Position numbers and translations under genes: made by a program. A DNA stretch of 64,000 nucleotides, taken from assembly GCA_016785015.1 (NCBI GenBank), contig JADHTJ010000004.1, forward strand, positions 16,142 through 80,141, in the 5' to 3' direction. Of this stretch, positions 1-64,000 are shown piece by piece; position 1 is the stretch's first letter; each line of letters begins with the position of its first letter. The notes under the pieces were generated by a model. That model saw only the letters and a list, made by a program, of their open reading frames with translations, did not search any database and was not told the origin of the DNA. The stretch is from Anaerolineales bacterium. GTDB lineage: Bacteria > Chloroflexota > Anaerolineae > Anaerolineales > UBA11858.

Positions 1-469
1 CGCTCTGCGGAGTCAGGCCCAGGTGTCCCATCACTGGGATACCAGCCCCCACAATGGCACGGATCGCATCAACTCGCTCGCGACCACCCTCGAGCTTGAC
101 AGCGTCCATCCCAGCCTCTTGCAGGAATCGCCCGGCATTTCGCACGGCATCTGCCACATCCGCCTGATAGGACATAAAGGGCATATCTCCTACCAACAAT
201 GCAAATGTCGCGCCACGTGCCGCAGCCCGGCAGTGATGCAGCATATCTTCCATCGTGACAGGTAACGTATTCTCATACCCCAAAACGACCATACCCAATG
301 AATCGCCTACAAGAATGGAATCAATCTCCGCCTGGTCGATTGCCAGGGCGGTTGGATAATCATAAGCCGTCAGCATACTGATCGGCTCACCGCGCTCCTT
401 TTTCAAACGCAACGAACGCGAGGTTATTTTTTTACGTATTTGCGGGGAATCAGTCGGTATAGTGGACAA
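1..469 (-). CDS. panB: 3-methyl-2-oxobutanoate hydroxymethyltransferase (ketopantoate hydroxymethyltransferase); N-terminal part only, gene runs off the left edge
   Basis: Not in the ORF track because it has no stop inside the window. My reverse-strand translation from TTG (469-467), with AGGAGG 5 nt upstream, reads [86 protein letters not shown]...GDMPFMSYQ, which is the typical PanB N-terminal half. The + strand ORF 23..265 is its antisense shadow. Confidence 0.85.
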
Positions 470-593
470 GGTACCCTCCTTCTGGTAGGGGCCTGATACA
501 GTGAATGGTAATCAGAAAACAGTTTTCATTAATCCGTCCCGGTCGCGCGAAGCAATCCAGGCGGTGGAGTAATTATGCCGTAAAGGGGGTAAA

Positions 594-642
594 GTGACAA
601 GTTGCAAGTGACAAGTTGCAACTTGCAAGTTTGCAGGTGGCA
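594..642. repeat. heptanucleotide tandem array (GTGACAA GTTGCAA GTGACAA GTTGCAA CTTGCAA GTTTGCA GGTGGCA)
   Basis: Read directly from the sequence. It is a 14-mer duplicated exactly and then decaying, and it contains the perfect 14-nt palindrome caagttgcaacttg. It lies between the add stop and the panB start. Confidence 0.8.
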
Positions 643-665
643 AAAATCGCAAGGTTTGAGTAGGC

Positions 666-1661
666 TTATTTTTTCTTGGCGATCAATTCAGCTTTTTCCT
701 GCTCAGAGAGGAAGGCAACTTCGAGGGCGTTGCGCTGCGCCTGATGGATTTGTTCGACTGAAAGTCCCGCGGCTGGTGCAGCGACTTCGTATTCGTAAGG
801 CAGGTCGATATCACTGATGCCGGGGTCATCGGTATTAATCGTGGCCAGCAAGCCGTGTTCAATGAAGGCTTTCATAGGGTGACTGGGCAAATCTGCCACG
901 GTCATGGTTTGTACGTTACTGGTCAGGTTAGCTTCAATCCCTATGCGCTTTTCAGCTAAATAATCCATTAATTTTGGATCCTGGATGGCGCTGACCCCAT
1001 GACCAATGCGAGAGGCACCCAGTCCATCCAGGGCCTGCCAGATGCTCTCCGGTCCGGCTGATTCGCCCGCGTGAGCCGTGATTTGCCAACCAGCGTTGCG
1101 CGCCCGATTAATATGCTCGACAAATAATTCCCCCGGGAAATTGGCTTCATCGCCCGCAAGATCAAGCGCTACAATGTGATCCTTTTGAGATAGTAGTGCA
1201 TCCAATTCCTGTATACCCACCTCGGCTCCATAAGTCCGGCTTATGATGCCGATCAGATTTACCTTGAGATCAAATTCACGTCGTCCCTGCTGAATGCCTT
1301 CGACCACTGCCTCCACAACCCCAGCAGGATCCAGCTTCCCAGGCTCAGACATAAACCAGGGGCTGCAGCGCAACTCCACACAATCCAAGCCTTCGCGCAA
1401 AGCATCGGCGACATTTTCATAGGCAATGCGACGGCAGGCATCATAATCGACCAGCACACCAACCATCCACTCAAACTTCTCAAGAAAAGCCATTACACCT
1501 GGCTGGGGTTCCATGACTTGTACATGTGGACGCAAACCTTCCACATCCCAGGCTGGCAAGGGCAAGTTGTGCTGACGCCCAAGATCAAGGATGGTTTCTA
1601 GGCGAACGCTGCCATCGAGATGGCGATGTAAATCGATAAGAGGAAATTTCGGATCAATCAT
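666..1661 (-). CDS. add: adenosine deaminase
   Basis: 331-aa ORF with adenosine/AMP-deaminase metal-site motifs: DLHRHLDGS near the N-terminus, ITAHAGE, and [10 protein letters not shown] near the C-terminus. Confidence 0.9.
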
Positions 1662-1672
1662 AGTGCACTCAT

Positions 1673-3106
1673 TTATGGCAAATTGAATTTAGATGTCCAA
1701 TCATTCCCGATGATGATTTCAACATCAAAGGGATGCGCGGGGTCATATTTATAAGAAATATAACGCCCCTCAATTCCAAGAAGCGAAACTACATATTGAA
1801 CGGTATATGGGCGACCTGAATGATCGATCACCGTTGTATAAGTATGGCTTTCATTGGCATTGCGAACTTCAATGATTCGGGCTCCCTGAGAAGTTAGATA
1901 ATTTCCTGTGCGTCTGGCAATATTAGGATCGCTGCTGCCATTTTGTACTGAGATACTGGCGCCTTCTAATGACATACGCTCCTGATCGTTTCCTGGGGTG
2001 AGAGGGCCAAGCACGCCCGAAGTGGCAAATATCTCATCCCGCAAAACGCGAATCTTGTCAGGATACGGAACCAGAACGCTCAATTCATCAGGTGACCAAC
2101 CAAAAGCTACGTGTCGGATATCAATCACATCATTGACAATGCTTCCATCTGGAACCTGTGCTGCCAAGACGGCCAGTTTGATCAATTCATCCAACTGCAT
2201 ATTGGTATTGACGCCGCCGACAAGTTCACGGTAAAGGGCGGGTGCTTTCTCGATCAACGTGGGCAGCATCTCAAAATCGATGATACGGTCACGAATGCCC
2301 AATATAACCTGCTGCTGCCGGCGGGCACGGCCAAAATCACCATCTCCTGTGCTGCGATTTCGGGCATAGGCCAGCGCCAAATCTCCAGGTAAAGTTTGAA
2401 CACCGGGCCGGATGATTTTGTTCTCGTCTCCAATGGGATCGACTTCAATCTGATCGGGGATATCAAGTTTGACTCCACCTAATTCGTCAATGAAGCGCAC
2501 AAAAGCGCCAAAGTCAACTACGGCGTAATAGTGAATGGGCACACCGATGACCAACTCAACAGTTCTCACCGCTAAGCTCGGACCGCCGATAGCGTGTGCA
2601 GTATTGATCTTGGCATGAATATACCCGGGAATTCCCACCCAAAGATCTCGCGGTACCGAGAGCATCCCCGCCGTTTTGGTGACTGGATCTAAGGTCATCA
2701 ACATCATGGTATCAGAGCGAGCTGCACCTTCTCCGGCGATCCAATCGCGGTAATCCACACCCATCACCAAAATCGTGACACGCTCTTTGCCATCCCAGGA
2801 TGTTAGCGTCGCTTCTGGAAATTCAGTGCTCAACGGAGTCGGCAGAAAAGTAGGTTGACCAAGCTCCACTGTCAGAGATGGCACGCCTTCTATCGTTGCC
2901 GTTGGCGGTTGAAGAACGAGATCTGGGATCGATGTTGGTAAGGGCGGTGCCTGAAAAAGAACCAATTCCCTGGTAATCGCGAATAACGTCCCACCTACGA
3001 AAGCCATAACAATCAGTAATAGAATCCCCAGGATACAGCCTTGAATGATCTTCGGGCGCCCCCTGGGTGGTTTCGTAACTTCAGGATTCATTTTTTCGGA
3101 TTTCAT
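1673..3106 (-). CDS. LytR-CpsA-Psr (LCP) family glycopolymer-to-cell-wall phosphotransferase, membrane anchored, with LytR_C-like C-terminal domain
   Basis: 477 aa. It has an N-terminal TM anchor ([20 protein letters not shown]) and LCP core blocks ([67 protein letters not shown]). The C-terminal segment ([27 protein letters not shown]...) resembles LytR_C. Confidence 0.85.
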
Positions 3107-3109
3107 GAG

Positions 3110-4435
3110 CTAGGGTGTTGATGTCTCTGTGGGAATTTGGGTGAATGTCTCTGTGGGAGCCGGTATGGATGTAAAGGTATTCGTGGGCAGGGGAGTATAG
3201 GTTTCAGTTGGGGCAGGTGCAGATGTAAAAGTTTCTGTAGGAGAGGAAATGGTTGTTTCAGTCTCCGTAGGCGTTGGCGTTTCAGACGCCGCCAAAGTCG
3301 TTGGGGTTTCGCTTGGACCCGTGGTGAATGTCGCCGTTGGCAAGTTGGATGTGTTGGTTGGGGTAGGTGTACTCGTTAGCGAGGGGCCGATTGTGGGTGT
3401 AAATGTGATCGTTGCAGTGCCCGAAGGCGCGGGAGAAGGAGTAGGTGTCCAAGTTGGTGGTGAACAAATGTATGCGACTTGGGTGAGCGTTTGTGCCACT
3501 TCTTCCACTGGTCTGTATGCCAATGCCAGCTCATATTGAACTTGGGCCTCGCAATACATCTCCTCAGATGCCAATTGCTCTCCATAGTGAATTAACGACT
3601 GCCGATATCGCTCTCCAGCAGACCACCCCGAACCGTCGCGCAGGCCTGGTACCGCAGCCGCTATCTGGCCAAAATACCGCACCGCTTGTTCGGGGTAGGC
3701 TTCCCAATACCCTAAGGCTGAAAGGTAAAGCCTGGCCCAATCACGATAAACCGTAGCCTGATAATCTAACGGGCCAAACTTTTCAGACAGTGCGAGATCA
3801 TATATGCCCCCTTCCAAATCCCCTAAAATCAAGATCTTTTGTTCACCGCGATTTCGAAGCGCGGCAAACAAAACATCATCGACTTCAACAGCACGATAGT
3901 TTAATTCTTCATTACGCAGCACGACCAAGGCTTCGATGGCGCCATCCCAATCCCCAGCGCTCATCAGGGAACGAGCCCGGTTTAGGATCGAATCTGAACC
4001 ACTTAGATCCCTGGTTGGGGTGATTGTTATCGTTGGGGTGGGTGTAGATGTAGGAGGGATTGGAGTAAATGTCGCTGTTGCATTTTGAATAGCTAAAATC
4101 TCGCCCAACAGACTCCAAGCCAGGGGAAAATCATCGGGGGCAAAGGCTATCACATACTCAAATCGCTGCCGGGCAAGATCATAACGCCCAGCTTCGAAAT
4201 CTTGAACACCTAAGTCGAATTGCTCCTGAACGAGACTAGCCTCGCCCCCGCTCCCCCGTTCTGTTAGCTGCCGCTGGCCATCTTGGTATCCAGCCAGCGC
4301 GCCCAATGTTCCAGCAAAGGTCAAAAGCAGGGCAACAAGACAGCCATATAGCAATCGGATAGGAAAATCCTTTTTCACTGGCCGTCTTGGCTTAGGAGTT
4401 GGTTGGGTATCCATGAGAATTGATATTGCCTTCAA
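3110..4435 (-). CDS. membrane-anchored helical-repeat (TPR-like) protein with Thr/Pro-rich linker and tail; function unknown
   Basis: 441 aa. It has a basic N-terminus plus one TM (LLYGCLVALLLTFAGTLGALAG), a helical-repeat middle, a TPIPPTSTPTPTITITPT linker, and a ~110-aa C-terminal tail of degenerate PTETFTS/APAPTETYT repeats. No catalytic motif recognised. The start could be the internal Met at 4414. Confidence 0.6.
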   Translation of the reverse strand: MKAISILMDTQPTPKPRRPVKKDFPIRLLYGCLVALLLTFAGTLGALAGYQDGQRQLTERGSGGEASLVQEQFDLGVQDFEAGRYDLARQRFEYVIAFAPDDFPLAWSLLGEILAIQNATATFTPIPPTSTPTPTITITPTRDLSGSDSILNRARSLMSAGDWDGAIEALVVLRNEELNYRAVEVDDVLFAALRNRGEQKILILGDLEGGIYDLALSEKFGPLDYQATVYRDWARLYLSALGYWEAYPEQAVRYFGQIAAAVPGLRDGSGWSAGERYRQSLIHYGEQLASEEMYCEAQVQYELALAYRPVEEVAQTLTQVAYICSPPTWTPTPSPAPSGTATITFTPTIGPSLTSTPTPTNTSNLPTATFTTGPSETPTTLAASETPTPTETETTISSPTETFTSAPAPTETYTPLPTNTFTSIPAPTETFTQIPTETSTP

Positions 4436-4441
4436 TTGAAA

Positions 4442-4990
4442 TTATTTTTTACGTACGAACAGATGGACAACAGCACCTAAAACCGAGTACAAGATACCTA
4501 ATACAACAAAGATGAATTTGGGAGCCGCACACCAATAGGCGATCTGCGGCCAGGGATTAGCTGGCATATCAAACAGCATGACAACTAAAGCGATGTTTTC
4601 GACGACATCCAACAGGCCAGCGAGAAAAACCAACCAGGCCAGCGGCACTCCAACTGAAGCAAGTCCCCACCCTCTATCGAGTAACACCCCTAATGCCATA
4701 AGACATCCCAATGCAATCGCACCTGCATAGAATGGAATGAAGAGGAAGTCCAAGCCTTGCACAAAGGCAGCGCGTTCTCGCGCCACATTATCCCAACTGG
4801 CCAAGATCTTCTCCGCACCGGTCACATTCCCTGCAAATTCATAAGAGACAATGCCAGCAGGCGCGGCATCTGTAGTCAGAGGTATGCCAGCCAGATTCAA
4901 CGTAAGCATAATAAGTACAGTGAAAACAACCAAGGGCCAGAAATATCGACCTCGTCTTTCTCTCAGAATAGAAGAAAATGGATGATTCAT
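4442..4990 (-). CDS. small polytopic membrane protein, function unknown
   Basis: 182 aa with about 5 hydrophobic segments (e.g. FWPLVVFTVLIMLTLNLAGI, LDFLFIPFYAGAIALGCLMALGVLL, FIFVVLGILYSVLGAVVHLF). No family recognised. Confidence 0.6.
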   Translation of the reverse strand: MNHPFSSILRERRGRYFWPLVVFTVLIMLTLNLAGIPLTTDAAPAGIVSYEFAGNVTGAEKILASWDNVARERAAFVQGLDFLFIPFYAGAIALGCLMALGVLLDRGWGLASVGVPLAWLVFLAGLLDVVENIALVVMLFDMPANPWPQIAYWCAAPKFIFVVLGILYSVLGAVVHLFVRKK

Positions 4991-5060
4991 AAGTTTCTCT
5001 TCGCAAACTCAATTTGTCAATTATAATATCAAGTGCAAGCAATCAACGAATTATCAAAAA

Positions 5061-5169
5061 GGGTCTCTAGGAATCGCCGTGGTAAGGGGCCACATTTGGG
5101 GGTAGGGGCGTGCTCTGCACACCCCCTACCCCCAAATGTGAGGTCTCTCACGGTAATTCCCGTAGAACC
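5061..5169. repeat. palindromic intergenic repeat, family A copy 1 (~109 bp)
   Basis: gggtctctaggaatcgccgtggtaaggggccacatttgggggtaggggcgtgctctgcacaccccctacccccaaatgtgaggtctctcacggtaattcccgtagaacc. The inner stem is catttgggggtagggg / cccctacccccaaatg. The outer stem is ggaatcgccgtg / cacggtaattcc. It is about 90% identical to the reverse complement of 14903..15012. Confidence 0.85.
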
Positions 5170-5187
5170 ATCAAAAAGGAGAAATCT

Positions 5188-5400
5188 ATGAAGCGGGCTA
5201 TGAATTTTCTTTTTGGGTTTACCATCGGCGCTGTGGTCGGTGCAGCGATCTCTTTGTTGCTGACGCCATCATCGGGTGATCAGATACGCGACCAACTCCA
5301 GACACGCGTTCAGACGATCCAACAAGATGTCAAAACAGCTGCGGAAGCTCGCCGGGCCGAACTCGAGGAACAACTGGCAGCACTACGCCAAACCCAATAA
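5188..5400 (+). CDS. YtxH domain-containing protein
   Basis: I placed the start at ATG 5188 (MKRAMNFLFGFTIGAVVGAAISLLLTPSSGDQIRDQLQ...), preceded by AAAGGAG at 5175-5181. The hydrophobic N-terminal helix followed by a charged helical tail is the YtxH pattern. The track's longer start at 5110 lies inside repeat element A1 and is rejected. Confidence 0.75.
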   Translation: MKRAMNFLFGFTIGAVVGAAISLLLTPSSGDQIRDQLQTRVQTIQQDVKTAAEARRAELEEQLAALRQTQ

Positions 5401-5410
5401 GAATTCGATC

Positions 5411-5470
5411 AAACAAAAACATGACACACTCCGAATTTAATATTCTGGATGTGTCATGTTTGATTTATTT
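5411..5470. terminator. bidirectional intrinsic terminator between convergent ytxH-like gene and metallopeptidase gene
   Basis: aaacatgacacactccgaat ttaat attctggatgtgtcatgttt forms a ~19-bp stem with two single-nt bulges. It is flanked by an A-run (caaacaaaaac) upstream and a T-run (gatttattt) downstream, so it is U-tailed on both strands. Confidence 0.7.
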
Positions 5471-5487
5471 GGATAGAGTCTGTCTTT

Positions 5488-7569
5488 TTATTGGGTAATC
5501 TCAAAGCGGTAGGCAGCCTTCTGACGAGTATAGCGCGTTGTTCCCGTGACAACCAAAATTACTTCATCAACATCATCGCTAATTTCAAGAGGGATATCAG
5601 CCACATTGTCAGCACTCAGCTCAATGAATTCGACCTCTGTGCGATCGCCAACTTTGATCAAGGCTAATCGATAGGTCTGCGGCAAGATATTACGGATGCG
5701 TACAAAGCCAGCTGCCTCCCAGCCGCCAGAATCAGCTTCGAAGTCGGCAAAATAATCCACTTCAGAAACTGCAATATCATCAAGCAAGAGACCTTCCCCA
5801 TTGACTGCCGCATCAGTGATATATTCAAAGCGGAGCTGTACTTCTTGGCCGCTGTACTGAGATATATCCACGATTTCTTGAATCCAATGTCCATCTCCGC
5901 CTGAGAGGCCGTTGTAGCCCCAACCAAAACTATTCCCCGAGGGGTCTTCTGGTGTACCCGAAGGTGTGGTGAGAATTTGCCAATTCTCGCCATCGATTGA
6001 AGCCTCGAGATATACGTAATCATAATCTTCTTCGAGATCGTACCAGGTCCAGTAGGTCAGGGTTAGCGGACCAAGATGCTCACTGAAATCGAAGCTGCGG
6101 GTTAGAGTGATGTCTGATTCATCGCCTTTGTTAGACCAAAATGCGTACGCGCCTGAATAAGCTTCTTGGGGAAATACGCCCACTTGAACCGAGCCCTCGA
6201 AGTGCAAATTATATGTGCCAGCGCAGGCAATGCGAATGTAATCCACGCCGTATTGATGCACATCCCTGGTCAAAGATTCGGTCGGGCAGGAATAGATGCT
6301 CTCTGTGGGAGATGTGGTTGGAGATGCGGGATAGTTCTTGTAATTATAGCGACCATCCGCAACAGAGGGATCATCTATATAGGTAGCCAAGACCCAATCT
6401 AAGAATAAATCATCTGCCAGAATGGGCTTTCCAATCAAAGGGTCGGAGATATTCATTTCATTTAGCACGGCATCAACACTGGCCAGGCCATTTTCCGGGT
6501 GAGCGACCAAGGCTTTTGTGGCATCATCCCCAAAACGATCTAAGAAATAATCGACAAAGAGGAAAGACGCTCCGTAGTGAGGTGTGGTTGCTCCAGAATC
6601 ATTGGGCCAATCATTGAGCTGAATGTCAGGGTCACTGGTATACAAATAATCAAATCCGCCAACATCATAGCCATTGATATGCGATGCCAGCTCTGAGAAG
6701 CCTTCGTTTAGCCAGGAAGACTCATTACGATCGCCATACCAATGGATCATGTGTTGAAATTCGTGTGCCAGCACGCCGAGAGTGAATTCCCCAGTTAGAT
6801 GCAGATTATCAGAATTCAATACAAAAGCTTCGTGGGCATTGGAGTATTCATGAGCAAGGGGATGGTTCTCGTCTGCCGATGAGTAGTAGCCAGCCAACCC
6901 AAAACCCAGGTCATCGGCAAAGATAATATAGAGATGTGGATCGCCATCAACACCAGGGGACCATTCACTGCCGAAGAATTCGCGGTTGGTGGGGTAAATT
7001 TTCGCTTCGAAAGTCTCTACTAATTCAGCCAGATCATCTTTATCAAAAGAAATCCCATCTTCAATCCAAAAGTAAACATGGTCGGTGACATATTGCAGCG
7101 TGACATCAATCTGTGAATTCTCATTGGTGTCGACATTGGTAACCCACATGATATCTTTATCTCCCACCTGCAGAGGAAAAACTGGCGCGTCCACGGTGAG
7201 GGGGATATTCTCCCGGCCCTGAAGGCGTTTAGCCAAATCCCTAAGGTCATTTGGTGGAATGACTGCGTCTTCCAATGTGCGCAATGTATCCACTGGAACG
7301 GGGCCGTTTCCTGGGTATTCTACTTGAGGAGGAGTGCCATCTTCACCAACTGCAGGCTGTTCTGTAGGCTGAAGCGAAGGCCGTAAAACGATAGGGGTTT
7401 CTGTCGGTGGCCCAAGTTCCACATCCCAAGACACGTCGCCATCTTGAAAGAATTGAACAGCCAATCCCCCTGCAGCGACAAGCACAAAGCACATGCAACA
7501 ACATAGGAGCGTTGATACCAAAATAACCAAAATTACTATCAGAGTTTTATTCATATTCACTGTTTCCAA
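5488..7569 (-). CDS. membrane-anchored zinc metallopeptidase (gluzincin / peptidase-MA-like)
   Basis: 693 aa. It has an N-terminal TM (LIVILVILVSTLLCCCMCFVLVAAGG). The motif VLAHEFQHMIHWYGDRNESSWLNEGFSELA gives HExxH plus a downstream NEGF glutamate, as in MA-clan gluzincins. The large C-terminal region has no assigned family. Confidence 0.7.
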   Translation of the reverse strand: METVNMNKTLIVILVILVSTLLCCCMCFVLVAAGGLAVQFFQDGDVSWDVELGPPTETPIVLRPSLQPTEQPAVGEDGTPPQVEYPGNGPVPVDTLRTLEDAVIPPNDLRDLAKRLQGRENIPLTVDAPVFPLQVGDKDIMWVTNVDTNENSQIDVTLQYVTDHVYFWIEDGISFDKDDLAELVETFEAKIYPTNREFFGSEWSPGVDGDPHLYIIFADDLGFGLAGYYSSADENHPLAHEYSNAHEAFVLNSDNLHLTGEFTLGVLAHEFQHMIHWYGDRNESSWLNEGFSELASHINGYDVGGFDYLYTSDPDIQLNDWPNDSGATTPHYGASFLFVDYFLDRFGDDATKALVAHPENGLASVDAVLNEMNISDPLIGKPILADDLFLDWVLATYIDDPSVADGRYNYKNYPASPTTSPTESIYSCPTESLTRDVHQYGVDYIRIACAGTYNLHFEGSVQVGVFPQEAYSGAYAFWSNKGDESDITLTRSFDFSEHLGPLTLTYWTWYDLEEDYDYVYLEASIDGENWQILTTPSGTPEDPSGNSFGWGYNGLSGGDGHWIQEIVDISQYSGQEVQLRFEYITDAAVNGEGLLLDDIAVSEVDYFADFEADSGGWEAAGFVRIRNILPQTYRLALIKVGDRTEVEFIELSADNVADIPLEISDDVDEVILVVTGTTRYTRQKAAYRFEITQ

Positions 7570-7600
7570 TTATCAAAATTTTACTGTACACAAATTAGCG

Positions 7601-9232
7601 TTACTTTAGAAGTTCATTATGTATCAAAGCCAGCCCAAACTCATTTTGGTAGAAAATACTGTAACCATCCAACTGATTTTGATATGCATCCCCATAGAAT
7701 TGCTGCCAGGCAAGCATATCACCAGGATCAACAGCACTTTCAACAACATCGGGTTTGATAAACTCGATAACATAGGCCATCTCGAGCAAGAGCAAATCAG
7801 GCTGATGCTGGTTGACATAATCATACGATGCCAATTTCCACTTCATCAGAATATCATAATTGGGCTTTGGAGGCACATACGCGGTCGGGTCGCGGTAGAT
7901 TTTCAACGGTTGTTTGTCAATATTTTGTTCGACCAAAAGCTGCTCGATATCATGGTAGAAAGCGATACTCTCCGAGCGTTCTTCGCGATGTAGGATATCA
8001 GTATAGATTTGGATATCTTTCTGGATATAAATTCCAAATTGGATTAGAAGCAGGATCATCACACCAACTGGAAAGAGGAGCTGATTCACTTTTTGAAGAG
8101 TAAACTGTCTCCAAACATCTTTCCCAAAAGAAATGCGCTCTGGAAAGAGGTGCACTAAACTCGACCCGAGGGGGATTATCAATGGTAAAAAGTAGAGTGG
8201 CCTGATCGACGATGTGCCCACGGTAAAGAGATACGGCAAGATATACATCAAGATCATCACATTGAGCAATCTAAATCGAGGGCTAGTGATTCCTTTGACA
8301 AGTCCCAAGAGCATGATAATCAGCGTGAACCAATGAGCATAGAAGGGCCAGACAATACGATTGATCTTCTCAGCAGTCAAATTCCAGTCAGGATTGACTG
8401 TGTAATATCCTGTGCGAGTTTGCACAAACTGAAGTTGCTGAGTCGCAATTATCTCTGCTCTTTCCTGCGGCACAAGCAGCAAGGGATTTGAGATTACCAA
8501 ACCCAAGATCATTACGATGACGAAAGAAATCGCTAAGATAAATGCACGTTGAAGAACTATTTTTTTCGCAGCAACACCCCAAACGAGATATACAGGAATA
8601 GCTAAAACAAAAAATGCGCCCGAATACTTGACGCTAAAGGCAATTCCACAAATGAATGCAGCAATGTAGAAGCACTTTCCATAATTGAAAGCATCTTTGT
8701 CTATGAAGAAAAAGATCAGCACTACAAGGAGGATTGCTAAACTATCCGGGTGCCACCAAAAATTATTCTGAATCACCGCGGGGATGGCCAACAAAAATAA
8801 TACTGTCCCCAAAGCTTTGAAGAGAGATTTGCGCCTGGCCTGAAGTTCTACCATCAAGGCTACAGAAACGATCATCGGCAGCACGCTGACCAACTGTCGC
8901 AAAAGCAGCATGAGCACAGAGATATTATTGCCCCAATCGGCCCCTGCTAACAATCGATATGAAAACACCATTAACGCTGAAAAGAAATAGAATGGATAGC
9001 CGTAAAAATAATGCAGATAAACGAAGAAACGCCGTAGAGCATCATAAAGGGAATCTCCAGATTTCAACATGCGCACCACATGATTTATCTGAGCGAACTC
9101 ATCCTTCTCGAAGATGGATAACATGTTGATATCTTTCGCGCCAGTGAAATTGGGAAAAATCATCAATGTAAAATAGATGATCCCTATTACGACAATGCCG
9201 AGTAGTGCTTTTCTTTCAGTCGGTATTTTCAT
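7601..9232 (-). CDS. large polytopic membrane protein, GT-C (ArnT/PMT/YfhO-like) glycosyltransferase candidate
   Basis: About 543 aa from ATG 9232 (MKIPTERKALLGIVVIGIIYF...). The longer track start at 9340 would overlap the upstream gene by 125 nt. It has more than 10 hydrophobic segments, an acidic first loop (FEKDEFAQ) and a soluble C-terminal ~130 aa. The family call rests on architecture only. Confidence 0.45.
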   Translation of the reverse strand: MKIPTERKALLGIVVIGIIYFTLMIFPNFTGAKDINMLSIFEKDEFAQINHVVRMLKSGDSLYDALRRFFVYLHYFYGYPFYFFSALMVFSYRLLAGADWGNNISVLMLLLRQLVSVLPMIVSVALMVELQARRKSLFKALGTVLFLLAIPAVIQNNFWWHPDSLAILLVVLIFFFIDKDAFNYGKCFYIAAFICGIAFSVKYSGAFFVLAIPVYLVWGVAAKKIVLQRAFILAISFVIVMILGLVISNPLLLVPQERAEIIATQQLQFVQTRTGYYTVNPDWNLTAEKINRIVWPFYAHWFTLIIMLLGLVKGITSPRFRLLNVMILMYILPYLFTVGTSSIRPLYFLPLIIPLGSSLVHLFPERISFGKDVWRQFTLQKVNQLLFPVGVMILLLIQFGIYIQKDIQIYTDILHREERSESIAFYHDIEQLLVEQNIDKQPLKIYRDPTAYVPPKPNYDILMKWKLASYDYVNQHQPDLLLLEMAYVIEFIKPDVVESAVDPGDMLAWQQFYGDAYQNQLDGYSIFYQNEFGLALIHNELLK

Positions 9233-10667
9233 ACTCACTCGAGAGGATTGAGGGTCTTGAAAAAATCTGCGCACTGGCCGTGACCAATCCAAACAGTACC
9301 CACATGTTGGGGACAGCAAAAGAATCGACAGAAAAAGCAACCCCCAAGAAAACCACCAAACTCAAAAGGCCGGCTTGACCCAGATAACGTGCTTCAGGAT
9401 GAGGCGTCATAAAGAGGTAAAGTGCACAACCCAAAACCCCGACCAAAAATGCCAAAAACGCTGCTGTGCCCAATAATCCTGTTTCGGCTAAGATGCGCAC
9501 AAACATATTTTTGGGCACAACCACTCTGTTGCGACCGTCTGCTGGAGTGAACTTGAGCAGCAACTCTGGCGTGGGAAACAAGGGACGATCTGATAGTTTC
9601 TCTTCAAAATAAAAAGTGTAGTTCCCCAAGCCGATTCCCATCCAAGGATATTCATCGTAGATGCGGTAGGCGGTTTCCCAGTAGGCAATGCGCTGACTGA
9701 CGGCAATATATTGAATATACGAGCCAGCCGCGTTCTCATCGCTCCAATAATTCCACAGGCGTGAAAAATATCGATTGCGTGAACCAGCGATGAACACAAT
9801 CACGCCGATGGCAACAACCAAAACACCAACTTGCAATACTCGTTTGGCAATCATCCCCCAAGGTTTCCCCTTGTCAGTAACTTTGCGGGGTCTGAACATG
9901 AATGCCAAAACTAACTGCACCACCCAGAGTACGTAGCCTGTGCGCGAATAGGTATAGATCAACACCACAGAAGCCCAAACCAGGAGCAGCATCTCGACGG
10001 TCAGCCAGCGAAGACGCCAGCGGAAAGCTGTGTAGTTGGACAAAACCGCGGCGAACAACCAGGGCATTAGCAAAAATGAGATTTGCTCCGCGAACCAATT
10101 TGGTTCGTAGGTCATCCCAGATATGCGTGTTTCAAATAAACCCCGCACAGAGATAAAGCCCTGTAGGTGTTCAATGAAATCAAAATATTCGGGTGAATAG
10201 AAAAGAATATAACTAATCTGGATCGACCCCCACAACAAAGCCATCACAAAACCACCATACAACCAACGTAGAGAAAAGCGCATCTCATCTTTCGAAGATG
10301 GTGTTACAGCCACGGTGATATAGAATGCAATCCCTATTGCTAAGGTGACCAACATACGGAAGGTCCGCGAAGACACTGTGATGCCAATATCAGGGTCGAT
10401 ACCTTGGGTAAATGCAATGGTGGTGCTGGCAATGGCCGCTAACCCAAAAGCACCCAAAGGGAATGCGGTTTTAGGGATTGGTTTGCTAAGTAAGCGTGGG
10501 ATCGTTACAAGTATGACAAGAATGACCAAAGGATAAAGTGAAAGCGGCCGAACTTCAGTGCGTCCTCCCACACCGCCTGGGAAAAAGGGAAAGCTGGTCA
10601 CTGGCAGTGAAATAAGGAATATGGCCCAAACAATTTTCTGGGCAATTGGAAACCAAGATAGACGCAC
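9216..10667 (-). CDS. O-antigen ligase / polymerase-like (Wzy_C-type) polytopic membrane protein
   Basis: Multi-TM protein with the Wzy_C-like block LLLVWASVVLIYTYSRTGYVLWVVQLVLAF and a large loop before the last TMs. I chose the start at GTG 10667 because GGAGAG lies 7 nt upstream and it overlaps the upstream TAG by 1 nt. The track's TTG at 10715 is the alternative. Confidence 0.6.
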   Translation of the reverse strand: MRLSWFPIAQKIVWAIFLISLPVTSFPFFPGGVGGRTEVRPLSLYPLVILVILVTIPRLLSKPIPKTAFPLGAFGLAAIASTTIAFTQGIDPDIGITVSSRTFRMLVTLAIGIAFYITVAVTPSSKDEMRFSLRWLYGGFVMALLWGSIQISYILFYSPEYFDFIEHLQGFISVRGLFETRISGMTYEPNWFAEQISFLLMPWLFAAVLSNYTAFRWRLRWLTVEMLLLVWASVVLIYTYSRTGYVLWVVQLVLAFMFRPRKVTDKGKPWGMIAKRVLQVGVLVVAIGVIVFIAGSRNRYFSRLWNYWSDENAAGSYIQYIAVSQRIAYWETAYRIYDEYPWMGIGLGNYTFYFEEKLSDRPLFPTPELLLKFTPADGRNRVVVPKNMFVRILAETGLLGTAAFLAFLVGVLGCALYLFMTPHPEARYLGQAGLLSLVVFLGVAFSVDSFAVPNMWVLFGLVTASAQIFSRPSILSSEYENTD

Positions 10668-11725
10668 TATGCTTCTCTCCGCTGGGATATTCGAACTAGA
10701 CCAATCAACAGCCAAGCAGCGACTGCCAAGATCCCGCCTACTAACATCAATGTTCCCGAAGGGCGTACATCTTCGACTTGAGCGGATACCTCTTTCGATT
10801 TTTCTAAATCCATAGCCGCAGATAGTCCTAAGCTTTTCTCCGCCGCTTCAGCGTATTGTGAAGATAACGTGTCGTGTTGCTCTTCTAGAAATTCAATTCT
10901 TTCGGGCAAGATCTCAAGGTCGCTCTCAACCATAACAGTGGCGCGCTCCACCCAGGCCAGGTATTCAGCAGGAGATTCATCGGGGATAGGATAATCTTCG
11001 AGAAGTTCAGACCAACCCAGGTTCCAGTCCGCGGCTTGTGTAGTTTGAGACAATAAACGCCAATGGTCATAGGATCCCATGGGATCATCCAACGATGCAT
11101 CTTCCAATTCTCGTTTGGCTTCTTCTAATTCTGCCTTTATCTGCATCAGAGTCTGATATCGCACTAACTGGTATGTTAATTCATCCGCCGTTGCCACCAA
11201 GGAAGCGTCTAAGGCAACCATCTCGCGGGCGCTATTGATGCCAATATTCATGCGCTCATCGATCACTTCTGCCCAGGTATCAACTGCCTGAATTGCCAGT
11301 TCAGGCTGCGCTGCATCGGCGGCTAGATGCCAGCGGCCAGCATTACGCCACGAACCACGCAACTGATAAAAAATATCTTCAACGGTGACATCATTCCAGC
11401 TTTTGTCTGTTGATTGCAAACGCGTTAATGTATCAGACAGGAATTCATCGGTTAGCGATAAGCCGTTGATCTGTTCCATCTGCCAATTTTTGTAGTCATC
11501 AAGTTTGCGCAATTCATCTTGAACAATCTGAACGATATAGCGATCGCGCGGGCCGCGATAGGCGTTGATACCGACATATAAATCTAATTCTGCCCGATAT
11601 AAGGGAGGCATCAATCTGGATACTCCCCACCCCAAAACAGCGCCTACTAAAAAGCAGAGTGCAATGATATACCAGCGGTGTGTTAATGTAAAAACTACGT
11701 CGCGTAAGTTCCAATCGTTGTTCAT
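10667..11725 (-). CDS. Wzz-like polysaccharide chain-length determinant (PCP) protein
   Basis: 352 aa with the classical PCP topology. An N-terminal TM (WYIIALCFLVGAVLGWGVS) is followed by PPLYRAELDLYV. A long helical/coiled middle (LMQIKAELEEAKRELED...) follows, then a C-terminal TM (LMLVGGILAVAAWLLIGLV). Confidence 0.7.
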   Translation of the reverse strand: MNNDWNLRDVVFTLTHRWYIIALCFLVGAVLGWGVSRLMPPLYRAELDLYVGINAYRGPRDRYIVQIVQDELRKLDDYKNWQMEQINGLSLTDEFLSDTLTRLQSTDKSWNDVTVEDIFYQLRGSWRNAGRWHLAADAAQPELAIQAVDTWAEVIDERMNIGINSAREMVALDASLVATADELTYQLVRYQTLMQIKAELEEAKRELEDASLDDPMGSYDHWRLLSQTTQAADWNLGWSELLEDYPIPDESPAEYLAWVERATVMVESDLEILPERIEFLEEQHDTLSSQYAEAAEKSLGLSAAMDLEKSKEVSAQVEDVRPSGTLMLVGGILAVAAWLLIGLVRISQRREA

Positions 11726-11767
11726 AAATGTAATTCTTTCAAAAGAGATTGGGAAGATTCTACTCGA

Positions 11768-12898
11768 TTATAAAGATTCAAGTAGAACCTGATAAAGCTG
11801 CATCGTGAGGCGGTTGATCTTATAATGGGTGAACTTTTCCAGGATAAGTTTGCGTCCTTCAACCCCCATCTTCATTCGTAACGCGGGATTCAAAGCGAGC
11901 CGTTCTAAAGCATCTGCAAGAGCGATAGGGTCGTTTGGCGGGATCAACAAACCATTCACCTCATGCTGAACGATAGAGCGGCAGCCGGGCATATCTGTGG
12001 AAACCACGGGTCGGCCGCAAGCAGCAGCTTCAATGAGCGTACGCGGAACCCCTTCTCCATACATGGTGGGCAGCGCAACGATATTACTTTGGGCATAAAC
12101 ATGTTCCATATCGTTTTTCCACCCCCACCATTCGATCACTCCCTGCCGGTGCCATTCGTTGAGCATTTCTACTTTCAAAGATGTCGGGTTTCCGGGGTCG
12201 GGCTCTCCTACCAGCACCATACGCAAATCTAAACGATCACCTAATATTCGTGCAGCTTCCACAAACACCCCAACACCTTTATCCCACAAAGTTCGTGCAG
12301 CCATCATGACGACAACGGAACTTTTGTTAGGTTCAAGGGTCGGTGAAAATCGCCCGGGGTCTGCACCCACACTTTCAATAAGCTGCTGCTTATCTTTCGA
12401 TACGAAACCTGCATCCAAGAAGAAATCGCTATCAGACTGATTTTCAAAGATTACCATCGAGGAAATATTCCGCAAGACAGAACGATAAAACGGCCAAAGC
12501 AGCCTTCGGATCACTCGGGCTTTTAATTCTCTCCCCAGGAAAACATATCCACGCCCGGATATGGAGTTGACCACCCCAGGGATACCGCTAAGAAAGGCAG
12601 CTACAGAACCATACAGAACCGCTTTGATAGTATGGTGGTGCACAATATCCGGGCGCTCTCGGCGGTAAATTTTCGTTATATGATAAAGTGAGATTATTTC
12701 ACGCCAAAGAGCAACACTTCTTCGTTGAAGTTTCCAGGGATACCAAATGAAACCATCATCCAAAAAATGTTGAATAAACTCTCCGGGTGGGGAAACCAAT
12801 CGAACATCGAATCCTTTTTCTCTGAGATCATGGATTAAGGCGTAACGGAAGTTATATAAGAACCAGTCGGTGTTGGCTGTGAGGATGATCTTTGGCAT
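11768..12898 (-). CDS. glycosyltransferase, GT-B fold (GT4-like)
   Basis: C-terminal Glycos_transf_1 signature EGVPRTLIEAAACGRPVVSTDMPGCRSIV...NGLLIPPND. I set the start at ATG 12898 (MPKIILTANTDW...), since the track start at 12994 would overlap the upstream gene. Confidence 0.8.
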   Translation of the reverse strand: MPKIILTANTDWFLYNFRYALIHDLREKGFDVRLVSPPGEFIQHFLDDGFIWYPWKLQRRSVALWREIISLYHITKIYRRERPDIVHHHTIKAVLYGSVAAFLSGIPGVVNSISGRGYVFLGRELKARVIRRLLWPFYRSVLRNISSMVIFENQSDSDFFLDAGFVSKDKQQLIESVGADPGRFSPTLEPNKSSVVVMMAARTLWDKGVGVFVEAARILGDRLDLRMVLVGEPDPGNPTSLKVEMLNEWHRQGVIEWWGWKNDMEHVYAQSNIVALPTMYGEGVPRTLIEAAACGRPVVSTDMPGCRSIVQHEVNGLLIPPNDPIALADALERLALNPALRMKMGVEGRKLILEKFTHYKINRLTMQLYQVLLESL

Positions 12899-12942
12899 GG
12901 GGTAGCGGTTAGATACGCCTTCGGTGGATTGGATATTAGATT

Positions 12943-14082
12943 TTATCCCATATGACCATACAGATCGAGCAGGCGTTTTTTCATCTCTACCCAACTATAT
13001 TTGGTTTCATAAGCCCTACGGCCATTGGCTCCTAATTTGCGTCGCAACATCAAATCAGCATCCAATCTTAGCAATGAATCTCTTAGTTCAGTAATTCCCC
13101 CATATTCAATAACAAGGCCACAATTTTCGTCTAAGACGATGCTATCAATGTTGGTTTTCGCGGCAACAACAATGGGCTTACCCAACATCATAGCCTCGAA
13201 TAGTTTGTTAGGGCTGGCATAACGATGATTTGGCAACGCCGGATCATAAAGCGCCAGGATTACATCGGCACCATGGGTTAACTCCAAAGCTCGCTGATAT
13301 GGGATGCGGCCGTGCCATTGGACATTTTCCATTTTGCCAGCTTTTTCCAGAATTAACTCTTCATCGCCGCCGAAACCCGCCAAATCCAAATGCCAGTTTG
13401 GGTTTTCATTTAATATGGACAATATATCAAGCAGACCCCGTTCTACCTGGAGCAAACCTACATAAACAAGTTGTAATCCCCGCGAGGGGGAAGGTTGATC
13501 CTGTTTCCCAAAGAGATCGCTAGTATCCTGGGGGGTGTTATAGATTACCGCGCTATTTTTAGGAGCTTCAATGCTTATTTGTTCCCAGCGTGCATCGTCG
13601 GTAACGATTAGGCCATCCACATGGTTAATCACCCATAAATCTACAGCCCTGATGATGTTCTTAGTCCAATTCGGAGTAGCCCTTAGGTGATCGGCATAAA
13701 AGTCAAAAATATCGTAAATAACTTTTTTCCCAAACAGGCGCTTTACAATCATCCCTGCCAACACGGTGTCAAAGTCACAGGCGTGGATGAGATCATAATC
13801 GTTCTTGTGAATTATCAGCCAGCGAAAAAGCATCCACTGCCAGCGAAAAAGCGGTAGAAAATTTTCCATCCCTGAGCCATACTGCGCCTTTATCGGCAAC
13901 CGGGTGCAGGGAACGCCGTTCACCACCTCGCCAACGGGCAATCGTCCCGTGCGATCCCAACACAAGATTGCCACATTGTAGCCAGCTTCAGCTAAACTCT
14001 TAACAGTTTTCTCAACCCGCGGGTCCGGCACGATCGGGTTTGATCGACAAATCAGAATGCGTTGTTTTTTAAAATTGATCAC
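12943..14082 (-). CDS. glycosyltransferase, GT-B fold (GT4-like)
   Basis: 379 aa. The N-domain reads ILICRSNPIVPDPRVEKTVKSLAEAGYNVAILCWDR and the C-domain reads NKLFEAMMLGKPIVVAAKTNIDSIV...CGLVIEYG. Confidence 0.75.
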   Translation of the reverse strand: MINFKKQRILICRSNPIVPDPRVEKTVKSLAEAGYNVAILCWDRTGRLPVGEVVNGVPCTRLPIKAQYGSGMENFLPLFRWQWMLFRWLIIHKNDYDLIHACDFDTVLAGMIVKRLFGKKVIYDIFDFYADHLRATPNWTKNIIRAVDLWVINHVDGLIVTDDARWEQISIEAPKNSAVIYNTPQDTSDLFGKQDQPSPSRGLQLVYVGLLQVERGLLDILSILNENPNWHLDLAGFGGDEELILEKAGKMENVQWHGRIPYQRALELTHGADVILALYDPALPNHRYASPNKLFEAMMLGKPIVVAAKTNIDSIVLDENCGLVIEYGGITELRDSLLRLDADLMLRRKLGANGRRAYETKYSWVEMKKRLLDLYGHMG

Positions 14083-14093
14083 GCGGTTGGTTC

Positions 14094-14855
14094 TTACAAG
14101 GCTTGAAGATATTGGCCTACAACTGCTGACACTTTCCCTTGTGCGGCTACCTTTCCATCCTCCAGCCAGATAGCTCGCTCACAAAGCGCTTTCACTCTTT
14201 CCATGCTGTGCGAAACCAACACAATGGTTGTACCTTGTTCTCGAAAAGCGTTCATACGAGCCAAACACTTCTCCTGAAATTGCGTATCTCCAACGGACAG
14301 AACCTCGTCCACCAGCATAATATCCGGTCGCACGCTCGTCGCCACGGCAAAACCCAGGCGAGCCACCATCCCAGTGGAATAGGTTCGCAAAGGCGCGTTG
14401 ATGAATTCACCGATCTCAGAAAAAGCAACGATCTCATCAAAACGATGACCAACAGTCTTTTGGGTCAATCCGAGCAATGCACCGTTCAGGAAGATATTTT
14501 CCCGACCCGATAATTCAGGATGGAAACCCGCCCCAAGATCGAGCAGGGGGGCCGTTCTCCCCAAAATGACGACTCTTCCTAATGTCGGTTTGATGACCCG
14601 CGCCATTGTCTTCAGCAGAGTGCTCTTCCCCGCGCCATTGCGTCCAACAATCCCGAAGAATTCACCTCGCTGAATATCAAGAAAGACATCTTTCAGTGCC
14701 CAAAATTTCTTGTATTGCAAGCGATTCTGGAGCCAACGGATAACATACTCCTTGATCCCCGAGAGTTGTTCATGGGGTACCCGATATTGGACTGAGACGC
14801 TATCGACAAGAATTACGGGCTTTTGTTCCTGAGTGATATTGATATTCGACATCAA
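14094..14855 (-). CDS. wzt: polysaccharide/teichoic-acid ABC exporter ATP-binding protein (Wzt/TagH-like), nucleotide-binding domain only
   Basis: 253 aa with Walker A GRNGAGKST, signature-like YSTGMVARL and Walker B IMLVDEVLSVGD. The N-terminal region (VQYRVPHEQLSGIKEY) is typical of Wzt/TagH. No C-terminal carbohydrate-binding extension. Confidence 0.85.
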   Translation of the reverse strand: MMSNINITQEQKPVILVDSVSVQYRVPHEQLSGIKEYVIRWLQNRLQYKKFWALKDVFLDIQRGEFFGIVGRNGAGKSTLLKTMARVIKPTLGRVVILGRTAPLLDLGAGFHPELSGRENIFLNGALLGLTQKTVGHRFDEIVAFSEIGEFINAPLRTYSTGMVARLGFAVATSVRPDIMLVDEVLSVGDTQFQEKCLARMNAFREQGTTIVLVSHSMERVKALCERAIWLEDGKVAAQGKVSAVVGQYLQAL

Positions 14856-14902
14856 GATACTATTTTAGAACGAAATCCACGAAGAACACTAAGATTATTT
14901 TT

Positions 14903-15012
14903 GGTTCTATGGGAATTGCCGTGAGAGACCTCGCATTTGGGGGTATGGGGCGTGCTCTGCACGCTCCCTACCCCCAAATGTGGCCCCTTACCACGGCGAT
15001 TTCTAGAGACCC
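14903..15012. repeat. palindromic intergenic repeat, family A copy 2 (inverted flanks relative to copy 1), between wzm and wzt
   Basis: ggttctatgggaattgccgtgagagacctcgcatttgggggtatggggcgtgctctgcacgctccctacccccaaatgtggccccttaccacggcgatttctagagaccc. ORF 14852..15061 is only its translation. Confidence 0.85.
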
Positions 15013-15044
15013 TTATTTTTGTGTTCCTTCGTGAACTTCGTGGT

Positions 15045-15872
15045 TTACAGACGATACGCATATTCGCTAGATTTTGACGTAAAAACTAAACCGCCGATTA
15101 AGAAAGTTCCTAAGGCAAACGCCGTGGCTGGAAGCCAGATATCCCATCCAGGGATAGATCCTGACAACAGGGGTTCCCGAAACGCTTCCACGAAGTAATA
15201 AATTGGATTGATCCGAAACAACCAATGCCATTGCTGGGGGACAATCTCTAAGGGGTAAATTATGGGCGTAGCATACAACCAGATGGTCAGGAGAACATTG
15301 TAAACAGGCAGCATGTCAGCAAAATAGACAGTTGCCGTTGAGAGAAGCAAACCCAAACCCAGTGAAAAAAATGACAGCAGAATTATCACCACAACCCAGG
15401 ATAATATTGCAAGTCTCAAAGGGTTCCCTAACACCAACGCGATCAATAACAACGGCAGCAATGAGAGGATGAAATTAACTAAACCTGTTCCGATTGCCGC
15501 CACGGCAAAGACTGATTTTGGCACATAGATGCGTTTGATCAATTCGCCACTCCAAAGCATCTCCCCCATCGCTCCGCTTGTCGTCGTTGAGAAAAAGATC
15601 CACACCAACTGGCCGCTGAGAACATAAATTGGAAAGTTTTCAATTTGAATGCGGAAGAGCTGCGAGAAAACCACTGTAAGCACAATCATGGTTAATAAGG
15701 GATTGAGCATCGTCCACATCACGCCAAGCATCGAACGTTTATAGCGCGTCTTGATCGCCCGGGCGACAAACTGTACCACCAAACCACGGTACGCTTTCAG
15801 CGCCTGGAATTCTTCCACAAAGGGATGACCAGCACTGGATGAGTCATAAAATGTCATTGAAAATTTCTTCAT
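15045..15872 (-). CDS. wzm: ABC-2 type polysaccharide exporter permease (Wzm/TagG-like)
   Basis: 275 aa with 6 TM segments. The N-terminal block ARAIKTRYKRSMLGVMWTMLNPLLTMIVLTVVFS is the ABC-2 membrane-domain signature. It lies adjacent to the Wzt-like ATPase. Confidence 0.85.
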   Translation of the reverse strand: MKKFSMTFYDSSSAGHPFVEEFQALKAYRGLVVQFVARAIKTRYKRSMLGVMWTMLNPLLTMIVLTVVFSQLFRIQIENFPIYVLSGQLVWIFFSTTTSGAMGEMLWSGELIKRIYVPKSVFAVAAIGTGLVNFILSLLPLLLIALVLGNPLRLAILSWVVVIILLSFFSLGLGLLLSTATVYFADMLPVYNVLLTIWLYATPIIYPLEIVPQQWHWLFRINPIYYFVEAFREPLLSGSIPGWDIWLPATAFALGTFLIGGLVFTSKSSEYAYRL

Positions 15873-15885
15873 CTGGAATATCTTC

Positions 15886-17991
15886 CTACGGGGCTACGCG
15901 ATAAAGCTCAACGCCTTTCTGGTTATATTCTAAACGAGTATATCGTTCAAAGAAATCTTGATTTAGAGCTTGAGTTTTATAGATTTCCGGTCGGTGTTCT
16001 TGCTCTGGGGGATACACCAAGATGTAATCATAGTCTCCATCAAAAAGGTTTTGTGCCAATTCATCAGAGGTTCCTGCACTGTGAAGGGTTTGATAAGCAT
16101 CCTTTGAAAAGAATATCCCATAAATCTCGGATTTGGTATACAAGCGGAGTTCATTTCCCACAGAAAGTACTTTGAAACTTCCCTGCTGATCCAGGTACTC
16201 AAATGCTCCATACACTGGCAAGATTCGATCTACGAACGCCTCTTGAGATTCTTCTCCACGCCAAATTTGAAATGGGTATCTTTCAGGGATCTCCCACCAA
16301 CGGACAGTGAAGGATAACCTGGTTGAGAAGACATACACCAACCCAAGGAAAATGAAACTGATACCTAAAATTCTCCGTTGGTCAAATAAAAAACTTCCCA
16401 AAGATTCTACATTCAATGCTGCCAAAATACTGAGCAAAGGGAAAAGCGGCATCATATAACGAGCATGGGCACCAAAGCCAAAGAGCATTGCCATTGCCAA
16501 TAATGATGCCACGAATATCAGCAAATATCGTAAGCGCTCTTTATGCCAGCCATAAAACCATGGCAAGCTGAGCAATGGCAGAGCGCCCAAAACACCCCCC
16601 GGAGATTCGTGATAGTAATTGTGAGAGTCTGCGATCCCCAGCCAGGGAAAATAGAGAAACCGCTGCAGGGTGTTCAGCGTGGGCTGGAATACAAAGAAGT
16701 TTCGATCAAACCACTCAGGGCTTTGGAAGAGGGAGTTCAAATTTGGGAATATGGGATTGCCAGTCCACAGCCAGTCACGAATCAACCAGGGAAGCCCTAA
16801 TAAAAGCGCTGGAAAGATGATAAGTAGAGTTGATTTTTCTACCCGCTTGTTTTCCCGATAAAACGTAACTAATATCAGCCCCCAAAAAGGAATTAGTATC
16901 AAGAGTGCATTCAGTTTCGTTCCCAGCGCCAGACCAGAGAATATACCAACCACCAAAAGCCAGCGATTGTCATCGCTTTCCTTCCACAGTAGAGCGACCT
17001 GGAACGCAGAGGTGACAAAAAGTGCCAGAAAAATATCGATATACGTTGTGGCTGATTCAATGCCAATAATAGGCAGTGAAAATAAGAGCACAGCCGCGAT
17101 CCAACCCACCAGCTTATTCCCAATTCGCACCCCAAGGTAATAGGTTTGAATTACGAGAAGAATGCCCGCTGTAAAATTGATCAATCCCGGTAACGGCTGA
17201 TCTCCTAAGGCAAAGGCGATCACATAGAGCATTTCTCCATAATGAGCGAAATAGGTTTGGAAAGACTCAGGGAGTTCGAGCATCCGCCCCGCTTCGAGAA
17301 ATTTCACGGGGACGGCCAGATGATAGCTCACAGAATCATAACGTACCGCGGGTGCTAAAGCCCAGAAGAAGCTTCCGATAGCGATGATTAGGATCAGGCT
17401 CAAACCCAGTGCACCAATCCACGAATTTGGCACAATTTTCGGGCGCCATTGGGTCCAGCGTGGCCAATATCTCCAGGCTCCCCACAGAGAGATGATCACA
17501 AAGATGCCATAAAAAATCCATTTCGGGTATAAGCCCACGACTCCCAAGGCGAAAGTCGCCACAACCAGCACACCCCAACCCAAAACAACGTTCAAAACCG
17601 CCCCCTCACCAGCAGGAATCGCATCGGGCTTAGATATCCACAGAGAAAGCGTTTCTCCAACACACCAACTAACCCACAGAATCCACAACAATAGCAGGAT
17701 GCTTAAGGCAAGATATTTTGTTGTGAGTGCTACGAGTATCACCACCCCTGCAATCATCCAAACCGAAATTCCCAACCAACGGTATCGCTGAAAAATCAAA
17801 AGTAGGCCGATAAAAACAAAAAGGAGCAAATAGCCCAAAGCAATCAGCGAATCGTTTGGATATGAGACGTAGGGGAAATCTGGGTCAATGAATGTTGAGA
17901 GTGAAAACCAGATGCTGGCGCTTAAACTAAAAACGACCCCTGCTCCGCTTATTACGTTCCAAATGATTTGTTTAGACCTCACCATGCTCAC
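15886..17991 (-). CDS. GT-C family glycosyltransferase candidate (ArnT/PMT_2-like), polytopic membrane protein with soluble C-terminal domain
   Basis: 701 aa with more than 12 TM segments. The loop RYDSVSYHLAVPVKFLEAGRM...YFAHYGEMLY and following helices resemble PMT_2/ArnT-type enzymes. A soluble ~140-aa C-terminus is present. Confidence 0.5.
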   Translation of the reverse strand: MSMVRSKQIIWNVISGAGVVFSLSASIWFSLSTFIDPDFPYVSYPNDSLIALGYLLLFVFIGLLLIFQRYRWLGISVWMIAGVVILVALTTKYLALSILLLLWILWVSWCVGETLSLWISKPDAIPAGEGAVLNVVLGWGVLVVATFALGVVGLYPKWIFYGIFVIISLWGAWRYWPRWTQWRPKIVPNSWIGALGLSLILIIAIGSFFWALAPAVRYDSVSYHLAVPVKFLEAGRMLELPESFQTYFAHYGEMLYVIAFALGDQPLPGLINFTAGILLVIQTYYLGVRIGNKLVGWIAAVLLFSLPIIGIESATTYIDIFLALFVTSAFQVALLWKESDDNRWLLVVGIFSGLALGTKLNALLILIPFWGLILVTFYRENKRVEKSTLLIIFPALLLGLPWLIRDWLWTGNPIFPNLNSLFQSPEWFDRNFFVFQPTLNTLQRFLYFPWLGIADSHNYYHESPGGVLGALPLLSLPWFYGWHKERLRYLLIFVASLLAMAMLFGFGAHARYMMPLFPLLSILAALNVESLGSFLFDQRRILGISFIFLGLVYVFSTRLSFTVRWWEIPERYPFQIWRGEESQEAFVDRILPVYGAFEYLDQQGSFKVLSVGNELRLYTKSEIYGIFFSKDAYQTLHSAGTSDELAQNLFDGDYDYILVYPPEQEHRPEIYKTQALNQDFFERYTRLEYNQKGVELYRVAP

Positions 17992-20900
17992 GACTCAAGA
18001 GACGCTCGATTAAGGGGCTGGTTGTTTTCTCCCAAGATGCAGAAGAGATAAATTCCTGAATAGCCATATTCGATGAAATGGAATCTCTATTCGCTAAAGC
18101 GTGATCAAGTTGTTCGGCGAAAGTCTGCGGGGTGTCCGCAAAAAGAACGCCAGGCCAGTCATGGAGCTCATCTAAGGGCGTGGAGACAACGGGCTTTCCC
18201 ATCGCCAGATACTCCAGCACTTTGAGCGGGCGTACAGCATGGGTCATTGGATTGATGTTGAATGGCAATATGCCCACATCAAAACGCGCGATATGTTTCG
18301 GGATGTCATCATAATTCACAGCAGCTCGATGGGTAATATTGGGGAGCGAAAGTTGTTTGATATCAATCGAGACAGAACCAATCAATTCAAATTCATATTC
18401 AGATCGCAGTTTGGCGATATCGTGCAGCAATTCAACCTCGATCCAATCGGCGATCGCGCCATGAAAACCAATGCAAGGTTTCTCATTTGCAATTGGGGAA
18501 TCTTTTGACAGCCGAGAGGGGTCCGACTTGAAATGTTCCAAGTCGACTCCGTTGGGGATCAATTTCACATCGGCTCGTTGGGGCTTGATACGCTGATACA
18601 AAACTTGTGAAGATGTAATCACCAGGTCAGCTTCATCGAGCAAACGCTGATGATAATCTACTGCCCGTATTCCCTCGGGCAAGGTATCATCCGCCAACTT
18701 GTGAATGCTGACATCGTCCAAAATATCATACACGATGAATGGATCATCATAATGATCAAGTTTTGTATAATTAAAAGGGTAGTAAATGAACACCACCGGA
18801 CGAAGTAAATTAACATCTTCTTGAGGGCCAAGAATGTGCAGCAGTTCATGGGGGCTTGTCAAACGCTGAGTAGGGTTCTGCCAGAACGTCTCAATGCCCC
18901 CTTTTGCTAACTGCATGGCAAGATGATGTGGGCGCTGCTTTATTCCTTCCCATGGAATGCCTGGCGCAATGGGGAAAAAGGCGACTTGGGGATCGATCCG
19001 TTCTCTTTTTTCATCAATAATCAAATGCCGGATGAGTATCTCCTTCCACTGTGCTCGCCAACGATGGATGGAGAAAGATTCAGCGACTTCGCGGCCGCAC
19101 GTAGCCAACTGCTTTCGCAACGCCGGGTTTTCAATCAGTTTTTCGAGCGCGTCTCTAAGTGCTTCTGCGGTAACGTCGATTAAAAGACCATTGTGATCAT
19201 GCAGTATTAAATTTGGCAAACCGCCCACATTCGTGGCAATGACCGCGTTCCCTGATGCCAGCGCTTCCAAACAAGACAACGATGTCCCCTCACTATGCAT
19301 CGTAGGCACAAGGGTGATATGCGCCTGCTGATAAGCCTTGTGCATTTCATCAGGCGGCAAAACTTCCCAACGGATGCGATCGGGATAGCGCTTGATCATT
19401 TCACCGATGTGCTGCGCCTCTTTATCATCAGCTCTACCTACAAAATAGAATTCCACTTGGGGGTAGCGCTCGAGAATGTCAGGCAGCATTTCGGCAACCA
19501 GCCAAAACCCACGCGGTTTATAAAGGCGTCGCGGATAAAGCACAACAATCTTTTCATCTTCTACATCTGGGGCGGGACTGAAAATTTCAGTATCTACAAA
19601 ATTTGGAATATAAACAAATTTATCTACTACATCAAAGGCACTGGCACGCATCCAATTGATCGTGTTGGTATCCACAGAAATGATTGAATCAAGTTTTTGA
19701 GCGGCAGCGGTTATGGCCTGCATGGCATCTTGGTCTGCATGAATTGATGGGTGATCCCAATAAATGCCGTGGCTGATCCCCACCGCAGCACCTTCACCAA
19801 CTTGTGTCGCCAAAGAAAATGGGGAGTATGTTGTCAGCGCTGCAGCGCACTCAAATTTCTGGAACTCGGTCGCCAATCGCGTCGCTTCGCCGCGGACATC
19901 AATCCCTGTGACTCGCAAATCTTGATAGTAGCGCACCCAATAACCGTTTCCACACTGAACCACCTCGGGGTAATAACCCTGCTCGCGAATCAATTTTGCC
20001 AGCTCGAGCAAATAACGTTCCGCGCCGCCAAAGAACATATTCTCGCCATCAAAATCAAAAAAGGTGTATGAGAGCATCATCACTCTCCGATCAGGCGAGA
20101 CTGCGGGATGTCCCAGGCTAACCGGGGGTTGATAGGACACATCCGATGGAACTTGTACCTTGAAAATATGGCGAATCTTTTTTAGGATTTTTTTGAATCT
20201 GATCGCATAGGAAATCAAGCCTAGTTTTGTGAAGATGCGAATCAGGAACGCCTTGAACCGTTGACGAAGGCTCAGCGTGAGAGGCGCTCGAAGGGCATTG
20301 ACCTGCCTCCGAAGATGGTCAATTTCTTGAATTTTACCGACCAGCACCCCCGTATGATCATGTTCGATCTGCCTGATGACACCCGCATGGTCAATATCAC
20401 GCTGCTGTTCAAACTCCGCTATCCTGCCCGTCAAATCATCAAATTTCTTCTGTTCAATTTCCCGCAATTCGCGTCGTAATGCCCCTGCGCTTTTCTGCTC
20501 AAGTTCTTTTATTTGTGCAGCTAAACGCGCTTCATGGCTTTTTTCAATGGACTGAATTTTCTCCTCGATGACGGCAGAGCTCTGGCGCTGAATATCTTCG
20601 ACACGTTGAACCAGGTCAACCACATTGGTCTGTTCTAGCTGATGAAGCTTCGCTTTTAGGGTTTCTATTTCTGAAAGAATGCCCACCCTGAGAGAATCTG
20701 TTTCCCGCTCCTTGCTGACTTGCAAGGCCAAAGCATCGGCCAGTGCAGACGTTATGGTTTCTACTTCCATCCCAGATGTTCGTACAGAATCCCCCCAACC
20801 CATTGGTGAAGGAGTATCATCAATGCTACCTAAGCCAACCACCAAATAACTTGTTTGCGATTCTGAAAGTATCCCTGAGCGATGCACATTCAACAGCAAT

Positions 20901-21541
20901 TCACTAAGTTGTGGCGAAATCCCTTCTAAGCCGGTAATAAAACTTTCCGTCCAGGAACTTCCAACGTGAGATTTTCCAAGGTAATGCAACCCCGCAGCTT
21001 CGAAAACTTCTGCCAAATCCATAGATGGGATCTCTTTGCCGAACGGCCATAACCCCTGGCCAGATTTTTGAATTCGCCATATCCAATACCAATAATTTTG
21101 GAAATTGGGTACCAGTACGAGCACATATTTCTTACTTCGGCTGGCCATTCCTTGTAACATAGCCACTTGTTGCTCAAAAGAATAATGCTCTAAAACCCCG
21201 GCATTGAACACCAAGTCATATTCAGGTTTCCCCAGTTGCAAAGCATCTTCAATCAAAAAGCTTGCAGGCAAATTAGCATCCCCAAAAACCTGGCGCGCCT
21301 TCTTTATTGCCTCGGTAGAAAAATCAAGCAAAGTTAGATCGTATCGATTTGTTTTGGCTAAAGCCAAACTTTGTTCCCCAGCTCCGCTGCCAGCTTCAAG
21401 AATATGTCCACCATCAGGGAGCAACGCCGCGACCATTTCAATAACTTCTTCCCGGAAACGAAGGACATTATTGCCTTCATCTTCTATAGAGAGAGATGCA
21501 TAGTATCGATCCCATTTCTGGCGTTCTTGTTCAGGATTCAT
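17972..21541 (-). CDS. multidomain protein: SAM-dependent methyltransferase / helical 15-residue-repeat spacer / amphipathic helix / GT4 glycosyltransferase / second GT-B glycosyltransferase
   Basis: 1189 aa. Methyltransferase motif I is HILEAGSGAGEQSLAL. Residues ~262-420 are helical, with six 15-aa repeats starting IQSIEKSHEARLAAQ. A basic amphipathic helix follows (RQRFKAFLIRIFTKLGLISYAIRFKKILKKIRHIF). The GT4 block is HSEGTSLSCLEALASGNAVIATNVGGLPNLI and the second GT-B block is RPLKVLEYLAMGKPVVSTPL. Confidence 0.75.
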   Translation of the reverse strand: MNPEQERQKWDRYYASLSIEDEGNNVLRFREEVIEMVAALLPDGGHILEAGSGAGEQSLALAKTNRYDLTLLDFSTEAIKKARQVFGDANLPASFLIEDALQLGKPEYDLVFNAGVLEHYSFEQQVAMLQGMASRSKKYVLVLVPNFQNYWYWIWRIQKSGQGLWPFGKEIPSMDLAEVFEAAGLHYLGKSHVGSSWTESFITGLEGISPQLSELLLNVHRSGILSESQTSYLVVGLGSIDDTPSPMGWGDSVRTSGMEVETITSALADALALQVSKERETDSLRVGILSEIETLKAKLHQLEQTNVVDLVQRVEDIQRQSSAVIEEKIQSIEKSHEARLAAQIKELEQKSAGALRRELREIEQKKFDDLTGRIAEFEQQRDIDHAGVIRQIEHDHTGVLVGKIQEIDHLRRQVNALRAPLTLSLRQRFKAFLIRIFTKLGLISYAIRFKKILKKIRHIFKVQVPSDVSYQPPVSLGHPAVSPDRRVMMLSYTFFDFDGENMFFGGAERYLLELAKLIREQGYYPEVVQCGNGYWVRYYQDLRVTGIDVRGEATRLATEFQKFECAAALTTYSPFSLATQVGEGAAVGISHGIYWDHPSIHADQDAMQAITAAAQKLDSIISVDTNTINWMRASAFDVVDKFVYIPNFVDTEIFSPAPDVEDEKIVVLYPRRLYKPRGFWLVAEMLPDILERYPQVEFYFVGRADDKEAQHIGEMIKRYPDRIRWEVLPPDEMHKAYQQAHITLVPTMHSEGTSLSCLEALASGNAVIATNVGGLPNLILHDHNGLLIDVTAEALRDALEKLIENPALRKQLATCGREVAESFSIHRWRAQWKEILIRHLIIDEKRERIDPQVAFFPIAPGIPWEGIKQRPHHLAMQLAKGGIETFWQNPTQRLTSPHELLHILGPQEDVNLLRPVVFIYYPFNYTKLDHYDDPFIVYDILDDVSIHKLADDTLPEGIRAVDYHQRLLDEADLVITSSQVLYQRIKPQRADVKLIPNGVDLEHFKSDPSRLSKDSPIANEKPCIGFHGAIADWIEVELLHDIAKLRSEYEFELIGSVSIDIKQLSLPNITHRAAVNYDDIPKHIARFDVGILPFNINPMTHAVRPLKVLEYLAMGKPVVSTPLDELHDWPGVLFADTPQTFAEQLDHALANRDSISSNMAIQEFISSASWEKTTSPLIERLLSREHGEV

Positions 21542-21630
21542 AAAATCTTATTAAACACAAAGTTCATTGGCAACATAGCACTACTGACAATATTACCAAT
21601 GAACTCATGGTTACTGAAGTCCGTTCTGCT

Positions 21631-22416
21631 TCAGCGGAACATACCGCGTCGGCGCCAATTAATTATTGGAGCCAAAAGGCGGCGAATGAAGTATCGAAAA
21701 TAGATCCACGAAAACCAACTACCGCCCTCCCGGCGATGGATGCGCAGCATCTCCGGCCAGCAGTGTTCATCTGCAGCGATTGTCTTGGCATCATCGTGCA
21801 AGCGGAAATTTGCCCAAATGTGACCTGGGAGATATCGAATCTCGGAAACTTTGGATAATCGCACCCACAGATCGTAATCCATGGCGAAATAGAAACTTGG
21901 ATCCAACGGGCCAACTTCCCGCCACAAATCGGCTCGCCAAAAAGCTGCCTGCTGAGGGATATAGACTCCGCCCCTTCGCAGACGCGTGTAGCTAGTCTGC
22001 TGGGCGTTAAATTTACCAATCATCTGGTCATCGGCAGCGATGAAGTTCGCATCGCCATAAACCATGCCAATTTCGGAATTCACCTGTAAGAACTTCACCG
22101 CTTCAGAGATTGCTCCAGGCTGGTACGTATCGTCAGAATTCAGCCATGCCAGGATATCACCTTTGGCTTGCGCGAAACCCTTGTTGATGGCCGCCGTTTG
22201 GCCTTGATCCTCTTCGGATACCCACCAGGCGATCTGATCTTGATATTCTTGAATGATGCCAACACTACCATCGCTTGAACCGCCATCAATAACAATATAT
22301 TCTACGTGAGGGTAATCCTGCTGCAATATCGAGAGAATTGTCGCTTCTAGATATTTGGCCTGATTAAAGGATGGAGTAACAATAGAAACTAGCGGATGCT
22401 GATCCACTGATTCCAT
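21631..22416 (-). CDS. glycosyltransferase family 2 (GT-A fold)
   Basis: 261 aa with [44 protein letters not shown] and the DxD-type block AWLNSDDTY. It is a paralogue of the N-terminal domain of the next gene upstream. Confidence 0.85.
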
Positions 22417-24260
22417 TCCTCTTCAGAGTAGAATTTTTCGATCACATCCGCGGTCAGGTGCTTTACTCGGGCGATCTCATCTTCAGTAAGACGATGCATC
22501 CAATTGAACAAATTTTCCCGGCTATCTAGCTGCGTAGAAAATTCTTTCTGTCTTGGCTGCTCGGGAGGGTTCTTTGGGCGAGTAGATCGCATAATCGAAT
22601 GGCTAACCCAAGGGGTAAAAGAAAGCCCCAAGGCATCGTACATTTCATGGTATCCCTCTGTGGGTTGTAGTGAAATATCTTCATGCCTCACCACCACAAA
22701 ATCCGGATGTGTTTCTTTATATCGGTCCACGACACAATAAACCATGCGCCACAGAAGGGCACCCTGTCCGATAATATCATCATCCAAACCTAACATTCCT
22801 TCCATGTCTTCTTTGAAGGGTTGCAAGTGATCACGCATTAAGAGTGGTTGATCCAAGATATTCTGAAAATCGAAAGTCCATCCTAATCGTTTGAGGCTGC
22901 TGACGAAAGCTACTGGATGCCGCACAACGATAACAATTTTGCATCCCAAACGTTTTGCAAACCAAGGGCAGGAGAATACGGCAAATGGATCTTTAAGCAA
23001 TGGCCGCGCATCGGTAAGATTCCCCTGAAGAAAGCGCCACATATCCCGCAGCATGCGACCAAAATCCCGGGGCGAACGAATTGAGAGAATCTCGGTACTG
23101 AAGTGATAACGATATTCAACAGTTTCACTCAGGGCAGGGAGAAAATTGTTTTCGTTTTCGTCGCAGATATATTGGTACCAATGCTCGACCGGTTTGCGCA
23201 TCACCCCAGGCCGATGCCAAAGGTTAAGAGGTTCGCTGAGATAAATCACATCCTTGCTGGCAGCGATCATCTTGCCAACCCATGTCGTTCCAGAGCGATG
23301 TACACCCGTAATGAGTATTGGCGCACTGCGCCCCTCGATCCTTAGGCCTGGCCATGTTTTTAGGCGAGGATCATCACCCACATCCGGCCGAAAATGCACC
23401 ATCAAAGAGTAGTACCAATCCGCAGTGCCGCTCCAACCGAGAAGGCTCAAAAAGGCATAGATTATGCGGTGCCAATAGAATTTGAGCAAACGCGGGTTTC
23501 GGATAGTTGCCCGCCAGTAATCTCGCAATGCAGGGCCGGGCAATCCACCTTCAAGTAAATAACGTCCACTGATGCGGAAGGCGCCGCCTAATATTCTTCT
23601 CTTAAGTTTCTTTAGTGAGGGCTGTAATGAACTGCGGGTTTGCATCCAATCGAGGACATGAAAAACTTCGGTGCTGAATTCAGCCGCGCGAGCTACATTT
23701 TTCGCTTCTCGATGATGTCGAGCACCGGCCCAAATTTCGGGGATGTGCTTGACTTCTGAGATTTCAGCAATTCGCAGCCACAGATGATGATCAAGTAGAT
23801 AATGGTAATTAGAGTCTAGAAAACCAACCTTCTGAAGGGGGTCCCGCCGCATAAACACTGCAGGCTGACAAATAATGTTGTAACACATCAACTCATCCAA
23901 ACCCAAATCACCAAAGGTTTGATTGTGAAGAGGGTACCCATTAGCGTCCATCGAGATGGCATTGCCAAATACCATTCCTATATCCGGATTTTCGTCCAGC
24001 GCGCTAACCGCCTGTGATATAGCATCCGGGAAATAAATGTCATCAGAATTCAACCAGGCCACCACATCCCCCTGCGCCCTTTTCAACCCTTTATTGATCG
24101 CCTCTGCCTGACCTTTGTCTGATTCCGATACCCACCAGGCTAAATGATCAGCATACTTCTTGATGATATCCACACTTCCATCTGTTGACGCCCCATCGAC
24201 GATGATATATTCGATATTGGGATAATCTTGCGCCAACACCGAACGAATGGTATCTTCCAA
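22389..24260 (-). CDS. bifunctional GT2 glycosyltransferase / sulfotransferase fusion protein
   Basis: The N-terminal GT2 domain shows [17 protein letters not shown] and AWLNSDDIY. The C-terminal sulfotransferase domain shows a 5'-PSB-like [18 protein letters not shown] and a 3'-PB-like [12 protein letters not shown]. The track start (TTG 24260) cuts off the conserved first strand. The frame stays open upstream and encodes [15 protein letters not shown], so the true start may be non-canonical near 24323. Confidence 0.75.
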
Positions 24261-24331
24261 AAACTGCGCCTGGTTATAGGATGGAGTAATAATAGAAACG
24301 AGTGGTTGCTTTTTAGAATTCAGGATTTGCC

Positions 24332-25879
24332 TTACCTTTTGAGATTAAAAATAATATATCCGTCGCCCTCGGCGAATACTTCATAATTCGAGTAGAGTAT
24401 TTCTTTCAGTTCAGGGGTGTTATTCAATTCACCAATTTGGGTGGTCACAAAGTAATCATAATTATTGATGGCATCAAAACTGTTCTCCAACACATCTTTC
24501 TCTGATGCTCCTGCTAAAACTCGCAAATTTACATCACCAGGTCGAATCCAGGGATCGTTGGGAACCCAACCATAATAGCTGAGCGTGTGCCCGTAAGCCT
24601 GACTCATTGCAAGGACACGTGCTCCAGGTTCAATGAATTCGCCAACTTCTTCGTAGAAAGCCGCATCGCCACGATAGTCTGTGCGGATCAGATTTACGCG
24701 TACATCCCAAACCTTGAAGAAAGCTCCTGCAAATAGCAAAAGGACAACAATTGCTCGAACCCAGTTCCCTTTCTCAACAGAGGCGATGCGAGACAAAAAT
24801 TCAGAAGCAACAACAGTAATCGAGATAGCAACAATCAGAATCAGAGGAAGCTGATAATAATCGTGAGTCAGGGTGTGATAGGGGAATGTCATGCTATAAG
24901 CAAAATACCCCAACCAAAGGCCCCCTAGAAGTCCGCGTTTCCCTTTATCTGCTATCATGAAAATACTGGCAAGAGCCACTAGAACTGTGCCAAACCCGCT
25001 GATATTGGTGGCCATTTCCTGCCAGCGGATATAAAAAGCTGGATCCCGCCACATGGCTGGAAAAAAACGATAATCGAGCTGCTGCTGCAAAAATCCAGCA
25101 ATCCACAGTCCGAAAATATAGAATAGAGTCATTGGCAGTACCGTCAAAAACCCCATGACCCAAATCTGTTTATCGCGCAGTGCCTGACGAAAGCCTATGC
25201 CTAAAAGAATTAATCCAATAAACGCTCCACCAACAAAGAAGACAGCCACGCTCTTTACATATATTGCCAAGCCCCCAATGATCCCAGCTAGAATTGCCAT
25301 CCGAAATGATCTAATTTGATACCAACGGATCACAGCCAAAATCGACCAGGCAAATAGGGCGGTCATCAAAGGGTCTGGTTGAAATGTTCGAGTTGCATAA
25401 ATACTGTAGGGCAGGAACAGCAAATAAAACATTGCTACAAGGCCCCCGTCAAAGGTGGCTAAATCCCGTCCCAGCAACAAAACTGCTACGCCTGCACTGA
25501 TCCAGAAAAGAGAAGACAAGAGCCGCGGAATCCACAGATACTCTCCTCCTACAAGATGATACAACCACGCCGCTAATTGCTCCATCACCTGGGGTTCAAT
25601 GATCGCCTCTTTATTTGCCGATTCAAGTGCCGAATCTCGCTGCCAATCTGGTACGTGTTCTAGATTTTCATAGTACAGTCCACGCGCAATAATGGCGGCT
25701 CGAGTTTGACGGGTAGCATGAAAGTCAAAAGGCAAGTCAGTCAGATCATAAGCACGAATTCCCAAACCCAAAGTAAGTGCCAAAATCACGACGGTCCAAA
25801 AGAGCCATTGGGATATAAAGAATCGCTTCGATTGTAAATTCAATTCATTGTCGGTCATAATTACGAAAAAATTCGCCAA
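24332..25879 (-). CDS. GT-C family glycosyltransferase candidate (ArnT/GT39/GT83-like), tandem paralogue 1
   Basis: 515 aa and polytopic. N-terminal third: [15 protein letters not shown]...[47 protein letters not shown]...[10 protein letters not shown]. It is clearly homologous along its length to the next gene (e.g. [15 protein letters not shown] vs DADYFVVTAKNQLNN). Confidence 0.5.
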
Positions 25880-25882
25880 AGA

Positions 25883-27409
25883 TCAGGGGTTTAAATCGTA
25901 GACAATATAGCCCACACCCTGAGTGTATACAGGGTATGAAGCATCGAGATAATCCTTTAATTCATTGTTGAGTTGATTCTTTGCAGTGACGACAAAATAA
26001 TCTGCATCACCTGTGCGTTCAGAAAAGTTATTGCTGCCTGCCCCTTGAGGCCAAAGTTGAATCGTTCGCCAACCATAATACATCAGGCGGAAGCCATAAT
26101 CTTGGGTTACACCAATCAATTTCGCATCAGCTGGGATGGCTTCGCCAACTTCTGCCCAGTAGGATGGGTGATCACTGAAATCCTGTCCGATCAATATGGA
26201 TTGTCCGATGCGGGCATTATAAACTACAGCAACAACTGCAATACCTACAGATAAAACCTGAACGAATATTCCACGTTTTTGCACTATGGTGCTCACAAGC
26301 GCAACCAGAGCAGGCAAAGATAAAGACACAACAACCAACAAAGGAAGATGGTAATAATCATGCGTGGTGATATGATGCGGGAATGTAAGGCCATAAATGA
26401 AATAGCTGCCCCAAAATCCCCACAATAGTGCCCTGCTGCGGTGAGAAACCAAGAACGTTCCCACGAAAGAAGCCAAAACAACGCTGGGCTCCATCAGGCT
26501 GCTGACGCGGATCATCCAACGCATATAAAATGAGAGGTTGAGAACATCTCTCCAGCGAGATAAGATCGTCCAATTGACTAAGTAGGATGAAGAACTCTCA
26601 CCTGAGCCCAGCAGGTAATATGCTAAGGCTGGAGCGATCATCAAAGCAGCCATCACCCAAACATGTAGGTTTCGAAACCCAGATTTCAAGTTGCTGAGGC
26701 GCCATTTTGGAATCTCTTGTTTTTGAGAATCAATTTGCACACCCAGGGAGTAGATCACAACCCCAATCGCCATACCCCCCACAAAGAACGCGCCAATCAC
26801 CTTCACAAATGCCGCGGCACCCCCAAAAATTCCTGCACAGATCGCCCAGCGCCAGGATCGCACTTCTGACCAGCGGTTCAGCGCCCAACCGGTCAGAATC
26901 ACCAACATTATCATCCCCAGATCAGGCTGGAAGGAGCGGCTGGCTAAAATGCTAAATGGTACGAATAGAAAATAGCCAACACCAAAGAGAGCACCCAACC
27001 TAGAAGTCATCCGGCGGGACAGATCATACAGAGCAACAGATCCAATTACCCAGAAGGTGGTTGTGTAGATGCGCGCAACCCAAACATTCTCTGCACCCAT
27101 CAGCTGGTAGGTGGAAGCTACCAACCATTCCAATACAGATGGCTCGAGGCGTTCCATCATTTTCCAATGCGTTGTTGCTAATTGACGCTGCAAGCTGCCA
27201 TCATCGGGTTGATTTGAATAATAAATGCCTCGAGCTATGATCGCAGAGCGAAGTTGGCGGGTAGGATTAAACCCCAAAGGCGGATCCCTCAAATCGACCA
27301 TCCGAAGAAGGAAACCAATTCCGAGGAGAACTACCAGGATCCCAATCAATACCCAGCGGTATTTTCTAGTTTCTTGCTGATCAGCAATTAATAAAGGTGT
27401 GCTTTGCAA
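25883..27409 (-). CDS. GT-C family glycosyltransferase candidate (ArnT/GT39/GT83-like), tandem paralogue 2
   Basis: 508 aa with the same layout as 24332..25879 (TRQLRSAIIARGIYY...LEPSVLEWLVASTYQLMGAENVWVARIYTTTFWVIGSVALYDLSRRM...SRSFQPDLGM). Separated from its paralogue by 3 nt. Confidence 0.5.
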   Translation of the reverse strand: MQSTPLLIADQQETRKYRWVLIGILVVLLGIGFLLRMVDLRDPPLGFNPTRQLRSAIIARGIYYSNQPDDGSLQRQLATTHWKMMERLEPSVLEWLVASTYQLMGAENVWVARIYTTTFWVIGSVALYDLSRRMTSRLGALFGVGYFLFVPFSILASRSFQPDLGMIMLVILTGWALNRWSEVRSWRWAICAGIFGGAAAFVKVIGAFFVGGMAIGVVIYSLGVQIDSQKQEIPKWRLSNLKSGFRNLHVWVMAALMIAPALAYYLLGSGESSSSYLVNWTILSRWRDVLNLSFYMRWMIRVSSLMEPSVVLASFVGTFLVSHRSRALLWGFWGSYFIYGLTFPHHITTHDYYHLPLLVVVSLSLPALVALVSTIVQKRGIFVQVLSVGIAVVAVVYNARIGQSILIGQDFSDHPSYWAEVGEAIPADAKLIGVTQDYGFRLMYYGWRTIQLWPQGAGSNNFSERTGDADYFVVTAKNQLNNELKDYLDASYPVYTQGVGYIVYDLNP

Positions 27410-27467
27410 ATTTAATTTCTCTTGGATCCCACTTTTTAATTGGGATCCGGAAAGTATTTTAAATTCC

Positions 27468-27592
27468 TGTCATTCTGAACCCCGTCGCCGCAGGCGTGCA
27501 AAGCAAGGTGTGACACTTGCACCTGCGTTACAAGTACAGGTGAGAACCTCTGCCCTAAGGGCAGGAGACTCTTCGCTTTGCTCAGAGTGACA
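27468..27592. repeat. MITE-like palindromic intergenic repeat, family B copy 1 (TGTCAYTCTGARC termini)
   Basis: Termini are tgtcattctgaac ... gctcagagtgaca. Internal hairpins are cgcaggcgtgcaa/ttgcacctgcg and ctgccc taa gggcag. The first ~45 nt match 34376ff at roughly 80-85% by eye. Confidence 0.8.
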
Positions 27593-27620
27593 CATTTATT
27601 AGACACTTTCCGATAAATAC

Positions 27621-28445
27621 TTAGAAAAGTGAATCGTAATCTACTTTAGGAAACACGGTTAGTTGACCCCCAATTGTGGCATCGAGGACATTTCTCCCTG
27701 CGAACTCGAAAGCATTCTTTGCCATCCAGTAGCCTTGTTCAGATGTATCCAAGTCGGGGAGCTGCCAGCGGAAACCTTTGCCGAAGTAACCAGGGTCAAA
27801 ATGATTGGGGTCATCGCCGTCGGATACTACCGTTGTGTTGGGTTTCCCTTTGCTGGCAAAACTATGGTCAACACCAATCAATATGACTTGTTCAAAACCC
27901 ATGTGGAATGCTAATTGTAAACATGCATAAGTTACCGTAGCGCCTTCCCAAAGCCGCCCTGTCGCATCCTGAGCGAATCTCGGCCCAGTGTATGTCGTAA
28001 ATAAGAAATGAGTATTTTCATCAGGCCGGCCCTGAGGATACAATAACTTCTTCGATCTCCAAGAAAAGAATTTGGGAATCTCCAGCTTTTGGAAATCCTG
28101 GTAGCACTGCTCATTGACCAGGTCATTGACCGACACCAAATACGATGTATTAAATCCCCAATCAGGGAAAGCCAGGTAAATCCGATTCATCCCGAATGTA
28201 TATTCATCTTTCAGTTTGGAGACATCCGTGTTCTTCAGGCTGGGGCCATTGCCAATTATGAAACAGCGCTCGCCTCTGTGGACATCCTTGAGAGAAGCTA
28301 GCCGTTGAATACTCTCTCGCCGCCATGGATGCAAAACGGCTGCTGGCCACTGGGCAGCTCGTTGAAGTGCATAGCGCGTATTGCTGATGGGTTCCCACAC
28401 TGAAGCTGGAAACAATTTTTTAATTTTTTTTCGAATATCAGGCAT
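27621..28445 (-). CDS. DUF115 / MptE-like (Maf- and sialyltransferase-like) protein, candidate ulosonic-acid transferase
   Basis: 274 aa. CFIIGNGPSLKNTDVSKLKDEYTFGMNRIY matches the GNGPSL motif shared by Campylobacter Cst-II-type sialyltransferases and DUF115 Maf proteins. The later block FEQVILIGVDHSF is also shared. Confidence 0.5.
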   Translation of the reverse strand: MPDIRKKIKKLFPASVWEPISNTRYALQRAAQWPAAVLHPWRRESIQRLASLKDVHRGERCFIIGNGPSLKNTDVSKLKDEYTFGMNRIYLAFPDWGFNTSYLVSVNDLVNEQCYQDFQKLEIPKFFSWRSKKLLYPQGRPDENTHFLFTTYTGPRFAQDATGRLWEGATVTYACLQLAFHMGFEQVILIGVDHSFASKGKPNTTVVSDGDDPNHFDPGYFGKGFRWQLPDLDTSEQGYWMAKNAFEFAGRNVLDATIGGQLTVFPKVDYDSLF

Positions 28446-28484
28446 GTATTTATCGAATTGATGTTGAAAGTAAAATGTTTAACG

Positions 28485-29258
28485 TTATTCTGTGCTCAAC
28501 CGGGCGGTTGCTCCCCCATCTACGATCATGGCTTGACCTGTCATAAAGGATGATTGGTCGCTATCAGCAAGGAAGTAGATTGATTGAGCAATCTCATCAG
28601 GAGTACCAACTTTTCCACTAACTGTCTTTCGAGCCAGATTTTCCAAACGTTGTTGCACACTGCCAGCTCCAGCATGGTCACGGTTCATCCCTGCCCTCAG
28701 CATTGGGGTATCGACTGCACCAGGCAAAATGGCGTTCACACGAATATTGTCAGGTGCGAATTCAATGGCCATAGCGCGGGTCAACGCTAGCAAGCCGCCT
28801 TTACTGGCAGCGTAGGCGGAAATATCCTTAGAAGTCGCCACTGCATGAACGGAGGAGACATTCACTATCGCACCGCCACCATGATCCTCCAACAACGGAT
28901 AAGCCAGTTTGGCGCTCAAAAATACCGAACGCAAATTCGAAGCCATCACCGCATCCCATTCTTCGACACTAGTTTCCAAGAGCGGTTTGGTAATCTGATA
29001 AGCAGCGTTATTGATCAGCGCATCCAATGTGTCTGTGAAAGCTTGCGCCTTATCGAAAATCGATTCTAAGGCAGATGCATTTGAAATATCAGCTTGAATA
29101 AAAAGACCATTATCAGGGAAAGAGTCTCCATAAGAAGATCTGTCCACTCCAATCACCTGCCAACCTTTCTGGCTGAATAACTCTACAGTGGCGCGTCCAA
29201 TTCCCCCGGCTGCCCCAGTGATGAGCATCGTTCTTTTCAGTTTCTTAGATTTTTCCAT
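28485..29258 (-). CDS. short-chain dehydrogenase/reductase (SDR) family oxidoreductase
   Basis: 257 aa with TGAAGGIGRAT (TGxxxGxG), NNAA, and the catalytic S...YAASKGG (YxxxK). Confidence 0.85.
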   Translation of the reverse strand: MEKSKKLKRTMLITGAAGGIGRATVELFSQKGWQVIGVDRSSYGDSFPDNGLFIQADISNASALESIFDKAQAFTDTLDALINNAAYQITKPLLETSVEEWDAVMASNLRSVFLSAKLAYPLLEDHGGGAIVNVSSVHAVATSKDISAYAASKGGLLALTRAMAIEFAPDNIRVNAILPGAVDTPMLRAGMNRDHAGAGSVQQRLENLARKTVSGKVGTPDEIAQSIYFLADSDQSSFMTGQAMIVDGGATARLSTE

Positions 29259-29261
29259 TTG

Positions 29262-30224
29262 TTATTTTCTCGATTCCAAATCTGTTGAGTCAATCCCCAA
29301 GCCATCTAATAGATTGCGGATGGTATTCCAATGAACTCTCTCCCAAGCCATAGGACTGGAATTTGCATTATGCGGCGCAATCATGACATTATCCATCTGA
29401 CACAGCGGACTCCCTTTTGGGAGGGGTTCTTGTTCGAAAACATCCAGCGCCGCCCCAGCAATTGCCCCAGATTGAAGCGCCTCAACCAGGGCTGATTCAT
29501 CTACAATGGGACCACGGGCTGTGTTGATCACTACCGCCTCTGGTTTCATTGATGAAAGGGTTTCAGTATTAATTAAATGCTTACTCGTTGGGTTGAGATC
29601 GCAATTTACACTAATAAAATCGGCTCTTTGTAGTAGATCGGCAAGAGATGTCATCTCAAGGCGCATCTCGCGCACAAAATCTGGTCTGATATCTATTATG
29701 TCAGTTGCCAGGAGTTCCATGCCGAAAGCACTAGCCCTTCTGATGACCGCCTTACCAATATTGCCAACACCAATCACACCGAGCGTACATTCGCTCAAAG
29801 AACGGCCAGGTATCTTTTGCCACTGCCCAATTTTCATGGCGCGATTCATCCAGGGTTGTTGGCGTGCAAAGGCCAAAATATACCCCATCACGGTATCTGC
29901 CACAGGCAGCGTAAAAGCGTTCGGGGTGTTGCCAATCTTGATCCCTAATCGGTCGCTTGCATCTTGGTCAATTGAATCAATCCCCGTGCCCCATTTGGAT
30001 ATCACTTTCAAGCGCGGAGCACAGGCTTCCAGCACCTTCGCTGTATAATGATCATCTCCACAAATGGTGCCATCGAATTTGCCCGCAAATGTGAGTAATT
30101 CTTCGGCTTTGAGACGTTCTTCAACTTCAGGAACAATCAAATCCATCCCATGTGCTTCCAATACCGGGCGGAAGCGATCAAGAAATGGGATCATGTATGG
30201 TGCAGTGAATAAAATTTTAGGCAT
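29262..30224 (-). CDS. D-isomer-specific 2-hydroxyacid dehydrogenase family protein (phosphoglycerate-dehydrogenase-like)
   Basis: 320 aa with NAD site LGVIGVGNIGKAV, INTARGPIVDESALVEAL, and AGAALDVFEQEPLP...IAPHNA. Confidence 0.8.
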   Translation of the reverse strand: MPKILFTAPYMIPFLDRFRPVLEAHGMDLIVPEVEERLKAEELLTFAGKFDGTICGDDHYTAKVLEACAPRLKVISKWGTGIDSIDQDASDRLGIKIGNTPNAFTLPVADTVMGYILAFARQQPWMNRAMKIGQWQKIPGRSLSECTLGVIGVGNIGKAVIRRASAFGMELLATDIIDIRPDFVREMRLEMTSLADLLQRADFISVNCDLNPTSKHLINTETLSSMKPEAVVINTARGPIVDESALVEALQSGAIAGAALDVFEQEPLPKGSPLCQMDNVMIAPHNANSSPMAWERVHWNTIRNLLDGLGIDSTDLESRK

Positions 30225-30227
30225 TGT

Positions 30228-30899
30228 TTACTGGTTTGTTCTGCGGCTCATCAAAAAATCTACGATCGCGAAATCTAACTCTTCATCGATATCCCAGGCC
30301 TCGGCGGCGTCAATTTCAAACATCAGCGGCCGTTTGCCAAGACGATTTCGACGGGTTAATAAGGTATCTTTGGTGAAGATATAAATGCAGGAGTTTTCCT
30401 CGTAAGTTGGGGGCAAATCTTGCGTTTGGAGTAAATATGCCGGATTGTGATTGATCGCTCGGCCAAGTTGATCCCAGAGTCGCGTTTTTAGGCCGGTCAC
30501 AGAAAATAGGGAATCATGGGCCGGATATTTCTCAAGAAAAATTTGAATCGCTCTTGAAATCGTCTCGGCGCGCAAAAGCGGATTCGTGCTGTGAGTTTGT
30601 AAATAGAAATCGGCTTCGACTTGGGATGCATCATATGCCAAAACTTCATTCATTGGCACTTCATCGGGGCATAAATACTCTGGACGTTCCAGGACACGAA
30701 CATCAGGGAAATTTTTTGTCAAACCGTCCTTGATTTCAGAACTATCTGTATTGACAACTACTTCACTGATTTGGGGAACGTCAAGCAATCTCCCGATGAT
30801 GTAATGATAGAGCGGCTTTCCATCTAAAAAACGATAATTCTTTCCTGGAACCCGCTGCGAACAATGCCGCATAGGAACAAGAGCAACGATCTTCGTCAT
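30228..30899 (-). CDS. acylneuraminate-type cytidylyltransferase family protein (CMP-sugar synthetase-like)
   Basis: 223 aa. The N-terminal IVALVPMRHCSQRVPGKNYRFLDGKPL is a variant of the PARxxSxRxPxKN cytidylyltransferase motif. Substrate unknown. Confidence 0.65.
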   Translation of the reverse strand: MTKIVALVPMRHCSQRVPGKNYRFLDGKPLYHYIIGRLLDVPQISEVVVNTDSSEIKDGLTKNFPDVRVLERPEYLCPDEVPMNEVLAYDASQVEADFYLQTHSTNPLLRAETISRAIQIFLEKYPAHDSLFSVTGLKTRLWDQLGRAINHNPAYLLQTQDLPPTYEENSCIYIFTKDTLLTRRNRLGKRPLMFEIDAAEAWDIDEELDFAIVDFLMSRRTNQ

Positions 30900-30914
30900 A
30901 GCCAGATTATAAAC

Positions 30915-31886
30915 CTACTCTTCAACATCTCCATATTTAATTGGTTCGATTTTGCGTGGGGCAGGCGTTTTTTCTGAAAGAATCCCTGGGGGATAATAAA
31001 ATGCCCGATGAAGCTGCGCATCAATTTTTCCAGAGTACCGATACCCCTGATATGTACCCAGATATTGCAAAAACCGGAACCAAAAAATACTAGTCCAATG
31101 CTGTCCTAGTACATTTTCTCGTCGCGCTTGCAACAGATCAGAGTAAGTCATACTCAACCACAAGCGCAAAAAATTCCATAATGAAAAATCGCTCTCGGGA
31201 AGAATTTGCTTCATTGCAATGGCTTCGCGTCGATAGCGGTTATGAACTTGGGCGGGTGTTTCATCGTGAACATGCACAATTTCCGCCTCAGCCACATACG
31301 AAATGTCAAATCCTTCACCCATGGCCCAACTGCTCCAGGCCAAATCTTCTAGGCCAGTAACATGTTCATTGTAGGGATGTTTCTCCCATAGATCGCGACG
31401 AACTGCCGCGTTGGCGTTGTGGGAATAAGCGTGCCCTTGACGAGGCTGCGAGGTATCCGGAAAATATTGACGGAAAAACTGGTGCTCAGAATATTGATTG
31501 GTATCGGCGCCACGTTGCTTGCCGTAACTTACAGCCACCTGTTCATCAGCCAATGGATTCAGTAGCTGCTCTAGCCAATCGGGGTAAACGGGATAACAAT
31601 GCGCACTGATGATGACGATATACTTTCCCCCTGCCGCTTCGATGCCCCAATTCAAGGAACGCCCAAAAGTGAATTCTTCAGGCTGAATATTTACTATTTT
31701 TACTGGATAGCGAGAAGCAATCGCGACGGTTTCGTCGGTAGAACCAGAATCTACTAAAACGATTTCTACATCTTCGATAGTCTGCTGGGTGATACCTTCC
31801 AGCAAGCGGCCGATATGTTCAGCTTCGTTATACGCCCGGATCACCACCGAGCACAGTGGACGTTCACCAGTCATTTGTTCTTTCAT
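30915..31886 (-). CDS. glycosyltransferase family 2 (GT-A fold)
   Basis: 323 aa with CSVVIRAYNEAEHIGRLLEGITQQTIEDVEIVLVDSGSTDET. The start may be the Met at 31874. Confidence 0.8.
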   Translation of the reverse strand: MKEQMTGERPLCSVVIRAYNEAEHIGRLLEGITQQTIEDVEIVLVDSGSTDETVAIASRYPVKIVNIQPEEFTFGRSLNWGIEAAGGKYIVIISAHCYPVYPDWLEQLLNPLADEQVAVSYGKQRGADTNQYSEHQFFRQYFPDTSQPRQGHAYSHNANAAVRRDLWEKHPYNEHVTGLEDLAWSSWAMGEGFDISYVAEAEIVHVHDETPAQVHNRYRREAIAMKQILPESDFSLWNFLRLWLSMTYSDLLQARRENVLGQHWTSIFWFRFLQYLGTYQGYRYSGKIDAQLHRAFYYPPGILSEKTPAPRKIEPIKYGDVEE

Positions 31887-32715
31887 ATCCCAAACGTACC
31901 AACAAATCTCCAGTCGTCTCTTTGAATATTTTTTTATGTTCCTCGTTGAATGACTCGCACCATTTGCCTATTTTGCCACTTCTAAAGGTGGGGGATTTTT
32001 GGGGATCAATGGCGGACTCCAGTATATTAAGCGCTTCCTGTTCCCCTACTTGGACTGGGAAGCCGCGACCTCGGGCATGATTCAACACCTTGAGCAGAGT
32101 TACCTCTTTTTGGGTGATGAAATCTTCAAATTGCAAAATCAAAACTTCGGGACGTTCGAGCCAACCCAAATAAGGTTCAAGGCGCACGCAAATATCAGGG
32201 AAAGGGATCTCTAGCTCTGGTCTGCCAAGGATACTCGTTCTGAGACGTTCATCAAAATTATTCAATTCATAGCGATAATGCTGATGATGCACATGGTTCG
32301 GTTCCATCTCTGTTACATAATGCACATGAGAGACACAAACGTCACGCGGATCGCGCAGGATGAAAAAAGGCGCAACGCCATCTTGAGTAAAAAGTGAGAC
32401 AACTTCCGGGAGGGCGTGTAAATGGCCATACGCGATATCACCAGGGCGAAAGCGCTTCAAATCTTGAATAATGGCATGCATCGGCCGAGGTTGACCAGTT
32501 GGGCCGTCAAAAGTAACCACAGCAGGTAGGCCGCTATCGACCGCCGGACCAAGCTGAGTCAGCCCTTGTAAAACTTGGGTTAAGAGGTGAGTACCACTCT
32601 TGGGGAACGAATTGGCGAAAAAAATTGGGAATCCACGTAGAGAACCATATTGAGCGATTACTCTCATGCGACGGTATTGCCAGCGAGCTAGCTTGAGCCA
32701 GGTTCGATAACTCAC
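31864..32715 (-). CDS. sulfotransferase (PAPS-dependent)
   Basis: 283 aa with the 5'-PSB motif FPKSGTHLLTQVL and the 3'-PB motif ILRDPRDVCVSHV. Its ATG overlaps the upstream stop (ATGA). Confidence 0.8.
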   Translation of the reverse strand: MSYRTWLKLARWQYRRMRVIAQYGSLRGFPIFFANSFPKSGTHLLTQVLQGLTQLGPAVDSGLPAVVTFDGPTGQPRPMHAIIQDLKRFRPGDIAYGHLHALPEVVSLFTQDGVAPFFILRDPRDVCVSHVHYVTEMEPNHVHHQHYRYELNNFDERLRTSILGRPELEIPFPDICVRLEPYLGWLERPEVLILQFEDFITQKEVTLLKVLNHARGRGFPVQVGEQEALNILESAIDPQKSPTFRSGKIGKWCESFNEEHKKIFKETTGDLLVRLGYERTNDW

Positions 32716-34334
32716 TCAGCCTCCGGCAAATAAAAAGGCTTTTCGTGAACAATTCCATCCATGAGCACTTTCATAGTAGGAGAACGTTCAACAGTCAGAT
32801 CTTTCCAGGAAACAGGTTTGAGTTGGACATACCCGGGTGTGGGATGAGTTTCAAGGAATTCGCCGAATGGCAAAGATACCCGATAAAGCTGATAATACAA
32901 GAATCGCCTGGCATTGTATTTAAATTCATCAGGAACACGGAGTTCGTCTGCAGCCAAAAATTCTTCGGCAAGCTTGCGGTATTCCCTTTGAGTTTGAGGA
33001 AAGTGCACGATGGGATATTGCGTGAAACGGGCTTTCCCACCACACAAAACAGGAGTATCCAACAATGTTGCTTCCAACCCAATGGACGAGTTATACACCA
33101 TGACAAATTTCGCTCGTCGAATCAGGTCGTAAGAACTGAAATATTCACCCGAATCGATGAAGATCACATTAGGTTGTTGATCAACATCATTTTTACTCAC
33201 CCAATCGCTGACACTCTCGCGGCTTTGTTTGCGAGTTCCTGGACGCTTCTCGTCAGGATGAGCACGGATAACGAACAGCGTATCAGGATGCGTCTTGATA
33301 ATCTCGAGCACCAAAGCCAACCAGGCAAACATTTGAGGGAAAACGGTATTGGCGTGAACCTGACTGGTATCGAAAACAACATTGGTATAAACTGGCACAA
33401 TTTGCTCAAACTGCGCAGAGAATTTTAAAAACTCTTCATCTAAAGCGCTCATCTCAGGCCAAAAGCAGATCCCAGCCATGGTGAATTCGCCCTTGAAGCG
33501 CCGGCTGAGATACGCATCCAAGCGAGCGTTTTGAGAGGGAGATAATTCGAAGTCTTCGGGAATATCAATGGGGTATGCTGTAGCATCACCCTCTGAGAAA
33601 AATGCTGAGAAAGGCTGAAAGCTGACTTCATGGGTGATCGAACGGATGCCATGCTGGCGCGCCACCCAACGCGCCGTGGCCTCAGGGAATTGAAGACCAT
33701 TGAAAAGGACAACAGTTGCTGGTTGCACTTCTGTTAAAAATGCGTCGAACACTTCAACAATTCGAAAAGCCGAAAGAATGTACTCACGAAGTTGATACAG
33801 AGTTGCTTCGTCATCATCGAGATGATGCTTGCGCAATGCCCAACGGAGTGAGGGGAGAACAAGTTTGCCGAGGGGGATTGTGAATTGTGAATGGGGAGTT
33901 GTGAACTGATAATCGCTGAGTTCTTTCAGGTTTAGAGTTTCAATTTCCCTGGCGAGTTCTTTATTTGGCTCGTACTCAAACCAATGGGTACGTGTTGAAG
34001 CCAAAAATTTCTTGGACTGCGTGATACACGCATCACAGGGGGGAGAAACGGTGTGGTCATCGGGATTTGTCCCCAGTACACAACGGCTCATCCCTGCGCG
34101 GCAGGCAAAGTGAACAATCGGTACACCTTCGAGTTGCAATCCCCAAGAAGTCAATTGTGTAAATGCCGCGTTGAGACTCACTCCCCCTAACCGTGAAGAT
34201 GTATTGAAAAATACGACGGGTTTTTGATTGGTGCTTGGTTTGGAATTGGAAACAACCTGGCGTGAAATGCGCGATATGAGCAGATCTGTTCTCTTACGCA
34301 GCCAGACATTTCGAAAGCGTTGTGGAATTTTCAA
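32712..34334 (-). CDS. capsule-biosynthesis (KpsC/KpsS, Capsule_synth-like) glycosyltransferase candidate
   Basis: 540 aa. It has an N-terminal Cys cluster (CRAGMSRCVLG...PPCDACI). The C-terminal half has FVIRAHPDE (RxHP) followed ~60 aa later by VMVYNSSIGLEATLLDTPVLCGGKARF, a pattern I associate with KpsS/KpsC-type Kdo transferases. Weak, motif-level call. Confidence 0.4.
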   Translation of the reverse strand: MKIPQRFRNVWLRKRTDLLISRISRQVVSNSKPSTNQKPVVFFNTSSRLGGVSLNAAFTQLTSWGLQLEGVPIVHFACRAGMSRCVLGTNPDDHTVSPPCDACITQSKKFLASTRTHWFEYEPNKELAREIETLNLKELSDYQFTTPHSQFTIPLGKLVLPSLRWALRKHHLDDDEATLYQLREYILSAFRIVEVFDAFLTEVQPATVVLFNGLQFPEATARWVARQHGIRSITHEVSFQPFSAFFSEGDATAYPIDIPEDFELSPSQNARLDAYLSRRFKGEFTMAGICFWPEMSALDEEFLKFSAQFEQIVPVYTNVVFDTSQVHANTVFPQMFAWLALVLEIIKTHPDTLFVIRAHPDEKRPGTRKQSRESVSDWVSKNDVDQQPNVIFIDSGEYFSSYDLIRRAKFVMVYNSSIGLEATLLDTPVLCGGKARFTQYPIVHFPQTQREYRKLAEEFLAADELRVPDEFKYNARRFLYYQLYRVSLPFGEFLETHPTPGYVQLKPVSWKDLTVERSPTMKVLMDGIVHEKPFYLPEAE

Positions 34335-34374
34335 TGGAATTTATTTAACCTGATGTGCAAGTTTTCCAAATGAT

Positions 34375-34493
34375 CTGTCATTCTGAGCCCTGTCGCCAAA
34401 GGCGTGCAGAGCAAAGGGCGAAGCATGCCCTGAGCATGTCGAAGGGAATTTCTCCTAGCATAGTTCAGATCCTTCGCTTGCTCAGGATGACAG
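34375..34493. repeat. MITE-like palindromic intergenic repeat, family B copy 2
   Basis: Termini are ctgtcattctgagc ... gctcaggatgacag, in the same plus-strand orientation as copy 1. ORF 34331..34516 is only its translation. Confidence 0.8.
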
Positions 34494-34540
34494 TCAAATG
34501 AAAAATACTCGCACATGGCGTTATTTCGCTACTTGCTCAG

Positions 34541-36430
34541 TCAATCCTTGGCTGTCGCTTCGATATATGCGTCCGATAGCCTGTTAATAGCAACGATGAA
34601 TCCTTCACCGCCGCGCTGATGCCCACGCCATATCTCTGGGATCATTGTGCCGTGATAATCTTTGACAATTTTGAAGAACCTGACCCAATCAATATTGCCT
34701 TGGCCAACCTGCAACCCTTCTCCGTCTATTCCAGCCGCATCAGAAAGGTGCAAATGTGAGATATAAGGCAAAATGACTTCGACTTGCTCATAAAAATCTA
34801 CCTTAGCCCAATTGCAATACAGCTTATGGTGCGATGTATCATAGCAAGTCATCATGCCCATCGAATCAAGGAATTCCTTGATCTCATGAGTATCCATAAA
34901 AGCATTGGTCAACCACTGACCACCGAAATACCAGGGGTGAGGCGGCAAGTTTTCGATTAACACTTCTACGCCATCGCAGTCAAGTTCTTCTACGGAACGC
35001 TTAAGATTATCGTACAATCCTTGACGGTCCGTTATTGGGTTGTCAATGCTGGCCGCTCCAGGATGTACGACTACTTTCGGGGTACCCACAAAATGCGGGG
35101 CCATATCTCGAGTGACATTGATGGCCCTTTGCAGGATATTCACGGAAGCCCTGCGATGGTCATCATCAAAGGTGCATAAATCCACCAAATGGTTCGTCCA
35201 AAATTCAGGTGCATGGATAACTAATTGAACATCTAGATCATCCCCAGGGTAAGGTTCATCCAGGTCTTTATCTGTAAAATGGAATTCCAACAGAGGTGGA
35301 TCATACTTGAGCATATTTCTAAAATCATTGAAACGTACAACGAAGCCCCACTCCATAGGCAGGGTATGCTCCATATCGAGCGTCACCCGGCGACCGATAT
35401 CAACGGGCAAATATGGCTCGTCAGCTTCAATGTCTCGCACAGATACTCGGCCAATCAAATCAGTATAACGCTGCGGAGATAGCCCCTGGCCAGGACCCTT
35501 TACCGTCACCATTTCACGAGTAATCTCTTCCCCGGGCTTAATATGCCGTGTTGCCACCAAACTCTTGGCCAGAACTTCACGGTTGAGTATCTCGCCCATA
35601 GTAAAGAATTTCTCTTCACTAGTACCCATAGCAATTGATATCTGCCGGATATCTCGCACCATTTTCTTGAACCCATGGGGTTCGAGGCTCGAGGCATGAT
35701 CAGGCCCATCCATGGTGCGGTCGAGTGTAATATGGCGTTCAATAATACTGGCACCCAATGCGGCAGCCACTGTTGATACCGAGATCCCGCGTTCATGCCC
35801 TGAATATCCGACCGGTACACCATAGTCACGTAGGCGATCCATAAAACGCAAATTGATATCACCGAATGCCGCCGGATAGGCACTGTTACAATGCAATAGC
35901 GCGAATTCCGCATCGCGTTCCTTGAGAAACGCGACTGTCGTTTCAACTTCTTCCATGCGAGACATGCCCGTTGATACGATCAGCGGTTTGCCTTTGTCGA
36001 TGAGATAATCGATTAAGGGCAAATTGATCATATCTGCTGAGGCAACTTTGAATGCGGGCACCCCCAAAGATTCGATAAAATCGGCGCTATCCTGATCAAA
36101 GGCTGAACACATGAAGGTCACGCCCTTTTCACGGCAATAGTCAACGATTTTGTGATAGTCAGCATCCGAGAGTTCGACTTGCTGCAAAATGGGCAGCAAA
36201 TAATTTAAGTTCTTCTCACCGACATTGGCGTTATCGAGGTATTTTTTGGGGTACAGCTTTTCAAGATTGCGTTTCTGAAATTTAACTGCGTCTACTCCTG
36301 CATCAATTGAAGCATCTATCAATTCGAAAGCGTATTCCAAAATCCCATTATGGTTGACGCCAATTTCAGCAATGATATAAGCCGGATGTCCATCACCAAC
36401 AAGCTGGTCACCAATTTTTATCTCAGGCAT
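34541..36430 (-). CDS. NeuB-family (N-acylneuraminate/ulosonate) synthase with SAF domain fused to a xylose-isomerase-like TIM-barrel (AP_endonuc_2-type) domain
   Basis: 629 aa. The NeuB N-terminus is AYIIAEIGVNHNGILEYAFELIDASIDAGVDAVKFQK, plus LHCNSAYPA and SGHERG. The SAF-like segment is SLVATRHIKPGEEITREMVTVKGPGQG. The C-terminal ~265 aa (LEFHFTDKDL...VVHPGA...ENLPPH...SHLHLSDA) looks like a sugar-phosphate isomerase/epimerase TIM barrel. Confidence 0.7.
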   Translation of the reverse strand: MPEIKIGDQLVGDGHPAYIIAEIGVNHNGILEYAFELIDASIDAGVDAVKFQKRNLEKLYPKKYLDNANVGEKNLNYLLPILQQVELSDADYHKIVDYCREKGVTFMCSAFDQDSADFIESLGVPAFKVASADMINLPLIDYLIDKGKPLIVSTGMSRMEEVETTVAFLKERDAEFALLHCNSAYPAAFGDINLRFMDRLRDYGVPVGYSGHERGISVSTVAAALGASIIERHITLDRTMDGPDHASSLEPHGFKKMVRDIRQISIAMGTSEEKFFTMGEILNREVLAKSLVATRHIKPGEEITREMVTVKGPGQGLSPQRYTDLIGRVSVRDIEADEPYLPVDIGRRVTLDMEHTLPMEWGFVVRFNDFRNMLKYDPPLLEFHFTDKDLDEPYPGDDLDVQLVIHAPEFWTNHLVDLCTFDDDHRRASVNILQRAINVTRDMAPHFVGTPKVVVHPGAASIDNPITDRQGLYDNLKRSVEELDCDGVEVLIENLPPHPWYFGGQWLTNAFMDTHEIKEFLDSMGMMTCYDTSHHKLYCNWAKVDFYEQVEVILPYISHLHLSDAAGIDGEGLQVGQGNIDWVRFFKIVKDYHGTMIPEIWRGHQRGGEGFIVAINRLSDAYIEATAKD

Positions 36431-36449
36431 ATTTTTTCTCCATTACGAT

Positions 36450-37202
36450 CTAAAAATCTTCAATCGTAAATCCTAAATCGTCTATTGAAATCTCCCCATT
36501 AACTAATAATCTTTCCGCACGTTTCCAATCATCAGGCGAGTCGATATCTACCCACTCGCTGGGATCAATAATTAGGGGCAAGATATGATCACCTGTCATG
36601 GAATTCTTTTCAATGATGGTATCCACCCAGGCAGCATCCACATAGCCAGTCTGCCAGTAAATTTCTGGCAGCGCTTGACGGGGCTGATTGTAGGGTTCGT
36701 TTGGGATACCCAAATCTAATCCGATTGGCTGCATCAGACCATCTTGCCCAATGCGCCACATCTTGTATGGGTTTTGGAAGGGGATACAAACTGTGCGAAC
36801 GGCGTCAGCTTCTGGGTGCTCAATCAATCGCAGGACTGCCTGATCGATATGCCAAACCCGGCGAAATGGGGACGTCGGCCGCAGTTGAACAACGATGTCG
36901 GGCTTATAGCCCTCGTTAGCATCCAACCATTCCAAAGCGTGCTGGAATACCGGCAAATCTGGTGTCTGATCTCGGGCGTGTTCTTCGGGACGAGTGAAGG
37001 GGGTTTCTGCCCCATAGCGGCGGGAGATTTCGGCGATCTCATCATCATCGGTCGAAACAATCACTCGCGTGACAGTTTCCGCAGTCAGACCAGCCGCGAT
37101 GCTGTAGGCTATCAGGGGGTAACCGGCGAAATCAATTACGTTTTTTCGAGGAATGGATTTTGAGCCACCCCGGGCGGGGATAAGTGCGAGAACTTCAGTC
37201 AT
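36450..37202 (-). CDS. acylneuraminate cytidylyltransferase family protein (CMP-ulosonate synthetase, NeuA-like)
   Basis: 250 aa with the canonical N-terminus VLALIPARGGSKSIPRKNVIDFAGYPLIAYSI. Confidence 0.8.
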   Translation of the reverse strand: MTEVLALIPARGGSKSIPRKNVIDFAGYPLIAYSIAAGLTAETVTRVIVSTDDDEIAEISRRYGAETPFTRPEEHARDQTPDLPVFQHALEWLDANEGYKPDIVVQLRPTSPFRRVWHIDQAVLRLIEHPEADAVRTVCIPFQNPYKMWRIGQDGLMQPIGLDLGIPNEPYNQPRQALPEIYWQTGYVDAAWVDTIIEKNSMTGDHILPLIIDPSEWVDIDSPDDWKRAERLLVNGEISIDDLGFTIEDF

Positions 37203-37220
37203 ATTTCAGTTATCTGTAAA

Positions 37221-37248
37221 CAGTGTTCAGTGTTCAGTGTTCAGTACT
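37221..37248. repeat. heptanucleotide tandem array (CAGTGTT x3 + CAGTACT)
   Basis: cagtgttcagtgttcagtgttcagtact, read directly. It forms the left outer arm of the 37203-37429 intergenic palindrome. Confidence 0.85.
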
Positions 37249-37253
37249 TGTAC

Positions 37254-37367
37254 TGATGTTACGCAGCTCCCTGAGCGGAGAGCCTGGCGCGTTCTTCGAC
37301 TGCGCACATGCTCCGCTCAGAATTCTCCAGGCTCGCAGTCGAAGGGGCGAGGAAGTGCGTAACATCA
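37254..37367. repeat. palindromic intergenic element, family C copy 1 (TGATGTTACGCA / TGCGTAACATCA clamp)
   Basis: A 12-bp terminal clamp encloses three perfect complementary pairs arranged in crossing order: ctgagcggag(37271-80)/ctccgctcag(37311-20), gagcctgg(37280-87)/ccaggctc(37327-34), and cttcgactgcg(37294-304)/cgcagtcgaag(37334-44). Confidence 0.8.
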
Positions 37368-37400
37368 ATTAGTAAGTCAGTAAAGAGCTAGTTTACTGAC
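37367..37400 (-). terminator. candidate hairpin/terminator just downstream of the SDR gene
   Basis: The minus strand reads gtcagtaaa ctagctc tttactgac followed by ttactaatt. The stem is 9 bp, AT-rich, and the tail is only moderately U-rich. Confidence 0.3.
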
Positions 37401-37428
37401 AACTGTTCACTGATTACTGAATACTGGC
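37401..37428. repeat. degenerate heptanucleotide array (AACTGTT CACTGAT TACTGAA TACTGGC), inverted partner of 37221..37248
   Basis: Its reverse complement, gccagta ttcagta atcagtg aacagtt, has the same nnCAGTn period-7 pattern and pairs imperfectly (about 70% by eye) with the left array. Confidence 0.7.
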
Positions 37429-37429
37429 A

Positions 37430-38251
37430 CTACCAAGTCGTCCATCCACCATCGACGATGAGATTGGCGCCGGTCATGTATTTGGAAGCCTCAGATGCTA
37501 AAAACAACACTGCCCCATTCATCTCGTCTTTTTCAGCCATGCGCCCGATCACTGCGCGTGCCGAGTAAGCTTCGACAAATTCATCATTATGGTCATTAAA
37601 AACCCCACCAGGAGTCAATGCGTTAACGCGGATGCCCTTACCAGCATAGTAGGCCGAGAGATATTTAGTCATTCCCAACACTCCGGCTTTGGTGACCGTA
37701 TAATAAACTGGCTTGAATTGTGGGGGTTCTCCCTTACGCTGGTACATGCGTTGATCTGGCGCGGTTACTCCATAAATCGAAGAGACATTGATAATTACGC
37801 CACTCTCTTGATCCAACATGGGTTTGACAGCAACCTGACTACAAAGGAAAATTCCGGTCAGATTTACGTCAAGAGCCTGCTGCCACAATTCAAGCGGATA
37901 ATCTTCAAATGCACCCGAATGGGATTTCTTTGATTGGGGATCGAACTTGGGATCTAATGCCGCGCTGTTGACCAGGATGTCAAGTCGGTTGAAGTTCTTC
38001 AGGGACGAATCCACCATTGCTTGGGCAGAATCAGCATTGGTCACGTCTGTCTCAATCCCCAGGGCATGGAATCCGCTTTGGGACAGAGAAGCCGCTAAAT
38101 CCATGGCGGCCTCCCCATTCAAATCTGCTATGACCACGACAGCACCTGCTTGAGCCAGGGTCCAACAAAATTCTGCCCCCAACAACCCTGCTCCGCCTGT
38201 TACAACTGCTACACGACCTGTTAAATCAAATAGATCTGGGAGTTCGGGCAT
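37430..38251 (-). CDS. short-chain dehydrogenase/reductase (SDR) family oxidoreductase
   Basis: 273 aa with VAVVTGGAGLLGAEF, NSAA, and S...YTVTKAG (YxxxK). Confidence 0.8.
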   Translation of the reverse strand: MPELPDLFDLTGRVAVVTGGAGLLGAEFCWTLAQAGAVVVIADLNGEAAMDLAASLSQSGFHALGIETDVTNADSAQAMVDSSLKNFNRLDILVNSAALDPKFDPQSKKSHSGAFEDYPLELWQQALDVNLTGIFLCSQVAVKPMLDQESGVIINVSSIYGVTAPDQRMYQRKGEPPQFKPVYYTVTKAGVLGMTKYLSAYYAGKGIRVNALTPGGVFNDHNDEFVEAYSARAVIGRMAEKDEMNGAVLFLASEASKYMTGANLIVDGGWTTW

Positions 38252-38261
38252 TCTCTAATTC

Positions 38262-39986
<1,725 letters not shown>

Positions 39987-40005
39987 TTATATTTTCCTTA
40001 CTTAT

Positions 40006-40102
40006 TGATGTTACGCAACCTAAAGAAAAATATCCCTAAAAATAGGGGGGCGAAGTCCCCCCCCTATTTTTAGGACTTTCCCGCTACGTGTGCGTAACAT
40101 GA
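40006..40102. repeat. palindromic intergenic element, family C-like copy 2 (same terminal clamp, different interior)
   Basis: Termini are tgatgttacgca(40006-17) ... tgcgtaacat(40091-100). The interior is a 16-bp hairpin, cctaaaaatagggggg cgaagt(cc)cccccctatttttagg. Confidence 0.7.
40021..40074 (-). terminator. candidate intrinsic terminator downstream of the GerMN lipoprotein gene (embedded in repeat C2)
   Basis: On the minus strand the 16-bp hairpin (40035-40074) is followed by atatttttcttt. A weaker hairpin plus T-run lies at 40127-40153 (cgccg gctttgtggt cggcg ttttcgtt). Confidence 0.45.
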
Positions 40103-40220
40103 GTTACTTAGTCTCAAATTGTTACAACGAAAACGCCGACCACAAAGCCGGCGGCCCAAAATCATATCATGCTTTGAGAAAAATTGCTTGTGAAATTTCC
40201 TTCAAAATAGGCGGCTTTTG

Positions 40221-41150
40221 TCACCAACCAGTTACCAATAGATCACCAAGTAAGGCATTATGTACTCGAATCACGGCATGTTGTACATCTGGGAACTGGA
40301 TTTCAATCGTCTCCCACACTTGGGCGCGCATACGCAAACTATCGCATTTATCCTTGGGTTTGGCAAAATCACCTCGCAACCAAACTGTAGTCTCACCTTC
40401 TGCAGGTCCAGGCTCTACATCTTCAACACGCAGCGATGATGCATGCATAGGGTTATACAGACCATTGTAATACTGGTAGTTGTTAGAAAATAATGCATTC
40501 AATGCATTGGTGATATCCACTTCTAATACACCAGTTCGCTCAATGCCTGGAGCAATATACAGGAGACTATCCCCGCATCCGAAAGGGCCACCCGTATTTT
40601 CGGCAACCATGAAATAATAGATCCCGTCTCCACCTATATTGGAAGCTGGTTCTCCGGTTGGCGTTGGTGGTGGGGTTAGTACAGGTACACCGGTCACATT
40701 GCCACCGACAGTTACAACATTGTCCGAAATCCAGCAGGTCTTGTCACCTTCCGCTATATAGATTAACCACCACAGTAAATCGCCTTCCACAACACCTTCA
40801 ATTGCTGGAGCATCTCCAATCGATAAATAACCAATAATCGGGTAATTGGTTCCTGGGCCGGTTCGGCAAACTGCATTCTGATCCACTAGCATGGCTGGCG
40901 GGATTGGCGTTGGCGTTTGAGTTGGCGTGCTAGTCGATGTCTTTGTAGGTGGGATTTGGGTTGCCGTTTGTGTCTCGGTTGGTGGGATGAGCGTATCTGT
41001 CACCGTTAGAGTCCAAGTCGCTGTGGGGGCTTTTATTGTCGCTGATGGCGGCACTGGGCTAGAGGTAGGCTCTGAATTGACTGGAAAAACACAACTTGCT
41101 AAAGCAATTGATAGCGCAATAAAGGGCAGTAATTTTCTAATACTTTTCAT
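40221..41150 (-). CDS. lipoprotein with Thr/Pro-rich linker, SH3b-like domain and GerMN-like C-terminal domain
   Basis: I set the start at ATG 41150 (MKSIRKLLPFIALSIALASCVF, a signal peptide with an LASC lipobox). A PT-rich stretch follows (IPPTETQTATQIPPTKTSTSTPTQTPTPIPP). Then comes the SH3b-like NAVCRTGPGTNYPIIGYLSIGD. The C-terminus (YYFMVAENTGGPFGCGDSLL...VWLRGDF) resembles GerMN. Confidence 0.6.
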   Translation of the reverse strand: MKSIRKLLPFIALSIALASCVFPVNSEPTSSPVPPSATIKAPTATWTLTVTDTLIPPTETQTATQIPPTKTSTSTPTQTPTPIPPAMLVDQNAVCRTGPGTNYPIIGYLSIGDAPAIEGVVEGDLLWWLIYIAEGDKTCWISDNVVTVGGNVTGVPVLTPPPTPTGEPASNIGGDGIYYFMVAENTGGPFGCGDSLLYIAPGIERTGVLEVDITNALNALFSNNYQYYNGLYNPMHASSLRVEDVEPGPAEGETTVWLRGDFAKPKDKCDSLRMRAQVWETIEIQFPDVQHAVIRVHNALLGDLLVTGW

Positions 41151-41212
41151 GGGCTTACTTCTTATTTGTAAATCTACTGGATGGTATATAATTTGGCACA
41201 TTCGAATAGAAA

Positions 41213-42820
41213 ATGGGTATAGCCTTTATGAACTCTCTCAAGAAAAACTGGCTCATTGTTTCGTTATTAATTGTTTATTTCATTTACGCAGGCCTATATA
41301 TCTATCAGACCAGCTTCATTTCTGATGGCACTCGATATTTCGTTCTTTTTGACGATGCCATGATTTCAATGCGTTACGCCAAGAATTTCGCAGATGGTTA
41401 TGGGTTGGTTTGGAACCCTGGCGAAACGCCCGTCGAGGGGTATACAAATCCCTTATGGGTGATGTTCATGGCGTTCTTTCATTTGTTCCCACTTCCCACA
41501 GAAAAAATCAGCCTGGCAATTCAAATAAGTGGGGCAATCTTTTTAGGTGCAAATCTGATATTGGTCAAGAAGATCACCAATTTGATTTCTTCGAGTTTTC
41601 TATTGCCCCTCTTCGCAATACTGCTAACTGCCTTTTATACACCCCTGAACAACTGGGGCTTACAAGGCATGGAAGTCAGCATTTTGGTACTCCTGCTCAG
41701 TGTTGCCGTCTGGAAATTGCTGGTAGATTTCAACGACGACAAGTTTTCCCCATGGCCCTATCTTCTACTTGGTTTTGGAACGTTTGTCAGAGTTGATATG
41801 GCTGTGGCCTATCTTGTGCTGATAGGTTTTAGCGTTGTCTTTATTCCTAAATATCGCTGGCGGCATTTGCTGTGGGGTGTTGGATTGCTTGTTGCATTTC
41901 TTGCCAGCCAAACTCTTTTCCGGATTTGGTATTATGGCGATCCTTTGCCAAATACCTATTATCTAAAAATGAGCGGAATACCTCTCCTCACCCGTGTCAA
42001 ACGTGGTTTATATGTGCTCTACCAATTCGTATGGGAAATGAACTGGGTCTTACTCGCTCTCCCCTTCGCCTATTTAGTATTCAAACGAGACCGCAAAACG
42101 ATCCTGCTTGCATTGTTGGTACTTGGTCAACTTGCCTACAGCGTTTACGTTGGTGGAGATGCCTGGGAACATAAAGGTGGTGCCAACCGTTATATTGCTT
42201 TAGCAATGCCGATGTTCTTCATTCTATTCGTTTATTCAATCGACCAGATACTTCAAGCAATAAAATCCTCGAGCGCAATTCCAAACACCCCAATTTCAAC
42301 ACAAACCATGGTAAATATGGCGCTCGTAACAGCAATACTCGCAAGCCTCATAAATTTCAACTTCATCCAAAAAGATATTCGATACTTAGAACGCTGGTTG
42401 CTGCTCAGGCCGCCAATCTTCATCGAGGGCAATAAAGAAGCGGTACGTATCGCATCAGCGGTTCGAAAAGTCACCACTTCAGATGCTGAAATTGGCGTCG
42501 TCACTGCTGGGGCAATTCCATATTTCGCTGACCGCCTTTCTCTCGATCTACTGGGGAAAAATGACGCATATATTGCCCATTTACCCAGTCACATCGCTTC
42601 GTCATTGGATGACATCCGTCCTGGACATATGAAATGGGATTACGACTATTCGATTGGCCAACTCAAGCCGGATATGATCCTGCAATTGTGGGGCGATAAA
42701 ACAATCGCCTATGACTATATTGAACAGTACTACACTGTGATCGAGGTTGATGGGATGTTATTCTCTGCCCGGAGTGATTCTCCATATATTTTGTGGGATC
42801 GCGTCGATTCAACCCCTTAG
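41213..42820 (+). CDS. polytopic membrane protein, GT-C-like glycosyltransferase candidate; only plus-strand gene in the cluster
   Basis: 535 aa. First loop: [38 protein letters not shown], an Asp-rich first extracytoplasmic loop as in GT-C enzymes. It has more than 10 TM segments and a soluble C-terminal ~130 aa. The start could be ATG 41228. Confidence 0.45.
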
Positions 42821-43821
42821 TAGGTCACTGCATCCCAGGCAACTACTCTTCCTGAAGATGCCGAATCGTGGGCAGCCATCGCCAACTTTTGCGCCCAAAT
42901 CCCATCATCTAATGTACAGACCGGCTCTTCCTCGCCGTGCATCACTGCCAGTAAATGCGCCATCTGATCCTCGAACATGGTATTGCGCTCAAATCCTTCT
43001 GGCGATGAGTACACTTCCCACTCATCAGCAGACGCCCTGTAAACTCGCAGGTCGTTTTCTTTAATATCAACACAAATGCTCCCCTGGGTGCCAACAATTA
43101 TAATATCATGTGTGTACGGGCGTTGGATAAAACTCAGATGCACAGACCCTAAGGCGCCATTGGCGAAACGCAATCCAATTTCGGCGACTGATTCGACATC
43201 AATTTCCAATTCCTTGACTGGATTAGAAAAGGCCCACAAAGCTTCCACATCACCCATCAGCCAACGCAAATAATCCAAAGGATGAGTAGTTAGAGTTAAG
43301 ATAACTCCGCCGCCCAAATCCGTACGAGCGCTAAATCCTTTGCGGTAATCTTCCCACGGATGCCAGCCGGGCAAATATTCTCCCCAATGCACGCGCGCGG
43401 ATACCGGGCGTCCTATGGCTTCATCCGCAATCAGAGCTGCGGTTTTTCTCAAAAGGGGATGATAGCGAAACTGGAACCCAACCAACACCTGCCCGCCGCC
43501 CTTAGAAACCGCAGCATTCAATTCATCGACTCGCTCCATCGAGTGAGAGATCGGCTTCTCAAGCAAAAGATGGCAGCCTGCCTCTGCTGCCGGGATCGCC
43601 ACATCCAAATGCACTGATGTTGGATTTGAAACAATCACAGCATCTGGCTCATACGCTAAGGCAGATGCTAAATCAGTTTCGACAGGCCTATCAGCAATTT
43701 CTTCATCGGGCAAGGTGCCACGCTTACTACGCAAGAATACGAAATCGCGTTCCCCTAAGGCATAAAGATTACGAAAATGGCGGCGTCCAATGGATCCAAA
43801 TCCGGCAATGAGAAATTTCAT
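42817..43821 (-). CDS. Gfo/Idh/MocA family NAD(P)-dependent oxidoreductase
   Basis: 334 aa with the N-terminal Rossmann [19 protein letters not shown], then LLEKPISHS and a C-terminal alpha/beta domain typical of the family. Confidence 0.8.
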
Positions 43822-43824
43822 AGG

Positions 43825-44868
43825 CTACCAATCCAAATCTTTTTCATAACCCCAATCCTGAAGTGTTCTTCCCGCAATCTCTTTGAAAATCTGTTTATCG
43901 CGCTTCGTAAATAGATCACGCCAAGAGCCAGATTTACCTTTCTTCAATGGCTCGACTAACTCGCCAGCTTTCTGACGCTGCCATTGAGCATCGGGGTTGC
44001 TGCCCAACTCTTTCTCTAATATTTCTGGCAAATCAGCTTTTTTTGTTTCAACACCCAAAAATTTCCAGAGGCGTTTCATTTGCTCCCAAGAATTCTTCAG
44101 CAAATCTTCATAACGAACAGATATATATTGTTGATCTCCAAATAATTCTTGACCCATCCGGTTGGTTTCAGTCACATTGCGAACCCAACTTTCTGCAGAA
44201 CGGCGAATCCCCGACTGGGTATATATTGATCGCTCACCATTCATAAATGGTTCAGGGTTCTTTTCGAAATCTTTGCGAATAGCCCAATCTTGCTTGGTGA
44301 GATGCTGCTGCGCATCAATAAACTGCTGGAAGCGGTGTGAAATTACTGCATCACGTCCATCTCGCACAATAAAGATCAATTTGCCCTCAGGGTAAATTTT
44401 CACCATCCTACGTACAGCTTCACCATTGAGTAAACCATTAGGGCTTTTATCCCCCACAACCGTAGCTCCCACCTGCCGGGCTTCGCGTTCCATGACAAAC
44501 TCAACCGCAGCGCGCATCACTACAGGAGAAAGGTCGCCACCGCGATTCCAGCGGTTGCTGCGTCGTGTCAACCAGGATTCAATTGCTTTGCTGTCAACCA
44601 GCCCATCCATTGTAGGTTTGCGAGTGAAAAAATGTCCTTGATAATTACAATGAGCAGCGGGATGGAGACGAATCAAGCGGGTAAGCAGGGTTGTGCCCGA
44701 ACGGGCATGGCCGAAAATAAAAAACTTGTCCAGAGGAAAAAAAACTTTAAATTCAGCTACATCATCAGGTGTGAGGGCAGGGATCTCGCCTCTCGGCTCA
44801 GTTCTTATTTCCCCGGTAAAAAACACTCGGGCTGCTAATTGGATGCGCTTGGAAATTTTGGTAATCAT
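43825..44868 (-). CDS. sulfotransferase (PAPS-dependent)
   Basis: I set the start at ATG 44868 (MITKISKR...), 4 nt after the upstream stop. The track start at 45084 would overlap the upstream gene by 212 nt. The 5'-PSB motif is FIFGHARSGTTLLTRLI and the 3'-PB motif is FIVRDGRDAVISHRF. Confidence 0.8.
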   Translation of the reverse strand: MITKISKRIQLAARVFFTGEIRTEPRGEIPALTPDDVAEFKVFFPLDKFFIFGHARSGTTLLTRLIRLHPAAHCNYQGHFFTRKPTMDGLVDSKAIESWLTRRSNRWNRGGDLSPVVMRAAVEFVMEREARQVGATVVGDKSPNGLLNGEAVRRMVKIYPEGKLIFIVRDGRDAVISHRFQQFIDAQQHLTKQDWAIRKDFEKNPEPFMNGERSIYTQSGIRRSAESWVRNVTETNRMGQELFGDQQYISVRYEDLLKNSWEQMKRLWKFLGVETKKADLPEILEKELGSNPDAQWQRQKAGELVEPLKKGKSGSWRDLFTKRDKQIFKEIAGRTLQDWGYEKDLDW

Positions 44869-44872
44869 ATTT

Positions 44873-46303
44873 TCAATTGAGTAGCGCCAGCAAATATTCC
44901 GCAGTGCGAACCCCAGCTTTGCCATCCGTGAACGTACATTCGCGAGTGATGAAATCTTTCCTGGCATGCTGATCGGCAGCAGAGTCATCCAAATAACGGT
45001 TGATCGCAGCCTGCAACTCAATTTCGTTTTGGGCCTCGCGTCCTGCGTTCGATTCTCTGTACCGCTCGTGGGTAGGCCAGCCACCGATCTTTGTCAGTGG
45101 CAAGGTGAATTTTCCTGGCCAACCTTCAGGAGCATCAATGCATAAACTAATCACCGGCGTTCCATGGAGCGAAGCTTCTACCACCATCGTCGAATAAACC
45201 GTTACCATCACATCAGAATAAGCCATCATTGATGATTTCTCGGGCATATCTTCACCGGAGTAATAACTCATCCCACCTTCTCCCAATGGCACAGGCTCAA
45301 CTACATGAACATGGGGCAATTCCGCAGCAAGCTCTCTAACCCTCTCGCGCTCGGCAGCAAAACGAGGTGTTTCCATGAAATGTGTGGGGTGCAAACGGAT
45401 CAGCAGTTGCGAGGGCAGCGATAACTTTTCTTCAGATACCAATCTCGCTAATGCTTCTACATTCTGGATATTCGGTGAAAAAGTAATAAAGCTGCTGGCG
45501 TAGGAGATCAGTTTTCGATTCGGATCCAGGTTGTGTAGCCTGAAATATTCATCTCGTGCCATCAGCCATTCGCCGCGCACATAGCCATCGTAAGAAGGGA
45601 TGCCCCCAATATTCACGCGTTCGGGAGGCCAGTCCGCACCGAGAACAAGTTCCTCTTTTTGTAGTTCCGACCAACACGATATCCAGTCCACGGGAGCGCC
45701 TGGTAAACTGTAACTGCTGGAGTTATCCCATCCGACGATCACAGCCGCTGTTTCCAAACCGCGTGCAGCAGCTTCTCGGAGCAAGTAACGATCGTAGCGC
45801 CATCCCGGTGTGCTGGCAATCACCAAGTCCGGAGAATATTTCTCAAACAAATCCGCGTAAAGATTGGGATTGAAACGGTTCTGATATCGGACTAACCACC
45901 GACGTATTAGCCAGGAATTTCGCAAGATCTTGATCACCATTCTCATCAAAGGGAACAATGCCTTGCGCTTGGCGTGGGCATCATCTTCGACTTGACCAAT
46001 AAAGCCATCCACAGCTTCCAGGTTGATGCGGTTTGAGGCCCCAGCGCGCCGCAAGAAATGCAGCCACCATTGTAAAGACGGTCTCTCAGTACGTTCATAA
46101 GCCTTGGCTTGTTCCAGACGCAGGCCTTCGACTACCAATCCTTGGCGCCCAAAACGCTGCTGTATCTGATCGATAAGTGCATCATCCGTAAGCAAAACAA
46201 CCTCGACACCAGCTTCAATGAGTGTTGCAATAACATCGCTCTGAAGAAAATAAATTGCTGCTAACCCATGGTCTGCGCAAACAAATATACGCTTTGATGA
46301 CAT
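44873..46303 (-). CDS. GT-B-like glycosyl/glycerophospho-transferase candidate (Capsule_synth/TagF-like layout), function uncertain
   Basis: 476 aa with PDLVIASTPGWRYDRYLLREAAARGLETAAVIVGWDNSSS, then LLIRLHPTHF (RxHP), then ~70 aa later DVMVTVYSTMVVEASLHGTPVISL. No family assigned with confidence. Confidence 0.35.
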   Translation of the reverse strand: MSSKRIFVCADHGLAAIYFLQSDVIATLIEAGVEVVLLTDDALIDQIQQRFGRQGLVVEGLRLEQAKAYERTERPSLQWWLHFLRRAGASNRINLEAVDGFIGQVEDDAHAKRKALFPLMRMVIKILRNSWLIRRWLVRYQNRFNPNLYADLFEKYSPDLVIASTPGWRYDRYLLREAAARGLETAAVIVGWDNSSSYSLPGAPVDWISCWSELQKEELVLGADWPPERVNIGGIPSYDGYVRGEWLMARDEYFRLHNLDPNRKLISYASSFITFSPNIQNVEALARLVSEEKLSLPSQLLIRLHPTHFMETPRFAAERERVRELAAELPHVHVVEPVPLGEGGMSYYSGEDMPEKSSMMAYSDVMVTVYSTMVVEASLHGTPVISLCIDAPEGWPGKFTLPLTKIGGWPTHERYRESNAGREAQNEIELQAAINRYLDDSAADQHARKDFITRECTFTDGKAGVRTAEYLLALLN

Positions 46304-46306
46304 AAA

Positions 46307-47155
46307 TTATTTCTTTGTATAAACTACCTGATAACCCGTTGGAGCTAAACTAAAAGCTTCGTACGGGGATTTGATATGACCAGCGCCTATTACAGGCTCC
46401 ATCAGAAAAGCTAAAAAGCGAACTCCTGCCAACAATATGCGTCCGACATACTGACGCCAACCGCGCATCTTGCGCAAAATGGGCCATTGGATATTCCTGA
46501 TGCCTTCCCCCAAAAAAAACATGGGATCGTAAAAACCTTCAAGTCTTTCAATTTCCAGCCCGTTATCCTTTCCTAATTGTTCTAAGGCAAAATGAGTGTA
46601 ACGGAAATAATCTAAAGGAATTTGATGCATCTTGACCATGAATGGGATGGCTAACAAAAGCTTTCCGCCGGGCTTGAGAATCTCTGCGACGGATTTGAAT
46701 AAGCCTTGTGAATCAAATACATGCTCTAATACGTTTAGCACCAATGCTGCATCGAAACTCTCCGGTCTAAAAGGATTGGTTTTTGTCAGATCACAGACAA
46801 TATCGATCTCGGGGTAAGGATAAACATCCAATGCAACGAAGTTTTTCCCTTTCAGGGCTTCCAAAAAGTCTCCTCTCCCCGCGCCTACATCGAGAATCAA
46901 ACATTCCGGGTCTTGAGCTTTCAGCCAATCGGCCAAAAATTCCCAATTAGCCTGCCGCCATGGCGTGCCAATATCTGGGCCGCGAATTTCTTTTTCAGAT
47001 GGCTGGATGCCTTCAGGGATTTCGGTGAACATGGGGATGCTATCGCGTTGTGGAACTATATTTTCACACTTCTCACACTGAAGAGCATTCTCACCACTCA
47101 TTTGGAAGCCCCCACCACAAATTTCGCACTTCAATATTTCGAGTAGTTTTTTCAT
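46307..47155 (-). CDS. class I SAM-dependent methyltransferase with N-terminal zinc-ribbon
   Basis: I set the start at ATG 47155 (MKKLLEILKCEICGGGFQMSGENALQCEKCENIVPQ, a CxxC...CxxC ribbon). Motif I is LILDVGAGRGDF, and the post-I region is VLNVLEHV. Confidence 0.8.
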   Translation of the reverse strand: MKKLLEILKCEICGGGFQMSGENALQCEKCENIVPQRDSIPMFTEIPEGIQPSEKEIRGPDIGTPWRQANWEFLADWLKAQDPECLILDVGAGRGDFLEALKGKNFVALDVYPYPEIDIVCDLTKTNPFRPESFDAALVLNVLEHVFDSQGLFKSVAEILKPGGKLLLAIPFMVKMHQIPLDYFRYTHFALEQLGKDNGLEIERLEGFYDPMFFLGEGIRNIQWPILRKMRGWRQYVGRILLAGVRFLAFLMEPVIGAGHIKSPYEAFSLAPTGYQVVYTKK

Positions 47156-47163
47156 ATTTGTTA

Positions 47164-48123
47164 TTAGCGATGCAGGAACTCGAAGATGCGGTGATAAATC
47201 CAATAGAGAAAATCTTCGGCAAGCTGCCAGTGCAAAATTCTGGGCCGGTTGCGTTCTCTTCCTTTTAGGTTGGTCAGTGCTCCTCTGGCATTAAATCCGT
47301 TCTCAGAGAGTCGATTACCTAAATGCTGCACCCACCATTCTGGTGTGGAGAGACGCAGATAACCCTTCTCGTTGATTGCGACATCCAATAGACGAACTTG
47401 CCCCATGGGGCGTTCATTGGGAATTGGCAAAACGCTTTGGAAAGCTCTCTTAAATCCCACAAATTGGAAATGTCCAGCACCGACATAGTAGTGCTCGCCT
47501 TGATAAGTCAAGCGAATGTCTTCAACGTCCGCGAAAAACTCGCGCACTTTCTGCTCGTCCCCACCCAAACTTCGGGCATGCCGCCAGTGTTCTTCCCAAG
47601 TCAAGAATTCCCCTCTCTCAATCTCTGCATCAGGATTATTCACAGCCCATTGTACAGTACTGGTGGAGAACTCTGCTGGGCTCCACATGGGAATACCGGT
47701 AACCATACCGACATTAGGGAATTTTTCAAGAACATCTAACTGGGCTGTGAGCCAACCAGGATAATAATACACATCACTGTCAGCGTAGGCAATTACTTCC
47801 CCAGGAGCAGCGCCAAAAATAACATTCCAAGCACCAGCCTTCCCTATGTTCTCCTCTGAGAGCAGCAAATATTGAATTTTGCCTTTTTCCTGCATTTTCA
47901 GAAGGTATTGCCTGACTTCAGGACAACTGGCATTATCAAACACCATCAAATCATAAGACTCATCCGTATGATCCCAAATGCTATTTAGACAAATCTTGAG
48001 AACATCCAAACTCTGCTCAAAATATCCGCTTAACAGCGGAATGTACACCACTGTCGCAACGGTCACTCTTGCAGGTTGAGGAACTTCTTGAATGAATTTC
48101 GCCGGATTCTGACCTACGCGCAC
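47164..48123 (-). CDS. GT2-like (GT-A fold) glycosyltransferase, paralogue 1 of 3 (MR[VI]GxNPxK family)
   Basis: 319 aa with MRVGQNPAKFIQEVPQPARVTVATVVYIPLLSGYFEQSLDVLKICLNSIWDHTDESYDLMVFDNAS and the DxD-like AYADSDVYY. Homologous to 50365..51399 and 51433..52386. Confidence 0.65.
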   Translation of the reverse strand: MRVGQNPAKFIQEVPQPARVTVATVVYIPLLSGYFEQSLDVLKICLNSIWDHTDESYDLMVFDNASCPEVRQYLLKMQEKGKIQYLLLSEENIGKAGAWNVIFGAAPGEVIAYADSDVYYYPGWLTAQLDVLEKFPNVGMVTGIPMWSPAEFSTSTVQWAVNNPDAEIERGEFLTWEEHWRHARSLGGDEQKVREFFADVEDIRLTYQGEHYYVGAGHFQFVGFKRAFQSVLPIPNERPMGQVRLLDVAINEKGYLRLSTPEWWVQHLGNRLSENGFNARGALTNLKGRERNRPRILHWQLAEDFLYWIYHRIFEFLHR

Positions 48124-48126
48124 AGG

Positions 48127-50352
48127 TTATTTCTCCAATACTTGTTGTGATTTATGGCTCATTTTCCAGGGGTAAAGCTCCCCGCTGGCCAGTTGATCTA
48201 GCAGAAGTGCAAGAGTCATCCAGCCCATCAGTCTGAGTTGTATCCCAATTGGAATTGCATGACGCTCAACCTCGATAGGGTTACCATGCCAAATAATGAA
48301 CATCAATGGGTAAAGGCTGACAAGCAAGACAGCGACAACGATCCAAGGTGATTGCATTTGATTTTTATCCAAAAGATACCGAAACACTCCTAATAAAGCA
48401 ACACCAATAAAAATGAAAAGTAGCATTAAATTGCGCGGATAAAAGCGCTGCGTTAGCGTTTTCAACCAAAGCGGCACTGTTGGAACTGCATAAAGGGGTT
48501 GATGGTATTCAAGGTTATCGCCACTAAATAGCGTTGGGAGATGGTGGAAAGGTTCAATCAGCGATTCTATCGGATTTGAGAGAAGATACATCATATAGGT
48601 AGACATACCATCCGAATTAATCCACTCTCGAACCGAGGCCATTTCCGGGTCGTTTAACAGGTAATCGTGGAATTCATGACCAAGCATATCTTTGATTCCG
48701 AATAAACTTTCACTTAGTGGCATTCCAGCAGCAGCGAAATATTCTAGAGCGTCTTGGTTCGGCAGAATGCGATGAGCTAAATGATCGAACAAATGAATTT
48801 GCCAAAGATTACTAATATTGAACGAAGCATTCTTTAAGAAAACGATGCCAACAAACAAAACCAAGTATGCTAAGTAATAAACTCTACTCCATTTCGGTGT
48901 TTTCCCGAAAAAATTGGCAATCACAAAAATAATAGCTCCAAAAATAACGAAATATTGATTGCTCTCGCGAGAGAAAACATATAAGATTGTGAAAAGGATT
49001 GTTAAAGTTAGATACCCAAACTGAGTAATATGACTAGGCTGTTTATGGGATGTCGCATTCCATGCTACCCACGCTGCAATGAGCAGAGCAAACAAGGAGA
49101 ATGAGGTTGATTCGGAAAGTATCAAACTGTCCCAAATAGATATCTCCAAATTTATACTGAAATATAATACGAACACAAAAACGAAAGGCTTGAGCCACAG
49201 TGCGCGCATTCGTAAAGAAAAGGCTACTGCAAGAGTTGTCCAAGCAAAGATCGAGAACCAGTATTGGAACTGAACCAAATCGAAATATTGCTCAATTTCT
49301 GTATAGTTTTCTATTGTGATGCCAAAGTATTTCAGAGTTAATGGATATGTGAAAGGGCGAATCCCTGCCCAAAAATCCAGCGTATCTAATGGTTCATCGG
49401 CTGTTTTCACGTACCATTCTGTATCGCGGAAAATTCTCTCTGTGCTAAATTCCATGTAGGAAAATTTGGCATCTATAAATAATGCGAATATTCCCACATA
49501 TAACAAAGCCAATATCACTTTAATAATCGGTGAACTGGGCCACCGAGCATCTACAATATATCCAACTAAAGAAAATATTGTGAACAGAGAAATAAAGTGA
49601 AGTACTAGAAGAAGTGAAATCAACAAAGTATTCGCGATTGTTGAAGAGCCATCACTAATTACACGTTCCGCAGAGATACTCTTGGGGGCAAAGAGATCAA
49701 ATTCTGTTGGTTCTTCATCCCAGACGATGGCAACTTGGCCAGCATTTTCGTTAAAACGGAATTGAAGTACAACTCCACCTGGCATCCGGCTCTTTAACTC
49801 AGCAACAGAGTTTGATTGCCTCCCTATGGAGATCAAAGTTTCGCCAACAATTTGCCAATCTCCCGATAACTCAAATTCATTCATTGGAACTGGGCTGCCA
49901 TCAAGATAGCTGAGTTTGCGAATCTCAACAACTGTACCTACTGATTGCGCATTTTTAACCCCTGTTGAGATGATCTGCAAATTACGCTGCTCTGAGAAAT
50001 CAGGCTGAGCCAGAGGGAATAAAATCAGTGTCAAAATTGAAACTGCGGCGCTAGTCAGAAGCAAAAAGCGTATCTCGCTCTTAGATATCTCTTTTAGCAA
50101 AGGAAAAATAATGTATTTTCCCAGCAAAGCCACAATAAAAAAAATAACGGGAAGAAGAATAATGCTTTTGGAAAAGGCGCGTATTGAATAAACCCCATAT
50201 TGGTTTCCAAAGTATAGGGATATCGCCAGCAGCCACCAAGCAATCGTGATCACTGTCAATGATAAAAGATATAGCAGAACGTCTTTGGTTGTTTGATGCG
50301 GTTTAGAAAAAGGAGGGAAAAAACTCTGGAGCATGTTTAAATTATTGTCCAA
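48127..50352 (-). CDS. large AT-rich polytopic membrane protein with an N-proximal soluble (beta-rich) insert; function unknown (polymerase-like candidate)
   Basis: 741 aa. About 3 TMs are followed by a ~120-aa non-hydrophobic segment (NLQIISTGVKNAQSVGTVVEIRKLSYLDGSPV...VLQFRFNENAGQVAIVWDEEPTEF), then more than 12 TM segments. No family recognised. Confidence 0.5.
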   Translation of the reverse strand: MDNNLNMLQSFFPPFSKPHQTTKDVLLYLLSLTVITIAWWLLAISLYFGNQYGVYSIRAFSKSIILLPVIFFIVALLGKYIIFPLLKEISKSEIRFLLLTSAAVSILTLILFPLAQPDFSEQRNLQIISTGVKNAQSVGTVVEIRKLSYLDGSPVPMNEFELSGDWQIVGETLISIGRQSNSVAELKSRMPGGVVLQFRFNENAGQVAIVWDEEPTEFDLFAPKSISAERVISDGSSTIANTLLISLLLVLHFISLFTIFSLVGYIVDARWPSSPIIKVILALLYVGIFALFIDAKFSYMEFSTERIFRDTEWYVKTADEPLDTLDFWAGIRPFTYPLTLKYFGITIENYTEIEQYFDLVQFQYWFSIFAWTTLAVAFSLRMRALWLKPFVFVFVLYFSINLEISIWDSLILSESTSFSLFALLIAAWVAWNATSHKQPSHITQFGYLTLTILFTILYVFSRESNQYFVIFGAIIFVIANFFGKTPKWSRVYYLAYLVLFVGIVFLKNASFNISNLWQIHLFDHLAHRILPNQDALEYFAAAGMPLSESLFGIKDMLGHEFHDYLLNDPEMASVREWINSDGMSTYMMYLLSNPIESLIEPFHHLPTLFSGDNLEYHQPLYAVPTVPLWLKTLTQRFYPRNLMLLFIFIGVALLGVFRYLLDKNQMQSPWIVVAVLLVSLYPLMFIIWHGNPIEVERHAIPIGIQLRLMGWMTLALLLDQLASGELYPWKMSHKSQQVLEK

Positions 50353-50364
50353 TTATCAATAAAG

Positions 50365-51399
50365 CTACTTGGAATCACTATAGAGAACATCAAATAAGAG
50401 AGAGTATATTCGTTGGATAAATCGGTTTATGGTTGAACTTCGTGCAGCTGCCTTGGATAGCAATGTCTTCAAGAATCCATCTCGTCGGATACTCGTTTCG
50501 GTGGAATCAGTAATATTCAAAGATGTTACGCCTTTGAGCCGCACTTGATCAACCTCAGCAGTATTTCGTCCCTTCAACGAATTGCCAAGATGATAGACAA
50601 GCGGATCTGGGAGCGAAAGCTGTAAATACCCTAATGCTTCCATTCGACGATTGATATCAAAGTCATCTGCTGGATCCAATGCCATGGTTGCTGGAAGAGG
50701 AACTAACTTTCGAGCCAACTCCCTACGAAGCATAAATTGCATATGTGTTGTCCCAACAACAGCACCCACTCCAGACGTCTGGTTTGTTGCTACTTTCAAG
50801 CGATTCTGCAATAAACGCTGGTATACATCATCTGAAGCACCAATGCCGTCACAGTATTCAGCTAAAATTCCAGGATCTGGCTGCTCATCTGAAATTTGAA
50901 CTGCTTTATTTTCTGCTAACTGTTTTGCCGCTTCAGCTACACCGGGAATGCCATCGAAAAATGCCGGTTGTGCGCTGACGATGCCAACTTGATCAAATGA
51001 ATCAAAGATCTCCAAACTGCGCTGCATCCACCCCGGGCGAAAGAGAACATCACTGTCTGTAAACACGATGAACTCGTTGGGCATTGCTGAAAAAATCCAG
51101 TTCAATGCACCGGTTTTTCCCAGATTTTGTTTAGAGAGAAACAGCCAATCAATAACCCCCGAATGGTGCTGTGTTGTTAGGAATTCTTTTAGCTCATCGC
51201 AACTGCCATTATCAAAAACAAGCAAATCTATATCTTCAGCAACCGTTTGTCGAAGGCTGTGGAGATGCACATCGATGACGTCCAATGCTTCCTTGAAGTA
51301 CCCATCTAGGAAAGGGACGAAGGTGATCGACGCCACTCCAATACGCTTTGGAGAATATGCTTGTAATCGTTTTTTTACAGGATTTGAACCAATGCGCAT
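50365..51399 (-). CDS. GT2-like (GT-A fold) glycosyltransferase, paralogue 2 of 3
   Basis: 344 aa with MRIGSNPVKKRLQAYSPKRIGVASITFVPFLDGYFKEALDVIDVHLHSLRQTVAEDIDLLVFDNGS and VFTDSDVLF. Confidence 0.65.
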   Translation of the reverse strand: MRIGSNPVKKRLQAYSPKRIGVASITFVPFLDGYFKEALDVIDVHLHSLRQTVAEDIDLLVFDNGSCDELKEFLTTQHHSGVIDWLFLSKQNLGKTGALNWIFSAMPNEFIVFTDSDVLFRPGWMQRSLEIFDSFDQVGIVSAQPAFFDGIPGVAEAAKQLAENKAVQISDEQPDPGILAEYCDGIGASDDVYQRLLQNRLKVATNQTSGVGAVVGTTHMQFMLRRELARKLVPLPATMALDPADDFDINRRMEALGYLQLSLPDPLVYHLGNSLKGRNTAEVDQVRLKGVTSLNITDSTETSIRRDGFLKTLLSKAAARSSTINRFIQRIYSLLFDVLYSDSK

Positions 51400-51432
51400 A
51401 GTGTCAATTAGGACAGATGAGACAAACTTAAT

Positions 51433-52386
51433 TTATTTGGTGCTGAAGTAAATTTGAAATATTCGGTTGTAGAAATAGAGCAGCATTTTTTTCAATGGAG
51501 GCCATTTCCACAAAGTGTTGCGAGTTTTTTGAATGTAATCGATTGATGCTGACACTTCTGCCTGAGCAGGCATCACATTGCCCATATGCACAACCAAAGG
51601 ATCACTTATCATCAATCGCAGGTAACCCTTCTCATTGAGGTTTTCGTCCAGGGTTCTAACCTGCCCCATAGGTTTATCCATCTCAAAAGGTAGCAAGGAT
51701 GCAAGAACATTCTTCTTCGCGACAAATTGAAAGTGAGCCGCTCCTGCATAGGCGGTCAGACTTCCAAATGATAGTCGGTAGTCGTAGCTAGTTTGGAACC
51801 ACTCTTCAGTCTGCTCCAAAGAAACGCCGCAGCTCAATGAATGTGCGCTGAAAACATGCCAGGGTAGGAACTGACCTTTTTCTACGCCAACCCCATCAGT
51901 CTGCTCAGCCCAATTCAAAGTTGCGGAGAAATATTTCTCTTTGCTGCGTAAAGGACGTCCGGTCACCATGCCGACCTTGGGAAAGCTTTCCAAAATTTCC
52001 AATGATTGCGAAAGCCAGCCTTCACGGAATAGGATATCGCTGTCTGCATAGGCAACGATGTCTCCAGGTGCAGCACTAAATACAAAATTCCAGGCGCCAC
52101 CCTTCCCTAGATTTTGTTCAGAGAGAGTTAGAAATTGGATATTGCCTTTCGAATACTCATCTCGAAGGTATGATTGCGTTTCTTCCCCGCTGCCATTATC
52201 AAAAACTAATAAGTCGTACGATTCGGTTGTGTTTGCTCTCAAGCTACGTAGGCTGAGCTTGAGCACATCCAAACTTTGCGCGTAATATCCACTCAAGAAA
52301 GGGATATAGGTAACAACAGCTACCGTTACTCTTTTCGGTTTCGACACTTGCTGCAGGGATTTAGCGGGATTCTGGCCAACACGCAT
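51433..52386 (-). CDS. GT2-like (GT-A fold) glycosyltransferase, paralogue 3 of 3
   Basis: 317 aa with MRVGQNPAKSLQQVSKPKRVTVAVVTYIPFLSGYYAQSLDVLKLSLRSLRANTTESYDLLVFDNGS and AYADSDILF. Confidence 0.65.
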   Translation of the reverse strand: MRVGQNPAKSLQQVSKPKRVTVAVVTYIPFLSGYYAQSLDVLKLSLRSLRANTTESYDLLVFDNGSGEETQSYLRDEYSKGNIQFLTLSEQNLGKGGAWNFVFSAAPGDIVAYADSDILFREGWLSQSLEILESFPKVGMVTGRPLRSKEKYFSATLNWAEQTDGVGVEKGQFLPWHVFSAHSLSCGVSLEQTEEWFQTSYDYRLSFGSLTAYAGAAHFQFVAKKNVLASLLPFEMDKPMGQVRTLDENLNEKGYLRLMISDPLVVHMGNVMPAQAEVSASIDYIQKTRNTLWKWPPLKKMLLYFYNRIFQIYFSTK

Positions 52387-52392
52387 TTTTGA

Positions 52393-53271
52393 TTACTTGA
52401 TCGGCACCCAGGCCTTATGAGGAAAAAGTTTTTGTAGGATTCGCCGCCAAAGCAGACCAAAACGCCGTTTCAGTGCAACATTGCGCTCAGGTTTTACTTG
52501 AAATCGAACTTGTCCGTGCTCACGGGGTTTCGCCAAAACAGTCAAATAAAGTGGCAATATTCTTGAACGTGGGTGCCCATGTTGCTTTAAAACAACGATT
52601 TGAAAACCAGCCTTATCGAGCACTTGTCCAAGGGAATGTGCGCTGAAGCTTGTCATGTGTGCTATTTCGAAACTATCATGGGAGAATAGATTTGGCACCT
52701 CGATCAGCAACCACCCCGAGGGAGTCAGGTAATCCTTTCTCATATCTGCGAGGTAACCAACGGGATCAGGCAGATGCTCCAAGACATGCGCCATGCTGAT
52801 CAAATCAAAATCAGGTTTTTCTGTATCTTCCAAATCACTGATATCCGCATAAACCGTGAGACCTTGTTTTTGAGCATGATTTCGATACGCGTCCCCTGGC
52901 TCTATCCCGATGGCTTCGCATCCAAAGTGATCTCGGAAGCGCTGCAACAAGATACCGCTTGAACAGCCAATATCAAGGTATCGAGTTGGAGTGACTTGTT
53001 GTTGAGCTAAAATCTCCATCAACGCATCGGCGCGCCCATTTTGTACGAAGAGATCTTTCTTCGTCGGGCCTTCTTCACCCTGGTAAACCTGGCGGTATTC
53101 TCGGGCATAGAAGGCATCCAATTCGTCCGCTGTCATGCGCGGAGATTGAAACACCAAGCCGCAGTTTTCACAAATACAGTTGACAACCTGATGCTCGCGA
53201 AACTGACGCTGATCAAAGAGTGAATTTTTATCGCTTAGGCAAAGGGGGCATTGATTGATTTCTTGGGGCAT
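52393..53271 (-). CDS. class I SAM-dependent methyltransferase with N-terminal zinc-ribbon
   Basis: 292 aa with CPLCLSDKNSLF...CENCGLVFQSP, motif I YLDIGCSSGILL, and SMAHVLEHLPDP. Confidence 0.8.
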   Translation of the reverse strand: MPQEINQCPLCLSDKNSLFDQRQFREHQVVNCICENCGLVFQSPRMTADELDAFYAREYRQVYQGEEGPTKKDLFVQNGRADALMEILAQQQVTPTRYLDIGCSSGILLQRFRDHFGCEAIGIEPGDAYRNHAQKQGLTVYADISDLEDTEKPDFDLISMAHVLEHLPDPVGYLADMRKDYLTPSGWLLIEVPNLFSHDSFEIAHMTSFSAHSLGQVLDKAGFQIVVLKQHGHPRSRILPLYLTVLAKPREHGQVRFQVKPERNVALKRRFGLLWRRILQKLFPHKAWVPIK

Positions 53272-53279
53272 AAATGTTC

Positions 53280-54173
53280 TTAGTTTGAAACTAGCTTTCG
53301 TCGCAGGCGACGTAGTTGACGGATCAGCAACCAGCGCAAGCCTCGCTGATCTGGAGAGTAAACAATTCGTTCAAGCTTGCGCACAAAACGGGCGGGATGA
53401 AATCCTACGGGACGAATGCTTTCTCCAATAAATTCATGACTGGCGTCTAAGACCATATACATGTTTTGCATGCCGCCCCCCAATTCGGCATTGATTTGTG
53501 TTTCTTCGAGGTCGTAATGCATCTGGCCGCCAGGAAGATGAGCATAGTCATGGTTCTGGTGAATCACCACCAATGATTCGGTCGCATCAACCACGGACCA
53601 TTTTTTCTGCAATCCCTGGTAGATCATCCAGTTATCCCAACCAGCCCGGCCAATGGCAAAATCGGGAATATCGGCAAATATCGTGCGTGGAAAGATAAAG
53701 TAGTCACTGCCCGCAGGGGCATGTAAAATACCGTTGGTTTGTACGCTATTTCGAAGTTCAGACACCCAGTTATCGTCAAATGACAACTGCTCATTGAGAT
53801 CTAAATCCCAACGCCGCCCAACAATCAGAAATTCCTTAGATTGTTCAACAGTTATACGGGCAACATTCACAAATTCTGGCATCAAAAGCATATCGGCGTT
53901 GACATATGCTAATACAGGGGCCTTGCTTGCTTCTCGAGCCAGGCTAAAAATAGAACTCACAAGGGGCGTCCCCCACTCATTCCTGGCAACATCTGGCAAA
54001 TGCTTCAGGCTATACTCCTGAGCGACCTCTGCCAGCCCATCCTCTTCACCAATTAATAACACTTCGACATCATCACCCAAATGCTGCCAAGATTGAATAG
54101 CATTGCGTTGGATTGTATCGATATGGGTATCCAAGAATGGCTTTGGGGCTGTAAAAATTGTCAGGAAGGTCAT
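53280..54173 (-). CDS. uncharacterised protein, possible GT-A-like glycosyltransferase
   Basis: 297 aa. FLTIFTAPKPFLDTHIDTIQRNAIQSWQHLGDDVEVLLIGEEDG, AYVNADMLL (in the DxD position), GRAGWDNWMI and HQNHDY. The assignment rests on the beta-alpha-beta start and acidic motif only. Confidence 0.35.
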   Translation of the reverse strand: MTFLTIFTAPKPFLDTHIDTIQRNAIQSWQHLGDDVEVLLIGEEDGLAEVAQEYSLKHLPDVARNEWGTPLVSSIFSLAREASKAPVLAYVNADMLLMPEFVNVARITVEQSKEFLIVGRRWDLDLNEQLSFDDNWVSELRNSVQTNGILHAPAGSDYFIFPRTIFADIPDFAIGRAGWDNWMIYQGLQKKWSVVDATESLVVIHQNHDYAHLPGGQMHYDLEETQINAELGGGMQNMYMVLDASHEFIGESIRPVGFHPARFVRKLERIVYSPDQRGLRWLLIRQLRRLRRKLVSN

Positions 54174-54176
54174 TTG

Positions 54177-55037
54177 TTAGCGTTGGCGATCATCAACATC
54201 CAAGTGGGTTTTATGCTGAATATCTGCATTGATCTGCATAATTTCCGGTTCTCTTTCCAAAAGGGCTAATACATCCAACCAGGCAAATTGATCCTTGGGG
54301 AGGCGTGATGCAACTTCCCGAACGAAGGCCAAGTCTTCAGGCGTATCGACTGTCCAACGATGATGACCTAGCTCTTCATCGTGGTGCAGCAATCCAACCT
54401 TAAATCCAAGAGGGGATATAGATTTTCCCAGAGGAATTTTGTCCGATGAAAACTGCAAATCTTCAACGGGCACACCTTCATAAAAGTATGGCGTGACATG
54501 TTCGCGCTGGTGCAATTCTTTGGCTTGCTGCCATGCCTGTTCGAGTGCTACAAAAGTGAACACTTCAGTGTCTAGCCCAATAGGGTAGGATCGCCACCAG
54601 GGTTTTGGAAGGCGGTTTGTGACAAAATCCCAGTGGACAGTGGTCAGTGGACAGTGATCAGAATCTATCACTTCACTTGGAGATGTAAACAAACCACACA
54701 CAGCCTGATCTAAAAGTTCTGGATCGATAAATGGGCAATCGGCTGTGATGCGTACGACTACATCGGCTTTGAATTCTTTGGCAGCCTGATAGTAGCGATC
54801 GAGTACATCGTGAATGCTCCCACGGGAATAGGCAATATTTTGTGACCTGCAGAAATCCACAACAGTATCATCGGATGGGTCAGTCGTTGTTGCAACAACC
54901 ACCTGACTGATTGTTCTTGCCTTTCGTGTTCGTTCCACGACCCATTGAAGCATTGGTCGCCCGGCAATATCCAAGAGCACTTTACTTGGGAGGCGAGATG
55001 CGCTCATTCTAGCCTGGATAATGGCAATAATATTCAT
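54177..55037 (-). CDS. cytidylyltransferase family protein (SpsF/FlmC-like, CMP-sugar synthetase-type)
   Basis: 286 aa with NIIAIIQARMSASRLPSKVLLDIAGRPMLQWVVER, plus DFVTNRLP...SYPIGLDTEVF, both typical of SpsF-like proteins. Confidence 0.7.
   Translation of the reverse strand: MNIIAIIQARMSASRLPSKVLLDIAGRPMLQWVVERTRKARTISQVVVATTTDPSDDTVVDFCRSQNIAYSRGSIHDVLDRYYQAAKEFKADVVVRITADCPFIDPELLDQAVCGLFTSPSEVIDSDHCPLTTVHWDFVTNRLPKPWWRSYPIGLDTEVFTFVALEQAWQQAKELHQREHVTPYFYEGVPVEDLQFSSDKIPLGKSISPLGFKVGLLHHDEELGHHRWTVDTPEDLAFVREVASRLPKDQFAWLDVLALLEREPEIMQINADIQHKTHLDVDDRQR
54631..54658. repeat. heptanucleotide array inside a coding region (CAGTGGA CAGTGGT CAGTGGA CAGTGAT)
   Basis: Read directly. It lies within CDS 54177..55037 and encodes SDHCPLTTVHW on the minus strand. 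Confidence 0.75.
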
Positions 55038-56350
55038 GCAGATTGCGCCTCACTGGGAATTGGCAATGCTTCCACAAAACCCTTCTGGCGGAATTTTTCT
55101 ACATATTCGCGAACGATCCAATAATCTAAACCCACTTCTTCAGCGATATCAAAAATGCTGTGCTGCCCTTCAAGGCTCATCATGATTTTTTCAAAAGACC
55201 GGTTCAAAATGAAATTATCTCTCCAATCTACCCAGAGATCATTGCCCGACAAGAAAAGTGGACCGCGAAATTTCCTTTTGGGAATGTAATTTGTTCCAAA
55301 GATACGTACAATTTCCTCGACGACATCCGCAGCATCTTGAAGCATATCTTCATGGATGATATCTGGGTTGTCATCTGTGGTGTGATACTCATCATACGGC
55401 CAACGATTGACCGAAATACAGGGCACATTGACGCCTGGTCCGTTGATGACGCGTTCGTCATTGGGAGGAAAGTCGGCGAAGTTACGCTCTAGGTGATCTC
55501 GCTCACGCAAAACATAATTTGTGATTCGATCCAACAGATGATCGTGTTGACGCGTGCGGTGCCAGGCAATGGTATTTTTGTTGCCGGTCATCTCTACAAA
55601 AATGCCACCTTTCATCTGGGGGATCAACGCCTCGTTGTGAGCCAGGTAAGCAATCGTGCCAATTGTTTCAGGGCCAAACCAAAAGCGCACACTCATCGAA
55701 CCTGCGGGCAATGGATTCTCCTCCAGCCGCTGGGCAACTTCAACCGCTGTGACCACTCCGGCGGTGTCATCGTTAGCTTGCATGGGATGGCAGATATGAG
55801 AGGAAATCAAGATTTCACCAGCCTCGGGAACAAAACCATCCTCTGGGTGCTGTACCCCAAACCCTACGCGAAAACCACCATCCTTGGGATCAGGGAGAAA
55901 CTCCGAGCGGATCACGGCCCTATAACGCACATCCCGCGGCAGGTCATCAAAATCATTCTTTGAAAGACAAAATCCCCAATCTCGCTGATAGAACTTGAAA
56001 TGCCAAGGGATAGCCCGAGGGCGTTTTTCGTTATAAAAAAGATGCGGCTCCAATTCATCCCAGGTGAGCATCCGATCAATGGGCAGAGAGTAGGAAACAA
56101 TGTGAAGAGGGTTATCTGCAAAATCTACTACCCGCTCCCCGGACTCCGTTTCAAGATAGGCTTCATGCACCACGTAACGTTCGGGAACTTGCCACGTCCA
56201 TATCGCATCACCCGGAGTATAGATTTCGATGGTGTAATTCGCTGAAGGAGGCAGGGCATCGCCAACAATGTGCAATGCTTCATCCATGCCCTCTGATGCC
56301 AACGTTCGGTGAAGTGGATAGATTTTTTCGAGGAGCGGCTTTAATTGCAT
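55034..56350 (-). CDS. aminopeptidase-like (M28-fold, DUF2172/DUF4910-type) protein of polysaccharide clusters, with C-terminal winged-helix-like segment
   Basis: 438 aa. LHRTLASEGMDEALHIVGD...WTWQVPERYVV...SSHICHPMQANDDTAGV matches my recollection of the 'polysaccharide biosynthesis protein with aminopeptidase-like domain' family. Its ATG overlaps the upstream... downstream neighbour's start region by 4 nt (55034-55037). Confidence 0.5.
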   Translation of the reverse strand: MQLKPLLEKIYPLHRTLASEGMDEALHIVGDALPPSANYTIEIYTPGDAIWTWQVPERYVVHEAYLETESGERVVDFADNPLHIVSYSLPIDRMLTWDELEPHLFYNEKRPRAIPWHFKFYQRDWGFCLSKNDFDDLPRDVRYRAVIRSEFLPDPKDGGFRVGFGVQHPEDGFVPEAGEILISSHICHPMQANDDTAGVVTAVEVAQRLEENPLPAGSMSVRFWFGPETIGTIAYLAHNEALIPQMKGGIFVEMTGNKNTIAWHRTRQHDHLLDRITNYVLRERDHLERNFADFPPNDERVINGPGVNVPCISVNRWPYDEYHTTDDNPDIIHEDMLQDAADVVEEIVRIFGTNYIPKRKFRGPLFLSGNDLWVDWRDNFILNRSFEKIMMSLEGQHSIFDIAEEVGLDYWIVREYVEKFRQKGFVEALPIPSEAQSA

Positions 56351-56361
56351 AGAGCAGTTAT

Positions 56362-57117
56362 TTAATCACCCTTGATTTTATAGAGCAATCGAGGGACTTT
56401 TCTCATTTCTCTGGCAGTGAACTTATAGATATCATTGGCCTTCATCAGCTTGACGTCAGCTTCACCGATCTTCCGACCTTTGATGATACCTTTTTCCTCG
56501 GCTAAATTGCCCATAGGGTCAACCATGGTTTCTACACCTTGTTCGACATCGCGTACTAACATCTGAAAAGAGTCTTCATAGGTATTCCCATTCTCATCGG
56601 TGACCATACCCGTAAAGGTTTTCAGGTAGCGGTAATCGACACCTTCAAGTTCTTCTACATGGTGGAAAAATGTCATACTATCGTTGTAACTCAAACCGAT
56701 GACCATGATCTTGCCATCCAATTCACACAATTTACCAAAAACCGAATTGCGTTCATAGCTGCTCTTATAGCGATCTTTGGTCAGGAATTCTGCCTGCTTA
56801 CCAATAATTGAGAAAGAGTAAATGGGGTGAAAAACTCGTTGGCTGCGAGGATCTTTGCGCACAAGTTCGGTGATGATCCCCATATGGGAGGGCGATTCAC
56901 TCACATCCCAGGGCTCACCTTTACAAAAATCAAAGTTGAAGGCTGGCATGATCAATGTACCCTCATCCCCAAGAACTTTTAATAAGGCATCGATGATTGT
57001 TTGTGGCCCGCCATCGACACCGCCAAAGGACTTGTATGAACTGTGAACCAACAAGGTATCACCAGATTCAACGCCAATTGCTTGAAATCCACTTACGAGA
57101 TCTTCGAATGAAAGCAT
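56362..57117 (-). CDS. AAC(3)-family N-acetyltransferase-like protein
   Basis: 251 aa. The N-terminus GVESGDTLLVHSSYKSFGGVDGGPQTIIDALLKVLGDEGTLIMPAFNF is the hallmark start of aminoglycoside 3-N-acetyltransferase-fold proteins. Confidence 0.7.
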   Translation of the reverse strand: MLSFEDLVSGFQAIGVESGDTLLVHSSYKSFGGVDGGPQTIIDALLKVLGDEGTLIMPAFNFDFCKGEPWDVSESPSHMGIITELVRKDPRSQRVFHPIYSFSIIGKQAEFLTKDRYKSSYERNSVFGKLCELDGKIMVIGLSYNDSMTFFHHVEELEGVDYRYLKTFTGMVTDENGNTYEDSFQMLVRDVEQGVETMVDPMGNLAEEKGIIKGRKIGEADVKLMKANDIYKFTAREMRKVPRLLYKIKGD

Positions 57118-57135
57118 AGAACATCTCCCGTAGTA

Positions 57136-57366
57136 CTAGTTCTGCTTGCTACCAGTATAAATAAACCCCTTCTTGATCATTTTGATGTGGGCGCCTTTAT
57201 CAATGCCGATTTCCTTACCACATGAGCATAAAATTTTGTCGCCTTGACGTTGATATTCATATTCTCGATCGATGCGACTCTTATAACACCGCAGCACTTC
57301 ACCCTTGCCAATCTTCTGGTATTTCCAAAGTTTGCGTTTACAGGCTGCGCACTTGATGGTTAGCAT
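57136..57366 (-). CDS. small Cys-rich (zinc-ribbon-like) protein, function unknown
   Basis: 76 aa with CAACKRKLWKY...RC...CSCGKEIG. It fills the gap between two co-oriented genes. No obvious Shine-Dalgarno, so coding status is not certain. Confidence 0.45.
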   Translation of the reverse strand: MLTIKCAACKRKLWKYQKIGKGEVLRCYKSRIDREYEYQRQGDKILCSCGKEIGIDKGAHIKMIKKGFIYTGSKQN

Positions 57367-57421
57367 GATTCAAATTTGGAGAGTAGAGATTGGAAATCGG
57401 CAATGGTTACAACACTCAATA

Positions 57422-58267
57422 TCATTTGGAAGCTAAGACACCAAAAGCATCCGGCTGAGGCACAACCCGTGAGAAGCCAGCTTTTTTCAAGCGCTGGACA
57501 ACACCGCGTGTCACGCGACTGCCAGATTTACTCTCGGGATTGCCGATATAGTGAAACATCCTTCCACGAGATTTCAACACTCTGTAAGCCTGCTCATAGA
57601 AAGCTAGCGAATACAACTCACCAGCCAGGCTGAACATCGGTGGATCGTGAATGATCCCGTTGAAGAATCCATCTGCAAAGGTCTCGATTTCATCGTTGCT
57701 ATCGCCGATGATCTGCGTGATCTTGGGGTTGTCAAACAGTGCTCGAGACCAGGGGTTGCACCGAGCAATTATCTGGGCCGCAGGATCGAGTTCGACAGTA
57801 GTTACTCGGGCTTCCCGCTCAGCGGCCAAAATGGCCGTATAGCCTAACCCGGTGGTTGTGTCCAAGATGTGCCCCGAAATCCGCCCTAGGGTTTTGATTT
57901 TACTTTGGGAATCCCGCCAGGGGTCAATTCCTTTGATGCGGTGCATGGGGATGCCTGACACCAACATCGTTGGGGCTGACGCAGTGGGGAATAATGTATA
58001 GACTCTTTCGAACGTTTCAGAGAATGCCCGAACAATCGTGGCGCTCCCGTTATCGATAATGAAGCAATTATTCTCGTTTTCGGCAATCTCGGCGACGACA
58101 TCCCAAGAAAGTTTTTCATCCGCAGAAAAGGTCACATCTCCATCTGTTAGCTCTACTGCGATCTTCGACAAGCCTAAATCGGGGGAAATCTGAACTGTAG
58201 ATTCACTGCCCTTTGCCTCAGTCAGTTGGATTGCTTGATAGTGAGAAAGAACGATTTGCGATGGCAT
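57422..58267 (-). CDS. SAM-dependent methyltransferase (DPPxF-motif class)
   Basis: I set the start at ATG 58267, which overlaps the upstream TGA by 1 nt (TGATG). Motif I is [16 protein letters not shown], followed by [16 protein letters not shown] (a DPP[YF]-type motif IV). Confidence 0.65.
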
Positions 58268-59376
58268 CAACTCAGAGCTATCTGATAGGCCTCGAATAAT
58301 TGGGGGAAATTCTTTTCCCAATTTGCGCGTGATTCAGCTAATCGACGGGCTGTCTGCCCCATGGCAGGTAACTGTTCCCGAAGATCTACAGCCCGAAGGA
58401 TTCCTTCGACGAGGGAATCCACATCCCCATCGCGAAACAACCAACCGACGTCACCCTGAGATGTAATCCATTCCTGGTTCCCAGGGATATCAGTCAACAG
58501 GACAGGCGTGCCGCACCCTAAGGATTCCAACAACGAGATTGAAGTGCCATCACTATGAGATGTGCTGATATATAAATCTGCCGCGCGATAAAAATTTGGC
58601 AAATCGTTCTGGTTGACTTGCCCCGGGAAGTGCACCCGATCGAGCACATCCGCCTGCATGAAAATCTGCCGAATTTTGGGCGCTAGTGGGCCATTCCCCA
58701 ACATCAACAGACGCAGTTCTGGTCGCTGACGGGCTGCTCTGACAAAAGCACGCGCCAGATCATCGACACCGTAAATTGGCGCCCATCCCCGGGTAGACAA
58801 CAACACAAATGTATCATTGCCCCAACCAAGACGTTCACGCAAGCCACCGTCATCTCCTGGAGAATACTTATCGATATTCGCCCCCCAAGGGAAGGTCACG
58901 ATACGATCCCCCGCCATGCCATACTTCACGGCGAGGTTTCGGATGGTATCGCAATCCCCAACCAGGGCATCAGTTCTTCGAAGGGTGTATCGTGTCGCCC
59001 ATTCCCACCAACGGTCTCGATTCACATCCATCAGCAGGTCGTACCCCCAAGACATACTTACCAAAGGATGAAAACCCGATAACGCTGCCAAGAATGCCGA
59101 ACGCTGCAAAGGGCCAGCCTGAACTAAATCCGGATTGAATTCTCGGATAACTTTCTGTAATCCAAGTAGTAAACTCAAGCCATTTCGCAACTTTGCAGGT
59201 GACTTCCCCCCTGCCCATGGGATTAGTTCGATATCAGGTGGTAAGGGTCTGTCTTCAAGGTCATGGCCGCGCTTTTCCAAACGCAGAAATCCCACCTGAT
59301 GTTCGGTCGTAGCTAATGCGGAAAGGTAACGATGATCGTGGGTTGTGTAATCACGCGAGAAGTAGAGTATTCTCAT
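58267..59376 (-). CDS. glycosyltransferase, GT-B fold (GT4-like)
   Basis: 369 aa with [18 protein letters not shown] and the C-domain [32 protein letters not shown] (ExxxxxxE). Confidence 0.8.
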
Positions 59377-59391
59377 TTCAATCGTTGGCGG

Positions 59392-59440
59392 GTTGAACGT
59401 TCAACGTTTAAACGTTCAGACGTGTAAACGCTAAACGCCG
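59392..59440. repeat. heptanucleotide array with overlapping perfect palindromes (GTTGAAC GTTCAAC GTTTAAA CGTTCAG ACGTGTA AACGCTA AACGCCG)
   Basis: gttgaacgttcaac and aacgtttaaacgtt are both perfect 14-nt palindromes. The array runs into the stop codon of the NeuB-family gene (59431-59433). Confidence 0.75.
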
Positions 59441-60513
59441 ACATTCTCCCAACGCAGATCCATGCCATACGGCATATCGACCAGCGCTTTCTTACCAACC
59501 AGGTCATCCAACTCCCAGGGCATAATGGCTCCAGAAGCCGCGGGACGCAGGGGTTCTACCATTTCGGCGGTGAGAGTTTCTCCAGCCTTGATATCCCGGG
59601 CAGCGCGCAGGCAGCGGCGTTGGAGCACGTATGTTTCCTTTTCACTTCCGGTAACAAATTTATCGTACGAACCCAGTGATCGTTCCAAAGTGCGAACTTG
59701 ATGAACCATCTCAGCCCAATTTTCGGGGTTCATGGCAAATTTGTGATCAGGGCCTTCGCGATCGTTACTGTCGGTGAAATGCCGCTCAATGACGCGGGCG
59801 CCTAAAGCCACTGCCCCAACAACCGGCGCCGGGCTATGCGTGTGGTCAGAGAGCCCGAGCACTACATCACGGAACATGGCGGCGTAGGTTTTGAGCACAT
59901 TAATATTTAAATTATCATAATTCGAATCTGCTGCGGTGTAATTTGTGTTGCACTGCAAGAGCACAATTTGGTCATTGACAGCCTGCACAGCTCGCATGGC
60001 TCGGACGACATCTCCAATGTCGGCAGCGCCAGTCGCCATCAAGAAGGGTTTGCCCATGCTGGCCATACGCACAAGCACCTCTGGCCAGGACATCAATCCA
60101 GAACCTGCCTTGAAGGCTGGCACATAAGGATCGAGCATCTCGATGGCTTCATAATCATATGGAGAAGAGTAGTAGTGGATGCCAACTTTGTCGCACTCTT
60201 CTTTGAGAATCGGAGTCCACTCGAAAGGCACTGAGGCAGCGTCATAAACTTCGAAGACAGTTTTACTCCATTCTGCCTGATGTGATTGCTGCCCGCCGAG
60301 AGCTTTGAAACCATAATCTGAAACAATTTTTGGGGCGCGGAAATTCTGGAATTTAGCGGCCTCAGCCCCAGCATCTTTTGCCAGTTTGATAAGCGTTTTA
60401 GCACGCTCCAAATCACCATCGTGGTTTGCTGCAATATCAGCAATAAAATATGTTGGGTGGTTGAGGCCAACCTTGCGATTATCAATAGTAATTTCAGGAG
60501 ATGGTGTTTTCAT
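59431..60513 (-). CDS. NeuB-family ulosonic-acid synthase (NeuB/PseI/LegI-like) with SAF domain
   Basis: Start at ATG 60513 (MKTPSPEITIDNRKVG...); the alternative is ATG 60537. Motifs: TYFIADIAANHDGDLERAKTLIKLAKDAGAEAAKFQNF, LLQCNTNYTA, LSDHT. The SAF-like C-terminus is RAARDIKAGETLTAEMVEPLRP. Confidence 0.8.
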   Translation of the reverse strand: MKTPSPEITIDNRKVGLNHPTYFIADIAANHDGDLERAKTLIKLAKDAGAEAAKFQNFRAPKIVSDYGFKALGGQQSHQAEWSKTVFEVYDAASVPFEWTPILKEECDKVGIHYYSSPYDYEAIEMLDPYVPAFKAGSGLMSWPEVLVRMASMGKPFLMATGAADIGDVVRAMRAVQAVNDQIVLLQCNTNYTAADSNYDNLNINVLKTYAAMFRDVVLGLSDHTHSPAPVVGAVALGARVIERHFTDSNDREGPDHKFAMNPENWAEMVHQVRTLERSLGSYDKFVTGSEKETYVLQRRCLRAARDIKAGETLTAEMVEPLRPAASGAIMPWELDDLVGKKALVDMPYGMDLRWENVGV

Positions 60514-60566
60514 AGTTGCACCTCTGTCTTTGAGCATAGCTACGGATGCAGAATTATTCTTTGGTC

Positions 60567-61487
60567 TTAGCTATCAATACACAAAGATTGAACAGTTTGT
60601 GGATAACCTTGTTGATAAAGTGTATAAAACCGGTCTATTGCTGGGGATATACCTGGAGGAACTATGCCCAAATCGTGGATAAGTTTATCAACTTTCAGAG
60701 TAAGCTGTGGAGAGCGAACTGCTTTCAGTCCAGATTGGGTCACTGACATTGGGGTAATGAGATCGACATCAAAGCCAAATCTGTTTGCAATCGCAACAGC
60801 AAAATCGTACTTATTAATGCTTTCACTGCCAACCACATGATAAAGCCCGCTGAGGCCCTTCTCAAGCATCTGGAAAAATATGCCGGCAAGGTCGTTTACC
60901 AAAATGGGGCAGAAATATACATCCGTAAAGCCCCTCATCTGATTGCCTGCATCAAAATTATTGAAGAAAAATTCAGCCAAGCTCCGTTTACCAGTGGGAC
61001 TCCACCCAAAAATATTGATGCGTGCTACGATTGCCTGAGGTGCTTCTTCCAAGACAGCATATTCACCATCTAGCTTTGTTTTTGCATAAACATTTACAGG
61101 ATTTGGTAGGTCATTCTCCGAATATTCACCCTTATGGCCATCAAAGACTGCGTCTGTAGAAACGTGGAGCAGGCGCGCTCCGCCCCTGGCGACAAGCTGT
61201 GCCAGTTTTCGCGGCATTTCTGTATTCAACTCCCGGGCATTTTCTGGATCGTGCTCGCACGCATCTACATTTGCCTGAGCAGCGCAATGGATCACCCAAT
61301 CAGGCTGAGTTTCATCAAGGATACGTTCCATCACGCCCGGGTCTAGCAAATCGGCCACAACTGGTGTGAAGGCCTCTGTTTTCTGTGGGCAACTCCGAGC
61401 AACCCCGAAAACAGTGTGGGCACTGGCAGCTTCCAAAGCTAAATTACTACCTAACAAGCCACCCGTACCAGTAATAAGTATTCGCAT
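60567..61487 (-). CDS. RmlD-like (dTDP-4-dehydrorhamnose reductase family) NAD(P)-dependent sugar reductase
   Basis: Start at ATG 61487 (MRILITGTGGLLGSNLALEA). Also HCAAQANVDACE and YAKTKLDGE (YxxxK). Length is ~306 aa. Confidence 0.7.
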   Translation of the reverse strand: MRILITGTGGLLGSNLALEAASAHTVFGVARSCPQKTEAFTPVVADLLDPGVMERILDETQPDWVIHCAAQANVDACEHDPENARELNTEMPRKLAQLVARGGARLLHVSTDAVFDGHKGEYSENDLPNPVNVYAKTKLDGEYAVLEEAPQAIVARINIFGWSPTGKRSLAEFFFNNFDAGNQMRGFTDVYFCPILVNDLAGIFFQMLEKGLSGLYHVVGSESINKYDFAVAIANRFGFDVDLITPMSVTQSGLKAVRSPQLTLKVDKLIHDLGIVPPGISPAIDRFYTLYQQGYPQTVQSLCIDS

Positions 61488-61550
61488 TATCTTTACCCTG
61501 TATTCTCTGCTTACGCTAAGCACAGATAAACAAAGAATACAAGGCAAACA

Positions 61551-62576
61551 TCATAAGGTTAGTTTTCCTTGTGCGAATGTAATTTCAAAAGGTTCCACAA
61601 TCTCGCGAATTTGGTCAACATCAAGCCACTCCGGATTCTCTGCACTGGAGTAGCGGAATCCATCGGAAACAGGTTTCCCCTTCTCTTTCCACCTCCCACC
61701 AAACCAAAAGGCTTCTGCGGGCTGAACAACAAACATATCATCCAGTTCAATGGTAGTGCGTGACTCATCCCGAGAAATCAACATCTCATGTAATTTCTCG
61801 CCAGGACGAATACCAATAATTTCCAAATCTGCATCTGGAGCCATTGCTTTGGCAAGATCAACCACTTTCATACTGGGGATCTTGGGAACAAAGACCTCCC
61901 CACCCTGCATATTTTCAATATTTTTAATCACAAATCGGACACCCTGCTCAAGAGACAGCCAGAAGCGTGTCATACGCTCATCCGTTATCGTCAGCTTGCC
62001 ATTAGTAGCCTTTTGGCGAAGGAACACTGGCACAACGCTTCCACGACTACCAACAACATTGCCATATCGCACGCAGCTCAAACGAGTTTCATACTTACCC
62101 GCATATGCGTTGCTCTGTACGACCAGCTTTTCCGCAGCGAGCTTTGTGGCTCCGTAGAGGTTTACGGGATTCACGGCTTTATCAGTGCTCAAAGCCAAAA
62201 CTTTTTTGACCCCAGTATCCAGGGCGGCATCGACTACGTTGCTGCTTCCAAGGATATTCGTTTTTACTGCTTCCATGGGATTATATTCACACGCTGGAAC
62301 CTGCTTGAGAGCGGCTGCATGAACAACAATATCCACTGACTGCATCGCCCGTTTGAGGCGCTCTAAGTCGCGCACATCGCCAATAAAATAACGCAAATTG
62401 GGGTGATCGAATCCAGCCACGCGCATTTCATGCTGTTTCAATTCATCTCGACTAAACACAATTACTTTTGCCGGCTGGAACTCATCCAGCATGATTTTCG
62501 CAAATGCTTTTCCAAAGGAACCGGTTCCTCCGGTAACCAAAATTACTTTATCTTTCCAGTTCATATCTAACTCCAT
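61551..62576 (-). CDS. UDP-GlcNAc 4,6-dehydratase family protein (PseB/FlaA1/CapE/WbvB-like, Polysacc_synt_2)
   Basis: 341 aa. KVILVTGGTGSFGKAF...VFSRDELKQHEMR...RYFIGDVRDLERL...VVHAAALKQVPACEYNPMEAVKTNILGS...YGATKLAAE...RYGNVVGSRGSVVP...MTRFW is closely colinear with Helicobacter FlaA1/PseB as I remember it. Confidence 0.8.
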   Translation of the reverse strand: MELDMNWKDKVILVTGGTGSFGKAFAKIMLDEFQPAKVIVFSRDELKQHEMRVAGFDHPNLRYFIGDVRDLERLKRAMQSVDIVVHAAALKQVPACEYNPMEAVKTNILGSSNVVDAALDTGVKKVLALSTDKAVNPVNLYGATKLAAEKLVVQSNAYAGKYETRLSCVRYGNVVGSRGSVVPVFLRQKATNGKLTITDERMTRFWLSLEQGVRFVIKNIENMQGGEVFVPKIPSMKVVDLAKAMAPDADLEIIGIRPGEKLHEMLISRDESRTTIELDDMFVVQPAEAFWFGGRWKEKGKPVSDGFRYSSAENPEWLDVDQIREIVEPFEITFAQGKLTL

Positions 62577-62599
62577 AATGGTGTATAAAAATCAAATTT

Positions 62600-63466
62600 C
62601 TAGGATTTTCGGATGACAAACATTGGGTATTGACCCTTCTCACCAAAGAAATGCGGGAACAAATCTTCTAACCAAAACAATAATCGTAGTAAAAGACGTC
62701 CACCAAATCCCTGATGGATGAAGGTCCGTAAATGCTTGACGCTAACTCCTCGCCAGACATATATCTCAAAATGCATCAAAGGAGTTAGTTGGCTTTTCAA
62801 CCAAGTAGCGCCATACTTACGCACAAAAGTGCTTTTGGGTTTGTTTTCCTCGGCATCTGTCTTGGGTTTGGCTGGATGCACCGGTGGTGCAATGCCGAAT
62901 ACACGTCGCAAGATGCCAATGCCGCGATTTGTCCACCGCATAGGGGCAGCCAATAATTGAGGGATTAGGGCCTCGCCCCAACCATTGACTACAACTACCT
63001 GACATTCTTTGGCTAACACCCGGTACAATTCCTGATAAGCTGAGATATGTTCATCTGAAGGCAAATGATGGATAGTGTGCAATGAGACAATCCCTTCAAA
63101 AACACCCGGCTTGAAGGGGAGATTTGCCACATCTGCCACGACACATAGACCATGCTCGCCAGTGCGTTTGCAAGCGTCTTTCAAGGCGACGTGGGAGATA
63201 TCCGCACATACACGAAATTTATACCCTTTTGAGTATTCCAGATATTCAGGATATTGGATTGGACCGCTGCCCGCATCCAATAGATATTTCCCTTCTGCCT
63301 TCAAATGGCGGAGCACGCGCATATGACAGCGATGGATATATTCATGCGATACTGGCCTTAAATCTTCATAACGTGCATTCTGATAAATCCCCTCGCTGAC
63401 CTCTTGCCAGCCAACCTTATCATAGAATTCGCGCACATTCTGTTTAATTTCTGTTTCAGTCGTCAT
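62600..63466 (-). CDS. class I SAM-dependent methyltransferase
   Basis: 288 aa with motif I YLLDAGSGPIQY, then CADISHVAL and VSLHTIHHLP. Confidence 0.7.
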   Translation of the reverse strand: MTTETEIKQNVREFYDKVGWQEVSEGIYQNARYEDLRPVSHEYIHRCHMRVLRHLKAEGKYLLDAGSGPIQYPEYLEYSKGYKFRVCADISHVALKDACKRTGEHGLCVVADVANLPFKPGVFEGIVSLHTIHHLPSDEHISAYQELYRVLAKECQVVVVNGWGEALIPQLLAAPMRWTNRGIGILRRVFGIAPPVHPAKPKTDAEENKPKSTFVRKYGATWLKSQLTPLMHFEIYVWRGVSVKHLRTFIHQGFGGRLLLRLLFWLEDLFPHFFGEKGQYPMFVIRKS

Positions 63467-63480
63467 ACTAAATCAAACTT

Positions 63481-64000
63481 TTACTCCACCCCATAGATAT
63501 CTATGGGATCTATGTTTTTCAACGCATCTCGATAAAAACTGAGATACCCTCGTAATATCAACAAACTTGTCAATAAGGACCAATGAGTTTCAGCCGGATA
63601 GCCCAGATCGCTCATGGGTTTCTTAGCAATCTGCTCGATGATCTGGACATCTCTCGCTGGTATTTCAGTTTTCCATCGGCCAATTGGCTTTGAGCTAATC
63701 TCAGAAAACTTCTCTGAGAAAGTTGAATTCGCCTTCCATGGCTCTCCCATCAATGAGGGAACTCTGAGAATTTGATGATCTGTAATGCCTAAGAATTCAG
63801 CCAATTGATGCATGGTTCCTTCCAGATCATTTACCAATTGTTCATAATTGATCAGCAGATAGCGATCTTTTCCAAAGACTTTTTGGTTTTCTAAACCCTT
63901 CTCAACACTGCGTGCCCAACGTAGGGAAAACTTTCTCGCAAGAACATTCCGTCTTCTTGGCTGATAGGATGCAAAAACGTCGCGAGGATCTCGCACCAGA
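63481..64000 (-). CDS. sulfotransferase, C-terminal part; gene runs off the right edge
   Basis: The frame is open to position 64000. The first visible residues include RDPRDVFAS (3'-PB motif), then YEQLVNDLEGTMHQLAEFLG, typical of the sulfotransferase C-terminal half. The 5'-PSB motif would lie outside the window. Confidence 0.65.
   Translation of the reverse strand, partial: LVRDPRDVFASYQPRRRNVLARKFSLRWARSVEKGLENQKVFGKDRYLLINYEQLVNDLEGTMHQLAEFLGITDHQILRVPSLMGEPWKANSTFSEKFSEISSKPIGRWKTEIPARDVQIIEQIAKKPMSDLGYPAETHWSLLTSLLILRGYLSFYRDALKNIDPIDIYGVE

Follow-up and report, generated by a model that had tools for sequence, protein, structure and literature searches.

A NeuB-type synthase fused to a xylose-isomerase-like TIM barrel in Anaerolineales: a conserved bifunctional protein and possible core of a Kdn-like nonulosonate module

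Nonulosonic acids, among them the sialic acids, Kdn, legionaminic acid and pseudaminic acid, shape bacterial surfaces, the matrices of biofilms and granular sludge, and recognition by hosts or phages. In Bacteroides thetaiotaomicron and Prymnesium parvum, the CMP-Kdn pathway consists of a Kdn-9-phosphate synthase, a Kdn-9-phosphate phosphatase and a CMP-Kdn synthetase (PMC6200933, citing Wang et al. 2008). Mannose-6-phosphate and PEP are condensed to Kdn-9-phosphate, which is converted to Kdn and then to CMP-Kdn, and a phosphatase is needed along this route (PMC6200933). Promiscuous housekeeping phosphatases may nevertheless cover the dephosphorylation, a redundancy noted in the same study (PMC6200933). 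For the synthase, an informative reference is NeuB of Neisseria meningitidis, in which Arg314 touches the N-acetyl carbonyl of ManNAc; this arginine is conserved in bacterial NeuB and absent from the Neu5Ac-9-phosphate synthase of mammals (PMC11339185).

The locus described here lies in a window of 64,000 nucleotides, the whole stretch of DNA that was analysed. Like the CMP-Kdn pathway, it combines a NeuB-family synthase with a cytidylyltransferase, neither system needing sugar-nucleotide tailoring genes, and the two genes are adjacent in the window, as the three-step CMP-Kdn/CMP-sialic acid route expects. In contrast to that pathway, the loci examined encode no HAD phosphatase and have instead a TIM barrel of the AP_endonuc_2 type, either fused to the synthase or next to it. 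N. meningitidis NeuB (PDB 1XUU/1XUZ) shares the NeuB plus SAF arrangement of the protein and is 33% identical to it across 340 residues, whereas Asn74 is not conserved, Arg314 is replaced by Gly312, and an extra domain of 270 aa is present.

The fusion is encoded by one ORF at 34541..36430 (minus strand, as are all features given below), with 629 aa plus stop, an ATG start and no internal stop according to the ORF list and Pfam. A single uninterrupted frame holds NeuB at aa 37-272, SAF at aa 289-339 and a xylose-isomerase-like/AP_endonuc_2 TIM barrel at about aa 358-629. In the Pfam scan of the 629-aa protein, NeuB (PF03102) was matched over aa 37-272 with an E value of 8e-83 (278 bits against a gathering score of 22.1), SAF over aa 289-339 with 4e-10 (40.5 bits against 21) and AP_endonuc_2 (PF01261) over aa 398-604 with 4e-27 (95.9 bits against 31.1). 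The original prediction of a NeuB-SAF synthase joined to a TIM barrel in one reading frame was thereby confirmed, and the motifs it had quoted all occur in the translation (IIAEIGVNHNG, VKFQKR, YSGHERG, IKPGEEIT, LLEFHF, VVHPGA, ENLPPH, HLHLSDA and IPEIW). Read directly from the sequence, a Shine-Dalgarno GGAG stands at 36438..36441, 7 nt 5' of the ATG at 36430. The stop codon of the upstream gene, at 36450-36452, lies 19 nt ahead of this ATG, so that the genes are tightly spaced and probably form one operon; a promoter and terminator scan gave no signal above chance.

An assembly or frameshift artefact joining two separate genes could be envisaged, since adjacent-gene split versions occur in other lineages. 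Against it stand the unbroken frame of the ORF and the same-length fusions in 120 of 120 close homologues, including those on contigs >1 Mb and in complete genomes, and its probability is negligible. All of the best 120 homologues, from independent assemblies, have the same three domains in one protein of 627-634 aa at 73-95% identity, and a Kocuria homologue is collinear with the fusion protein across 628 residues at 39% identity. These independent homologues and the collinear Kocuria protein rule out an artefact at the junction, and the possibility that the C-terminal domain is a separate gene, which would have undone the predicted fusion, was dispelled. The ORF encodes a real bifunctional protein that evolution has conserved, and the fusion is old. 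The inter-domain linker (aa 340-357; 35360..35413) has a pLDDT of about 75-85 in the full-length AlphaFold model, lower than the domains. In this full-length monomer the domains are confident, the pTM is 0.63 and the domain orientation is undefined; at that pTM, no domain interface or tunnel is defined by the model, which speaks neither for nor against the channelling that the original prediction read from the fusion.

The NeuB catalytic (PEP-condensing) domain (aa 37-272; 35615..36322) was identified by Pfam and by alignments to N. meningitidis NeuB. In these alignments, the compared set of catalytic, PEP-binding and metal-binding residues of the meningococcal enzyme (E25, K53, Q55, K129, H215, H236 and D247) is kept as E22, K50, Q52, K128, H212, H233 and D244. 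By this conservation, the N-terminal half is predicted to be a catalytically intact NeuB-type synthase condensing PEP with an aldose. The SAF/antifreeze-like domain (aa 289-339; 35414..35566), also found by Pfam, carries the position of meningococcal Arg314, which is Gly312 within VKGPGQG. In none of 44 fused homologues does this position hold Arg; the residues seen there are Ser, Gly, Thr, Cys, Ala, Ile and Phe. The missing N-acetyl-binding arginine points to a Kdn-like, non-acetamido product, and the synthase family is probably not a maker of Neu5Ac. Membership of N-acetylneuraminate synthase proper was rejected, given the substitution by Gly312 and a score of 345.9 bits for the NeuB_NnaB equivalog (TIGR03569), below its cut-off of 399.65. 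Pseudaminic acid synthase PseI was likewise rejected, with 246 bits against the TIGR03586 equivalog cut-off of 340.25. A second NeuB of the window retains an Arg at the Arg314 position.

Resemblance to 9-phosphate synthases was also found. With the Kdn-9-phosphate synthetase of P. parvum, which is specific for Man-6-P and whose sequence was taken from the supplement of PMC6200933, the catalytic domain shares 34.8% identity (E 2e-41). The P. parvum enzyme scores 136 bits against the fusion and 94 bits against N. meningitidis NeuB, and the SGH and DHxxSLEP motifs are common to it and the fusion and absent from the meningococcal enzyme; motifs and score were counted together as likeness to 9-phosphate synthases. 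A SAF domain, present in the fusion protein, is missing from the Prymnesium enzyme. Reading the phosphorylation state of the substrate from the beta2-alpha2 loop led to contradictory indications. The loop of the fusion NeuB domain has the length of bacterial NeuB-like enzymes, and the catalytic position is Asp rather than Glu, where Glu has been speculated to track phosphorylated substrates (PMC8208679). Loop length and catalytic Asp were counted against a phosphorylated substrate.

The xylose-isomerase-like (AP_endonuc_2) TIM barrel (aa 358-629; 34544..35359) was characterized by Pfam, AlphaFold, Foldseek and conservation. Its AlphaFold model reaches a pLDDT of 96.6 and shows the alternating strands and helices of a (beta/alpha)8 fold, and Foldseek matched many members of the superfamily with probability 1.0. 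Across 108 family members, E382, H406, D531, H534, H561, E571, G572 and E599 are invariant, and D564 is found in 107. The pair H456/E493, counterparts of two metal site 1 ligands of endonuclease IV (Endo IV), is strictly coupled: 48 of the 108 have His/Glu, 60 have Asn, Ser or Thr with Gln, and none is mixed. Of the nine metal ligands of Endo IV, the window protein has the identical residue at seven (H406, H456, E493, D531, H534, H561 and E599). The two missing ligands belong to site 3, the equivalent of D229 being variable and that of H231 being Gly572. The equivalents of H109 and E145 of Endo IV, both site-1 ligands, are absent in 60/108 members, a majority, so that the family as a whole cannot use the classical trinuclear mechanism of Endo IV.

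Among solved structures, Foldseek placed nearest to the barrel MJ1311 of Methanocaldococcus jannaschii (PDB 3WQO), a protein of unknown function named 'D-tagatose 3-epimerase-like protein'. A family profile search of solved structures ranked MJ1311 first (E 2e-16), followed by Endo IV entries (1e-9, 1e-7 and 8e-6), with sugar epimerases at E > 0.05; a single-sequence search also matched MJ1311 (E 7e-8). Both proteins have an Endo IV-like set of His, Asp and Glu. MJ1311 differs in being a stand-alone archaeal protein with about 18% identity to the barrel, in having the loop DDEH rather than the DGEG of NeuB-linked barrels, and in lacking PPxPW(Y/H)(F/L)GG, the motif that marks the NeuB-linked barrel subfamily. 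Endo IV (Nfo) and the cobamide-remodelling phosphodiesterase CbiR belong to the same superfamily, and both show that the fold can hydrolyse phosphoesters.

Curated families gave weaker and divided signals. Single-sequence NCBIfam matches were split between epimerases and CbiR/nfo, all far under the cut-offs. The best match of the window barrel was CbiR, a small-molecule phosphodiesterase (NF041277), at 23-27 bits against a cut-off of 105, and the ketose 3-epimerase families reached at best 17.9 bits against cut-offs of 200-317; both equivalogs were therefore ruled out. In the nfo search, no match to the window domain was found at E <= 0.01, and weak matches appeared in 4-5 of 34 members. With an incomplete ligand set (7/9) and no curated-family match, membership of endonuclease IV (nfo) was rejected as well. 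The C-terminal half belongs to a distinct subfamily of xylose-isomerase-like/AP_endonuc_2 TIM barrels.

These same data bear on the view that assigns the barrel to the isomerases or epimerases of sugars or sugar phosphates. It would then prepare the aldose, for instance by turning a ketose-phosphate into an aldose-phosphate, or alter stereochemistry, and so yield an unusual ulosonic acid. In Foldseek, UlaE, L-ribulose 3-epimerase and D-psicose/D-tagatose 3-epimerases matched with probability 1.0 and TM scores of 0.6-0.74, and the sugar-phosphate 3-epimerases stood almost level with Endo IV, with TM around 0.7 for all. The window protein holds the Glu493-Asp531-His561-Glu599 tetrad of the ketose 3-epimerase type, weak NCBIfam matches include fructoselysine 3-epimerase, L-ribulose-5-phosphate 3-epimerase, IolO and hydroxypyruvate isomerase, and the IMG label for the domain is 'sugar phosphate isomerase/epimerase'. 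Ketose 3-epimerases work by a two-Glu proton shuttle, in which Gln at one Glu would give an inactive enzyme. However, Gln replaces Glu493, the first Glu of the tetrad, in 60 of the 108 members, always together with loss of His456, and the NeuB partnership is still kept; the epimerases fall behind Endo IV in the profile search; 2-keto-3-deoxy acids lack a C3 hydroxyl to epimerise; and the phosphate of a central-metabolite substrate would stay on in minimal loci. An isomerase or epimerase role for the barrel is accordingly unlikely. The broader scenario, in which a true isomerase or epimerase is coupled to the condensation and the product has an undescribed stereochemistry or carbon skeleton, perhaps sulfated here, is quite improbable. 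The isomerase/epimerase assignment of the original prediction was not upheld, with MJ1311 and Endo IV outranking the epimerases and Glu changed to Gln in most members, even though the window protein itself keeps the tetrad.

The architecture is widespread, with at least 583 matching stretches in a one-genome-per-species collection. Among 107 representatives with a complete barrel, 33 were CBS-NeuB-SAF-TIM, 30 NeuB-SAF-TIM and 15 barrel-only, the remaining 29 being partial or other. The NeuB and barrel pair was found across Chloroflexota, Actinomycetota, phages and giant viruses. Where the context of barrel-only genes was readable, four of five lay directly downstream of a separate NeuB gene, and on viral contigs NeuB was immediately upstream of the barrel in 16 of 16 cases, in the same frame in 12; a PHROGs scan gave no match. 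In split versions the gene order was always NeuB followed by the barrel. The barrel subfamily is thus fused to, or directly downstream of, one NeuB clade in almost every readable context. Functional coupling of the two halves, which had been proposed from the fusion, gains support from this recurrence of the barrel in several domain orders with NeuB or as a separate gene just downstream. The proposed novelty was borne out in part. Literature searches found no published characterization of a NeuB-SAF-TIM fusion, but the architecture is not rare. It is present in many genomes, and RefSeq and IMG already label it 'N-acetylneuraminate synthase family protein' or 'sialic acid synthase SpsE/sugar phosphate isomerase/epimerase'. 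The CBS-NeuB-SAF-TIM version is annotated in the cultured Actinomycetota Rothia, Kocuria, Microbacterium and Arthrobacter.

Directly upstream of the fusion, a putative cytidylyltransferase (CTP_transf_3, PseF-like, below the equivalog cut-off; 36450..37202) is present at 39/40 Anaerolineales loci. No other neighbour is kept in every context examined; the gene occurs also at loci L081, L083, L084, L089, L090 and L093, and the window copy is 38% identical to the Kocuria neighbour. On the other side, at 32712..34334, lies a putative CMP-ulosonate-dependent glycosyltransferase with weak Capsule_synth/BFO_1060 family matches, found at 40/40 Anaerolineales loci. Further genes are an SDR oxidoreductase at 37430..38251 (39/40 loci; best NCBIfam PRK09186, below cut-off), which is absent from the actinobacterial and minimal loci L081, L083, L084 and L090, and a bifunctional ATP sulfurylase/APS kinase, the source of PAPS, which heads the cassette (38262..39986; 36/40 loci). 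The third gene of the module showed no homology when compared across phyla, and the partner glycosyltransferase is lineage-specific.

The smallest loci are the most instructive. At L090, a cytidylyltransferase, the fusion and a DUF6716 glycosyltransferase form an island flanked by housekeeping genes. In Kocuria and Gulosibacter, the fusion is accompanied solely by a cytidylyltransferase and by glycosyltransferases, with no PseB/C, LegB/C, NeuC or HAD genes. A hydrolase of the NeuC, PseG or LegG type is absent from the Kocuria, Gulosibacter and L090 loci, and a HAD-family gene (9-phosphate phosphatase) from every Pfam-annotated context. With the cytidylyltransferase as sole universal neighbour and some loci devoid of sugar-nucleotide tailoring genes, the module looks self-contained.

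Taken as a whole, the evidence is best explained, at a tentative probability of roughly 0.4, by a self-contained Kdn-like CMP-nonulosonate module in which the barrel would serve as a metal-dependent phosphoesterase, namely an ulosonate-9-phosphate phosphatase. The synthase-barrel protein would convert a central-metabolism sugar and PEP into a nonulosonic acid without a 2-acetamido group. Its NeuB domain may condense a hexose-6-phosphate, such as mannose-6-phosphate, with PEP to an ulosonate-9-phosphate, which the barrel, with its multi-His/Asp/Glu site of Endo IV/MJ1311 type, would dephosphorylate to the free acid, standing in for the HAD-type Kdn-9-phosphate or Neu5Ac-9-phosphate phosphatase of Bacteroides and animals. 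The cytidylyltransferase, which needs an unphosphorylated acid, would then form the CMP-activated sugar, and the adjacent NulO-transferase-like glycosyltransferase may add it to a large, probably sulfated glycan encoded by the rest of the window. Two points were counted in favour of the phosphatase role: the Kdn route requires a phosphatase, and in minimal loci every catalytic domain except the barrel has an assignment. Counted against it were the epimerase tetrad of the window protein with the near-level Foldseek scores, and the housekeeping phosphatases, which could supply the dephosphorylation. On indirect evidence from the family profile and site conservation, removal of a phosphate by the barrel is likelier than rearrangement of a sugar. 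That the sugar is Kdn is inferred.

The Endo IV/CbiR-like evidence applies equally to a phosphoesterase acting ahead of the condensation, which would free the aldose from a nucleotide sugar, a sugar-1-phosphate or a hexose-6-phosphate in a step like those of PseG, LegG or NeuC. Such a role accords with Endo IV and CbiR being phosphodiesterases rather than monoesterases, with a NeuB loop and catalytic Asp resembling bacterial enzymes that use an unphosphorylated sugar, and with the lack of a NeuC-, PseG- or LegG-type hydrolase in the loci. It is nonetheless rather improbable: the fusion has the SGH/SLEP motifs of 9-phosphate synthases and, like them, lacks the Arg, no particular nucleotide sugar is indicated by the data, and the constant NeuB-to-barrel order of split genes argues, weakly, in the other direction. 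The barrel might also perform another chemistry on the product or an intermediate, of the dehydratase, decarboxylase or lyase type, or be a non-catalytic structural or regulatory module. The superfamily is very diverse, with matches including myo-inosose dehydratase IolE, MbnB and mannonate dehydratase, and the barrel reaches no equivalog cut-off. This is very unlikely, however, given that eight polar residues of metal-ligand type in 108/108 diverse sequences argue for catalysis and that known CMP-nonulosonate routes require no further step beyond dephosphorylation or sugar release. Returning to the phosphatase reading, it would, if correct, mean that the 9-phosphate step has been solved in a new way without a HAD enzyme and would add a new activity to the Endo IV/xylose-isomerase superfamily, and PPxPW(Y/H)(F/L)GG beside NeuB would become a sequence marker predicting Kdn-type sugars from genomes.

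These considerations extend to annotation, as the generic 'N-acetylneuraminate synthase' label is carried in hundreds of genomes, including genera from the human mouth and skin (Rothia, Actinomyces, Kocuria and Microbacterium). The extra barrel domain in these proteins appears, as predicted from its sequence, to be catalytic, and no published functional study of it was found. The family includes cultured organisms and viruses, which makes the question open to direct testing. A further lead comes from Streptomyces coelicolor, in which the operon SCO4879-SCO4881 belongs to a teichulosonic acid (Kdn polymer) cluster (PMC3479208, PMC13011467, PMC11481543). The order of its genes (NeuE-like, NeuA, NeuB) resembles that of the CBS-NeuB-SAF-TIM loci of Kocuria and Gulosibacter, and this likeness in gene order offers, through SCO4881, a possible link to Kdn.

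A single unbroken ORF on the minus strand (34541..36430), starting with ATG, encodes a 629-aa protein in which a NeuB domain (aa 37-272; Pfam E 8e-83), a SAF domain (aa 289-339; E 4e-10) and an AP_endonuc_2 domain, a xylose-isomerase-like TIM barrel (aa 398-604; E 4e-27), were identified. A Shine-Dalgarno GGAG lies 7 nt 5' of the ATG, and the preceding gene's stop codon 19 nt 5' of it. The original prediction of a NeuB-SAF plus barrel ORF was thereby confirmed exactly, every quoted motif being found in the translation; the strand had been left unstated. AlphaFold modelling of aa 356-629 yielded a confident (beta/alpha)8 barrel (mean pLDDT 96.6). As for the channelling that had been suggested, the domains of the full-length monomer (mean pLDDT 91.5, pTM 0.63) are confident but their relative orientation is not. 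Because NeuB dimers are domain-swapped, with the SAF domain of one subunit covering the active site of the other (PMC8208679), it may be speculated that a barrel on the SAF C-terminus could lie close to the active site of the partner subunit.

Each of the 120 best homologues (73-95% identity, 627-634 aa) has the same three domains. They originate mostly from Anaerolineae/Chloroflexota MAGs and from many independent assemblies, ruling out an assembly artefact; the closest of these (95% identical) belongs to an uncultured Anaerolineales MAG. When the barrel on its own was searched against 1.84 billion cluster representatives, 733 clusters were matched at E <=1e-3 and 131 at E <=1e-30. The 107 representatives with a complete barrel comprised CBS-NeuB-SAF-TIM proteins of ~750 aa (33), NeuB-SAF-TIM proteins of ~630 aa (30), barrel-only proteins (15) and partial or other forms (29), some with the order TIM-CBS. 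The CBS-bearing form occurs in cultured Actinomycetota (Rothia, Kocuria, Arthrobacter, Sinomonas, Micrococcus terreus, Microbacterium, Gulosibacter, Pseudoclavibacter, Aquihabitans and Actinomyces graevenitzii), annotated as 'N-acetylneuraminate synthase family protein', and the Kocuria protein aligns collinearly with the window fusion over 628 residues at 39% identity. Given these proteins and the 120 homologues, the architecture is genuine, common and present in databases, and it is old or broadly transferred. With at least 583 matching stretches confirmed in a one-genome-per-species collection, it is not rare. The original remark that no characterised example was known agrees with the literature searched, in which no published description of a NeuB-SAF-barrel fusion was found. 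The fusion is a member of both the NeuB and AP_endonuc_2 Pfam families. It is a widespread, database-annotated and apparently uncharacterised variant of a known pathway, and its extra barrel domain provides a testable, moderately novel hypothesis.

One particular clade of NeuB and one particular clade of the barrel occur together, as indicated by the adjacency of their genes and the similarity of the partner NeuB domains. In four of five readable contexts (loci L085, L088, L091 and L093), a stand-alone barrel gene lies directly 3' of a separate NeuB(-SAF) gene. In the fifth, an archaeal homologue (L092, 2892-3698 of an archaeal-type contig) directly follows the L11-L1-L10-P1 ribosomal protein genes, and the 4 kb available contain no NeuB. 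In IMG/VR, the barrel is encoded on 16 viral contigs, three of them giant-virus MAGs, and a NeuB domain lies directly upstream on all 16, in-frame in 12. These NeuB domains share 41-52% identity with that of the window, compared with 33% for Neisseria meningitidis NeuB (NmNeuB). The pair, fused or adjacent, was seen on phage-like and three giant-virus MAG contigs (L091, L093 and L094-L109), the phage-like ones with hints of Mu-like capsid and head-completion genes. It is often accompanied by a cytidylyltransferase and an MptE-like transferase, and the whole module seems to be carried by viruses.

The entire window is one large minus-strand glycan locus. Reading along this strand, the fusion is preceded by a PAPS synthase (38262..39986), an SDR (37430..38251) and a PseF-like cytidylyltransferase (36450..37202), found beside it in 36, 39 and 39 of 40 Anaerolineales loci with full flanks, respectively. 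It is followed by a glycosyltransferase that weakly matches Capsule_synth and the BFO_1060 family (32712..34334; 40/40 loci). A sulfotransferase, a GT2, a second cytidylyltransferase and further genes come next. Of the neighbours of the fusion, the cytidylyltransferase alone is retained across phyla. The Kocuria and Gulosibacter loci run from an unknown 356-aa protein through cytidylyltransferase and fusion to glycosyltransferases, with 38% identity between the Kocuria and window cytidylyltransferases; in locus L090, the whole system is an island of cytidylyltransferase, fusion and DUF6716 glycosyltransferase amid housekeeping genes. No PseB/PseC, LegB/LegC or NeuC-type gene and no HAD phosphatase lies beside the fusion in the window cassette, Kocuria, Gulosibacter or L090. 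We infer that fusion and cytidylyltransferase form a self-contained module starting from a central metabolite. The actinobacterial gene order resembles the Streptomyces coelicolor Kdn teichulosonic acid cluster, in which SCO4879-4881 are NeuE-like, NeuA and NeuB (PMC3479208, PMC13011467, PMC11481543), making a genetic link possible.

The catalytic, PEP-binding and metal-binding residues of the NeuB domain align with those of NmNeuB, so the domain is probably active. It scored below the NCBIfam equivalog cut-offs for Neu5Ac synthase proper (NeuB/NnaB; 346 bits against 399.65) and PseI (246 against 340). In NmNeuB, the SAF-domain Arg314 touches the N-acetyl carbonyl of ManNAc; bacterial NeuB enzymes are reported to have this Arg without exception, and mammalian Neu5Ac-9-phosphate synthase to lack it (PMC11339185). 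The fusion carries Gly312 at this position, and Arg occurs in none of 44 fused homologues. With the Man-6-P-specific Kdn-9-P synthetase of Prymnesium parvum (sequence from the PMC6200933 supplement), the NeuB catalytic domain shares 34.8% identity (E 2e-41); that synthetase scored 136 bits against the fusion versus 94 against NmNeuB. The motifs SGH and DHxxSLEP occur in both the fusion and the Prymnesium enzyme, where NmNeuB has SDH and DIVCSMNP. These comparisons favour a Kdn-like product lacking the acetamido group and, weakly, phosphorylation of the substrate. Counting against phosphorylation are the bacterial NeuB-like length of the beta2-alpha2 loop and the 'bacterial' Asp at the catalytic position, speculated to correlate with unphosphorylated substrates (PMC8208679).

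For the barrel, an isomerase or epimerase role had been predicted. The single sequence matched only one solved structure, MJ1311 (3WQO, function unknown; E 7e-8), and its NCBIfam matches were weak and divided between CbiR/nfo and epimerases. A profile of 34 diverse members of the NeuB-linked subfamily matched MJ1311 best (2e-16), then endonuclease IV (5ZHZ 1e-9, 8AXY 1e-7, 1XP3 8e-6), and sugar epimerases only at E >0.05. Foldseek ranked MJ1311 and M. tuberculosis Endo IV first, with UlaE and L-ribulose 3-epimerase close behind, all at TM ~0.7. The barrel failed the tests for Endo IV and CbiR and fell short of the curated scores of the ketose 3-epimerases, whose Glu-Asp-His-Glu tetrad the window protein does have (E493, D531, H561, E599); by these searches it belongs to no curated family. 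The archaeal L092 homologue, which has HPGG and ENMP but not the family's PPxPW motif, may be nearer to MJ1311 than to the barrels linked with NeuB.

Eight residues (E382, H406, D531, H534, H561, E571, G572 and E599) are the same in all 108 barrels compared, and a ninth, D564, in 107 of them. By alignment, H406, H456, E493, D531, H534, H561 and E599 correspond to Endo IV H69, H109, E145, D179, H182, H216 and E261; the D229 equivalent is variable, and that of H231 is Gly572, beside the invariant E571. H456 and E493 (codons ~35063..35065 and ~34952..34954), which take the places of two metal site 1 ligands of Endo IV, change strictly together, with His/Glu in 48 barrels including the window protein, Asn-Ser-Thr/Gln in 60 and no mixed pairs, as expected if both form one Endo IV-like metal site. 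The Gln state is exactly the large CBS-NeuB-SAF-TIM group, covering all CBS-containing proteins sampled, and the NeuB partnership is kept. The family may thus contain two mechanistic subtypes that differ in whether one metal site is present but have the same partner; judging from these residues, the classical trinuclear mechanism of Endo IV cannot apply to the family as a whole. The ketose 3-epimerase mechanism uses two catalytic Glu, one of which the Gln variant would remove. Because the Gln-bearing CBS group keeps its partner, an epimerase function across the whole family is unlikely. As a role for the barrel, isomerisation or epimerisation is less probable than phosphate removal.

Known routes to CMP-Kdn and CMP-Neu5Ac proceed from hexose-6-P and PEP through acid-9-P and the free acid to the CMP-acid, and need a phosphatase; in Bacteroides and animals, this step falls to a HAD enzyme (PMC6200933, PMC8208679). 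Because of this need, and because the barrel is the only unassigned catalytic domain in minimal loci and has a phosphoesterase-like metal site, we tentatively propose it as the 9-phosphatase (probability roughly 0.42). The NeuB domain would condense hexose-6-P with PEP to acid-9-P, the barrel would remove the 9-phosphate, and the cytidylyltransferase would convert the free acid to the CMP-acid. The system would work like the three-step Kdn/sialic acid pathway. Less likely than 9-phosphate removal, and more doubtful than epimerisation, is that the barrel acts ahead of condensation and releases the aldose from a precursor carrying a phosphate or a nucleotide; a different reaction, or no catalysis at all, appears least probable. 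The data show the architecture and its conservation, the link with the cytidylyltransferase, the missing acetamido-binding Arg and the conserved residues of metal-ligand type, from which substrate, product and barrel reaction are inferred.

A second, unfused NeuB+SAF (59431..60537) retains Arg at the Arg314 position and has its own minus-strand cassette (54177..62576), with a PseB/LegB-like dehydratase (61551..62576), an RmlD-like reductase (60567..61547), a GT1 (58267..59376), an aminoglycoside-N-acetyltransferase-like protein (56362..57117), a DUF4910/DUF2172/M28-like protein (55034..56350) and a third cytidylyltransferase (54177..55037). Its separate cassette, with dehydratase and N-acetyltransferase, argues for a pathway distinct from that of the fusion, and, together with the retained Arg, for a locus that probably makes two different nonulosonic acids. 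A smaller minus-strand cassette (27621..30899) encodes a cytidylyltransferase (223 aa; conserved in 37/40 related loci), a PGDH-like D-2-hydroxyacid dehydrogenase (19/40), an SDR and an MptE-like (DUF115/Maf-type) protein; it may serve to activate another acid with CMP or to modify the first one. Sulfation genes are also numerous on the minus strand of the window (38262..39986, 43825..45084, 31864..32715, 22389..24260): they encode the PAPS synthase, three or more proteins with a sulfotransferase domain and a 623-aa GT2-sulfotransferase fusion. This gene content suggests a sulfated, nonulosonate-containing polymer, in agreement with granular sludge EPS reported to be sulfated and to contain Kdn or nonulosonic acids (PMC10483923). 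The long ORFs 40221..41201, 44873..46303, 48127..50352, 53280..54173 and 57422..58321 had no Pfam match, nor did 41213..42820 (+; 535 aa), the sole long plus-strand ORF in the central part of the window, with a homologue in 10/40 related loci. Finally, a very large protein of 1189 aa (17972..21541, minus strand) has a SAM methyltransferase domain at its N-terminus and, in addition, two glycosyltransferase regions of GT1/GT4 type.

Follow-up and report, generated by a model that had tools for sequence, protein, structure and literature searches.

A putative GT-C-fold glycosyltransferase adjacent to a GT2-like protein in a polysaccharide locus of an Anaerolineales bacterium

The solved GT-CA glycosyltransferases include STT3, PglB and AglB (family GT66), DPY19 (GT98), AftB (GT89), PMT (GT39) and ArnT (GT83). 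Hallmarks of this subclass are a module of seven transmembrane helices (TM1-7), two juxtamembrane (JM) helices linking TM1 to TM2, an Asp at the tip of JM1 and a kinked TM3 (PMC12041299). GT136, represented by ORF12 of a three-component pentofuranose system of Citrobacter youngae (Kelly et al. 2024, PMC11127046), is an unannotated GT-C enzyme that was recognised through AlphaFold; it has an additional beta-rich domain for carbohydrate binding and acts after ABC-transporter export, with a polyprenyl-P-sugar supplied by a dedicated synthase (PMC11127046). Moreover, GtrB/Gtr*, ArnC/ArnT, CsbB/YfhO and GacI/GacL are pairs of a GT2 polyprenyl-P-sugar synthase and a GT-C enzyme.

The GT2/X module and its surroundings

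The gene studied here, X, encodes a membrane protein and lies among three GT2-like genes in the window (the whole stretch of 64,000 nucleotides that was analysed):

46307..47203, minus strand, a second SAM-dependent methyltransferase, encoded downstream of GT2c; since it is called in databases with 264-282 aa, it probably starts further downstream than the TTG listed
47164..48123, minus strand, GT2c, 319 aa, with a GTG start 3 nt past the stop of X; Pfam GT2
48127..50334, minus strand, X, 735 aa, a putative GT-C-fold glycosyltransferase of an uncurated family (ORF, AlphaFold and Foldseek)
50365..51399, minus strand, GT2b, 344 aa, directly upstream of X; Pfam PF00535
51433..52386, minus strand, GT2a, 317 aa, with a DSD motif; Pfam GT2
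52393..53271, minus strand, SAM-dependent methyltransferase that flanks the GT2/X module and is kept in orthologous clusters

A preceding sequence-only reading had listed the open reading frames of X and its three GT2 neighbours, and all four sets of coordinates were confirmed on the minus strand. The frame of X extends to a TTG at 50352 (48127..50352, minus strand), giving the 741-aa form called by NCBI; however, the ATG at 50334 is the likelier start, since the database protein P0001 is identical to the 735-aa form and the N-termini of all homologues coincide with this codon.

As that reading had recognised, GT2a, GT2b and GT2c are paralogues (46% and 31% identity; phmmer E 1e-44 to 1e-92) with a common N-terminus (M1, R2, G4, N6, P7 and K9 of MRxGxNPxK) and the DSD form of the DxD motif (D115-S-D117), and all three score above the Pfam GT2 cut-off. 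GT2b is a deep-branching paralogue that forms its own clade in the tree, and its C-terminus, on inspection, holds only an amphipathic-looking helix. Donor synthesis by GT2b is treated as a candidate role only, because TM helices are absent from the GT2 paralogues, chondroitin synthase is their closest relative of solved structure (E 3e-7) and their similarity to ArnC is weak (E 0.02-0.05). A GGAG within the end of X, ahead of the GT2c start, suggests translational coupling of these two genes.

The order GT2a-GT2b-X-GT2c is kept in at least 12 distinct loci, in which the X orthologues are 46-65% identical. GT2b and X form an accessory module: X adjoins GT2b in every locus that has a GT2b orthologue and sufficient downstream sequence, and both genes are missing from sister clusters that have only one GT2. 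An old insertion of the pair is possible, because these sister clusters are without it and both are low-GC3 genes (0.394 for X and 0.386 for GT2b; the gene at 40221..41201 has 0.379). As in the GtrB, ArnC, CsbB and GacI pairs, the GT2 gene is strictly adjacent to X, and the two are inherited together as an accessory module of a glycan cluster. Unlike GtrB, ArnC and CsbB, GT2b lacks C-terminal TM helices and resembles ArnC only weakly (E 0.05), and, unlike the GtrB-type pairs, the module has no adjacent GtrA-like flippase and is flanked by two more paralogous GT2s.

The locus in the window further includes genes for an LCP ligase, an ABC-2 permease and ATPase, four PMT_2 GT-C proteins, NeuB, cytidylyltransferases, sulfotransferases and PAPS synthesis. 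The window showed no UbiA, flippase-like or GtrA-like gene, and none of the window proteins scanned gave a Wzx-type Pfam match. The 326-aa product of the gene at 40221..41201 looks secreted and has a long linker rich in Pro and Thr.

Family, fold and domain layout of X

Sequence searches place X in a large family without a curated model. The word index returned 18 homologues, and an exhaustive profile search returned 2,591 representative clusters (50% identity) at E<=1e-3, 997 of them at E<=1e-30, so that X is not the orphan it had been taken for. Full-length homologues number at least 15 in Anaerolineales MAGs. The family spans several phyla and matches the C-terminal ~470 aa of X; most of its members are ~450 aa long and correspond to the core of X, and, of the 150 representative clusters listed, roughly 30-40 align with the profile from close to its N-terminus and the others over the core only. 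Searches of Pfam, NCBIfam and PDB sequences gave no match to the family. With regard to known GT-C families, Pfam was empty even at E<=10, hhalign against the window's own PMT_2 proteins gave a probability of 0.4%, and the family HMM did not match these proteins with filters off.

The majority of distant short homologues have non-glycan gene surroundings. P0175, a short homologue, lies in an operon with a UbiA protein like decaprenyl-phosphate phosphoribosyltransferase (E 1.3e-66), a PHP phosphatase, a flippase-like TIGR00374 protein and a DUF362 protein; such a phosphoribosyltransferase–phosphatase–flippase-like cassette also stands beside GT39-type GT-Cs on a haloarchaeal plasmid. Another short homologue, P0018, is directly preceded by a flippase-like gene (LPG_synthase_TM). 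Both neighbourhoods parallel the three-component systems (PMC11127046), although the P0175 cassette has the PHP phosphatase and TIGR00374 flippase-like protein where the GT136 system has a PRP module and a MATE transporter. Unlike the GT136 system, the window locus is without a UbiA-type synthase.

AlphaFold models reached a pTM of 0.81 for full-length X and 0.89 for the core (core pLDDT 88). All of the best 21 Foldseek PDB matches of the full model were GT-C enzymes, as were the best 27 of the core model, which comprised STT3, AglB, PglB, DPY19, AftB, Pmt, ALG3 and ArnT. The core matches had E-values from 1.4e-4, a probability of ~1 and TMq of 0.41-0.46, and rank barely separates the GT-C subfamilies (TMq 0.40-0.46); all TM-scores were below 0.5 and the E-values are modest. 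Beneath the GT-C matches, the list dropped sharply to probability <0.1. All the GT-CA hallmarks are seen in the model, which assigns X to this subclass of the GT-C fold with the following layout:

50020..50334, minus strand, N-terminal extension, residues 1-105, with TM helices 16-42, 60-80 and 85-105 (model secondary structure and hydropathy)
49639..50019, minus strand, acidic beta-sandwich of 127 aa, residues 106-232, with 10 strands at pLDDT ~80-89 (AlphaFold)
49543..49638, minus strand, fourth extra TM helix, residues 233-264 (model and hydropathy/topology)
48811..49542, minus strand, GT-CA-type 7-TM module, residues 265-508 (core-model secondary structure)
49423..49425, minus strand, codon of Asp304 in the motif FRDTxWY; translation gives RIFRDTEWYVKTA
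48430..48810, minus strand, all-helical domain between TM7 and TM8, residues 509-635 (models and topology)
48187..48429, minus strand, TM8-TM10, residues 636-716 (core model, alignments and hydropathy)

The beta-sandwich, which had been noticed as a non-hydrophobic, beta-rich-looking insert after the third TM helix, carries 17 D+E against 10 K+R and had no match in a Pfam search; it probably faces outwards in the model and may bind carbohydrate. It is shortened in P0013 and P0014 and missing in the short homologues, as seen in the alignments. Helix 233-264 would bring the chain back to the cytoplasmic side ahead of the GT-C core. There, TM1 leads into an outer loop that contains JM1 (305-313) and JM2 (329-336), after which come TM2, the kinked TM3 and TM4-7. 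Asp304, one residue ahead of JM1 (which begins at residue 305, or 44 in core numbering), is the same in all 28 sequences, with identity down to 22% (alignments A1, A2 and A3), and is the putative catalytic residue. W365, W401, E408, S409, S413 and R456 are likewise invariant among sequences 22-72% identical; R522, G537, P539 and W571 are conserved in the helical domain, which the models suggest is probably outward-facing, and the invariant G684/E688/R691/H692 motif (GNPxExERH) lies at the outer end of TM9/TM10. Family-wide, about 20 residues do not vary and, as judged from topology only, would gather in one pocket. In this topology, the inside-assigned short loops hold 10 K+R in 66 residues versus 3 in 30 for the outside-assigned ones, and the long outer domains are acidic.

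X resembles the solved GT-CA enzymes in its N-terminal 7-TM module, the two JM helices past TM1, the Asp at the JM1 tip, the kinked TM3 and the predicted extra extracytoplasmic domains. Nevertheless, it has no detectable sequence similarity to them, its motifs differ (DTxxY, WDxxxLSES, SR(E/D)xN and GxxxExxRH), its core of 10 TM helices is interrupted after TM7 by a helical domain, and the added 4-TM and beta-sandwich module of the Anaerolineales proteins stands at the N-terminus instead of being a C-terminal domain. With GT136, X shares the discovery of an unannotated GT-C protein by AlphaFold and an extra beta-rich domain, as well as an identical spacing of four residues from the putative catalytic Asp to a conserved Tyr. 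ORF12, unlike X, has 11 TM helices and a C-terminal CBM, and X shows no evident equivalents of the ORF12 residues E34, H106 and R349/Y350.

Alternative explanations

X is unlikely to be a GT-C protein glycosyltransferase of the OST or PMT type that modifies a secreted protein, such as the product of 40221..41201, rather than a polysaccharide. STT3, AglB and PglB, then DPY19 and Pmt, do head the Foldseek matches, and the cluster does encode a secreted-looking protein with a Pro/Thr-rich linker; however, the GT-C subfamilies rank nearly equally, inspection of alignment A1 revealed neither a C-terminal periplasmic domain nor a WWDYG-type motif in X, and the locus consists mostly of polysaccharide genes together with the ABC-2 exporter and LCP ligase. 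Genes of the wzy type are typically large, polytopic, AT-rich and unannotated. X is a large polytopic protein without family annotation, its gene is the most AT-rich in a glycan locus, and it had been proposed as a polymerase, but this proposal was not supported. A Wzy-like polymerase or WaaL-like ligase using polyprenyl-diphosphate-linked oligosaccharides is quite improbable, as the Foldseek matches include no WaaL, Wzy or SEDS structure although the PDB has such entries, X has no Wzy_C or O-antigen ligase Pfam match, and the locus has an ABC-2 transporter and ATPase and no Wzx-type match on the scanned window proteins. Moreover, having an Asp at the tip of JM1 is a GT-CA trait (PMC12041299).

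The AT-richness of X is only modest. Its GC of 0.400 is the lowest in the window (0.467 overall), and 0.428 would be expected from its amino-acid composition and the codon usage of the window. The residual of 2.8 points below this value (z = -4.45) is the window's largest, yet small, and ~60% of the deficit is accounted for by amino-acid composition. Lines of 60 nt average 24.1 G+C within X versus 28.2 outside; the seven hand counts of the sequence-only reading (17, 18, 23, 35, 36, 26 and 26) were exact, and the lines quoted were extremes of the range. The AT-richness noted there stands, with a deficit beyond composition, but this deficit is small and the GC3 of X is matched by GT2b and 40221..41201. 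These values, together with the absence of X from related clusters, would suit a recently horizontally acquired, fast-evolving orphan without a fixed cluster role. Such recent acquisition, also raised in that reading, is highly improbable given the conserved gene order at identities down to 46%, the family-wide invariant residues and an orthologue GC that follows the host locus (0.403 versus 0.45, 0.503 versus 0.53 and 0.521 versus 0.524). Very little weight is likewise given to a non-enzymatic transporter, scaffold or flippase that merely resembles the GT-C fold. The TM-scores below 0.5 and the family members beside MacB/FtsX ABC permeases (L007 and L022) would fit it, but transporters reached only a TM of ~0.1 and probability <0.1 in these searches, and the invariant charged and aromatic residues appear to face outwards, as in GT-C active sites.

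Proposed role of X

X is probably an integral-membrane GT-CA glycosyltransferase that acts on a cell-wall polymer outside the cytoplasmic membrane and is paired with GT2b. The sequence-only reading had also suggested a GT-C-like enzyme working with the GT2-like proteins, and the uniform GT-C matches, the GT-CA hallmarks and the conserved GT2a-GT2b-X-GT2c order agree with it. Neither result that it had named as counting against it was obtained, since the GC deficit, though small, exceeds that expected from composition and the fold is not that of a transporter. We infer that X works at the outer face of the cytoplasmic membrane and draws its sugar from a polyprenyl-phosphate-linked donor, for which GT2b would be the best candidate maker; GT2a and GT2c are probably GT2s of the ordinary kind that build chains in the cytoplasm. 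Asp304 at the JM1 tip would serve as catalytic base or nucleophile, and the outward W401/D402, E408/S409, R456/N459 and E688/R691/H692 would hold the donor phosphate and sugar. The Anaerolineales-specific N-terminal module of four TM helices and an outward beta-sandwich may grip the glycan in a CBM-like manner. The acceptor is probably a sulfated, methylated, nonulosonic-acid-containing cell-wall glycopolymer made by the 64-kb locus, which would leave via the ABC-2 transporter and then be attached by the LCP ligase.

Gene content and base composition of the locus

The window is occupied by one long, almost wholly minus-strand envelope-glycan locus. ORF calling returned a membrane-protein gene (X) and the three GT2 paralogues that flank it (GT2a, GT2b and GT2c) on the minus strand, all four with the coordinates assigned to them in the sequence-only reading. 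For X, the ATG at 50334 is the likelier start, being the one used by an identical database protein and by every homologue; a version of 741 aa, which starts at 50352, is annotated by NCBI as 'hypothetical protein' in an Anaerolineales MAG.

51433..52386 (-): GT2a
50365..51399 (-): GT2b
48127..50334 (-): X, 735-aa membrane protein
47164..48123 (-): GT2c
34541..36430 (-): 629-aa fusion of NeuB, SAF and a xylose-isomerase-like TIM barrel
22389..24260 (-): 623-aa fusion of GT2 and sulfotransferase
17972..21541 (-): 1189-aa fusion of methyltransferase and GT4 modules
Export and attachment: LCP ligase; ABC-2 permease and its ATPase
Glycosyltransferases: four PMT_2-type GT-Cs; several GT4 and GT2 enzymes
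Sugar genes: two NeuB, three cytidylyltransferases
Others: an MptE-like protein, a capsule-synthesis-like protein
Modification: sulfotransferases, PAPS synthase, methyltransferases

The three fusions are unusual, and that of 1189 aa recalls enzymes that terminate or polymerise chains in ABC-transporter-dependent O-antigen synthesis.

X had been called AT-rich from hand counts of G+C in seven 60-nt lines. Each count was exactly right on recount, and the counted lines were extremes, the mean per line being 24.1 within X versus 28.2 elsewhere. The GC content of X is 0.400 versus 0.467 for the window, and the value predicted from its amino acids with window-average codon usage (each codon being swapped for the window's mean usage of the same amino acid) is 0.428, so that roughly 60% of the deficit reflects hydrophobic amino-acid composition. 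The residual deficit is the largest in the window (z = -4.45); the AT-richness therefore goes beyond composition, but only by 2.8 points. Third-position GC (GC3) is 0.394 in X and 0.386 in GT2b, and reaches the lowest value in the window, 0.379, in 40221..41201 (-; composition-corrected z = -3.25). The product of the latter gene, 326 aa long, resembles a secreted protein or lipoprotein, has a long linker rich in Pro, Thr and Ser, and could be an O-glycosylation substrate of the GT-C enzymes of the locus.

Several other genes of the window lack a clear assignment. The only plus-strand gene among the approximately 48 long ORFs called, 41213..42820, encodes a 535-aa polytopic membrane protein with no match in Pfam, NCBIfam or the PDB. 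It is kept beside a GFO-type oxidoreductase in most of the related clusters examined, occurs in several clusters without X (L035, L043 and L045–L047) and did not turn up in the 17 kb of L034. The N-terminal part of the protein, which includes EGYTNPLW, looks like another GT-C first loop, and the protein may represent a second unannotated GT-C family. A 297-aa protein (53280..54173, -) matches NTP_transf_3 at E=0.066 only, and a 476-aa protein (44873..46303, -) weakly matches BFO_1060-family and Glyphos_transf glycosyltransferases; every related cluster has both proteins. In two long-read-style contigs, L034 (6229..7998) and L035 (5282..7902), two or three small ORFs stand in place of the single gene for the 297-aa protein, and the same holds for the methyltransferase; frameshift assembly errors are the most likely cause, and pseudogenes a possible one. 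Among the longest ORFs of the window, the sulfotransferase 43825..45084 (-) overlaps 44873..46303 (-) by 212 nt and the methyltransferase 46307..47203 (-) overlaps 47164..48123 (-) by 40 nt. Database versions of the two enzymes start later (366 aa for the sulfotransferase, 264–282 aa for the methyltransferase), so the mechanical starts of these two ORFs are probably too far upstream.

Gene order around X

The order GT2a-GT2b-X-GT2c-methyltransferase, with the same flanks, was found in at least 12 distinct loci, in which X is 46–65% identical. The GTG start of GT2c follows the stop codon of X by 3 nt and is closely preceded by a GGAG, a layout suggestive of translational coupling between the two genes. 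X directly follows GT2b in every locus that holds a GT2b orthologue and enough downstream sequence. Sister clusters (L034, L035 and L042–L049), built on a backbone of cytidylyltransferase, 297-aa protein, methyltransferase, GT2, 476-aa protein, sulfotransferase and GFO-type oxidoreductase, carry a single GT2 of the a/c type without GT2b and X. In a neighbour-joining tree these single GT2s group with GT2a and GT2c, and GT2b forms a separate, deeper clade. The sister clusters and the tree together indicate that GT2b and X, with an extra a/c copy, are an accessory module.

Since GT2b and X are the two low-GC3 genes of this module, an ancient insertion is possible. The earlier proposal that X may have been horizontally acquired is not supported for recent transfer: the GC of X orthologues tracks that of the host locus (0.403 in 0.45, 0.503 in 0.53 and 0.521 in 0.524), which argues against a recent origin elsewhere, and the synteny kept in the loci described speaks against it as well.

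Family membership and predicted fold of X

X had been regarded as an orphan, a view overturned by database searches. A word-indexed search returned 18 homologues, 15 of them full length at 43–65% identity, and an exhaustive search with a profile, over 1.84 billion cluster representatives (clustered at 50% identity), returned 2,591 proteins at E<=1e-3, of which 997 reached E<=1e-30. Most members are approximately 450 aa long and match only profile positions ~267–715; the N-terminal ~260 residues are present in only a few dozen. Among GTDB genomes, the long form is carried by MAGs of Anaerolineales and Anaerolineae, and the short form is found in Thermanaerothrix solaris, Roseiflexaceae, Ignavibacteriaceae, Phycisphaerae, Sumerlaeota and Acidobacteria. 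Neither the X protein, even at E<=10, nor the family profiles matched Pfam, NCBIfam or PDB sequences, and in ten divergent members the region that aligns with X carried no significant Pfam domain. The best Pfam or NCBIfam match of any homologue was to PMT_2 (E=0.36, for P0175), and X stayed below every cut-off tested for the curated GT-C sequence families (PMT, PMT_2, STT3 and others in Pfam; NCBIfam). Comparison by hhalign with the PMT_2 proteins of the window gave a probability of 0.4%, and hhalign and filter-free hmmsearch showed no relation to the four PMT_2 GT-Cs, the 535-aa membrane protein or haloarchaeal GT39. The family had no tblastn match in phages or plasmids, and literature searches found no description of it.

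The class of the protein emerged from its modelled structure. AlphaFold2 with the family alignment gave a pLDDT of 80.7 and a pTM of 0.81 for the whole of X, and 88.0 and 0.89 for the core (residues 262–735). In Foldseek searches of the PDB, the first 21 matches of the full model and the first 27 of the core were all GT-C glycosyltransferases; those of the core (STT3 of OST complexes, AglB, PglB, DPY19, AftB, Pmt1/2/4, ALG3 and ArnT) had E values from 1.4e-4, probabilities of ~1.0 and TMq of 0.41–0.46, and below them the list dropped abruptly to transporters and GPCRs with probability <0.1 and TM ~0.1. The suggestion of a GT-C-like enzyme working with the GT2 proteins is supported by the fold and by the conserved gene order that couples X to GT2b.

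As set out in the paper on the AftB structure (PMC12041299), enzymes of the GT-CA subclass share a conserved TM1–7 module in which two juxtamembrane helices (JM) follow TM1 and precede TM2, the tip of JM1 carries an Asp essential for catalysis, and TM3 is usually kinked. The model of X shows every one of these hallmarks. TM1–7 span core residues 8–247; in the numbering of the whole protein, TM1 lies at 269–296, TM2 at 347–373, TM3 split into 381–393 and 396–403, and TM4–TM7 reaching residue 508; JM1 (305–313) and JM2 (329–336) lie between TM1 and TM2. D304, one residue before JM1, is the putative catalytic residue and is invariant, within the motif FRDTxWY, in all three alignments of the family (28 sequences, 22–72% identity). 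Other invariant or near-invariant residues are Y308, K335, W365, W401/D402, E408/S409/S413, R456/N459, R522, G537/P539, W571 and G684/E688/R691/H692. On the inside, short loops carry 10 Lys and Arg in 66 residues; on the outside they carry 3 in 30, and the long domains there are acidic. An N-in topology thus fits the positive-inside rule, and it puts the conserved residues at or near the outer membrane boundary. We infer that they converge on one pocket and that X would use a polyprenyl-phosphate-linked donor at the extracytoplasmic face. By its predicted fold X is a member of the GT-CA class, and would work like GT-CA enzymes.

A role as polymerase, proposed earlier for X, was also considered. 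The fold, the domains and the ABC-transporter logic of the locus give it no support: X has no Wzy_C or O-antigen-ligase domain in Pfam and no Wzy, WaaL or SEDS structure among its Foldseek matches, and the locus holds an ABC-2 permease with its ATPase.

The core has 10 TM helices and an all-helical domain of ~127 aa between TM7 and TM8. In the Anaerolineales form the core is preceded by three TM helices, an acidic beta-sandwich of 127 aa and one more TM helix. The sandwich (residues 106–232, 10 strands in the model) corresponds to the non-hydrophobic, beta-rich insert noticed previously, has no Pfam match and is probably on the outer side. Two homologues have a shorter version of it, and the short family members lack it. 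EmbA/B/C, AftD and GT136 are known to carry additional carbohydrate-binding domains (PMC11127046), which makes a glycan-holding role for the sandwich plausible.

Candidates for donor synthesis and the wider family

The three GT2 proteins are 46% and 31% identical (phmmer E 1e-44 to 1e-92) and share N-terminal M1, R2, G4, N6, P7 and K9 together with D115-S-D117, which is invariant in 18 orthologues and paralogues. All three score 43.7–59 bits against PF00535, above the cut-off of 23.3, so the DSD is the ordinary DxD motif of a GT-A enzyme; phmmer, alignment and Pfam agree with the initial description of paralogous GT2-like genes with a common N-terminus. GT2 donor synthases are paired with GT-C enzymes in GtrB/Gtr*, ArnC/ArnT, CsbB/YfhO and GacI/GacL, and by this analogy GT2b is the obvious, though weak, candidate for donor synthesis in the locus. 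It is weak because none of the paralogues has TM helices, chondroitin synthase is the closest solved relative and ArnC reaches only E 0.02–0.05. GT2b itself has a GRAVY of -0.10, no TM segment and only an amphipathic-looking C-terminal helix. The profile of all paralogues is led by chondroitin synthase (E 3e-7; ArnC 0.021), and that of GT2b only places KfiA (E 0.008) and ArnC (E 0.052) above chondroitin synthase (E 0.33); neither profile matched GtrB or DPMS in the PDB.

Two distant short homologues offer indirect evidence on the donor. One of them, P0175, is encoded after a UbiA-family gene; in NCBIfam the product of that gene is closest to decaprenyl-phosphate phosphoribosyltransferase (E 1.3e-66, 225 bits versus a cut-off of 234). 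The rest of its operon comprises a PHP phosphatase, a TIGR00374 flippase-like protein and a DUF362 protein, and the other homologue, P0018, is directly preceded by a flippase-like (LPG_synthase_TM) gene. The same UbiA-PHP-flippase-like cassette is found beside GT39-type GT-Cs on a haloarchaeal plasmid; it thus pairs with different GT-C families, and the X family fills the GT-C slot. Copies of the cassette lie at 4528..9419 of L008/L009, a metagenomic bacterium-like contig, where it adjoins an X-family member, and at 6950..9600 of L036, a Haloterrigena plasmid, where it adjoins the GT39-type enzymes. The arrangement around P0175 follows the same logic as mycobacterial DPA synthesis. The pentofuranose three-component systems that founded GT136, which consist of synthase, flippase and GT-C (PMC11127046), are matched by it too. 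The cassette looks like a variant of these systems with a different phosphatase and flippase. By the text of the GT136 paper, the D-x3-Y spacing of ORF12 from C. youngae (D31/Y35) is the same in X, whereas its mutationally important E34, H106 and R349/Y350 have no obvious counterpart.

No UbiA, PHP, flippase-like or DUF362 gene turned up when the window was searched, and for most distant short homologues no common context was found, their neighbours being unrelated (photolyase, carbamoyl-phosphate synthase, nitrite reductase, peptidases). Only two contexts recur: UbiA/PHP/flippase-like (L008–L010) and MacB/FtsX (L007, L022). The latter is seen in two distant lineages, where the gene that immediately follows a MacB_PCD/FtsX ABC permease encodes a family member, at 6694..10160 of L007 (P0015, 43% identity) and 6305..9344 of L022 (Thermanaerothrix solaris).

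X is a genuine, conserved gene and, on the modelled structure, a GT-C glycosyltransferase of an uncurated family, whose Anaerolineales form is set apart by the predicted N-terminal 4-TM/beta-sandwich extension. Gene order indicates that X and GT2b make up an accessory pair within a locus for a cell-wall glycopolymer. A more far-reaching combination of these results is tentative, and we doubt that all of it holds together. The family would be a new CAZy-level GT-C family, found in MAGs from six or more phylum-level groups; the short proteins would supply the transferase of an undescribed polyprenyl-phospho-pentofuranose three-component variant, made up of a DPPRS-like UbiA, a PHP phosphatase and an MprF-type flippase-like protein; and the Anaerolineales would have fused a 4-TM/beta-sandwich glycan-binding module onto the family enzyme and recruited the soluble, TM-less GT2b to make the lipid-linked donor, which would be a synthase of a novel type.

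GT-C enzymes carry out extracytoplasmic steps that decorate and diversify cell-envelope glycans, and new GT-C sequence families still appear only occasionally, GT136 dating from 2024. The X family extends this known enzyme class and does not overturn current understanding. Its ~2,600 clusters (50% identity), with members seen in Chloroflexota, Ignavibacteria, Phycisphaerae, Acidobacteriota and Sumerlaeota, have no curated model, and members are therefore labelled 'hypothetical protein'. The strictly coupled GT2b–GT-C module offers a concrete, testable donor-synthase/transferase pair, and a profile of the X family would better annotate envelope biosynthesis in the poorly studied monoderm Chloroflexota.
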